Shown: positions 1-64,000 of the stretch, one piece after another | How the letters are laid out: every line of letters starts with the position of its first letter | Numbering within the stretch: position 1 is the first letter of the stretch | NCBI GenBank assembly: GCA_024679065.1 | Contig: JAGIQG010000009.1 | Location: 72,354,001-72,418,000, forward strand | DNA length: 64,000 nucleotides | Direction of reading: 5' to 3' | From: Sphyrna mokarran | Lineage: Eukaryota | Translations under genes and position numbers: made by a program | Notes under the pieces: model-generated | Told to the model about the DNA's origin: nothing | Seen by the model: the letters and a program-made list of their open reading frames with translations, nothing else | Database searches by the model: none

Positions 1-12737: not shown

Positions 12738-13599
12738 TATGTTTAATGATATTCCTTTTATTTCATTCATAAGTGAACTGGGGAGTTAGGAGGGAAGGAG
12801 TGTGGTAATGTGGCCCCTTTGTGGGGCAGGTGAGTCAGGAAAATTTCACCCATAAAGTTGGAAATCCCTGTCCTGCGACTGTACCTGCACAGTGGGGGAA
12901 GTCATAACTGCATTGATCATGCTGAATAATGCATTCGATGACCAGAATGCTGCATTTGGCATTAATTTTTGCTGTAGATCTCCCCTGTAATTGTCTGATG
13001 GAGCCAAAGATAGAACTTAGAGGACAGTGCTGACTTTGACAGTGTCATCCCAGTGGGTGCCATTGTCTGCAAGTGCATTTACAATGATACTTGCTTCCCG
13101 CTGAACCTGTAAAGGCAATTCTCCTCAATCATTGCCTTATAAACTGATACTGCAACTGAAGAGATTCATAATGATTGGTGAACCCTAATCCTATCTGATG
13201 CTCCTGCCGTCTCTTCTAAATCAAAGCTAGAGAGAGAGGACTGCTGAATCCAATCACTATAACTTTAACTCAATTCTGATCTAACAGCTTGTAACAGAAC
13301 AATTTTTAGAAATGCCTCACATCCTATCCCGCATGTAACTGGCTTTTAAGTGTGCTGACTGCATAGTTGGTTCCCTTCTACATGTAGAGGCTCACATATT
13401 CTAAACACAGTGAATTTGGTGTTGACCATGACTGGCATGCTTAGTCCTTTGCTGTCTTTAACTGGCACATGCGAGTAGAGCTTTTGGACACTGAAATGTT
13501 TCTTTAAGTCATCCACGGCGTTTGAAAAAGAGAATAAAGTTAAGGGCTAACAAAAAGCAGCAAAATAAGATGAATATTTTTGTCCAGTATAGTAATTTA

Positions 13600-13815
13600 A
13601 TACCTTACCAAGGGTGGTTGGGAATCAGAGTGCACTTCTGGAGAGAGAAGTGGAAATAAATTCAGTAGTAGTCCCCGAAAGGGAATTGAGTAAATCATTG
13701 AAGGCGAATAAGTGCAGGGATATGGAGGAGTGATGGGAGAATGATCTATTTATCAACTATTCATCAAAAGAGACTCAATGGGCCAATTGGCCTTATCCTA
13801 TTCTGTCCAATTGCG
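13600..13815 (+). mobile_element. old CR1 3' tail
   Basis: AGGGTGGTTGGGAAT...ATGGGCCAATTGGCCT. Confidence 0.65.
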
Positions 13816-14069
13816 TAATTCTAGACACAATTGGTGGATGAGACTGCTGTGAGAGCTTCTTAGCTGGTTCAAACACAAATTTGTTCAGTAAAAATAGAAA
13901 TCTTGAAGAAGACGCACACCAGATCCATCACAGTCTGAAGGGAGAAGAGGCGGGTTAATGTCCTGGGCAGAATGAAGAGAGTTCATATGAAGGGACATCA
14001 ATTTCAAACATCAACCCGCGCTTTCTCCTGCAAGCAGTGATGGACCCACCTCATTAGTTTCTGACCCTT

Positions 14070-14885
14070 ACTATCTGCATCATCAAAAACTTAAAATCTT
14101 CATGAATCAGCTCAATGGGGAAGCTAAATGGAACATGTGTTTTAGCATCAGGTCGTATTCCCATTTTTTTCTTAACATAGGCAATTTCATTAATTTAGCT
14201 GAAAATGGATTTACCACCAAAAAATAAATAAAAAGTGTACGCATTCTCCAGCCGGTAGATTTAAAATGACTGAAAATAATTTAACAGAACCAAACCCATT
14301 TAATAGTTTGATTTACATAGGCTAATTAGCTTCTTAATAATTTTTGTTTTGATCTGTAAAGCTTTTAAAACATGCAACTAATGATTGTGCATCTAAGAAA
14401 ATGAACATCATTTAAAAGGACCTTCCTAAACCACCAGAATTTCACAACATAGCCTTGGGATCAAGCAAGGCTGGTTTGTGTGGGGGCTTAATTCGGGCAA
14501 ATTGAACCTTGAACCGATTAAATAGTTTGTGGAAAACAGAACAGTCATTTTCTTAGGTGCTCTGTCATTTAGTTAGCATACCTTTAAAGCTTTTCACATC
14601 AAAAAAATACCATTTGTTAAGAAACTGATTAGCATAGGCCAATTAAACTGTTAAATTGTTGAGTTTCATTAAATTATTTTCCATGATTTTAAATCTAACA
14701 GGTGGAAAATTGGACACGCTTTAAAAATGGTTATTTTTGGAGTTAAACCCATTTGGAACAGAATGAATAAAATCTTCAGCTCTTAAATAAGGATTGGGTA
14801 TATTTATTAACGGAAAATAAATTCATTGAACTGCCCGAGTAAACTATTTCATTGAAGGTTTTAAGTTTTTGATTATGCAAATAAA
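14070..14885. repeat. about 810-bp degenerate palindrome
   Basis: Arms align throughout: 14072-14106 with 14849-14883; 14256-14290 with 14665-14698; 14298-14340 with 14614-14656; 14351-14404 with 14545-14600; central AGCCTTG...CAAGGCT at 14451-14472. Confidence 0.85.
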
Positions 14886-15639
14886 TTTCAGTGAAACTGG
14901 AAGCACAAGAAGCACAATTTCAAGCATATTTTGAGTGTAATTTCTCAATTGGGCCCACGGGGAAACTCGAGCCACATATGTATGACTGACTACACAATCT
15001 TCTAGATTCAGATCATTGCAGAGCCTGTTTTCCACTGCCACTTTGCTTCATCTGTGAGTAAAAAAAACCTTATAAATCCAAGGACTGTGTGATGTTGGAG
15101 AAACATTTGTAGGCGAAAAGAAATAGCTCTCCACTGTACTGTTATTGCAAACTTAATAAATATTTCAACTCAGGAAAGGACTGGAGCTCCCCCAATAAAT
15201 TCAGACTTGCCAGTTAAGTTAGATGCAAACTTTTTTTTTGGAAGGGTAATCGATTGGGTCAGCAATTCAAGGACTGACAGCTGATATGTCTGAGGGCTGC
15301 GTGTGTGAGCTGATTTTGAGAATGTATTTAAATGTCTCATCAGGCTGTCAGGCACAGCTATTTCCTCAAGTTTTTTTTTTGGACTAATGGAATTTTATTG
15401 TCAAGGAAAAGCTGGACTCCATACTCAGATACTCCAATACTGTATGACAGATTGAAGACAAGATCCATCATACTTACCTTATCATTCTAACAGTCATGGG
15501 GAATTGTTGAATACTTTAATGAAGGGGAGAGCTTGGCAGTGATAGAAGTAGGAGTGCTGTATCTTAAAATTAAGCTGCCTTCGGACAGCAGGACAATATT
15601 TGCCTCATGTACTGTTGGAATCTGTTCTTAAGCAGCTTT

Positions 15640-16084
15640 GATGTGGAGATGCTGGCTTTGGATAGTGGTAAACACATAAGAAGTCTCACAACACCAGGTT
15701 AAAGTCCAACAGGTTTATTTGGTAGCAAAAGCCATTAGCTTTCAGAGCGCTGCTCCTTTGTCAAGTGAGTGGGATTTTGGTTCACAAACAGGGCATATAA
15801 AGGCACAAACACAATTTACAAAATAATGAGAGTCTTTCCAGGTAATCAAGTCTTAAAGGTACAGACAATGTGAGTGAAGAGAGTGTTAAGCACAGGTTAA
15901 AGAGATGTGTATTGTCTCCAGTTAGGACAGTTAGTGAGATTTTGTAAGAACAGACAAGTGGTGGGGGTTACAGATAGTTTGACATCTGTACGCACTATGT
16001 TACACCATCTGTACACGTATTATGTCAGACTATCTGTAACCCCCACAATGTGCCTATGCTTGCAAAATCTCACTAACTGTCCTA
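15640..16084 (-). mobile_element. Penelope-like element pLTR with inverted partial copy
   Basis: Antisense to 61975-62334; 15923-15985 is repeated inverted at 16022-16084. Confidence 0.85.
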
Positions 16085-17521
16085 CATAGAATGAACTCAT
16101 AACATCAAGAATTACCACAGCAGCAAGGAGAGAGAAAGCAAGGGTCTGGGGGCAGGGGGAGGGGCGGTGGTGGCGGCGCTGGGAGCGTCCTGAGTGACAT
16201 TGCAAAAGGTCTGGGAATAGAGGTTGGGTGGTAAGTCCTCACAAAACACGTGTCAGGGATAAATTCTGGTATTTTCAATATGAGTGGTGAAGGGGGAATT
16301 ATTAATCAGCTTCTAAGGTTTTAGACAGAATCTCTAAATAGTTCTTGAAATAAAGTTAATAAACTAATGAAATAAATGGTTTACCCATGTATAAATGCAG
16401 TAAGAAAATCAAGCAGGTAGTTGGAGATTTCAAACTATTACTGATATTTTAAAATGTATTTTAACTTCTGTATGAATCATTGTTCACTTCAGCCAAGAGC
16501 AGGTTGCGGTAAGGGATGATGATAAATCTAAAGAACTCTAGCAGTTAACAAAATTCATATCAGAAAGTTCCTGTTGAGGGAATGCATTTTGCAACTTTAT
16601 GAATAGAGACATTCATTGCCCAGACATAGAATAGATACGTACCTGTTCACAAAAATCATATGTTTATTCAACTTGGAAGTGAACCGATGGGAATGCTTAC
16701 TTTGACCTCGATGATGAGTATCTATAGTTACTTAGCAAGAGGGTAGTGGGTTCAGCCAAGATGGGAGTGGTTGAATGGATAAATGAAATATTATTATACT
16801 GAATGGTGAAATGCAATTGGCTGAGGGATAGGTCAGGATTATTACTGATTTATGTATATTTAATGTAATTGATTTTAAACTAGCTTAAGGCAAGAATAAT
16901 CAATAAGAATAATCAATAATCTATAATTGATTGGTTTTTGATTGTATAGGCTGGAATCATCTAAGAGGTTCTGCCAGTCTATTCCAGAGCTGCTAAATCC
17001 TTTTGATGATCTCTGAGCAACTACTTGTGTTTTTATTTAAAATAAATGCTACATCATCATGCAGAGCTACTTGCTTTGTGAGTTTTGCATTCTTTCAGGA
17101 AAGAACATGATGGCCAGCTCAAATTACCTCACAACAAGTATTAAACAAATCTCTTCCCTTTCCCTAGGCCTCCAACCTCTCACAGGCAGAAACGGTCATA
17201 AGCAGAAAGTCAAAAAATAAACAATTCCAAATAGAAAAGGTATTCATACCAGCCAATTATTTCTGCTAAAATGTGGACTTCTCGGGGCTGAAGAGATTTG
17301 GTATGGGGGCAAGCGTTGGTGACAGAGGTTGAGATGGGGCACACATTTGAATAGCTTCCAACTCTTATTGTGCAGCCTCACACGTCAAGAAAGGCCACTT
17401 AAGTGAAATGATGCTGGAACCAATAGGGTGGCGGAAGGGGAAAAGGCAGAGGTAAGAGTTTATTGGGGAAATCCTCCCTTTAATCTTACTTTGTATTTGA
17501 TACCAAAAGCTTCCAATTTAC

Positions 17522-17785
17522 TATAAGGTAAGCCCTTAAAGAGGGGATCTCTTGCAGGCTATGTGATGGGATTGGTCCCTATAGAACAGCAGTGCAGGAA
17601 TCTAGGCCAATCAGGAGTGAAGGTGCATGTTCTGAAATGGGGAGGAGCTTCAGTTGACATCAGGGTGGAGAAGACAGTAGACCTATGTATGTGGTCTGTC
17701 AGACCTTTATCTTTATATAGTTATAGTAGTTAATAAACCCTTTGTTGTTGGAGTCATATTAAGACAGTCCAGTTGCAATACTTAG
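17522..17785 (+). mobile_element. probable solo Gypsy LTR
   Basis: GCCCTTAAAGAGGGG...GCCAATCAGGA...AATAAA layout parallels the LTR at 8495-8761. Confidence 0.45.
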
Positions 17786-17984
17786 TTTAGAGCTTGAATA
17801 CATGCTTGTGCAAATAATAAGCTGCTTTTATTTCCAGAACTTCTGGAATATTCTGCCAAAGAAATATAACGGAGATCTCAGAATAAATATAATGTGTTTA
17901 TCTCCATCAGGCAACTGTCTAGAGCTCCGTTAATACGTTGCAAGTACAAGGCCAATGATGTAGAACACTCTGATTGGAACTACA

Positions 17985-18560
17985 AGTGATACCACTCTCA
18001 CTCCTCTGTCAGAGGGTTAATGGTTCAAGCCCCATCCTTGGGACTTGAGTGTATTATCTAGGTTTACAGCTCTGTGTAGGACCAAGAACATAGAACATAG
18101 AACATAGAACATTACAGCACAGAACAGGCCCTTCGGCCTTCGATGTTGCACCGACCATTATAAAAAGCAATGACCCTCCAAACTAAATCATTCCCTTCTC
18201 TTCCATAAACTTATCAACTAACCTCTTAAACGCCACCAAACTTGGCGCATCTACAACTGCCACAGGCAGGGCATTCCACTCCCTAACCACCCTCTGGGTA
18301 AAGAACCTACCTCTGATATCCGTCCTATAACTATCACAATAGTTATAGTGAGTGCTGCACTGTCAGAGGTGTCATATTTTAGATCAGAACTACAATTAAA
18401 GCCCACTTATTGTTCAGTTCAATATGCAACATTCGCTTGCATTGCTAGAAATGAACGGATTCTCCCTCTGTCAGGATCAAACATTCTCCTTCACTGAACA
18501 CCATCATGAGGAGTTAGCCAGCCACTCAGCCCAGTTGCTGTTTTGTGGGACTTTGACCTC
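17985..18560 (+). mobile_element. Deu-domain SINE interrupted by a CR1 3' fragment
   Basis: GGTTCAAGCCCC B box, GACTTGAG..., GAGTGCTGCACTGTCAGAGGTG, TTGCTGTTTTGTGGGA. Confidence 0.65.
18085..18337 (-). mobile_element. young CR1 3' fragment
   Basis: (AGAACAT)n tail and CAGGCCCTTCGGCCTTCGATGTTG, antisense match to the 3' end of the CR1 at 30070-30141. Confidence 0.9.
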
Positions 18561-18652
18561 TCATTTCACAATTCCTCATTTGGAGTCCTGACTGAATTGA
18601 GCTAGGGAAGAATGTAAGCCCGTATCAAGTAGTATTGAGATTCAGATTTGTA

Positions 18653-19781
18653 GGGCATGAAATTGGACTTGGTAATGCCCATTGTTTGTGGCATCTATGG
18701 TGTGGATTCTCACCTCTGCTATGAAGCAGCCGCATGCTATATTAGGAAAAGAAACAGCGAACATAGCTAATGTCTCCTAGATGACAGGGACACCATACTG
18801 TCAGAGCACTATGCTCCAGTGGATGACATCTCTTAACCATGCATGGCTGAACACATATTAAACTGTATAAAGGACACCTCAACACCACCATTAGCACTAC
18901 TTATAGGAATTATCAACTATTTACATGTTAGTTGCTGGCTGATTTCTTCTGACTTCTGACACAACTCTACAAGTGTCTGATGTTTTCCAATGCTGTTTTG
19001 CGTTGCAAATGTCTACAATGAGTGGTTATGTCAGGAACTGGAGGACCGAGCTTTTGCTGACTTCCAGTCTTCTGTACAAATCAGTAGCTACCAGATATGG
19101 GTAGCCCAGTGGTCTTCCTCTTAGCATTGAGCATGAGAGAGAGAATAAGCAAAGGCCATGGAGAGAAAGACAAACTGCTAGAAAAAGAAGGAGGAGGCGA
19201 GAAGGAGAAGGTTTCTCAATAGGAGGCAACATCTGCAAAGGTACTCGGGTAGTAGGCCAGTTGGGGACAAGATTGCAGAAGCATTGTGTTTCCCCATAAG
19301 TCCAATTGCACACTTGTATCCATGATGGCAGTCTGAGCTTCCATATGAGTGAGCTGAGATTGCAGGAGGCAATTGGAGTTCCCAATGCAGCATTCCGATT
19401 TTTGGGTGGATACTGCTCGTGTTGCAGTGGAAGCTGAGACATTGAGCATCAGGCACTGTATCATGCCTCAGCCATTGTGTCTCTGTGTGAAGTTTGCACT
19501 TTGTCCCTGTGTCTGCATGAGTTTCCACTGGATATCCAAAGACATGTAGGTTAGGTTGATTGGCCATGATAAATTGCCCCTTAATGGCAAGGGGGCTAGG
19601 AGGGTAAATATGTGGGGTTATTGGTATAGGACAGAACCTGGGAGGATTGCAGTTGGAGAGGGCTCAATAGGCCAAATGGCCTCCTTCTGTGCTGTAGATC
19701 CTATGATTCTATGGTTGGAACATCAGGTGTGTTCATGGAATTGGTCACTATTTTATGTTGATAGAGTCCAATTTCACTGCC
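18653..19781 (+). mobile_element. PIF/Harbinger-like DNA transposon, internally deleted
   Basis: TIRs GGGCATGAAATTGGACT (18653) and AGTCCAATTTCACTGCC (about 19765-19781); Arg-rich decayed reading frame at 19096-19250 reminiscent of a Harbinger transposase N-terminus (recall, unverified). Confidence 0.5.
19476..19712 (+). mobile_element. HE1 SINE, 5'-truncated
   Basis: V-core AGTTTGCAC...GATTGGCCATG and tail GATCCTATGATTCTATG. Confidence 0.85.
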
Positions 19782-20039
19782 ATGCTGAACCCAGTTTCAT
19801 GCTCCTTGACATTGATTGAAGACCTTTTGACAAATTTTTAAATGCGCCAAGCCAAATTCTTTTTTTGAACTATTCCAAAATATTCATTGGAGTTTTCCAC
19901 TGTAGAATTTGTGCACAATTTTTGCTCTCAGATGAGCTGACACGTATGCTTATATTTTCTTCGCCTCAACTGCAACGCATTTGCGGCCAATGGTTCACAT
20001 GTGGATTCCTCCTCTGAGCTATCCAATAAAATACACAAA

Positions 20040-20166
20040 GGGTAGGATTTTTTGACCTTGTTCACCCTCAAACTGGAGAATCCTGCCCGAAGGCAATGGA
20101 TCTTTCCATGATCCGCCCCTCACCCACCCTGATTTCTGTGGCAGACTGGACAGCAGAATTTATCCC
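20040..20166. mobile_element. MITE (GGG TIR family)
   Basis: GGGTAGGATTTT...AGAATTTATCCC; body similar to 47497-47606. Confidence 0.55.
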
Positions 20167-20592
20167 GTGTCAGTATCTGTCTATGAGGCTGAATCCAAGT
20201 GATGTTCCATCACTGTATTCTTGGTAAGTCCCATCTTCTGTGCTGGTTGAAGTTCTCTGAAAGGAGAAAGACACAAGGGTAAGCTTTTGGTAAGGGGAAG
20301 AGTTCAGCAGGGAAGTTAGAAGTCCATGCATATACACTATTTACAGCTTGTAAATCAGCGCAGAGCCAGGATGTTAGAAGGAGGGTTCAGTATGAGAATA
20401 CCATCATTTCCGTATGATTAGAGTCCCAGTTCTGGCCATGGTTTTGGTAGAGGCTGTTGTAGGTCAACATGATCTAATCCATGGGGGTTAGGATGCCATG
20501 TTGTGCCCATCCCTCTTTTGGTTAGCTGCTACTTCCCCAGTCATGGGTTAATGCTGGCTATATTTCAGTTAGCAGAAACTGGTTTCTTACAA

Positions 20593-20648
20593 CCCCTGCC
20601 CCCATTTTAGGGTTGTCTGCTTAACAGCCCCTAAAATAGGGGCAGGGA
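20593..20648. repeat. short GC-rich inverted repeat
   Basis: CCCCTGCCCCCATTTTAGGG / CCCTAAAATAGGGGCAGGG. Confidence 0.7.
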
Positions 20649-21299
20649 TTACAAGGGGCTTAGGGAGCCCTTTATAATCCCTTTGTCAGCAACTAAGACT
20701 AGAGCAAACATTATACTTCAAATCTACCAGTTGAGAGCTAGTGTTTGAAACAAAATATAAATATTGGAATTGCGCAGCTGGATATCAAAACCTGAACACC
20801 TGAGCAAACTGATGTGGAAATTATTCAGCCCTCTCTAAGCTGAAAAATTATGCAACTGTCAGTTCCATTCCAATGATGTCTCAGTAACTTCTTTAATGTA
20901 CATTTTGATTTATAATTCCTTATTCTGTGTTGTGTTTAATATTTAAAATGAGAATTATCTAAATATTTCATATTTGCCTTTCTCAAAATTGAAAATATTT
21001 GTTTGAGAGAATTGTCTGAATTGAAATATTTGCAGTCAGGATATAAATCAGGGGAGGCTTCCAACATCAATGTTAATGGTTCTTTGCTATGTACGCGGCC
21101 TGAAGTAAAAAGGTTAAGCAGTCTTTTAAGGGGACAAAGGCAAGTAAGCTAGAGTCTGTTTTTCTTATTTGTTCTTAGTGCGTGGGTGTTTCAGGTCAGT
21201 ATTTCTTGTCCACCTCTAATTGTTCTTGAGGGGGTGATGGTGAGTCATCTGCTGGAACTGCTGCAGTCTGTGTGTGGATGCAGTTCTATTAGGGAGTGA

Positions 21300-22610
21300 T
21301 CATAATATGATAGAATCCTTCATCAAAATGGAGAGAGAGAGATATAAATGATTCTGAAACTAGGATCCTAAATTTTAATAAAATAAACTATGATGGCATG
21401 AAGCCCAAGTTGGCTATGATGCATTGGGGAACATTACTCTAAGGGATGACGGTAGATAGGCAAGCATTCAAAGATTGCATTGATGAACTGAAACTGTTTT
21501 TCTTCCTGTCTGGCGCAAAAAATAAAACAGGAAAGATCGCCAAATCATGGTTTACAGAGGAATTTAGAAATAATATTAAATCTAAAACCTTAAACCTATG
21601 CTCTCTAGTTTTAAACTTCCCTAATTTTGGAAAAAGATGTTGACTATTGACTCATCAATGCCCCTCATTATTTGTTAGACTGTGATAACATTACCCTTAT
21701 GCCTCCTACAATCAAACAATCAAGTCCTGGTAGCATCCTAGTAAATCTTTTTTCACTCTTTCTAGTTTAATAATATCCTTTCTATATTAGAATGACCAGA
21801 ACTGTACACAGTATTTCAAGTGTGGTCTTACCAATGTACAAGTCCCAACTCCTGTATTCACTGTTCTGACCAATGAGAGCAAGCATGCTGAATGCCTTCT
21901 TCACCACCTTACCCATCTGTGACTCCACTTTCAAGGAGCGATGAACCTGTACCGATAGATCTCTTTGCTCTATAACTCTCTCCAATGCACTACTCTCCAC
22001 AGGGAGCAGTTTGAAATTCAGCAAAGGAGGACCAAGGGATAAGTTAAGAAGAGGAAAATAGAGCATAAGTGTAAGCTTGTGGGGAATATAAATACTGATT
22101 GAAAAGTTTCCATAGGAATGTGAAAAGGAAAAAAAACTGGTGAAGACAAATGCAAGACCTTTACAGTCAGAAACAGGGGAATTTATAACGGGGAACAAAG
22201 AAATGACAGAAAATAAAACAGGAAAGATTGCCGAATCATGGTTTACAGAGGAATTTAGAAATATTTCATATTTGCCTTTCACGAAGAAGGACATAAATAA
22301 CATATCAGAAATGTTGTGGCATATACAGAGTTTAGTAAGAAGGAAGTCAATACTAGTAGAGAAATGATGTTGGGAAAATGGATGGGATTGAAAGCTGATA
22401 AATCCAAATGGCCTGATAATCTATATCCCAGAGAACTTTGAAAGTAGAAATAATTGCTGCATTGGTGATCATCTTCCAAGATTCTATAAGGTCTGAAATG
22501 GATCCTACAGCTTGGGATGGAGCTAATGTAACCCCTATTTAAAAAAAGAGATAAAGAGATAACAGGGAACGATAGACCAGTCAGACTGATGTCAGTATTG
22601 GGGAAAATTA
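21300..22610 (+). mobile_element. decayed CR1 ORF2 (endonuclease-RT linker) with an antisense CR1 piece at 21585-21998
   Basis: KTNARPLQSETGEFITGNKEM and decayed K..KS..PD.LYPR on the plus strand; minus-strand piece encodes EQRDLSVQVHRSLKVESQMGKVVKKAFSMLA. Confidence 0.85.
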
Positions 22611-22729
22611 TAGGGGGAGATTCTTCCAGCCTGCTGAGTAGCTAGACCAGGGCAGTAGACTGGGAGATATAAGTAGAGGCTGCTTAGTCACAACAGTCTC
22701 CACAGGTCTCCAGGGCTCCAATTTCCAGC

Positions 22730-22890
22730 ATCGACATGGATTTGTCTGACTTTGGGGATAGGACATACTTGGGCAATTTTCCACATAGCTGGTAGATGTC
22801 AATGTTGACACTGCACTAGAGCAGCTTAGCTAAGAGGATAGCTAATTCCAGAGCTCAAATCCTTAGCACTACAGCTGGGTTGCTGTCATG
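22730..22890 (-). mobile_element. CR1-clade family B RT fragment
   Basis: Antisense reads as decayed ..YP.MWKIAQVCPI. Confidence 0.6.
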
Positions 22891-23581
22891 TGTCTGAGAA
22901 GAAGACCATTCTTTTCTCAGCTTCAAATTCCGACCTCCTTTTCCATAACCTTCCCTTTTATTTTCTTGCTCTACTTTTGCCTGAGCTCCTCTGATCTTTG
23001 GTTTGAAAGTCCTAATGCATCACCTTTAATCTAACTGGGCCTCTTCCTTGAATAATTATCGACTATCCTTCCTCAAACATCCCTTTAGCTCATCAATCCC
23101 TTTGATGTTTAGGGTTAACCTCAAGAAATACAAAATTATAGGCACGTTAATGAGGATTACATTGAGAAAAAGCAGCTTGAGAAGATTTCTCGATCTAAGC
23201 TTAGTGCCACTTAGTCATTATTACCTTATTTACCTTTCATCCTGTCCAAATCAATGGTGTTGTTACAAACATCTCCCTCTTTTTCTCTCTCTCTTTTCAG
23301 GTACTATGTCCTAAGAGAACATTGGTGATCATGGATTTCCATGTTAGTTCTCCTTTGGACCATTTTTATCATAAAAACATTCACTTAGTTTCCAAGGCTC
23401 TTGAGAACGATTGTTGTCTACTTCAATCTTTTTAACGATCAAACATTCCTGTCACTTTCAAAATCATGAATTATAATTACCTGAACAAGCAATCCAGACT
23501 GTTTCTTCTTGATCTTGGTAGGCAGAGCTCTATTGCTCTCAGATTTTACTCACATCTCTTGTGTGATTTGTTCAAGATATG

Positions 23582-24775
23582 AAGAACAAAAGAACAAAGA
23601 ACAAAACGGCATAGGAAACAGGGCCTTCGGCTCAACGAGCCCACGCCGCCACCTCGATGTTCCCACTTCTACCCATGATCCCTGTCATCCCTGTCTATGT
23701 TTATAGACCTATGCATTAGAACCAAATTTGAGACAATTTAGGGAGAATTTGTTCTGCCAATCAGCCTAAGAGCACATCTTTGGGATGTGGGAGAAAACCG
23801 CACCACCCGGAGAAAACCCAGGCAAGCACAGGGAGAATGCTCAAACTCCCACAGACACAGGCCCAAATCCATGTATCTGCACAGCACAGCGATAGTCACT
23901 GAGCTGTGGTGTTGCCCATCAACTGGTCCAGGTCAAGTGTACACTAACGACGTGAAGCACTAGGATACTCTCAAAAAATCCAAGAGTAGCCCTCTCACAA
24001 CCCGTCGCATGTATGCCCCTTGTTAGACAAGTCAGGCTGAAGTACCTGTAGAATAAAACAAATACATCAATATCATCAAAAATTTACACACTTCCCAGAG
24101 AACTCCCAAGGCTCATGATCTTTATTTTAAATCAGTTTTCTATATCCCTCCATTCCCATTCTATTTATGTGCCCATCTAAGTATCTCTTAAATAACTCCA
24201 GAGTACCTGCCTCCACCACATTATTTGGCAGCGCATTCCATACCCCCACCACCCTCTGTGTGAAAAAATTCCTTCTAGCATCCAAATTATACCTTACCCC
24301 CCCCAACCTAAACCCGTGACCCTTTGTGTTATTTGAGTCCATCCTAGGAAAAAGCTTAACCTTGTTTATTCGATCTATATCCCTCATAATCTTGTACACC
24401 TCTATTAGATCTCCTCTAAGTCTACGTCTTTCTAAGGAAAACAGCCCCAATTTGCCTAACCTCTCCTCATAACTCAGACCTTCCATACCAGGCAGCATCC
24501 TGGTAAACCTCCTGTGCACTCTCTCCAGAGTCTCCACGTCCTTCCGGTAGTAAAGTGACCAGAACTGGACGCAGTATTCCAAATGAGGTTTAACCAACGG
24601 TTTATACAACTGCAACATTAAAGGCCAGCTCTTGTACTCTATACCCCTTCCTATAAAGGCTAGCATACCATATGCTTTCTTCACAACCTTCTACACCTGC
24701 TCTGCCACCTTCAGAGACTTGTGCACCTGCACCCGAGGTCCCTCTGCGTTTCTATACTCTTAACCTATTAAGAGT
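23582..24775 (-). mobile_element. chimeric CR1 LINE with HE1/V-SINE-containing 3' UTR (copy 1)
   Basis: Open ORF2 C-terminus 24684-24127, then about 210 nt unique UTR, an HE1-like head and V-core (23918-23750), and a (TCTTTGT)n tail at 23582-23605. Confidence 0.85.
24127..24684 (-). pseudogene. CR1 ORF2 C-terminal 185 aa (5'-truncated copy)
   Basis: KKAYGMLAFIGRGIEYKS...LEYCVQFWS...ERRRLRGDLIEVYK...FFTQRVVGVWNALP. Confidence 0.9.
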
Positions 24776-24999
24776 ATCATATACCCCCGTTATCATACAC
24801 CCCCCCGCTACATTCTTTCTCCCTCTTCATTACTCACCTCAAAAATCACAATGCTGCAGCCTCACTTAAATACAACCTGCAATACATTTTGCAAAGTATG
24901 TGCAAAATGGGCAATAATAGTGAAGTACGGAGTAGAGATAGGAGCACAACATTACGGGCTGAGATCAGAATGGTGAGATAGTGAAAAGGATGCTGCAGA

Positions 25000-25332
25000 T
25001 AGTGGTAGGAATGTGTGGGATAGATTCAGAAACACTGAGCAGGCAGTGAGTGGAATGTGAAGGATAGAGACAGGAGCACTGAACAGACAGTGAGAGGAAT
25101 GTGTGGGTTAGAGACAGAAACACTGTACAGGGAGTAAAAGGAACGTGTGGGATAGAGATAGGAATTCTAAAGGCAGCAATAGGAATGTGTGAGTTAGAGA
25201 CAGGAACACTGTACAGGCACTGAGAGGAATGTGTGGATTAGTGATAGGAACACTACAGGCAGCAATAGGAATGTGTGGGTTAGAGACAGGAACACTGTAC
25301 AGGCAGTGATAGGAATTTATGGATAGGAACAC
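25000..25332. repeat. minisatellite, about 44-bp unit, about 7 copies
   Basis: Unit approximately GAGACAGGAACACTGTACAGGCAGTGAGAGGAATGTGTGGGTTA. Confidence 0.85.
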
Positions 25333-25399
25333 AGCTGCAAAGATAGGAATATATTGTTGTATGTTTCGAATACATGGTACTAAACGTGATGAAATTCTT

Positions 25400-25817
25400 C
25401 ATGCATGTATATGTTAATGCCTCTGCACATGTGTGTGCATGCTTGTGTCTGTGTCCATTTGTCCGTGTGTATACCTGTATATATGTAGCTGTCTTTGTGT
25501 TAGTCTGGTGCTCATGCCTGTGTGTATGTGTATGCCTATGTATATGTCTGCATGTGTATCTGTGAATGAGTATGTCCATGAGTATGTGTGCCTCTGTGTC
25601 TGTGAGTGCCTTTTGCGTGTGCATGCTTGTGTATTAATTTGTGTGTATGTGTCTGTGTGCATGCCTGTATGTGTGTGTGCATAACTATATGGATATTATC
25701 ACCTGTGCATGTGTGTGGTATGCATGTATATGCTTGTATATGTGTGTGCACATGTGTGTATGTCTGTGTAAACGCCTTTGTGGATGTTATCATCTGTGTG
25801 TGTGTGTGTGTATGTGC
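25400..25817. repeat. degenerate (TG)n / purine-pyrimidine alternating tract
   Basis: Directly visible; it generates the spurious C/V- and H/T-rich ORFs. Confidence 0.9.
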
Positions 25818-26344
25818 CATGAGGGCTTCTGGGAAGAAGGGGCAATTTTACACTGTAATATTTTCTGTGGTGCTGGCTGGCGTCTGACGTATGGGCAACA
25901 TTTCCTAGTAAAATGCCGAAGTTGAGGCAAATTTCAACTTGAAACACATTTAGCATGCACAAGTAAAGATGTTTAATTTGAAGCATTTCAATCATTCATC
26001 GACAATGGCTTGTCAGGTGGATAAACTCAAGCTGTGATTTATTCTGATGCGAATGAGAGAAAAAGAATCACTAAAGCCAGTGATCACACTTGAATCTATC
26101 ATCTTCATTCACGAGTAGTGAAGATCCTATTAATAAGTAGAAGCTCAACATTCAGAGCAAGAAAACTTGTGGTGGACCCCCGTGAAAGCTATGAACCACC
26201 TTGAATTAAAATAGACATATTACAGACAGGAAAGTTTTCCAAAGTATCCAAAGCAGTGATTTGGTGAGAACAGCAGCTGTTATCTTTTATTTGTTTGTTG
26301 CTTATATTTCTGTGAGAATTGCAGTCAGTGCCCTGAGGAAACAA

Positions 26345-27135
26345 CATGTGAATTAGGAATAGGAATGGATCACGTGGGCATCAAGCCTGATCTGTCATTC
26401 AATATAATCACAGATGATGTCTGGCTTCAATTCCACTTTCCCACCTGCTCACCATATCTCTTAATTCCTTGAAGGACTAAAAATCTGTTGATTGCAGCCT
26501 GAATTTTCTTTAATAATAAAACATCCACAATAGGTAATGGAGGAAATATATGGCATTCTATAAGGAAGGGAACAGGAGTGTGACATTGAAATAAAGGATC
26601 AGTCATTCAAAGTCTGGGAATGCTCAAAGAGCTGAATGGCTTATTCCTGTTTTTCATGTTTTCACGGCTATTACCTCTGTGGCAGAGAATTCCTAAAATC
26701 CCAACCATTTGAATGAAGAGAGGTCTCATCATCTCTGTCTTAAATGATCAGCCCTTATCGTAATATTATATCCGTGTGCTTTAGATCCTTCACCTGACGG
26801 AAAAACATTCCCAGTTTCTTCTCTGTCAACCCTCTTCAGAGTTGTATACATTTTATTGAGGTCACTGCTCTTCTAAACTCCAGCATGTATAGACCATATT
26901 TACTTAGCCTGTTATACATGGCAACCCTGTCATCCCTGAAACCAATCTTGTGTTCCTTCATTGTACCATCTCCCATGTAAGTAGAAATGGAGAGCAAAAT
27001 TGTGCACTGTGCTGCAGATGTGGTCACACTAAAAGCCCTGAACAGTTGTAGCAAGGTCTCATATTCATGCCTTGTATCTCTTTGCGGTAAAGGTCAACAT
27101 ACCGTTTTTCTTTCTAATTGTTAGCTGCATGCTAA
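26345..27135 (-). mobile_element. old CR1 3' portion with a plus-strand CR1 tail nested at 26530-26660
   Basis: Antisense ...GLYMLEFRRA..., plus CR1 3' UTR motifs. Confidence 0.7.
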
Positions 27136-27164
27136 CTTTATATTCTGAGTATACATAAGTAGCA

Positions 27165-27800
27165 ATAATTCCTGCATGCCTTTATACTTTGCAGACTTGA
27201 ACAACCTGCATCAGGCACCTCAAAGCACTGGAGAAATACCAACAATAATGTCTTTGTAAAATAATCCAAATCTAGTGGCAAAAAGATGGTCCAACAGCAA
27301 TGTTCTCTTCCAACCCAACTTGCTCAGCATCAAAACGCTAATCACTCAAAATTAGCTCTGCTGAGTGAGACATATTGTACATATGTCTGATGCTATACTT
27401 TTGAGATAACTGCTCCACTTGAAACTCAGTCATGGCAGGTGGCCAGTGAAAATTCTTTAGGGTGTCCTTAAAACATTCCTGGAGAGATTACACATCCCGA
27501 CAAACTCAAGGGAGACACTGGCTTGTGACAACCAAAATGGAGAACGGTGGTTTGGCAAGATACTGGGCACATTGATAGATTTTATGGGGAATGTGCAGAG
27601 GGGAAGTTTAGATGTTGAAGGAAGTGCACAGATCTCCAAACAACCCATTTACCCAACCCTCCAAGGAGCACTTGCTCTCCAAGTGGCAGAGTTAATATTT
27701 TGGATTTATCAGCCATCTCAGGAATCACTGATCCAGAGCAGAAAAAAGTTGGCCTTGATCCTATGGAGCTGCCTAAAAAACAGAAGACATTCATGTCCCT
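27165..27800 (+). mobile_element. RTE-clade LINE 3' fragment
   Basis: Decayed KALEKYQQ.CL.KI.QI.WQ...SI.TLITQN.L.....HIV.M.D...LSHGR...VLK...IPTNS.ETLA.D, typical of RTE ORF C-termini. Confidence 0.75.
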
Positions 27801-28336
27801 CTGAACATCAACATTTACAAGTCACACACTTCCTAAAAATATTCTTCTTTTCTAATCTTAACAACCAATGAGAAGAGCTTCATATTACTCTACATCGTAT
27901 CCCATCTGCCACTTTATTGTCCATTCACTTGTCCAAATATCTGTCTGCAACCTCTTTGTGTCCTTACAGCTTACCTTTCCACCTTGTTTTCTAACATAAG
28001 CATAGTTAGATCCAGACAACTCCCCAACTCAACTCAAATTACAATTGCTTGCCCATCTGCTCAACAATCGAAGCACCCAAACCTAACCTTCCATCTTCAT
28101 TTGCCATGGATAGCCATAACAAAACAGCCCAGCTGACGCAAACATGTGAGAAGTCAATCAATTCAAATGTATGCCTTTAGCAGTCAGCACAATAAATGAT
28201 TCCATGTCTCTCCCTCTCTCCTCTTCAAATCTAAATAGGAAATTTGCCCCAATAGTTTTTATGTTGTTCAAAAGGGGAGAACAGGAAAAACAAAAGGATA
28301 AGTCTGGAATTGGATAGAAGACAGGAAAAAAGATAA

Positions 28337-30141
28337 AGATATGTTAAGAATAGAAGATTGGTTAGGGCAAGATTAGGGCCAGTCATAGACAGCAGTGGGA
28401 AGTTGTGCGTGGAGCCTGAAGAGATTGGTGAGGCACTGAATAAATATTTCTCTTCGGTATTCACGCAGAGTGCTGGAAATGTAGCTATGGAGAGCACTGA
28501 GGTACAGGGTTGCAAATTGGGGAGTATTGTAGTAGATAGGGAGGATGTGTTAGAAATTCTCGAGGGTTTGAAGTTGGATAAGTCCCCTGGGCCGGACGGG
28601 ATTTACCCTAGGATTCTCTGGGAGGCAAGAGAGGAGGTTGCAGAGCCTCTGGCTCTGATCTTCAGGTCCTCGTTGGTTACGGGTGTGGTTCCGGAGGACT
28701 GGAGGATAGCGAATGTGGTCCCATTGTTTAAGAAGGGGAAGAGAGACCTTCCTGGGAATTATAGGCCAGTGAGTCTTACTTCTGTGGTGGGCAAGGTATT
28801 GGAGAGAATTATTAGGGATAGGATTTATAGTTATTTAGAGAGAAATGAATTGATTGGGGATAGTCAGCATGGTTTCGTGAAGGGTAGGTCATGCCTTACT
28901 AACCTCATTGAGTTTTTTGAGAAAGTGACCAGAGAGGTGGATGGGGGTAAGGCGGTTGATGTAGTATATATGGACTTTAGTAAGGCGTTTGATAAGGTGG
29001 CCCATGGTAGACTTCTACAGAAAATGAAGATGTGTGGAATAGAGGGTGATTTAGCTAATTGGATTAGGAATTGGCTGGCAGATAGAAGACAGAGGGTGGT
29101 GGTTGATGGGAGATATTCATCGTGGAGTTCGGTGACAAGTGGTGTACCTCAGGGGTCTGTTTTGGGGGCCCCTGCTGTTTGTAATTTTTATAAATGATCT
29201 GGATGAGGGTATTGAAGGATGGATTAGTAAATTTGCAGATGACACTAAAGTCGGTGGAGTGGTAGATAGTGAAGAGGGGTGTTATAGTTTGCAGAGAGAC
29301 TTGGACAAGTTGCAGAGCTGGGCCGAGAGGTGGCAAATGGAGTTTAATGTGGAAAAGTGTGAGGTAATGCACTTTGGCAGGAACAATAAATGTGTAGAGT
29401 ATAGGGCTAATGGTAGGGCTCTTAATAGTGTTGAGGAACAGAAGGATCTTGGTGTATGTGTCAATAGATCCCTGAAAGTAGGCAGTCAGTGGATAAAGTT
29501 GTTAAGAAGGCATATGGAGTCTTAGCTTTTATTGGTAGGGGGATTGAATTTAGGAGCCGCAGCATCATGTTGCAACTGTACAAAACTCTAGTGCGGCCGC
29601 ACTTGGAGTATTGTGTGCAGTTCTGGTCCCCACATTATAAGAAAGATGTGGAGGCATTGGAGAGGGTACAGAGGAGGTTTACCAGGATGTTGCCTGGTAT
29701 GGAGGGCAGGTCCTATGAAGAGAGGTTGAAGGATTTGAGGTTGTTTTCGTTAGAAAGGAGGCGGCTAAGAGGGGATCTTATTGAAGCATATAAGATGATT
29801 AGAGGTTTAGATAGGGTGGACAGTGATAGCCTTTTTCCTAGGATGGAGAAAGCTAGCACGAGGGGACACAGCTTTAAATTAAGGGGTATGAGTTATAGGA
29901 CGGATATCAGAGGTAGGTTCTTTACTCAAAGAGTGATTAAGGAGTGGAATGCCCTGCCTGCAGCTGTTGTAGATGCGCCAAGTTTGGTGGCGTTTAAGAG
30001 GTTAATTGATAAGTATATGGAAGAGAAGGGAATGGTTTAGTTTGGAGGGGCATTGCTTTTTATTTTGGTCGGCACAACATCGAAGGCCGAAGGGCCTGTT
30101 CTGTGCTGTAATGTTCTATGTTCTATGTTCTATGTTCTATG
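28337..30141 (+). mobile_element. young CR1 LINE, 5'-truncated (about 1.8 kb)
   Basis: RT domain with KSPGPDG, NYRPVSLTS, DFSKAFD, GVPQGSVLG and FADD (29232-29243); (TGTTCTA)n tail. Confidence 0.97.
28358..30040 (+). pseudogene. CR1 ORF2 reverse transcriptase with two 1-bp frameshifts
   Basis: Three overlapping ORFs (28358-29197, 29139-29525, 29489-30040) join into one RT plus C-terminus; no in-frame stops otherwise. Confidence 0.93.
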
Positions 30142-31479
30142 TCATAAAACAAAGGGAAAAGGGAATGGTAATGCTTGTAGTGAAGAAATGAAGCATTTGT
30201 GCAGAGTGAGTGAGAATGGCAGAATGATGAATAGCTCTGTGAAAAGCAAAAATACAAAAAATGGCATTCAAAGAAATAAAAACAGAATCAAAATGAAGGA
30301 TAATGCTCATGGTCTGAAATCTTTGAACTCAATGTTGAGTCCAGAAAGCTGCAAAGTGCCTAATAAGAAGATAAGGCTGAGCTTGGGTTGAGTTTCACTG
30401 GAAGACTCATCAAGCCAAGGACAGAGACAATCAAGACATGAATTAAAATGATAAGCAACAGGAAACTCAGGGCCACGTTTGCAGACTGAGTGGAGATGTT
30501 CCTCGTAGAGATCGCCCAATCTTGTTTGGTCTCCCCAGTTTAGAGGAGACGACATTATGAGAAGTGAATCCAGTAATCTGAATTGAAAGTACAAGTAAAC
30601 CACTGCTTCACCTGGTCTTGGATGATATGGTTGGAGGCAAAGGGACATGATTGGCCCTTTGTAGTCTTCTGGACTCAACACTGAGTTCAAAATTTCAGAC
30701 CATGAACTCAATTTTGATTCTATTTATTGTTCTTGCCATCTGCTAGTTTGAACCTTGTTTCTCATTAATTTTCCTTTTGTACAGACTGCTCATTACAGTC
30801 TGGACAAATCCTTGTCTCTTTACTAGAATGATGACCAGTCCCTTTGCTCTTTGTTCCATGATGTCTGAATGATTTAATCTCTCCTGACCTCTATCTCCAG
30901 ACCTTTTCTCGTGATCTTCCTCACCCATGCCCACTTTTGATAGCATGAAACCCATCACGTTTCTGCCTTCCTTCAATTCTGAAGAAGAGTCATATCCCAC
31001 TTGGAAAGTCTACTCTGTTCTTCTCGCTCTCTAGACACTGCCAGAGTTGCTGATTATTACTGCCATTTTCTCTTTTAACTTCAGGCAAGTTAGCAGCTAA
31101 AAATATTAAGCACTTATTGACAAGATTTCCCCATTGTGTCTTCAATCCCCTTATTTACCCTTGTGTTTCCACTGTGTCTTCACTGGGGACCTCCAGAGCA
31201 CTCAGAAAGCCCATGGGTCCCAAGTAAAATTACGAAACCTTGTCAATATTGTGTTATTTGAGTGGTTAACATATGGAAATTGAAAACTGACAGCTCCCAT
31301 GTGGGCAACTCACAGGCAATCTCAGTCACTGCAGTGCAGGTTAAAAATCACCTTCCCAATATGCTTGAAATTTCCCTCAATGCCACCCCTTCCCCACCCC
31401 CACTCCCACTCCAAACCCAAACTCACATTTGTCAATTTAAACCCCCCAACCTCTTCTCCCCGCCCCCGACACTTCACCT

Positions 31480-31625
31480 TTGTTTCCAGCATAACTGTAA
31501 CACTACATTCTGCATTCTCTTGTTTCCCTGCCTATGAATGGAATGCTCTGTTTGTTTGGTGTGCAAGAAACTATGCTTTTCACTGTATGCTAACATATGT
31601 GATGATAATAAATCAAATCAAATCA
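31480..31625 (+). mobile_element. LINE 3' tail (L2/Rex-like) ending AATAAATCAAATCAAATCA
   Basis: Second copy antisense at 32898-33045; clade assignment from recall. Confidence 0.65.
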
Positions 31626-32523
31626 TTTCTATTCTGGTTTCAGATTTCCACCATCTGCCGGATTTTTGGGTTTAGTCTGAAGGAAAGATTGTATACGGGG
31701 TATCTTGGAACAGCGATTGATCGTGAACACAAACAAGTTCAACAACTCCCTCGGTCCGGACTGTCTTCAATAATGCAGCAAAAAAAAAGGATGGAGGAAG
31801 TTTTCTGTCCAGAAAGCAGTCTGTGGGAGGAGGTCCGAAGCAGGCAAACTGTGTTGCTAATCCTCTTGCAATTCCCATCCGTCAGAACATCCTTCCCCCC
31901 GCCCCACTCCCCACATACACAACTGCCTGATTCCATTTCTCTATTTCCGTACCTGCTGCCCACTGTGCTATGCTGAATGTCGAAGCTGATGCAGTCAGCA
32001 CAAATCATTATCTCAAGTAAAAATCATTCACAGCGCAGGCTGAGCACAAACATTAATCATCATGAGCCAGTGTGCAATGTTCCCTCATAAAGAAACATTC
32101 CATTAATATCTAAAAATGCTCTTTATTCTCTTGCTGAATTAGCGAGGAGGAGCAACATTTTTAGTCGGCTGACGGTTTGTTAATTAACGTATGTTTTCGA
32201 TTGCAGGTGGATGTTGCCAGCCAGAAATGGGTGTCCCTTGCCTCCTAGCAACCAAGTCATAAGTTTATTTTCAGCCCCAAAGAAGTCGGGCACCCTGGTC
32301 CGTCCCTGGACAGAATCATCATGGTGGCCCCCAGGGATCTTGTGCACAAATATCCTGTTTGGTCACATATCAGCTGCAGTCTGATGGAATGGAAAACCTG
32401 GCAGTTAATGAAGACTCCTGAGTGATCTAAGGGCACCCAGATTCACACACACGTGGTCAATGATGCCCCGCGACAGTGGGAATCCACCAGAACCACAGGC
32501 TTTGACTGGCATCATCAGTGTCA

Positions 32524-33303
32524 AAGTTTGCATCCCTGGCGAACGATCCATCCATCACTGGTCTTGTGCATTTGTTTGCTTCAACAGGGGCAATCCTGAA
32601 CAATGCTCTGGGGAAGGCCTGCAAGGATTCAGTGGCAAAGCAGACAAGAGCAGAAGACAGCCTTTCAGCAGGTCAGTTTGTGAAAGGATGAATGTGTCCG
32701 CTTCACCAGCTGACACGACATGCTCAATTTCCTGCTGCACTGCTGTTCTGTCATGTCCAGCTCTGCCCATGCAACCTATGTGTGCATAGTGTCTCCTGTG
32801 AGCTGTACATTGCTACTTAATCCAGCCACAGATCTCTCAAATCACACTGACCTGGCCATAATGCACATCTATCTGAGACCTGCTCCAAAGAAGACTTTGA
32901 TTTGATTTAATTTATTATTGTCACATATATTAACATACAGTGAAAACTATTGTTCATTGCGCATGATACAGATAAAATATACCATTCATAGAGAAGGAAA
33001 CTAGAGAGTGCAGAATGTAGTGTTACAGTCATTGCTAGGGTGCAGAGACTTCAGGAAATTGAATACATCATGTTAGCTTTGATACGGATACATTCATCCT
33101 TTCACAAGGTGACCTGCTTACCCTGATAGTCCTGAATGATTGCTCTCCGGCCTTGTCTACTTTGCCTCTGAATCCTTGCAGGGCTTTTCCAGAACATTGT
33201 TCAGGATTGCCTCTTTGGAGGCAAACAAATGCACAAGTGATGGACAGGGTGCAACCAATCTTGATGTGATTCAGAAAACCTCCAAAGTTTAGGAAGCAAA
33301 CTT
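32524..33303. repeat. inverted repeat, arms 32524-32733 and 33052-33303
   Basis: Core 32563-32648 versus 33152-33237 is 76/86 identical by hand count. Confidence 0.9.
32898..33045 (-). mobile_element. LINE 3' tail inserted in the spacer of the inverted repeat
   Basis: TGATTTGATTT...TTTATTATTGTCACAT; flanked by an AGACTT direct repeat (32892-32897, 33046-33051). Confidence 0.75.
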
Positions 33304-33449
33304 CAAGAAAAAATACAATGAAAAATATACAAGAAAAATGCTTTCTTGCTGGTAAGTAAAAAGAAACTATAAATACTGAGTATCCATGTGATCTATTGAT
33401 ATGTAGCATGATAGGATTTCATACTGAGGTTGAGAAATGTGGGTCTGAA

Positions 33450-33900
33450 TATAGAGTCTTAAAATTGAATTAAGGCATTTGTAAGAGTATGATGCCAGAT
33501 TTAGCTAAAGTGGAATGGGAACATAGGTGGAGAAGCAGTGACCGACATATAAGGAGATATTCCATAATTCTCAACAAAGATATATTCCATTGAGAAAAAA
33601 AGACTCAATGAGAAGGATATATCATCTATGGCTAACTAAGGGAGATGATGATGGCATCAAATTGAAAGAAAAGATGTGCAATGCTGCCAATCACAGAATT
33701 GTTATGTGCAGATGGAAGCCATTCAGCCCATCATATCTGTATCAGCTCTCTGAAAGACCAATTAATTTTGTACCATTCCACGGCCCTCACCCTTCTCCCA
33801 GTAACTCTGTACATTACTTCCTTTCAGATAACAAACTAATTCCCGTTTGAATGCTTTGATTGCGTTTGCCTGCGCCCATCCCCAAACCCCCAACATCTTA
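33450..33900. mobile_element. old CR1 fragments (plus-strand linker piece, then minus-strand 3' tail)
   Basis: Decayed LAKVEW...IFHNSQQRYIPLRKK...WLTK, followed by an antisense tail GAAGCCATTCAGCCCATC. Confidence 0.6.
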
Positions 33901-34634
33901 CTGCACGAATTTACATGAGATCAGAACCGCTGTGCACATTGAGATCAATACGTTAAAAATTAAAGGCTGTAATTTAACAGTATTGACAGCAGTTCTACTT
34001 CTTATATACTGTTTGTGAATGTCATTGTTTTTTCTCAAGAACTTCACAATAGCAATGAGGATGGTGAGAAATAGGATGTGTTGCTTTCAGGTATGAAATA
34101 TTTGGAAGGAATTCTTTCTAATATCAGACAGCATTTTATATTGGAGATTTAGGAAGGCCCACATTGAAGCTGTAGTAGATTAAATACACAAGATGTAATT
34201 CAGGTCAGGATCACTAAATTGAGTAAGCACAGCATACATACACACACACTGATCACATCAAAATAACCATCCAAATGGAAAATAAAATCACTGATCATTG
34301 CAGGGAGACTTCTTTCAAAGGATTCTTGATCATTCACTATCACAGCGCCGCTGATCAAGATAGCATCAGTTTTAGTGGACAAAATGTACGATGCAATTTT
34401 TTAATACGATCAGCTCGAAACTCTAATGAATATAAACCACAAAAAGATAGCATTGCCTGTGTTCAATGGTGATGTCCATTCAAAGGCATTACCTGTATTT
34501 CAACATAGGCAAAGTGGTTGAGAAATTTTGATGGCACAATGACAGGTTTCATAAATGACAAAGGCAAAAAGAAACCTTATTCTTCCAACATATAGATTGT
34601 TATCTGTTTGTCTCTTTGGCTTACTGTGGAGCCC

Positions 34635-35560
34635 TGTTGTGATAATGTATGCAAGGAAGTCCCTGTTGGCATGCGTGGGTGGCCCTTGTAATGAGATGTA
34701 GAGCAGGAAACAGAGACGCAGCAGGCAGGAGAGTGAACAAACACCATGAATATAGTTCCATTCGTTTTTACCAAATGTTGCTGAGTGTTATGGCTCCAAG
34801 TACACAACAGAGACGAAGAACTGGAAGATATCTTTGAAACAGCTATGTCTGCACGATACAAACACAGCGCAGCACAAAATGCACTAATAGACTATTTTGC
34901 ACCCAAGAAAAAAAAACAAATTGATGAAATAATTGCCTTTTGATATAAGAAGCAAGAAGCAAACAAGACAATTGATCAAAATTAAAGTTTGAGTCAACTA
35001 GCCAACAAATATGACATTGGTGATGTTGAAGAGGATGTCAAAACACATGTAATCAAAGGTTGCCTCTCGCGTCTACTACTCACTTGAGAAAGACAGAAAT
35101 CTGTCGGAGCTGCTGGAGTTAAAAGGAGAGTGGTTGAGTCCTGAGTTACTGAAGTTGAGGCTGCCAACAGTAATTACCATGCTCCAAGTTCAACTCCTGT
35201 AAGCAATGATCATAGTTCCAAACCTGGAACTAGCTACACAGCAACAATAGCAGTATCACAAAAAGAGCTATGACTTGTCTAAAGAATATTTCCAGTGTGG
35301 GTATGTTTACCCCCACCAGACAGGATATCCTGTAGCTGGCAGACAATGTCAAGCAGCGGGAAAATCAATCACTCTCACTCACACTTTCATGATCATTAGT
35401 GAATTTAACTACAAAGACCAATATCACCAGACTGGTGCCATATACATGTACCATGATAAAAGGGCGAAAGAGTGTAAGGGATTGATTGATGATGCCAAAC
35501 ATATGTTTGTACCCTCAGGTACAGCAACCAGCCATAGGTGACAATGACCACTTGCTGCTT
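34635..35560 (+). mobile_element. Gypsy LTR plus decayed gag
   Basis: TGTTGTG...CACAACA LTR 34635-34809; ALIDYFAPKK...QEANKTIDQ...LSQLA...DVKTHVIKGC gag motif; knuckle-like FQCGYVYPH...PVAGRQC near 35290. Confidence 0.7.
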
Positions 35561-35609
35561 GGAAGTCATATATCCTAGAATATCTGCTCAATGTCAAGGG
35601 AGACAAATA

Positions 35610-36818
35610 GTAATGGGATTTCAACTGCCCCAATATTAACTGGGATAGGCAAAGTGTGAAAGGCTTAGAAGGGGCAGAATTCTTAAATTATATCCAGGAG
35701 AGTTTTTGAGCCAACGCATAGAAAAGTCTTAAGCGAGGGGGCAGTACTGGACCTAATTTTACAGAATGAAGCTGAGCAGGTGTCAGAGATCTGTCAGAGT
35801 GTCTTTGGGAGCATTTTGGCAATAGTGATCATAACTTTATGTAAGAGTGAATTAATAGTTTTATTAAAAAGGGCAATAGATCTAACACCCTTCTGTCAGA
35901 GTAAAATCACTTGTGAGATCATCTTATCAAAAGAATTCAGCAGCAAGGTTGTTTGCTTTGATTCTATCTATTCATGCTGAACCAATATTTGTTGCCTATC
36001 CCTAATAATCCTGAATGGTTCTCTAAGCCATTTCAGAGGGCATTTAAGAGACAACCATATTGCTATGGATCTGGAGTCCCTTCTAAGCCTTTCACACTTT
36101 GCCTATCCCAATTAATATTGGGCCAGACCAGGTAAGGATGGCAGATTTCCTTCCCTAAAGGACATTAATGAAGCAGATGTATTTTTACAACAATGAGCAA
36201 TGGTTTCATGGTCACCATTAGACTTCTAATTCCATACTTTAATTGAATACAAATTTCAACATCTGCCATGATGGGATTCAAACTTAGATCTCCAGAGAAT
36301 TACCCTGGGTCTCTGGATTACTAGTCGAGTGACAACATTACTATGTCATTGCATTCCCATGTTAGAAAAGTAGACAGTTCCTAACTAGATTACAAACAAC
36401 CTTTTGAGTGAAAGATTAATAATAAACCTACATAGACAGCACTGCGATATTAAAACGAAGTTCTGTTTACTGAATAACTGGAAAAGTAATCTGCACCTGG
36501 GACTTAGAGAAATTACAATATCCTCTCTGCGATTGCAATGTTTGAGTTGTGAGAGCTGTTTCAGAGGAGGGTGCTTCCCCAGAGGTTTCTTTGAGGTAGT
36601 TGAATCAAGGATAAACCACTCCTGTGGTTAGCTGGAAGATGTCCACCACAACACTTGGTAAGATATAAGGTATTTATGAAAAAGGATAAAGATGGACTGG
36701 AATTAAAGATTCTGAATTGGGGGAAGGCCGATTTTAATATAAACAGACAAGATCTGGACTGGACCAGCAGCTTGTAGAAAATCCACATCAGAGCAGTGAG
36801 AGGCATTCAACAAACAAC
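35610..36818 (+). mobile_element. old CR1 endonuclease-domain fragments (35610-35870 and 36660-36818)
   Basis: GDFN.PNINW...FL..IQE...AVLDLI; continues at 38657. Confidence 0.7.
35985..36357 (-). mobile_element. MetaSINE (SlmI-like) tRNA-derived SINE
   Basis: Antisense of ...TTCATTAATGTCCTTTAGGGAAGGAAATCTGCCATCCTTACCTGGTCTGGCC core; same family as 49933-50262. Confidence 0.8.
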
Positions 36819-36899
36819 GTCCACTTTGAGGTTTGTCATTTGAAGCAGCTGAGGTGAGTCACAAGTTCTAATCAAGATCTCCTGACTTGGAAACTTGCA

Positions 36900-37260
36900 C
36901 CGCAATGCTATAATTTGAAGGTGGTAGGGAGAATTGATAAGGCTGTTTCTAAAAAAAACAGTAGGATCCTTGATTTATTAACCAAGGAATGGAGCACAGA
37001 AGCAAGGACCTTTTTTTAAATCTTTATAAATCACCAGGGTTGGGCCTCAATAGGAATACTATACCCAATTATGGGCACCACCCTTCAGAGAAGATTTGTT
37101 ATAGTGTCAGGGATGAAGGACTTCAGTTACGTGGAGTGAGTTGCTCTCTTTTGGGCAGAATAGATTAGATGGTTTTTGTTTGTGTAAAGAGGGAGAATGG
37201 TTCCAATTGCAGGAAGATTGGTAACCAGTACATGAAGATTTCAGCTCACTGGCATAAGAA
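36900..37260 (+). mobile_element. very old CR1 fragment
   Basis: Decayed ...FI...MEHRSK...NLYKS.V.PQ.EY..QLWAP. Confidence 0.55.
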
Positions 37261-37296
37261 TTGTTTTTAAGTGATAGGTCATGGCTTCAAAAAGAT

Positions 37297-37655
37297 ACAT
37301 GTAGTCAAAGCTTTTCATCTTGCACTTATCCAGATTCACAGGAATACCAATCTCAAGGGAACAACAATTTATACTGCATGAAAACAGTATGCTGATTGGT
37401 TGGCAAGTGGATTCTGTTTGGATGCGTTGCCATGGTGAAGCATTTTTTTCAGCTCCACAAAAGCCTGGGGGACAACTATTCTCTGGTTCATTCCCCAGGG
37501 CAATGCCTTAACCAGTCTGAGCCAACAGCCTGGTTTGAGTTGAAACAAAAACTTGACTGTTCCTTGGCTCATTCCCCAATGAGGGGCAAAAGTCCCACTC
37601 GGCATGTCTTGGTCCCTCCCATGGTGCTTTATGGCTGGCGCTATATATGGAGCTA
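37297..37655 (-). mobile_element. Penelope-like pLTR (third family), decayed
   Basis: Antisense CTGGATAAGTGCAAGATGAAAAGCTTTGAC resembles a degenerate PLE hammerhead motif; family call from recall. Confidence 0.45.
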
Positions 37656-37999
37656 GCACAATGTCTGGTCTTAGTCTGTCCAGGTTCTGCCTAGAATCTC
37701 CTGGAATTTCTGAACACACTGTGTGCAATCCTGGAAAAAAAAATCACTGAGACATTAAAAAATGATTTTCTTTGAACTGTTTACAGATAAAAATATTGAA
37801 AATGAGAAGAAAGGGCAATGTGGCTTTGGTCATTCTTCATCCAATTGGGTAATGAGTCTTTTTGCTTTCCAATTGGTGTAGTCAGAAGGTGATATGTCAC
37901 AAGGGTGAATGTGTTGGCTGACTAATGGCGGGAGTATTGGGGCGAGTCATGTGATCATGTAAATGAGGCTGGAAATGTGTTTGAGGCGGTTTAGATAAA

Positions 38000-38168
38000 G
38001 TTTTTGAGATTGATACCTGGAATGAATGGGTTGACTTTTGAGAAAAGATTGGAAAGATTGGGTTTGTTTCCATTAAAATTTAGAAGAATGAGGGGTGACT
38101 TGATTGAAGTCTATAACATCCTGAATGGCCTTGACAAACTGGACATCATTGAAAGGATGTTTCATCTT
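38000..38168 (+). mobile_element. old CR1 ORF2 fragment
   Basis: RLIPGMNGLTFEKRLERLGLFPLKFRRMRGDLIEVYNIL. Confidence 0.85.
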
Positions 38169-38169
38169 T

Positions 38170-38656
38170 ATGATATTGATGTATTTGTTTTTATCCTACA
38201 GGTACTTTAGTCCGCCTTGTTGTCTAACAAGGGGCATACATGCGATGGGTCGTGAGAGGTCTGCTCTTGGATTTTTTTTTCAAGAGTATCCTAGTGTTTC
38301 ACATCGTTAGTGTACGCTTGACCTGGACCATTTGATGGGCAACACAACAGCTTAGTGACTATCGCTGTGCTGTGCAGATACATGGATTTGGGCCTGTGTC
38401 TGTGGGAGTTTGCGCACTTCCCGTGCTTGCATGGATTTTCTCTGGGTGCTCCGTTTCTTCCCACATCCCAAAGATGTGCTCTTAGGCTAATTGGCAGAAC
38501 AAATTCTCCCTAAATTGTCTCAAATTTAGTTTCAATCCATGGATCTATAAACATAGACAGGGATCACGGGTAGAAGTGGGAACATCGAGGTGGCAGTGCG
38601 GGCTTGTTGGGCCGAAGGGCCTGTTTCCCGTGCTGTTTTGTTCTTTGTTCTTTGTT
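38170..38656 (+). mobile_element. chimeric CR1/HE1 3' UTR (copy 2)
   Basis: Collinear with the reverse complement of 23582-24078; (TCTTTGT)n tail. Confidence 0.85.
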
Positions 38657-40535
38657 AAACAACAGAAAGAGTACAGGGCCAGCGTGTTCCCATAAAGGTA
38701 AAGGGTAGTTCAAAACATCCAAAGAACCCTGGATTTCAAAGGATGTACAGGATTGGATAAGGAGAAAAGAAGGCTTGTGACAGACACTGAGAACTGAAAA
38801 CAGTAGGTGCACTAGAATAGTATAACAAGTGGAGATGGGTATTAAAAAATAAATTAGGAGAGTGAAGAGGAATAAACACAGATAGGCATGATAAAGGAAA
38901 ATATTAGTATATTAAGGTACAAGGGAAAGCATAAGATTTATTGAAAACTAAAGTTCAATGTAAATATAGAAGAGAAGTGCACTGGGTATAATTGAACAGA
39001 TTATCGTCAAAGAGAAGAGGTATTAGAAGTTTTAGTGGGCATAAAAATGGATAAACTCCCAGACCCAGGTGAAATGTATTCTAGGCTACTTGAGGTAAGG
39101 GAGGAGATTGCCAGGGTTTTGATGCTCATGGTCAAATTCTCTCTAGCTACAGGAAAGATGCCAGGGGATTAGAGGATAACTAACATGACTCCATTATTCA
39201 AGAATGGAAGTAGCAAAAAACCAGGCTACTACAGGCCAATAAGCTTAATATCAGTGGTACAAAAACTATTGAAACAATTTCTGAGGTACAGAATTAATCT
39301 CCACTTGGGGAGGACAAGGATTAATCAAAGCTAGTCAGCATGGCTTTGTCAGGGGGAGATCACACCTAACAAATTTGATTGAATTTTTTGAGGAGCCAAT
39401 TAGCTGTATAGATGGGCATAGAGCAGTTGATGTATTCTATGTCCATTTCCATAAATCTTTGACAAGGTCCCTCATGGAAGACTAATCAATCTTCCAAATT
39501 GTCAGGACAGTTTGACAAATCAGATCTAAAATTGGCTCAGTGGCAAGATGCAGGGGACAATGGTCAAAGGTTGTTTTTGTGATTGGAAGCCTATGTCCAG
39601 AACTGTACCACAGGGGTCAGTGCTGGATTCCTTTCTGTTTGTAGTATACAATAATGGTCTAGATGTAAATGTGGGAGGTATGATCAGTAAGTTTGCTGAT
39701 GATTCGAAATTGGTTGTTTGGTAAGTAATGAGGAGAAAAGCCTTAGATTACAAAACAAAATAGATTGGCTGGTCAGATGGGCAAATGGTCCAGTGGCAAA
39801 TGGAATTTAACTCTGAAAAATGTGAGCTGATGCATTTTGGGAGGACTAACAATGAACAGCAGAATGCTAGGAAGTACAGAGGGCCCTTTAGGTGCATGTC
39901 CAAAGATCCATGAATGCAGCAGAACTGATAAATAAGGTGGTTATAAAAGGATTTATGATTCTTGCATTTATTTGCTGAAGAATTGATTATAGAAGCAGGG
40001 AGATTATAATGAAACTACATAAAACACTTGTTAAGCCACATCTAGAGTACTGTGTGCAGTCCTGGTTGGCACACTATAGGATGGATGTGATTACACTAGA
40101 AAGGGTACAGAAGATCAGGATGATGCCTGGACTGGAGCATTTCAGCTATGAAAGTGTCTTTGGCTAGGCTGCGGTTGTTTTCCTTGGAGCAGACAAATCT
40201 GAGGTTTCAGGTCAACATTATGACAGATACAGACAGGGTAGATAAGAAATTTTTCCCCTGAGAAGAGGAGTTAATAACTTGGGGACATGGACTTACAATA
40301 AGGGGCAGAAGACATAGAGGGGAAATGGAGGAAAATCTTTTCCATCCAGAGGATGGGGCGAATCTGGAACTCACTGTCTGATGGGGTGGTGAAGGCAGGA
40401 ACCCTCAGAAGATTTAGGAAGTATTTAGATAAGCACTTGGATCAGGTGTTGAAAAATGGAATACCATAGATTGGTGTTTGATGACTGGCACAGTGGGCTG
40501 AAGGACCACTTGCTGTGTTGTAGAAATCTATGGCA
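38657..40535 (+). mobile_element. old CR1 LINE ORF2 (about 1.9 kb, decayed)
   Basis: Decayed YRPISL, QHGFV, FDKVPH, VPQGSVL and FADD (about 39692-39703) motifs plus 3' tail. Confidence 0.9.
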
Positions 40536-41079
40536 TATGTCTGTATGGAAAAATTTTCTTACAAAGGTGACAAACTATTAAAGGTTCTGAGGACTTCGGA
40601 AAAAGCCTCTTTCAAAAATTGTCATTAAATTCGGCTTGCTGGAGAATCTCACAGAACTCTCCATTCATGTCAGAATTTTCAATACAGAAGGCTCAACCTT
40701 GGCATTCATTTAGCAGCTGAGGTATTTCAGTCTGAACTACAAGTACTTGAAGGCATGCTGAATATCAGCAATGACATTCCACAAAGTGAATTTCAGACAC
40801 ACCTGTATGCATGCCTATAATGTCTTAGGGTATATAATCTCACCTTCTACAAACACAAGTGCCTCATAATTGAAAATATAACCAAATTCTTTAGTCATTT
40901 ATTCAGCTGCTGGGTTATTTTAAATCAAAATACTTGCTCCATGGGTAAAATGTATACACTCACAAACAGATCTCATAGACTACTTTGGGGAAATATCCTT
41001 GAAAGTGTCAGAGATCATATGGAATTGACCATGTGGTAGAGCACAAATCAATCAGGATTTATCATTTTTTAAAAAAGAT

Positions 41080-41412
41080 TTTATTTCTTCGTGGGCTGTG
41101 CCAGCATTTATTGCCTATCGTTAATTGTCCTTCAGCTGAGTTGCTTTTTTTAAGAGCCAACAACATTGCTGTGGATCTGGAGTCACATGTAGACCAGACT
41201 AGGCAAGGATAGCAGATTTTTTTTCCCAGATGGACATTAATGAACCAGATGGGTTTTCACAGCAATGGTTTCATGGTCATTGTTTGTCTTTTAATTCTGG
41301 ATTTAATATTGAATTCAAATTTCACCATCTGCCATGCTGGGTTTCAACACTGTGTCGCCAGAGGGTTGCCCTGAATCTGTGGAATACCAGTCCAATGACA
41401 ATACCACTATGC
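41080..41412 (-). mobile_element. MetaSINE (SlmI-like)
   Basis: CTGGAGTCACATGTAG...GGACATTAATGAACCAGATGG antisense core. Confidence 0.8.
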
Positions 41413-41524
41413 ATTGTTAAGCAATCGCAAATGTCAAATCTTTGCAACCCTCTCAAGATAAGTGAATAATATCCAGGAAGATGGATTTAAGTTAGTGGTG
41501 ATTTTGTAAAAAGTAAAAAGTAAA

Positions 41525-41870
41525 AAGCTTGTTGTCAATGACGTCTACAGTAGATTCCCATCCATAAAAGTGATTATACCCACCTCATACCAAAGCATGA
41601 CCAGATTTTTGTTTTATCTGGAGTTCCTCATATGGCGAGAAGTGATAATGAGTTCCCATTCAACAACCGTGATGAGTTCAATAAATTTGCAAACAATCTA
41701 GGTTTCACTCATTGAAAGGTCGCAACCTATTGCCCAAGACCTGATGGCATTGTTGAGAGAATTGTGCATACCTTGATAAAAGTGATACATACAGCCACAA
41801 CTGAGAGCAGATTATGGAAGCAAGAGTTTGTGATTTCAGACACGTATTTGTGCACATGGACAACCCCAAG
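41525..41870 (+). mobile_element. Gypsy integrase core fragment
   Basis: LVVNDVYSRFP...GVPHMARSDNEFPFN...EFNKFANNLGFTH...PDGIVER...WKQE is a decayed DD35E region. Confidence 0.75.
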
Positions 41871-42477
41871 AAGATAATGATCAAACTGATTGAAGGCAGA
41901 AGGACTGAATGAAGACAAATACAGACTGAAGTGTGAAATTTAGAGCTGCACTGTGAGAACCAGGTGATGCTGGAAGATGGTATTAGAATAGGCAGCTAGT
42001 TTATTTTTCAGACACAAAGGACTGAATGATCCCTTTTTGAGCTATAACTTATCTATGCTTCTATAAAATGTGATTGACATGTTGGAAAGCAAACAAGCTC
42101 CAATGATATCGAGCCACTTTATCTTGTTGGTTATCGAACCAACCAAATATTTTATCTCATTGTATATGACTGAGTGCATGGATAACTTAAGAAAAAGGTT
42201 AAAACACATCACATTTTCAAGTTTTCCATTATGTTTAATTGTGTTTGCTTTAGGACATAAGCTTTGGCTCTCAATTACAAAGAACAGGAGAGAAGTAGTA
42301 TATACAAAATTACATTGTGCATTTTGTCTACTTTCAACTACCATACACATGTACCAGTGGAGAGAAACTATACAGAGAATAAAGGAGTCCATATTTTAAC
42401 ACCATGAGTAGCAGATCTGCTTCTTACTGAATTTTACTGTTCCTTCCCAAAAACTTCACAATGCTGCTTTTAAATAT

Positions 42478-42680
42478 GTATGATTCTGAGAGAGCTTGAC
42501 AACATAGATGGTGAGAGGATGGCTTTGTTCATGAGTAAATCTGGAAACTGGGAGCACAGTTTGAAATTAAAGGACCTATCATTTAATATAGAAATGAGGA
42601 ACAATTTCTATACTCAGAGGGTGGTTGGTCTTTGGAATTCTTCTCTTGAGAGCAGTGAAGACTGGGTCATTGAACATATA
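42478..42680 (+). mobile_element. CR1 3' fragment
   Basis: MRNNFYTQRVVGLWNS. Confidence 0.8.
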
Positions 42681-42959
42681 CCAGTGGGCCACGGTACACT
42701 GGTCTGCCATGAAAATTTCCCAAGTGTGCCACAGAAAAAGGTCCAAAATTCATACAATTAAACCAAAAACTAACTTTTGTCTTCAGCTCCGTGGTTGGCA
42801 TATCCAAGACCTGATGAATCGTGGGCCTCCTGCGTATGCATCGGCTGGGAAAGAGCCATACATGCCTGATTTAAACTCTTTATGCTAGGCAGACCCATAA
42901 CTTAAGTTTAATTTTACTTATTAGTTTCACAAGTAGGCTTGCATTAACATTGCAATGAA

Positions 42960-43870
42960 GGGGGTAATTCTCCCATCATGACCCACAACTTCTCTGGCAG
43001 GTTGTACTTGGAGATGTGCATCGCTGACCTTCTTCCAGAATTTGTGCTGGCGTCAGCAACACATGCTCATCTCCCAGAGCAGGAGAACAGTCGGAGACCA
43101 GATCACACTGGAAACTGGTGGTAAGACTGGTAAGTTATTTGAATTTTTTAAAATGTATTTAATTGTGTTTTACATTTCATTATCGGGAACTTGTCAGTCC
43201 TGATTGGATCTCCCACCCTGCCAGGAGTACTTAATTCCGGCAGGATTTACACCAACTCCCCATGTTCGGGGAACTAGCAGGAGATCCTGTCGGAATGAAA
43301 GGGGGGGTAATTCGGACTCCCCTCGGGGAGTGGGGGGGGGGGGGGGGGGGAGCGAGGTTGGGTGACAGGAGATGGTGCCCACTGAACATGAACACTCTGA
43401 CAGTGTCAGCCTGTGCTCCTGGCATAAACACAGTGAGAAATCTCACAACATCAGGTCCTGGTGCTCTGAGACTTCTTACTGTGTTTACCCCAGTCCAACA
43501 CAGGCATCTCTACATCATGACTCCCTTGCATTGCTCGAGGGACAAAGTGCCCATGACTGGGGGGGGTACCTTGACACTGCCTGAGGGGTTGGAGCCTATT
43601 GTGGACAGGGCCTAGGGGTGATCGGTAGAATGTAGGATGCCACTCTACATGGCGATTGGTCTAGGATGGAGAGAGGGCAGCAATTTTAGTGGGCTGGGAG
43701 GAAAGATGTGTGGACTGCTGGGGTGGGGGGGGAGTGCCTGTTTCCTGGTAGGAGGTGGGAGGGAAGTCTGACCTCAGGGGGGAGTTAGTGGGGGGCAGTG
43801 GGGTCTGCTGGGGTGAGGTGGTGTAGGGAAATCATCATTGCCAGAAGGAGGGTTTTTAATGAGATTCAGG
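42960..43870. mobile_element. GC-rich composite MITE/Harbinger-like region with a G-run at 43326-43350
   Basis: GGGGGTAATTCTCCC and GGGGGGTAATTC TIR-like starts; ends not resolved. Confidence 0.4.
43425..43519. mobile_element. Penelope terminal fold-back micro-insertion
   Basis: TAAACACAGTGAGAAATCTCACAACATCAGG / CCTGGTGCTCTGAGACTTCTTACTGTGTTTA. Confidence 0.8.
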
Positions 43871-45614
43871 ACTGGGACCTCTGCAGTGCACAGAGTGCAG
43901 AGATTTGGATGAGAAGCTGAACTGAGGGAAGAGTCAGGATTTAGAACACTTTTCCCGTAGTTCAGCACTTTTGGAAGAACTGTGGCCAAAGTTTCTACTA
44001 AAGTAAGAAGACAGAGAAAATAAGTATGTCTCAAAATTTTTTATTGCATAGAGGTGTACCATGGCACATAAAAGTTTGAGAAACAATGAACAAAAAGATA
44101 GGCAGGAAAATAAAGCTAAGGCCACAATCAGATCAGTCATGTTGTTATTGAACGGTGCCAAATGGCCAACTCTTGTTCCTATTTCCTATGATCTTAGTCA
44201 ACAGTCCTCAATTGCCATTGTGTTCTCATCTTACCTTCAATAGTGAGAGTCAAGAAGCCCAGGAAAATGAGAAGTATGTTGAAATATAGCTCAAATTGTG
44301 CAACTGCCATATGTTAACAGGCAACACACCTCCCCCGAGTGACAACTTAACATGCTCAAGTTGAATACAGAAATCAGCAGGTTGGAACTAGCTTCCTGAC
44401 ACACTCCTACTTTTGCTAGCTTTAACCTCCTGCATATACACTTAAACTCATGTGGGCCATGTTTCAATGCGCCCCCCCCATAGTATCAGGAACATAAAAG
44501 GTTGCAAAAAGTTTGACAAAATGCAGCAAGGAAGAAGATTGCATTCACCTCTGAGCAGAAACAGGGCTACAAAATAATATGAGCATATTAAACTGGAGAA
44601 GGATAAAAATTGAAGTGCTGAAGCATCTGAGCCCAAAGGATAGTTCATTGAAGATTGATGCAGATAAAAACAACTGGATCTTTTATAATATACAATTGCC
44701 TCAGGCACTGTGGGCAACAAAGGTTGAAAGTAGAGTTTGTGATGTCTGTATGCAATTTGTAAGAATACATGCACACAAACTCTTACTAATGAAAGGACAA
44801 TGTTGCCTCACTGACAAAGTGTTTTAAAACGTACTGCAACTCAGGGTGAATGTCTCATGTGAAGATATACATTTAATTCAAGTGTGTGTGGCTCAAGAGG
44901 GGACCCAGAGCAATATACGTCAGAATCAAAATATTTGTGACAGATGTCTGAATTTGGCGAAAACTGCAGCTGATGATTAAAGATTGCACATGAAAGGTTA
45001 AGAAATATTAGTCCAATGATGATTTTTTTTTGTATGTGTATAGACTTAATTAAAGCCTTAGTTCTTAGTTAAGAGTGGGGGAAGCAGAAAGACCTCAGTG
45101 AGAAAAAGGAGTTTATTCACTACAAAATGAAACAGTCTAAGCCAAGATGTGCAAAATTTCAAATTGCTCTTGAACACATGCAATAGATCTAGATCCTAGA
45201 TCAGACAAGTGGCTGTAACATGACCGATACCTTTTCAAATCACTTTTCAAATTAAATCTATTGTGCGTGGCCACTAATTTGCATTTATATAGAGCCTTCA
45301 AGACTGTACAACACCAAGGTGCTTCACAAGAGTGCTCTCAAACAAAATCACACATTCAGTGGAACGTATGAGGTAAAGGACTTGAAGCATCATGGGGAGA
45401 CAGCATGCAAATGTCATATCATTGAGGTGGATGAATGCACAAGGGTCAAACTTCATCACATAAACACTGGCAAGGGAAATCAGACATATTGTGAGTACAG
45501 TTAGTATTATTGTTCCATAATGAAAGATATCCCACAACAGTGAATGGATATGAAGAATGAACAGGATGTGGTCCAGAATGAAAAGAAGAAACGCTGGAAA
45601 TACTCAGTGATTCA

Positions 45615-45946
45615 GGGGGCGGCATGGCACAATGGTTAGCACTATTGTCTCACAGCACTTGGGTATGGTTCCAAGCTAGGAACTGTCAGTGACTGTCAGT
45701 GTGGTGTTTCTACATTCTCCCCATATTTGCAAGGGTTTCCTCCAGGTGCCTCAGTTCCCTTCCACAGTCGGAACGATGTGCGGGTTAGATGAATTGGCCA
45801 TGTAAATTGCCCCTGAGTGTCAAGGGGATTAACAGGATAAATGCATGGGGTTATAGGGATTAGGCCTGAATGGGATTGTGCTCAGTACTGACTCAATGGG
45901 CCGAATGGCTTCCTCTGCACTGTAGGGATTCTATGATTCTATGATT
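45615..45946 (+). mobile_element. HE1 SINE, full length
   Basis: GGGCGGCATGGCACAATGGTTAGCAC head, V-core, ATTCTATG tail; TGATTCAGG duplicated at both ends. Confidence 0.9.
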
Positions 45947-47496
45947 CAGGCAGCATCTGCAGGGAGGGAAACAAGGTTTCAGTTCCATAATCTTTCATCA
46001 GCAGTTTTGTATTACAGTATGGGATGGGCAGGATGACACGCTCTGGAAATAGCAAGTCTCACTGTCAATCATATAATATATTCTCAAATGCAGCCTTTCG
46101 ATCAACACAATTGAACTCCACAGGCAATAAATTCCATTCCATCTCTGGCCCTTAGTGTGCTCCCAAGCTCCCAATCCCCCACCTATGTGATATTCCCAGC
46201 TCTTTAGAAATTGATGCTAAGCATCAGAGCTTAATCCTCAAAACTTCATGCTGACTCTGAACTCGAGAGATAGGCAATAGATGCTGGCCCAGCCAGGGAC
46301 ATGAACATTCCATAAATGAATTAAAATGAAGGTGCTCCTTTGGATTAAATACTTTATAAAGTATACTGCATTGTAAAGTATGCCATTCTCTTTCGAGCAT
46401 TAAGTAGTCTTCAGTAATGATCAGTGACACTAACCTAAGCATTAGGAATCTTGAACAAATAGAAGGAATTCAGAAATCAAAGCTCTTGTCCATGATGTTT
46501 GCAAGTCTAATTTGGTAACATAGTTCATAAAAGTGTTAATAATAAAAGTGACAAACCCTCACTATTTCATCACTGCCAGAACATATTATTGATGTTGAGG
46601 GAATAAAACGCAATGAAATCTCACGCAATTTGTGCTTTTTTTAAAATTATAGAATAGCAAAAACTTATTCTGGAGAAGTTTCCGTGAGGAAAGAAGTCAA
46701 AGCTAAACAGCACCATATGTCCCAATCTTGTAACCATGAGTGCCTCATGAGAGATGATGATACCAGAAGGGAGTTAGAGACAGTAGGAAGTCATTACAGG
46801 TTGAGAAACAGGCTAAAAATGAAAAAGGGCAAGTGTTTGGGACAAGAAAATTTCGCAATTACAGCTTAATGCTCCAGTGTTCCTCAAACCAGCAAAGTTG
46901 ATTCAGGTTTCTTGGGTCCTGCTTTGAAAAGGAGATTTCTGCAAAAGGAAACCATGTCTTCACGGACATTGGCTTCAAGTCCAGCACCAGGAACAGTACT
47001 ATAACAGAGCAAGGCTCTATCACTTATTACCCATGAACTCCTAGTTCCTTTGAATGGAACAATGCTATAAATTGCACATCCAATTCAAAGGCAAGAAATC
47101 ACTGACATTTGGCAGGGCGGGGAGGGGGGGGGTGGTCATGGGGGGGGCGGTGAGAAACGTTTAAGAGAAGCAAAGAAAAATGGGATGAGAAGAGAGAACA
47201 TAAAAAGAAATCAAAAGTCTTCAACGGCACACGAATAGTGAAATGAGATTTAAGCATGTAGGCAGGGGTCATGGCTAAAGGAGCACTTGGTAACTGCTTT
47301 CACCAAAGAGGAAGATGCTACTAATCTCTTGGCAGAAATGGAGATAATTGGATCAGCTGTAAATTGATAAAGAGGAGATGTTAGACAGGTTAACTCAAAG
47401 TTGATAAGTCACCAGAACCAGATCAGATACATCTGAGAACATTGAGGGAAATTCTGGAGGCCCTGACCACAATCTTCCAGTCCCTCCTTAGATATA

Positions 47497-47606
47497 GGGC
47501 GGGATTTTTCCAGCCATGCTCACCCCAAAACCAGAAAATCCCATCTGAGAAAAACAGACCTTTCCATGGTCTGCCCCTTGCCAGCTACGATTTCCGTGGT
47601 GGGAAG
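47497..47606. mobile_element. MITE (GGGCGGGATTTTTCC TIR)
   Basis: Related to 20040-20166 and 12627-12737. Confidence 0.55.
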
Positions 47607-47842
47607 AGACAAGTTCTCTGACACTGGTAGCACAAATGGATAATGTGGTCAAGAGGTATATGGCATGCTTGCCTTCATCAATCAGGACATAGAGAATAAA
47701 AGTTGACAAGTTATTTGCAGCTATATAGAACTTTACTAAAGCCACATTTGGAATGTTGCATGTAGTTCTGGTCACCACACTATCAGAAGGCTTTGGAGAA
47801 GATACAGAAAAGGTTTACCAGGTTTGGAGGATAGTAGCTCAA

Positions 47843-48165
47843 ATCGTAGAATCCCTACAGTGCAGAAGGAGCCATTCAGCTCATTGAACCTGCACCAACT
47901 ATGATCCCATTCAGGGTTTATCCCTGTAATCCTATGTATTTCCCTGCTAATCTCCATGACATCCAGGGGAAATTGAGCAGGGCTAATTAACCTAATCCAC
48001 AACATTTTTGGACTGTGGGAGGTAACTGGAGTACCCAGAGGAAATCCACATAGACACAGAGAGAATGTGCAAACTCCACACAGACAGTTACCCAAGGCTG
48101 GAATTGAACTTGAGTCCTTGGCGCTATGAGGCAGTAGTATTAACCGTTCTGCCACCATACCACTG
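47843..48165 (-). mobile_element. HE1 SINE
   Basis: Collinear with 11351-11669. Confidence 0.9.
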
Positions 48166-49519
48166 CATCTTTATGAGGAGCGTTTGGACAAATTTAGTTT
48201 GTTTTCACTAGACTGCTGGATGCTGAAGGGCAACCTGATAAAAGTTTACAAAGTTGTGAGACTGATGGATAGAATAGATAGTTGGACTCTTTACAAGTAT
48301 AGAAATGTCAATCATCAGGGGATGTGGGTGTAAGGTAAAAAGGGGGAAGGTTTAAAGGAGATGTGAGAGGCAAGTTTTTTAGATAGAGGGTGATAAGTGC
48401 CTGGAATCCGCTGCCAGAAGAAGTGGTAGAAGCAGATACAATAGCAAAGTTTAAGAGGCATCTTGACAGATATGTGAATAGATAGAGAATAGAGGGATAT
48501 TGACTGTGTAGAGACAAAAGGTCTTCAGTTTAGAAAGGTAGCAAATTCTCTCAGCACGGGCAGGCAGGAATTCGCAATCCCTGCCCTTACCTCATGGGAT
48601 CAAATATTTAAAGAGCACCTAAGATAGTCTACACTAGCCCTTCCACCTTTGTCTGGTCACTATACCAATCTTCCTCCCTAACCCTTCCTTAGTCTCCAAC
48701 CATACAACATGCACAATCACCAATTGGTTTAAACCATAGACTGGCATTTACAGATACTCCCAAAGAGGACCATGCAGCAACAACTTACCATTATTCATGG
48801 AAGATGGCCAGATGCACGTCATATATATATTCTTGTAAAAGTGAAGCCTTTATTTTCTCATTGACAGAAACTTCATTGGAGGAGGAACTTAATTCCAATG
48901 AGGTAGGGAAGCTCAACTTGCCTTTAAAGTCTCCAGAACTTAACTCCTTAAAATTATCCCATCGTCGGGAAACTGATTTTTGGTCTCACATCAAATTAAG
49001 ACTACCTCGCTTCCCACTGCTGGTAGGACTGGAAGATTCCACCTCTGAACTATATTTCTCGTCAGAGATACAGCCTGACTACAAGTTTCTACCCTCGCTC
49101 CACTCCCCTGGCATGTTCTGCAACCTGGAGATGGCCTAGCTTTGGCCAGTTGAGGGATCTACTGGTCCTGCCATTGTCAACAGGCTTTCCCGCTGTTCAC
49201 ACCCTCTGCCAGTGGGGGAACCTGCGGCAGGGGCTCGCTGTCAATGGGACTGGACAATCCCAGTGATGGGAATAGCTGGAAAATGCCACTTGTTGTGTAT
49301 TTCCAGAATTTTATTTCAGAGGCTGACTATCTTCTTTATTTGATTTTTGTTTTTGGAATCATGACAATACTGCTGAGACTTACCTGTGATTGGCTATATT
49401 TTAAACCTTAATACACGGTATGAGGAATGCTGTATCTAGTGGTTCTGTGCAGCTAACAAGGCGCATATTATGTATGTGCAAGGCATGGGGGCTAGCATCT
49501 ACTAATTACGTTTCTGATC

Positions 49520-49760
49520 AATAATAATGATCAAGTTGTTGGTTGTGGGGAATTTGATGAAGGCCATGTCTTTGGATATCAAGGGGAAATATATTAAGCT
49601 CTTCCTCATTGGGGAATGTCATTGACTAACACTTGCGTGATACCTATACTACTTGTCATTTACCAACAGAAGCCTGAACATGATTAGCTTTCATGCATGT
49701 GGCCAGAGACTGCGTCATTATCTGAAGAGTGGTAAATGGAACTGAACACTGGACAATCCT
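49520..49760 (-). mobile_element. CR1-clade family B fragment
   Basis: Similar to 4500-4710. Confidence 0.6.
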
Positions 49761-49932
49761 CACTTAGTATTAGCATTATAATGATAAGCTGTATGGAAGA
49801 GGTTAGTATTGTGTCAAATTCTCTATTATCCAATATTTGTGAGTGAAAACTAAATATGAATAAGGAAGAACTTAAGACCTAACTAATAGCTGCACACTTA
49901 TCAAATTGGAATTAATTTATGAGTTAAATCCA

Positions 49933-50262
49933 GGAGACAGTGGCATAGCAATATTGTCACCGGACTAGTAATCCAGAGGCCTAGGATAGTGCTCTGACAA
50001 CCCAGGTTCAAATCCCACCAAAGCAAATTTGAATTCAATACAAATAAGTCTGGAAATAAAAGTCTAAGAATGACCATGAAATCATTGTCCATTGTTGCAA
50101 AAATCCATCTGGTTCACTAATGTCCATTAGAGAAGGAAATCTGTCACCTTTACCTGTTCTGGGCTATATGCCACAGTAATGAGTTGACTCTTAAATGCTC
50201 TAAGAGATGGGCAACAAATGTTGACCCATCAGTGATGTCCATATCCCATGAATTAATAAAAA
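49933..50262 (+). mobile_element. MetaSINE (SlmI-like), near full length
   Basis: A box TGGCATAGCAA, B box GGTTCAAATCCC, core GGTTCACTAATGTCC...GAAGGAAATCTG, family-B LINE tail GATGGGCAACAAATG...AATAAAAAA. Confidence 0.85.
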
Positions 50263-51114
50263 ATACATATCCATTTGCTAAGTCCTTTGATATAGAAAAA
50301 TTTCAATTTTTCCCAGTGTAGAATTAGTTGATCTTTTAGCAATTAATGTAAAGAATTCTCACTGTCAGTCTGAACTTAAGTGGTCTTATCATACTGTAAC
50401 CATTTACCTTTGACCACATGTGTGATTTAGCCCTCGACCTTCGTTTTCACAAGGTCCAAATAATCTGCTGGGTCAGTAGGTGTTATCAAACAGTGGAATG
50501 ATTTTCTGTCGGATCTCCCAGTGGAAGAAGTTGCTGTGAAGTGATCCAACTCTATCAATACAAATGGAAAGTGTCAGAGCTGAAAGATTACCCAACAAAT
50601 GGAGACCAACAGTTGGCTCGTAGTGAATAGCAAACACTTGTCAGAAAAGCTGAAGATTCGTCACTCGCAGAGCTGCAGGCATGTATTGTTTTTAAAGCTG
50701 TGAACTTTAATTACCATGCAGGAAAAGGTTTAAAAATACAATGGATTAATGTTGCTAATTGTGCACTGAAATGCATTAATACATAATGACTGAATAATTT
50801 GCTGATAATCCCATGCAAATTCATTGGCTGATAAATGTGTGCTGATTAGATCATTGGCATTTATGCATTTTGTTCCTGCAAGGGTGAGAATTGTTATCCG
50901 GTGACAGCTCATGAGGAAACTAGAGAGGAGTGAAGAGAAACTGTGAATGCTAAAGATCAGACAAATATGGAAAATGCAGGTAATGTACTGCAAGTTTATT
51001 AGTAGGTATAGTATTAAAAACTTTATTATATACAGCTGCAAAAACAAGTTTATGAAAGAGTCCTTCAAGTGTGAGACATGCCTGTCAGCAATGAATTCAT
51101 TACCTTGCTTCCCA

Positions 51115-51412
51115 AAAGAAGAAGGCCATTTGGCTCATGAAGTCGGCATTGATTTTCTGAAACAGCGTCCCACCCAAGCCCCCTCCTCCACCCTATCCCC
51201 ATAACCCCATACGTTTAGCATGGCTAATGCATCCAACTTGTACACCTTTCGCCCACCAGTAGGGGGGAAACTGGAGCAGCAAGAGGAAACCAATGATGAC
51301 ACAGGGAGAATGTACAAACTCCACACACAGATAGCCACTCAATTCGGGCATAGAACACGGGTCCCTGGCACTTGTGAGGCAGCAGGGCTAACGACTGTAC
51401 CACCATGCCACC
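51115..51412 (-). mobile_element. HE1-like V-SINE (divergent subfamily)
   Basis: GGGAGAATGTACAAACTCCACACAGA antisense V-core, with head and tail. Confidence 0.8.
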
Positions 51413-51699
51413 TATCCATGGAAGTTAAGGGTCCGAAAATCACGCGAGTACCAATGTTCATTTTCTGACATACATTGTCGACTGGTGAGGCTCATACCTG
51501 AAGCATGGTTTTGTAGGATTACTCCAATCACATTCAACATTTACATGACTCACATTGTGTAAAACAGAAACTCGTGAACCGTACTGCAGTATATTGTTTT
51601 AATCAATGATGAATCACTTTGATTTCTAACACTGCATCACATACTGACCTCCTGCGATACAGGTTGTTCAATATACCTTTCATGGTCAGATTTATGAGG

Positions 51700-51915
51700 T
51701 GCGGCATTTTCATGTCCAAATTATGTTTCCCTCCAACAGCCTTCTTAAAGGAATCATTATAGCAACCTTACCTTTGAGATTAATTGGACTGACTGTCCCT
51801 CAGATTATCTGGTTACTGTCACATTGCTGTTTGTGGGACCTTGCTCAAATCTACATTTCCTACATTACAACCAGGACAATACTTCCAACTCACTGGCTGT
51901 AAAATGATTTGAAAA
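51700..51915 (+). mobile_element. Deu-domain SINE fragment
   Basis: CAGATTATCTGG...CACATTGCTGTTTGTGGGACCTTGCT...TTTCCTACATTACAAC. Confidence 0.6.
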
Positions 51916-52469
51916 GAACTGTATAATCCATTTTTCTTCTATAGAGATTATATTATTTTTCATAGTTACAGCCATAGCATTTATGTAATTAATTCAGGCT
52001 TCTCTTTCTTGGTTGAATACCTTTACAATGGCACTTATTGTTTCTTCTTTAAAAGGTCCATGCTTGAATTCAAGACTTTTATTCAAAAATTCCCTCCAAA
52101 CAGCTTTCACAATTATTTCCGTTCTTGTATAAGTTCTTTTGCCTTTAAATACTAATATCCTCATTCAGCGACACAGACAAAATAAATAAATTTGTTCATT
52201 GCACTTGACAAAATACCTCAACATTAAACAATGGCAACATTTCAATTGCAAAGTTGGACTTTTCAGATGTGCCCATTCCCTCCAGGCTGATGGGAACAAG
52301 TTAAATCTGGGCTTTTTCAAGCAGCATTTAATCCCAGTGATATGGGTCCCCTACCCAATTGCACGCACCCATAATCCATCAGTAAATTCAGCCTGATGTT
52401 TCCCTTCCAAGAGACTGAGATCCAATGCACTTAACTGGTCTGCCATGTGAAAGGCATCCCTAGGGTGAA

Positions 52470-52745
52470 ATTTCCAACTCCCAAGAGTTGAGGCCACAGT
52501 TCTGGATGGTGCTGAGATCATTGATGCTCCTGACCTCATTACAGCATTGGTTCAAACGTGGACAAAAGAGCAAAATACAAATTCCTATAACTCCCTTCCT
52601 AAGAGCGTCATGAATGCAACAACACCACATGGACTGCAGCGCTTCAGGAAGGTGGCTCACTGTCACCTTTACAAAGGTAGTTACGGATGGGCAATAAAGA
52701 CATTGGCCTCACCAGCTTTGGCCACATTCCATAAACAAATAAGGA
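52470..52745 (+). mobile_element. CR1-clade family B fragments with 3' tail
   Basis: ACACCACATGGACTGCAGCG...GATGGGCAATAAA. Confidence 0.7.
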
Positions 52746-54199
52746 AAGTAATTACCCGATGGCTAGACCTGCATAACGTAAGGTGAATTCTTTTGCCATT
52801 AATTTCACTGTTTCCTCATCAAGGGAAATTCCAGTCGGAAGCTTCAATGAACTGCAAAGAACAAGAGAGTGGACCATCTGGCAACAACCAATCAATGCAA
52901 TGGCAGCCTGAGCGACTTCGCCACCTGTTCAATCCTGCCCACACACTCTGCTCACTGTATCCAGGCATCCTGGGCAGGAGCCCTGGCTCAATTAACTGAT
53001 GTTAATAGGTGATGTGCATCATCACTGAGTTTGAGATGTGTTGGCAGATTCAGTTCTGGGCAGGCAAGCAAAACTTTAGGAAACTAGTAGGGGGGTTGCT
53101 GATATCCGCTGTGGGACACTTGTGTTGTAACAGTTAGCATCAGTGTCTGTGGGATGCAGCCAGACTCCCTGCTTCTGATGGCTGTTAGAAGCCGCATATT
53201 TCTGCAGAAAGTGTATAATGACTCTGGACTTGACTGCCTTCTCCATGGTTGCCGTATATTTTTGGGTATGACTTCTAGGCTTGGAAACCTCCCTGGTTGT
53301 GCTGCAGTAATCCATTTTAATCAGGTTATATCCGTAATGGTTAGCATAGGCAGGCATTTATGGGGTGTTTTAGTGGGTGTGCGAAGAGGACGCTATTGCT
53401 AAGAGAGTGAGGAGTGGGGATTAGTAGTTGATAGAACGTAGAATGGTTGTTACAGAAGTCGCTGAGGCAGTTGTATCATTTTTGGAGAAATGGGAAACCC
53501 TTTGAAGGAGCAAGTGGTATGAGATTTTGGGGAGAAGGCAGGAGAATGAGACTGGTGAGAAGAATTTCCTGTGTGTAAACTTCTATCATTGTATTATGCC
53601 TTTGGTTGTCTAGGCTTGAAGATAATGAGTAGGCTTTTTGGGTGAAGCCTCGTAAGAATCAATTACCTGGGGAAGGAAGAAAAAAATACAACCATATGCA
53701 TAATAAATGTTTTATTAAATAATTCATTCCGCTGTCCACCAACTGACATAATTGCTTGTGTGGGGAATATAAATATTTTAAATGATTATTTGAATGTAAT
53801 TAGATTTTAATCTGTCATATTTGCTTTCCTGCATGGATAGCGCAGCCTTATTCCCAGTGAGCCTGCTGCTGCTGGAATTGGCTGGGAGTCGATTCCAGGT
53901 GCTGCTTTCATTGGGGAACTTTGCAACACAATGAGCCACATGTTGTACCAGAACGTGGAAGTGCAATGCTTTTGACAAATGCAGTGTACAGTTAAGGAGC
54001 AGAACTTTCAAAAAAATGCCTCTTTTTAATACGGAGGAATTAAAAGACAGTGACAACCCACCACTTTCAAATCCACTCTTTTGATACAGTCAACAATGAA
54101 CAATGAAACATAGACTCCTTTGGTCCTCTTTTAGCTAACAATATGACGCATGAATTTTATGGTGACTATAGGTATAGGAATTTCACTGTGGCAGTTCAG

Positions 54200-54350
54200 T
54201 CATTTGCATGGATAAAGCAGCGATGATAGATTTCTGAATAACAGTAACATAAGGGTTATGGGGATAATGGGTGTAAAAGGCATTGAAGTGTCTGATCAGC
54301 CATAAGCAGGCTCAATGGGCTGAATGGCCTACTCCTGATCTATACTCCTT
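54200..54350 (+). mobile_element. CR1 3' tail
   Basis: GCAGGCTCAATGGGCTGAATGGCCTACTCC. Confidence 0.75.
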
Positions 54351-55139
54351 TGAAAGAGGAAGAGCGAGACAGAAGTGCCAACTGCGCGATGATGCATAAA
54401 CATTACTGAAAGCTTTTTATCATTCCAGGTGCAGAAGCAATGTTCACCGCCAACTCAAAATCATGTCTGTTCAGCTCAAAGCAGTCTTGTTGATATACTG
54501 TGAGAATCAAGCAAAAATGTTCTGAATCAGGTGAAGAACTGAATGAGGCTGTTGGGAGGATGTGCAGGGTTATGTTAAAAAAAGCCATAAGCTGTTTTAT
54601 TCATGAATGCGTGAGTCAATGAGTCATTACAAATTTTTCAGAATCACTGCTTATTTGATAAACAGATCTTTTACTGTAAACCTGTTTCTTTCACCATTAG
54701 CAAAACATCACAGTATTACAATTAATCGACACGCATCAGTTTATGAATGCAGTGTTGTGTGCAAATGGAGAAACTTACTCAGATTCAAGTTCCTGCACTA
54801 GAAACATTTCTGTTTGCTGATTTTCCATGTATCACAACATGGTAGTGATGGAATGCCATATCTGCCCACCTTAACTTGTAATCTCGTTGTGGTGCTCAAT
54901 CCATTTCCCCATGTAGGGGCAACATGCGTCCTGTCTCCCCACCAGCATTTTCGTAAAACAGGCAATGAATGGATGCTATATGCTTGTCCTGGCGAGGGAA
55001 TGAAGAGAGGTAAAGCAAGGTCAGGACAAGGAGGTGGGGTATATGCAATGCATAACTTTGTATAAAGTGATCTCTGTCATAACCAGAAATGTGTTCAGCT
55101 CTCACTTAACATAAACAACAAACAAATTAAAACCCCATA

Positions 55140-55545
55140 GACATTGGCGAGGCCAGAATATACTGCTCAATGGTGGACTGCCTCCACCTCTGCAAAACAC
55201 TGCGGGAGAAGACAGTGGGGGAAGACGGTCGGAGAAGGCGGGGGGGGGGAATCCCACTCAATTGGTTTTGTTTTAATTGCATTCACCCAAAACCAGAAAG
55301 TCCCACCCCGAGATCAATTGACCTTTCCAATGATCCACCCCTCACCCACTATGATTCCCCTGGCGGGTGGAATGGGCAAACTTGCCCCATTAATTTTAAA
55401 ATTGTATTGGATGAATACCTGAAGGTGAAAAAAAAGGAACGATAATGGGAGAAAAGTACGACAATTGGATGGGACTTCCAAAGAACGTGCATAGGTATGA
55501 TGGCCAAATAGCCTCCTTCTATTGCTATATCATTCATGATTCAAT
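55140..55545. mobile_element. MITE (55140-55388) followed by a CR1 3' tail
   Basis: GC-rich MITE body ending GGCAAACTTGCCCC; tail GGCCAAATAGCCTCC...CATGATTCAATGA. Confidence 0.5.
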
Positions 55546-57778
55546 GATTAAAATGAATCATTACAAATACAAGGAAGGCCATGTATTTACTGTATAAGTA
55601 TCAATTTTCTGTGCAAACTAGACAAGGCGATGACAATTTTGAACACAGACATTGTGTTTACATTTCTTCTTATTTTTGAATTTGTGGCTGTATACGTACA
55701 TAGAAGTAAGGGAGTCAGACCTGTTTCACTTCAAAGTGATCTTTTAACATCCAGAAACATCAGCGCTGGTGAATTAGGTCATGAAACTTGCTGCCCCACT
55801 TAATGTCATGTGATTTCCTGTTCTCCATGGTCATTGCTTCATGGTTAACTACCTGAGAGACACAGAGTGAACATTATTGCAGCTAAATCCTCATTGACCA
55901 GGTACGATGATGGAAATTTATAGAACAGATTCATCCATCAGAGAGAAAAAAATAATTAGAGCTTCTATTCATTGTGTCAAACGAAGGTGAGATAAACACT
56001 TTGCAATCTGACAATGAAAGATCTCTCCAACTGTGTCTTTTTCCCAGATTTTCTGTTGTGTTAGATGCCTTTATAATTATAGTCTTCATTGCATTTTGGA
56101 ATTGTTGGCATGCCCTGCTTTTTGCTCCCTTTATTCTAGTTTGTGATTTCAACTTGATGTAACTTGTTGAAGAAACCTTCAATAAAGGCCCATTCTTGCA
56201 GTTCCAATTATGGCAAGCTGTGACTTGTTCGCCATTACTGAAGATAGGAATGGAAAGACTAGTTCCAGCAATACCACATAAACATTCTTGCACTAAAAAG
56301 AGGAAATTGTCTTGTGAATCAATGTCTTCCCATGCCTTAGCTGATGGCCTTGGTGAGTCATTCTCTAAGGCAGCAGAGAACTGTACTGCAAGTATCTGGG
56401 CTGACTGCCCATAAGTAACATTGGAATTAATTCTGTTTGAATTAGAACAGGTATTATTTGGCACAAAGTCTGCTAGGGAACAAATCGACTAATACAGAAT
56501 CCAAAGCTTATGCTGCAGTTTAAACATTAATTCCTTAGACCAGGTTTCTCCCGCAGCTCAGGCCTTTCATTAAAAGAATTACTAAACAGGAAAAGTTTTA
56601 AAAACCCTACAGGATCAATTATATTTTCAGGATATCAGGAAATTGGTACTAGGTATTCCTAAAACTACAATTGCTTTAAGGTTTGCGAGATTGGAAAGCA
56701 TTCTGTCTTTGCCTTCAATTGCAAACAGAGATGATAACGATTTATATATGTGCTTTTGGTGCGAGTTTTTTTTTTAATTCTTGCATGGGATGTGGGTTAT
56801 GATAGTATGACACTGGAGCCAGTTGGTTGCAAGCAAATGTAAACTTTATTGGCATCACGCATTGAGATATTTACAGGCCTGCCGCCATCTTACTAGAGGT
56901 AGAGAACTGGTGTACCCATTGGTTTATTGGCAGGAGGAAGGGGCAAATACTCCCATTTCCTTAAGTTCTTCATAAAAAATAGACAACATTAGCAATGCCT
57001 CTCAGATTTAACCTCTCCTCTTCTACAAATCAAGGTGTTTACACTAGCAGGATTCTCTGCTCCCACCGACAGCGCACTCCTGCTCGTGGGTTTCCTGCCA
57101 ATGTGGGGTGACTTCAGTGGCAAGACCAGAGAATTCTGCCACTAGTGAACAACACGCCACTTCCTGCCAGGAGGAAACATATGGCTGGAAAGGCCTGAGA
57201 ATCTTGTCCAAGGTCTTTGAGGTGCTCTGCGGGAATGATTAAATCGACACTACTCTAACCAGGGAGTTTCAAAACAAGAATCATGGGGTCTTGAGCCACA
57301 GAAAATGTTGCAATACTGGAACTGGGTTGCACTGCCCTCGATGGCTCATTGGGTACATCGGCTTTAAAAGTCTGGACAGCTCTTTTGGTGAGACCGCATG
57401 ACAAATGATGCCAGGCGCGGTCTTCATGTGATGGATGCCATTCAGATCTGTGAAGATCTGAAATTCTGTGCTGGTGAAAACTGTCCCATTGTCAGAAACT
57501 GTGATCTCAGGCAACCCATGTATATTGAAGGAGTTACTCAGCTTCTCAATAGTTGCAGCTGAAGTTAATATCTTTATCTCATAGATATCAAGTCAGTTCG
57601 AATGTGCATCAATGAGTAACAGGAGCATGGTGCTTGGAAATGATCCCACATTGTCAGCATTCAGCCTGACCCAAGGATAGTCAGGTCTTTGCCCTGGGTG
57701 AAGAGGAGCTGAAGGAGGCTGCTTCTAATATTACTGGCCCAGTGATGAGGACATTAGTTAAGTTATGGCGACCCATGG

Positions 57779-58349
57779 AATGGAGATGGAGGGATATAGA
57801 AGACTGTTTTAAATAGGGATCAAGAGCCTTGGGATGTTCCTGGGAATTGCATAGTTGTGCATGTTATTGATGTTTTTCTCTTTTATCCTTCAGGTGCTTC
57901 GGTCCGCCTTGTTGTCCAACAAGGGGCATACATGCAATGGGTTGTGCGAGGGCTGCTCTTGGATTTTTCGAGAGTAGCCTAGTGCTTCACATCATTAGTG
58001 TACGCTTAAACTAGACCAGTTGATGGGCAGCACAGCAGCTCAGTGACTATCACTATTTGCTGTGCAGATGTATGGATTTGGGCCAGTATCTGTGGGAGTT
58101 TGCACATTCTCCCCGTGCTTGCGTGGGTTTTCTCCAGGTATTCCAGTTTCCTACCACACCCCAAAGATGTGCTCTTAGGCTGATTGGTGAAACAAATTGT
58201 TCCTAAATTGTCTCCCAGTTTGGTCTCCAATGTGGATTCCATAAACATAGACGAGTGGGAACTCATGCTGTTAAAATGGAGGCGCGACCTCGTTGGGCCG
58301 AAGGGCCTGTTTCTCATGCTGTGTTGTTCTTTGTTCTTTGTTCTTTCTT
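57779..58349 (+). mobile_element. chimeric CR1/HE1 element (copy 3) inserted in the Gypsy
   Basis: Begins with the CR1 ORF2 end ATGGAGGGATATAGAAGACTG, then the same UTR, an HE1 head GGGCAGCAC at 58025, V-core and (TCTTTGT)n tail. Confidence 0.85.
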
Positions 58350-59462
58350 TGTGGAAGTCCATGCAGGAGAATCTCCATTGTTTGCTGAAAATTGGCACAT
58401 GTCCTGAAACTCCAAAAGGCAACTGAATGAATTGGTGAGTACTGATTGTCGCATATGCCTTTCATGTTCTATTCAATTCCAACAGCTGATAAGATAGAGT
58501 TATGGAGCTTTACAGCACAGAAAGAAGCCTATTTGTCCTGTCCTGTCTGGAACAGCCATGGAGAACCTGTCTATTGAAATCCCATTTGACTCACATGTAG
58601 CTTGATGACTGAATTACTGTCTCTCTAACTTGGCCTTCAACATATCAATTTTGGAAATGGGGCACTTGTCAAGCTTTGCTTCTCTGAATGTAGTCACCGC
58701 GTGGATGTATGGTTTACTCTTGCTTGTGCTCTGGGAAGGTGGATGCGACCCACCTGGAAAACTGGGCAGACTAAATTATTCCCAGGTTTTCCAACCTACA
58801 CAAATCAGCTTCCACTTTTTTTCACTGAGTGAGTGAGGCATCCGCCTGGCCTTAAAGAAGTATGGTGTTTCCTGGGGGTTGTACGCCCTTCGGTTTTCCC
58901 AATTCATCCTAAAAAACAGAGTCATTTTTGTTTAAAAGTTCTGGAATTCCACAGGGCATCAAATAGGATGTTTTTGACCAGTCTAGTTTTCTTTTTTGCA
59001 GTCAATGTCAACCTAAAAAGCTGAGCTCCTAGCTCTCTATGACCATCACAGGAAGTTGGACTATCTACTGTTTGTAACAAACCAGAACAGCAGCAATGCC
59101 CTTGATGTGAATGGGCTCTCCAATGTAGGTTCTCAGATAGATAGACATGTACTCCAATGTCAATGCCTTATTCCCTTCACTGAGGTACTTGAACATGTAC
59201 TCCCCAACAACGGTAGCTGAAGTAGTGGTATCCATCTCCATCTGTAGTTGCTTGCCATTTACCTGTACTATCTTTACAATGGGCAAAGATTTAACAGCAA
59301 TTAACTGATTCAGAGGGGGTGATCTTATCAAAGAAATTCTAAGTGCCAAACAAGTATGAAAATAGGAGAGAATTGCATTGTTTATGGTTGGGCAAGTTTA
59401 AAATCTAATCTTACCAGACTGAGGAAAAATATGAATGAAGCAAGATCTGTTTCTCGCCAGCA

Positions 59463-59921
59463 GGGGGAGGGAGTTCACCTAAAACCAGCAGAATGCAGCA
59501 GAGAGCACAATTGCTCAGGTCTTTCTGTTCTGTGCAATAGTAGAGAACAGAGACATCTGTCAGTCACCATCCCTGCCCTCAATCTCCCATCACCTCCAGT
59601 TTTCGCTGACCTCCATTGGCTCCGGTCCTACCGAGAAGGTCATCATGACAGGCCCCATTAATGGGGACTAGATGTGACCCTTGCCAGTGAGAATCTTCAC
59701 CAATGAGGCCACAAAGGTAAGTGAGCCCACATGATAGTACTGCAGGCTCATTTGTAATATTTAAATCCTAATATTACAATTAGCCTTGTATCCTTTTCTG
59801 ACACGAGGCTGATGTCACCAGATATCAGGTCATGGTAAGATCACGAGAGGTGAAAAATCAAGTGCGAACCCAATTTTCTGGCTCTCATTGACTGACAGGG
59901 TGAGAAGGTAAAGTCGCCCCC
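59463..59921. mobile_element. MITE-like insertion inside the Gypsy gag
   Basis: GGGGGAGGGAGTTCACC...GGTAAAGTCGCCCCC imperfect TIRs. Confidence 0.45.
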
Positions 59922-61177
59922 AGAGAGTATGCAGCAATGGAGCTTTCACAGTGTCAGTTGACTAAATCAGATTTGCCCTCTCAACCTTTTGTCCTGCAGT
60001 GCCTTGGTAGGTGTCTCCTCTTGTAGGTCTCTGCTTCTCTAAATCTGCATGCATCCACTCCATGATTCTCTCCACACCTATAATATTGTCAGATGACACA
60101 CTGTAAGTAGGTTTCTTGCTATCATTCCTGAATCTGGTACTGTCATTCTCCTCATATACCACCCTGTCCCACAGCAGATCATTGTACACATCCCCAAACT
60201 GACAATCCTCAGTGAGCTGTTTTAGGCTCTCCACAAAAGTATAATTCTCTTGAAACACAAACTCTCATGTTGAATTTAAAGCATTGCAAAATTACAGGCA
60301 GCTTGGGCTGAAAATGGGACGTCATAAGCAAACTCATTTTATAAGTCAGTACTGGGTGCGCCCAGGGGTAGTTAAGTTCCTGATAAGGTCATACATTTCA
60401 CTTCTACACATCATCAGCAGCACATTTATATTTACCTTTGTCAGTAATTTCATTGTCCATGAAGTAGAAAGCTGATCATCTTGATATATTCACTCCAATC
60501 CTCAACATGTGCGTCGTACGGATCAATCCTCCCAAACAACAGCATGATCTGTAAGTCTTTTTCCTAATTGCTTCTGCAGCTGTTGGATGTGTTCTTTTTT
60601 ATATGTGTTTCCTGTTTTAAGAGCACTGCTGCTTTAAGAGTTGTCATTGTATTTTACTTCAAGCAGCCTGTTAGTTGTGCCTTTATACTTTCCCGTCCTT
60701 TTCTGACTTAGACAGATTCCCCAGTGATTGTGGGCCTTCCTTGGCAAATTTCTAAGGCTAGGACATTTATTTGCTTTGCTGTCTCTGAAGGCCCAGTTTG
60801 TGTTGACTTCTGTCAGCTCTTTCGGCCTTTGATCTTCCCGCGCTTTTGGAGTCTCAGCAGGCATGCTATTATCCAAGGTTGCTGTCAGCTCTGCAGCCAT
60901 GCAATTCTTTGCTGAACTTTGGAAATTGTCTCCTGTTTTAAACTGTCTCCTGACAAAAACAAATTTTGGTGTTCGGGGTAATTCTTCGTTCCCTTCCCTG
61001 CAAAGCTGCAGATCTCTCTCTGTGTTTAACTTTTTTTGTTGTGCTTTTTCTGGAATCCCCTGCCAGCCTCCCAATCTTCTTTGAATTTTGTGATATTCCA
61101 GCAATTATGGACAAGCATGCAGCATCATCTGGATTCATCCTCATCATAAGTGTGATAACTTGAGGCAGGAGTTAATT

Positions 61178-61532
61178 TTTTTTATTCATTTGTGGGACAT
61201 GGACATCACTGGCTGACCAGCATTTATGGCCCATCTCTAGTTGCCGGAGGGTAGTTGAGAATCAACTACTTTGCTGTGGTTCTGGAGTCACATGTAGGCC
61301 ACACCAGGTAAAGATGGCAGATTTCCTTCTCTAAAGGACATTAGTGAACTAGATGGGGTTTTTTTTTCTAACAATTGGCAATGGTTTCATGGTCATCAGT
61401 AGATTCATAATTCCAGCTATTTTTTATTGAATTCAAATTCTACCATCTGCCGTAGCAGGATTCGAGCCTCAGAACATTAGCTGAGTTTCTAGATTAATAG
61501 TCCGGTAATAATGCCACCAGATCATTGCCTCC
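61178..61532 (-). mobile_element. MetaSINE (SlmI-like); further fragment at 61745-61878
   Basis: Antisense to 49933-50262. Confidence 0.85.
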
Positions 61533-61880
61533 CCTAATTTACATTTGTTGTAAATAAATGTAAACTTATTAGGAACACACATTGAGACCATTGCAGGTTC
61601 ATTGCCATCTACCTGGAACACAGCACTACCCACCAGTTGATTGGCAGGAGAGTGGGGAGGGGCGGGGGGTGGCAACACCTCCCATTACTACGTTGGCATC
61701 CCTGGCAAGTCCAGCAGGTGTTATCCACACCTTGGAAGGCCTGCTGAGCCATTGCAGAGGGCAATTAAGAGTTAACCACATTCCTTTGGGTCTGGAGTCA
61801 CATGTAGGCCAATCTGCATAAGGAAAGTAGATTTTGTTCCCTGAACGTATTATTGAACCAAATCATTCTTTAGAACAATA

Positions 61881-62334
61881 GGCCTTCGCAACACACAACA
61901 GCGCAGAGTTGCTGAGCAGAGACGGATAGCCAAGTTTTGCATACATGAGGATGGCCTCAACAGGGATCTTGAGTTCATGTCACACTATCTGTAACCCCCA
62001 TGACTTAACTGGACTTGTAAAATCTCACTAACTGTCCTGTTTGGTGACAATACACATCTCTTTAACCTCTACTTAATGCTCTCTCCACTCACATTGTCTG
62101 TATCTTTAAGACTTGATTACCTATTAAGACTTGCATTCCAATCATTATTTTGTAAACTTTGTGTCTTTATACACCCTGTTTGTGAATAGAACTCCCACTC
62201 ACCTGATAAAGGGGCAGTCAGCGTTCTGAAAGTTAGTGGCTTTTGCTACTAAATAAACCTGTTGGACTTTGACCTGGTGTTGTGAGACTTCTTACTGTGT
62301 TTAACCCAGTTCAATGCCAGCAGCTCCACATCAT
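61881..62334 (+). mobile_element. Penelope-like element 3' end (GIY-YIG C-terminus plus pLTR)
   Basis: 61881-61994 encodes GLRNTQQRRVAEQRRIAKFCIHEDGLNRDLEFMSHYL*; AATAAACCTGTTGG terminus. Confidence 0.88.
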
Positions 62335-62989
62335 TATCACATCATTACCAATCGAGTGACTTCTAATCAATGTGATGTTGTATCTTGTTAAATAAGTGGA
62401 GTGCAACATTAGCTAATTATGAAGGATATTTGGTATTGTGCAGGGGATTCGTAGTAGTCAAATTACATGCAAAAATTCTCGACAATGTCTATAATGTACC
62501 AAATTCAATGAAGCTAGGAACTGTTATTAACTGTTAGGGTTACTATTTCCCTGCCTTTAACCAACAGTTAATCTAAATCATTTCTGGAAACTTTTGACCT
62601 CACTTAATTCAGAACAAAAATCCTTTCTAAGTGTTAATAGCACAACCACACATCATACACCTGCCCATTGTCATACTGAGTCCAACATGAGGCAATGAAC
62701 TGTGTAATTGCTTTTGTCATGGGTAGCTAAGATTCGATTTTCAACAAGTGTAACAATTAGATGGATTTTGCATTCATGGTAACTATTAAAATACCATATT
62801 AACAAAAGCAATAAATCTGCTAAATGATTCATTCTTTACTTTTCTGAACTGTAGACTGATTTCCATCTCTGTAAATTCACCTGACTTATCCTTTATTGCC
62901 TTTAGACTCAACCATATTCCAATGCACTGTTGGCTGGTCTGCCCTTCATAAACTTTCATCAGAAATTCTGCCATCTGTCTTTTAAATGG

Positions 62990-63432
62990 CAGCAAGTCCA
63001 GTTCCCCTGTTACCCCTGAGCCGGGTGACTTACATTGGCTCCCAGTCGAGCAATGCCTTGACTTTGGAATTCTCACTCTTGATTTTCAAATCCCTCCATG
63101 GCATTTCCTCTCTCTGTCTTTGCTATCTCCTCTAGCCCAAACCATTCCAAAAATCTGTACACTTCTAATATTGGCCTGTGGTGCACTCCCAATTATAATT
63201 GTTCCACTATTGCTGGCTGCTTCTTTAGTTATCTTGGTCACAGCCTCTGGATTTGTCACTTCTGTTTTCATCTTGCTTTCCTCTTTCATGGCACTCTTTA
63301 TAGCCAGACTTCAGGTCACCTAACCTAATATCTTCTTATGTGGCTGTGTCAAACTTCATTTTATAATGCTCCTGTGAAGCACCTTGGCATGTTTCATTAC
63401 ATCAATGGCATGATTTGAGTTGTTGCTGCTGC
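62990..63432 (+). mobile_element. L2 LINE 3' fragment
   Basis: SPVTP...DLHWLPVEQCLDFGIL...FKSLHG and tail CCTGTGAAGCACCTTGG. Confidence 0.8.
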
Positions 63433-63740
63433 ATATGTAAAATTATAGTACAATAATGAGACACAAATTGAAGTTGTTGGAAGGAATTTTGAGGGCAATA
63501 TACTAGCTCCGTGCACTCATGTGGAGATCATCTTGGGGGATGCGTGGCATTGAAGAATTGTGAGGAAGGAGCCTACTGCATTTAGCACAGGCATAAACCC
63601 TCTTTGGGACCCTCCCCCATGTCTCAATGCCCATTGAACGTAGGAACTATATTAGCATATTTAAATATTCATTTATATATTTAAATATGCTTTGTCTGTT
63701 TCAAACTGGGTGCTCCCTGCTCCTTGGATTCTCCAACCCT

Positions 63741-64000
63741 TGGGCACAGCAAGGTGGCAGCGTGGTTAGCTCTGTTGTCTCACAGCACCAGGGACCCAGA
63801 TTCAATTCTCGACTTGGTCTGTGCAGTCTGCAGGTTTTCCCTGTGGCTGCATAGGTTTCTTCCAGGTGATCCTGTTTCCTCCCTGTCTGAAAGACGTGCT
63901 GGTCAGATGTATTGGCTATGCTAAATTCTCCTTCAGTGTACCTGAATAGGTGCCAGAGTGTGGCAGCTAAGGGATTTTCACAGTAACTTTATTGCAATGT
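63741..64000 (+). mobile_element. HE1-like V-SINE with an alternative (non-CR1) tail
   Basis: HE1 head and V-core, then GGGATTTTCACAGTAACTTTATTGCAATGT; the tail remnant also occurs antisense at 42900-42960. Confidence 0.8.

Follow-up and report, generated by a model that had tools for sequence, protein, structure and literature searches.

Three insertions in a 64,000-nt stretch of the Sphyrna mokarran genome (contig JAGIQG010000009.1, forward strand, positions 72,354,001 to 72,418,000; this whole stretch is called the window below) join the 3' end of a CR1 LINE to part of a V-SINE. Copy 1 occupies 23582-24775 (-), copy 2 38170-38656 (+) and copy 3 about 57780-58351 (+), and the parts follow one order: CR1 ORF2 stop, spacer of ~210 nt, decayed tRNA-type head, V domain, CR1-type stem-loop and (TGTTCTT)n (Table 1). 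The copies and their order of parts were found where an initial annotation of this DNA had placed them; only the bounds of copy 3 were adjusted (57779-58349 in that annotation). The head and V letters quoted there are those of copy 3, and the tail stem of copy 1 has two substitutions.

Table 1. Positions of the three insertions, their parts and the comparison elements in the window
Feature	Position	Strand	Basis
Copy 1, inverted repeat at 5' junction (10-bp perfect arms, 4-nt loop)	24754..24777	.	sequence inspection
Copy 1, CR1 ORF2 C-terminal region, 5'-truncated; TAA stop 24127-24129	24127..24764	-	protein search, tree
Copy 1, spacer, 209 nt	23918..24126	-	profile, Rfam, folding
Copy 1, decayed tRNA-type head, altered A box, B box absent	23859..23917	-	alignment to free copies
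Copy 1, V domain core	23772..23858	-	profile, alignment
Copy 1, post-V SINE body, ~45 nt, moderate homology	23727..23771	-	alignment
Copy 1, indel-rich stretch, assignable to neither SINE nor LINE	23653..23726	-	alignment
Copy 1, CR1-type tail, GAAG-loop stem and (TGTTCTT)n	23582..23652	-	alignment
Copy 2, spacer, starting about 30 nt before CAG/GT	38170..38336	+	alignment
Copy 2, decayed head	38337..38395	+	profile, alignment
Copy 2, V core	38396..38479	+	profile, alignment
Copy 2, post-V body, unassigned stretch, CR1-type tail	38480..38656	+	alignment
Copy 3, last ten ORF2 codons and TAA stop	57780..57812	+	end of P0121 shared at 8 of 10 residues
Copy 3, spacer, CAG/GT at 57893, 14-bp stem-loop 57950-57980	57813..58024	+	folding, motif scan
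Copy 3, decayed head	58025..58085	+	profile, alignment
Copy 3, V core	58086..58172	+	profile, alignment, count by eye against published V
Copy 3, post-V body, unassigned stretch, CR1-type tail	58173..58351	+	alignment
Control CR1 family, RT present, ~100-nt UTR without V, GAAG stem, (TGTTCTA)n	28337..30146	+	BLAST, Pfam
Control CR1 family, second copy	18077..18332	-	BLAST
Best-kept free V-SINE of seven, A and B boxes, GAAT-loop/(TGATTCTA)n tail	11350..11668	-	profile
Other free V-SINEs	near 6638-6945, 19440-19716, 45620-45950, 47838-48160, 51080-51412, 63740-63945		profile

Other elements of the window

The control CR1 family is young: its two copies are 93% alike, and the RT of the long copy lies in three nearly open frames. 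Its UTR measures about 100 nt, compared with about 540 nt in the V-bearing CR1. ORF2 C-terminal-region matches numbered 12 in the window (several of them internal fragments, and the one at copy 2 belonging to an older neighbour), and a V domain followed within 700 nt downstream only at the three insertions. One free V-SINE, 47838-48160 (-), was inserted antisense in an old CR1 ORF2 (47650-48500, +). No host gene was found among the 31 of 52 long frames of the window compared with Pfam, which gave only RT, integrase and two sub-threshold matches.

Decayed LTR-retrotransposon relics with many stops, which we take to be Ty3/gypsy-like, were present at 57281-57592 (-) to about 61100 and at about 11700-12054 (+); the integrase match at 57284-57592 was weak (Pfam E 3e-4, below the cut-off). 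A further interspersed family of 4-5 copies, 68-80% alike and unrelated to the V-SINE profile, was observed at 36023-36351, 41149-41416, 49938-50263 and 61178-61863. Palindromic or inverted-repeat elements at 15639-16084, 61977-62334, 43409-43518, 1-49, 5574-5761, 14072-14883 and 31491-33237 are probably MITE-like DNA transposon relics.

Boundaries of the insertions

In self-BLAST, copy 1 aligned with copy 2 at 87% over 499 columns and with copy 3 at 79% over 595 columns, and copy 2 aligned with copy 3 at 80% over 499 columns. The matches end at the element boundaries, so the flanks of all three copies are unrelated and segmental duplication, the objection that the initial annotation had raised against itself, is excluded. 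A spacer profile built from the three insertions themselves found no fourth place in the window (E 8e-71 to 6e-57 for the three; the next best match had E 2.7). The motif across the spacer/head junction was matched three times in the window, with 0.35 matches expected and three reached in 1 of 100 shuffles.

All three copies are truncated at the 5' side, as had been proposed. Each starts 5' of the head; copies 1 and 3 reach the ORF2 stop, which falls at the same codon position in both. None of the three begins at the SINE head, and the window holds no free copy with a fusion-type head. CR1 LINEs are frequently 5'-truncated, and their target-site duplications are short or absent. A possible 5-bp duplication, TGGAA (57776-57780 and 58352-58356), flanks copy 3, and none was evident at the ends of copies 1 and 2. 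The fusion ends in an ORF2 truncation at one side and a microsatellite at the other; the anatomy of a MER6-like MITE (terminal inverted repeats, TA duplication, no ORF) was not found, an exclusion that rests on this anatomy, the inverted-repeat search having covered arms within 60 nt. The inverted repeat at the 5' junction of copy 1 is probably a fold-back made during integration.

Each copy has its own surroundings. A degenerate tandem array (24968-25324), its unit about 87 nt long, lies 200 nt from the 5' end of copy 1 and is followed by a CA-rich tract. Copy 2 is placed between two CR1 pieces of the same strand: upstream an older, stop-bearing fragment of an ORF2 C-terminus that lacks its own 3' end (37932-38169, +), and downstream a long, decayed ORF2 (38657-40530, +) that has a tail of its own near 40495. 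This arrangement could be the product of nested insertion and deletion, or of a template switch between CR1 families. Copy 3 sits inside the LTR-retrotransposon relic that reaches to about 61100.

ORF2 end and CR1 identity

The open frame of copy 1 is still intact, as noted initially; its length is 187 codons from stop to stop (24127-24690) rather than 185 aa. Homology to CR1 starts further upstream, at 24764; between there and the open frame lie a frameshift near 24730 and, immediately before the frame, a stop. The C-terminal 187 aa gave 1,434 and 1,735 protein matches, the top ones being CR1-type proteins of birds, turtles and elasmobranchs. Identity was about 50% to bird CR1, 56-61% to proteins of Mobula, Leucoraja and Chiloscyllium, and 74-76% over the full length to two contig-derived proteins. 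A tree was built from the last 200 residues of 38 rows (two frames of the window and 36 of the 240 returned proteins, P0176 being excluded because it has no C-terminus). In it, copy 1 fell in a clade with P0121, P0122 and P0180 (support 98/96) that is nested among fish CR1s and separate from the young short-UTR family of the window; this CR1 assignment is based on the ORF2 C-terminus and not on RT. P0121 terminates in YRRLF and agrees with the final codons of copy 3 at eight of ten positions, so this protein lineage exists beyond the window. Vertebrate CR1 sequences also occur inside bacterial assemblies, where P0089 and P0099 are 68-69% identical to copy 1 and loci L001-L007 45-52%; these are most simply explained as host or other contamination.

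Between copy 1 and the short-UTR family, 46, 35 and 98 differences were counted at codon positions 1, 2 and 3, respectively (178 codons). This third-position excess indicates that the lineage coded under purifying selection after its split from the short-UTR family. No copy reaches the RT domain, the frame of copy 1 had no Pfam match and no full-length copy with APE endonuclease and RT was seen, so the autonomy asserted in the initial annotation is only putative; an intact ORF2 may have been coupled to the V-bearing UTR. All copies also lack the 5' end, where an esterase-type ORF1 (PMC13343379) would lie. The insertions are a real CR1 variant that works as a CR1 does, in which every CR1 feature open to test was found and two of the features that define a V-SINE were absent.

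Spacer between the ORF2 stop and the SINE head

Comparison of the spacer with Rfam gave no match (best E 1 and 8.3). All three spacers contain a 3'-splice-site-like motif, in which a branch-point-like motif and a T tract precede CAG/GT (24046, -; 38201, +; 57893, +). At the threshold that admits all three copies, 16 acceptor-like sites were counted in 128 kb of strand, and a strict threshold was passed by copy 3 alone. A donor-like GGTAAGG is present in the ORF2 of copy 1 near 24290-24297, and no spliced copy was seen in the window.

A stem of 10-14 bp with a U-rich loop is formed in the spacer of every copy (23962-23993, -; about 38257-38293, +; 57950-57980, +). A 7-bp hairpin without an Rfam match lies just 5' of this stem in copies 2 and 3. 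Taken as a whole, the UTRs are more stably folded than shuffled sequences (z -3.0, -2.1 and -2.3), and this signal is located mostly in the spacer, for which z was -1.4, -3.0 and -3.4; a z of -3 was reached by 5 of 120 random windows. The V domain alone folds no better than shuffles (z -1.7, -0.2 and -0.5).

Two candidate relationships between the spacer and V were not supported. A spacer-V duplex suggested by RNAalifold was paired equally well by 23, 11 and 3 of 30 shuffles, and the antisense alignment was at shuffle level. The spacer as a second, decayed V was matched by nhmmer in no case, and 78-986 of 1000 shuffles scored equally under four scoring schemes. A non-significant alignment of spacer positions about 14-110 to the pre-V and V region of the SINE did recur in copies 1 and 3, a weak lead by which the first half of the spacer may hold an older decayed V in tandem.

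The captured SINE sequence and the tail

A profile made from six free SINE copies, with no fusion copy included, matched each insertion over a stretch that starts shortly before V and reaches to the tail (E 3e-20, 4e-19 and 2e-18). The fusion head begins at the first base of the SINE, and this local profile match does not extend over it. The best free head agreed with copy 3 at 22/30 positions and with copies 1 and 2 at 19/30 and 18/30; beyond the three copies, the free head matched by copy 3 was the only comparable 30-mer in the window. The fusion head is about 19 nt shorter than the heads of free copies. Its A box departs from the consensus at two positions, and no B box was found in any of the three copies under either of two alignments, in agreement with the modified A box and lost B box of the initial annotation. 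ARAGORN predicted zero tRNAs in the whole window, free SINE copies included.

For copies 1 and 3, the alignment of V to each of the six free copies scored above all 300 shuffles. The V of copy 3 matched the published V region of MER6 at 77/88 positions (counted by eye) and the local free-SINE majority at 75/87, and two V positions side with MER6 against the local majority (by eye). The donor named initially, an HE1/V-SINE, is thus retained as a V-SINE only, the copy 3 V being about equally near to MER6 and to the local SINEs. The HE1 label may have been taken from the host group.

Homology to SINEs fades beyond V. The first ~45 nt after V aligned with free SINEs at p<0.05 in 4 of 12 tests, and the next ~60-75 nt before the tail in 1 of 12. 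This pre-tail stretch, indel-rich in copy 1, is the region most different between the two lineages described below. Every copy ends in a GAAG-loop stem and (TGTTCTT)2-3, with no poly(A) and a repeat of only 2-3 units. Tail identity was 37-39/48 to the short-UTR CR1 of the window versus 27-35/48 to five free SINEs, with alignment scores of 48-59 versus 14-36, and the tail repeat is 7 nt in the fusion and 8 nt in the free SINEs. Folding of the tail stem gave z of -2.0 for copy 1, -3.9 for copy 2 and +0.9 for copy 3, so the extended stem of copy 3 is unsupported. Where the tail stems of copies 1 and 2 have changed on both sides, covariation was considered and rejected, since both changes lie at CpGs and can be explained by plain deamination. 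That the SINE makes up the 3' UTR as a whole, as had been described, is therefore not supported: head, V and ~45 nt are inside the UTR, but the tail is nearer CR1 and the pre-tail stretch has no clear SINE homology. From these alignments, the captured piece may best be read as a head, V and a little body within a CR1 UTR.

Source lineages and possible constraint on V

Amplification of the fusion as a unit over time, as initially suggested, was borne out, and at least two source lineages are present: copies 1 and 2 differ from copy 3 by private differences and by indels that copies 1 and 2 share. Over 452 columns, 21, 17 and 65 differences were private to copies 1, 2 and 3, respectively; leaving out the badly aligned post-V stretch, which keeps 350 columns, brought these counts to 18, 15 and 34. 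The SINE parts of the fusion are 84-91% alike and 66-74% identical to five free copies, which are 64-75% alike among themselves; this greater likeness suggests that the fusion was active more recently than the sampled free SINEs.

Between lineages, pairwise identity was flat along the UTR (78-86%), at 79-86% in the spacer, 86% in the head, 85% in V, 84% and 78% after V and 79% in the tail. A benefit specific to V, which the initial annotation had raised as a question, was not supported, since V was no better kept between lineages than the spacer (74/87 versus 110/128 positions, 85% versus 86%; p=0.85). Against the free-SINE majority, V was retained at 84-86% of aligned sites and the head at 64-73% (p=0.036, 0.009 and 0.087), in three tests that share ancestry and are not independent, with the free-SINE majority used in place of the donor and one of six free copies showing an equal contrast; this is weak evidence of constraint on V. 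Two apparent contrasts proved to be artefacts of alignment. Quicker change after V than in V (65% versus 85%, p=7e-5) arose in the three-way alignment, the pairwise values of 84% and 78% not being significant, and 57% identity over the first 50 nt of the spacer became 79% pairwise. Most likely, V is a tolerated passenger in a folded UTR and not a required part of it.

Origin of the V-bearing CR1

The explanation favoured here, held with moderate confidence, is that a CR1 lineage captured the first ~190 nt of a V-SINE in its 3' UTR, that the promoter decayed and that V is now a passenger. A CR1 of cartilaginous fish would have taken up the head, V and ~45 nt of body in sense orientation, ~210 nt past the ORF2 stop, the captured piece being placed 5' of the CR1-type tail. 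A SINE may have inserted into the source copy and then lost its tail, or reverse transcriptase may have switched templates; the two routes are indistinguishable here. With the Pol III promoter decayed, the SINE part would be made only within the LINE transcript. The terminal stem-loop and (TGTTCTT)n would be the site at which ORF2 primes reverse transcription, as is established for the related L2 element UnaL2, and with early stops usual, the commonest products would be short copies consisting mostly of UTR, like the three truncated copies observed. The family persisted and split into its source lineages. The evidence base for this family is three copies in one window, and three points run against the explanation: V is less changed than the head relative to free SINEs, a contrast not expected of a pure passenger; the tail could have come from a SINE subfamily that has a CR1-like tail and is absent from the window; and copies 1 and 2 match the free head less well than copy 3 does, the profile match omitting the head.

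The foremost alternative is that V is selected in cis on the LINE RNA, for folding, stability, RNP assembly or priming, and that the Pol III promoter is selected against because it would give rise to a SINE transcript in competition with the LINE. The contrast of V with the head is what such selection would leave, V is still about 87% identical to the published V of unrelated elements (by eye), the UTRs as a whole are folded more stably than shuffled ones, and both promoter boxes are altered. Between lineages, however, V has no excess conservation over spacer or head; its own folding is at shuffle level, the spacer-V duplex was rejected, and the short-UTR CR1s of the window multiplied with no V in their UTR. 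Selection on V is accordingly regarded as a tentative possibility that is on balance unlikely. A broader version, in which an elasmobranch CR1 clade is autonomous and long-lived, keeps V under selection as a cis RNA element, has the SINE promoter disabled so as not to produce a parasite of its own and acts as a V-bearing donor for homology-based tail swaps among V-SINEs, is put forward a shade more tentatively still.

The single tail, the head running from the first base of the SINE and the lack of an old tail after the stop would also follow if transcription of a CR1 without a tail of its own had continued across ~210 nt of host DNA, perhaps the border of an intron and an exon, to the end of a complete V-SINE, whose CR1-derived tail the LINE then adopted. 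The branch-point-like motif, T tract and CAG/GT of all three spacers would suit such a boundary, but acceptor-like sites are not rare (16 per 128 kb of strand) and only copy 3 meets the strict threshold. The tail is moreover nearer CR1 than that of any free SINE of the window, and the pre-tail stretch has no clear SINE homology. Read-through departs from the favoured capture only in its account of origin, and is judged distinctly unlikely.

It is quite improbable that the insertions are a non-autonomous chimera whose ORF2 is a dead remnant and which moves in trans through other CR1s able to recognise the tail they have in common. RT is reached by no copy, a frameshift and a stop lie upstream of the copy 1 frame, and the end branch of copy 1 is the longest of its clade (0.28 versus 0.09-0.22). 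Against a dead remnant stand the 187 open codons, the stop conserved in both lineages, the third-position bias and the relatives with open frames; one frameshift and one stop are compatible with ~5% decay per copy.

That there is no family, only segmental duplication or chance SINE insertions behind CR1 ends, has very little to commend it beyond the richness of the window in both (seven free V-SINEs and about a dozen CR1 pieces), given unrelated flanks, junction, spacer and head changes common to all three copies, and SINE parts closer to one another than to free copies. A V native to the LINE UTR, from which V-SINEs derived theirs, can practically be discounted: LINE 5' parts are reported as the source of some SINE bodies in the accessible part of PMC5786205, but here a tRNA-type head precedes V, the neighbouring CR1 family has no V, and V-SINEs range from vertebrates to cnidarians (PMC4824008, available text) while the ORF2 belongs to one nested fish CR1 clade.

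Implications

Why SINE central domains have been conserved over hundreds of millions of years is an open question. A V-bearing CR1 allows two direct tests that are impossible in a SINE: one molecule offers both a spacer and synonymous sites as yardsticks for V, and V can be removed from an element that acts in cis while promoter and tail stay intact. Conserved SINE central domains are stated not to have been found in LINEs in the accessible part of PMC5804259, a paper of 2016, where the tail-exchange hypothesis is set aside on that ground; a V-bearing CR1 is a counterexample to this premise. Were V selected and an autonomous V-bearing donor real, the condition missing from the SINE-LINE tail-exchange hypothesis would be supplied. 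Even as a passenger, V could cause short copies to be masked as free SINEs, skewing SINE counts and ages in shark genomes.

Comparison with known systems

A literature search, mostly of open-access papers, gave no description of a V-bearing CR1 family. Neither PMC13295347 nor PMC5786205, in their accessible parts, yielded a precedent for a SINE inside a LINE UTR; the latter, a Repbase survey by Kojima, reports the LINE-to-SINE direction, and no mention of a LINE gaining SINE sequence was found in that portion of it. The collections of outside DNA hold little shark sequence and are no fair test of shark genomes: within that scope, the exact junction pattern was absent from GTDB, the junction was absent from plasmids and phages, and a word search with the junction frame found no copy in a collection likewise poor in shark DNA. 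The junction profile had one match, covering V only, among 1.84 billion proteins, and none of nine CR1-bearing loci from bacterial assemblies (45-52%) had V or spacer.

The pair formed by the HER1 LINE and the HE1 V-SINE of sharks and rays was reportedly described by Ogiwara in 1999 and 2002. HE1 is given as a shark and ray V-SINE and HER1 as its CR1 partner in the available text of PMC3747384 and PMC4824008. Compared by description rather than by consensus sequence, the present insertions resemble that pair, as far as its accessible account goes, in a CR1-clade ORF2, a V domain, a related 3' stem-loop and a short-repeat tail, and the host group is likely the same. The published pair are partners with a common tail, whereas here head and V lie inside the LINE unit and the promoter is dead.

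With the vertebrate CR1 LINEs of PMC13343379, in the part available, the insertions share the ORF2 C-terminus, 5' truncation and a microsatellite tail. That part lists 1,003 CR1-group consensuses, many from sharks and rays, and no mention of a SINE-derived UTR was found in it; the V-bearing family may well be present in the published library, unremarked. A motif search over the first 400 nt of these consensuses, which says little about their 3' ends, gave no match. For UnaL2, the accessible part of PMC1636434 reports that an L2-type ORF2 requires the 3' stem for retrotransposition.

Template switching is the route proposed for module exchange in the portions of PMC4758252 and PMC5499810 available. 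In the LP-SINEs of the former, LINE sequence is likewise joined 5' of a SINE body and ascribed to RT template switching; as described there, their head is about 70 nt of LINE 5' UTR and they encode nothing, whereas the 5' part here is the coding end of ORF2.

The closest precedent found is MER6/MER6A, a V domain carried by a Tc1/Mariner MITE (PMC6887750, available part), in which, as here, a piece of a V-SINE was captured by another mobile element and spread by amplification of its carrier. As described there, MER6 is a DNA transposon that codes for nothing and is bounded by terminal inverted repeats; it acquired the body and tail of the SINE but no head. What is new in the present insertions is a CR1 variant whose 3' UTR holds the head and V of a captured V-SINE with a dead promoter: unlike in MER6, the carrier is an RNA-mediated LINE, head and V are kept, and V is copied through RNA in each cycle.
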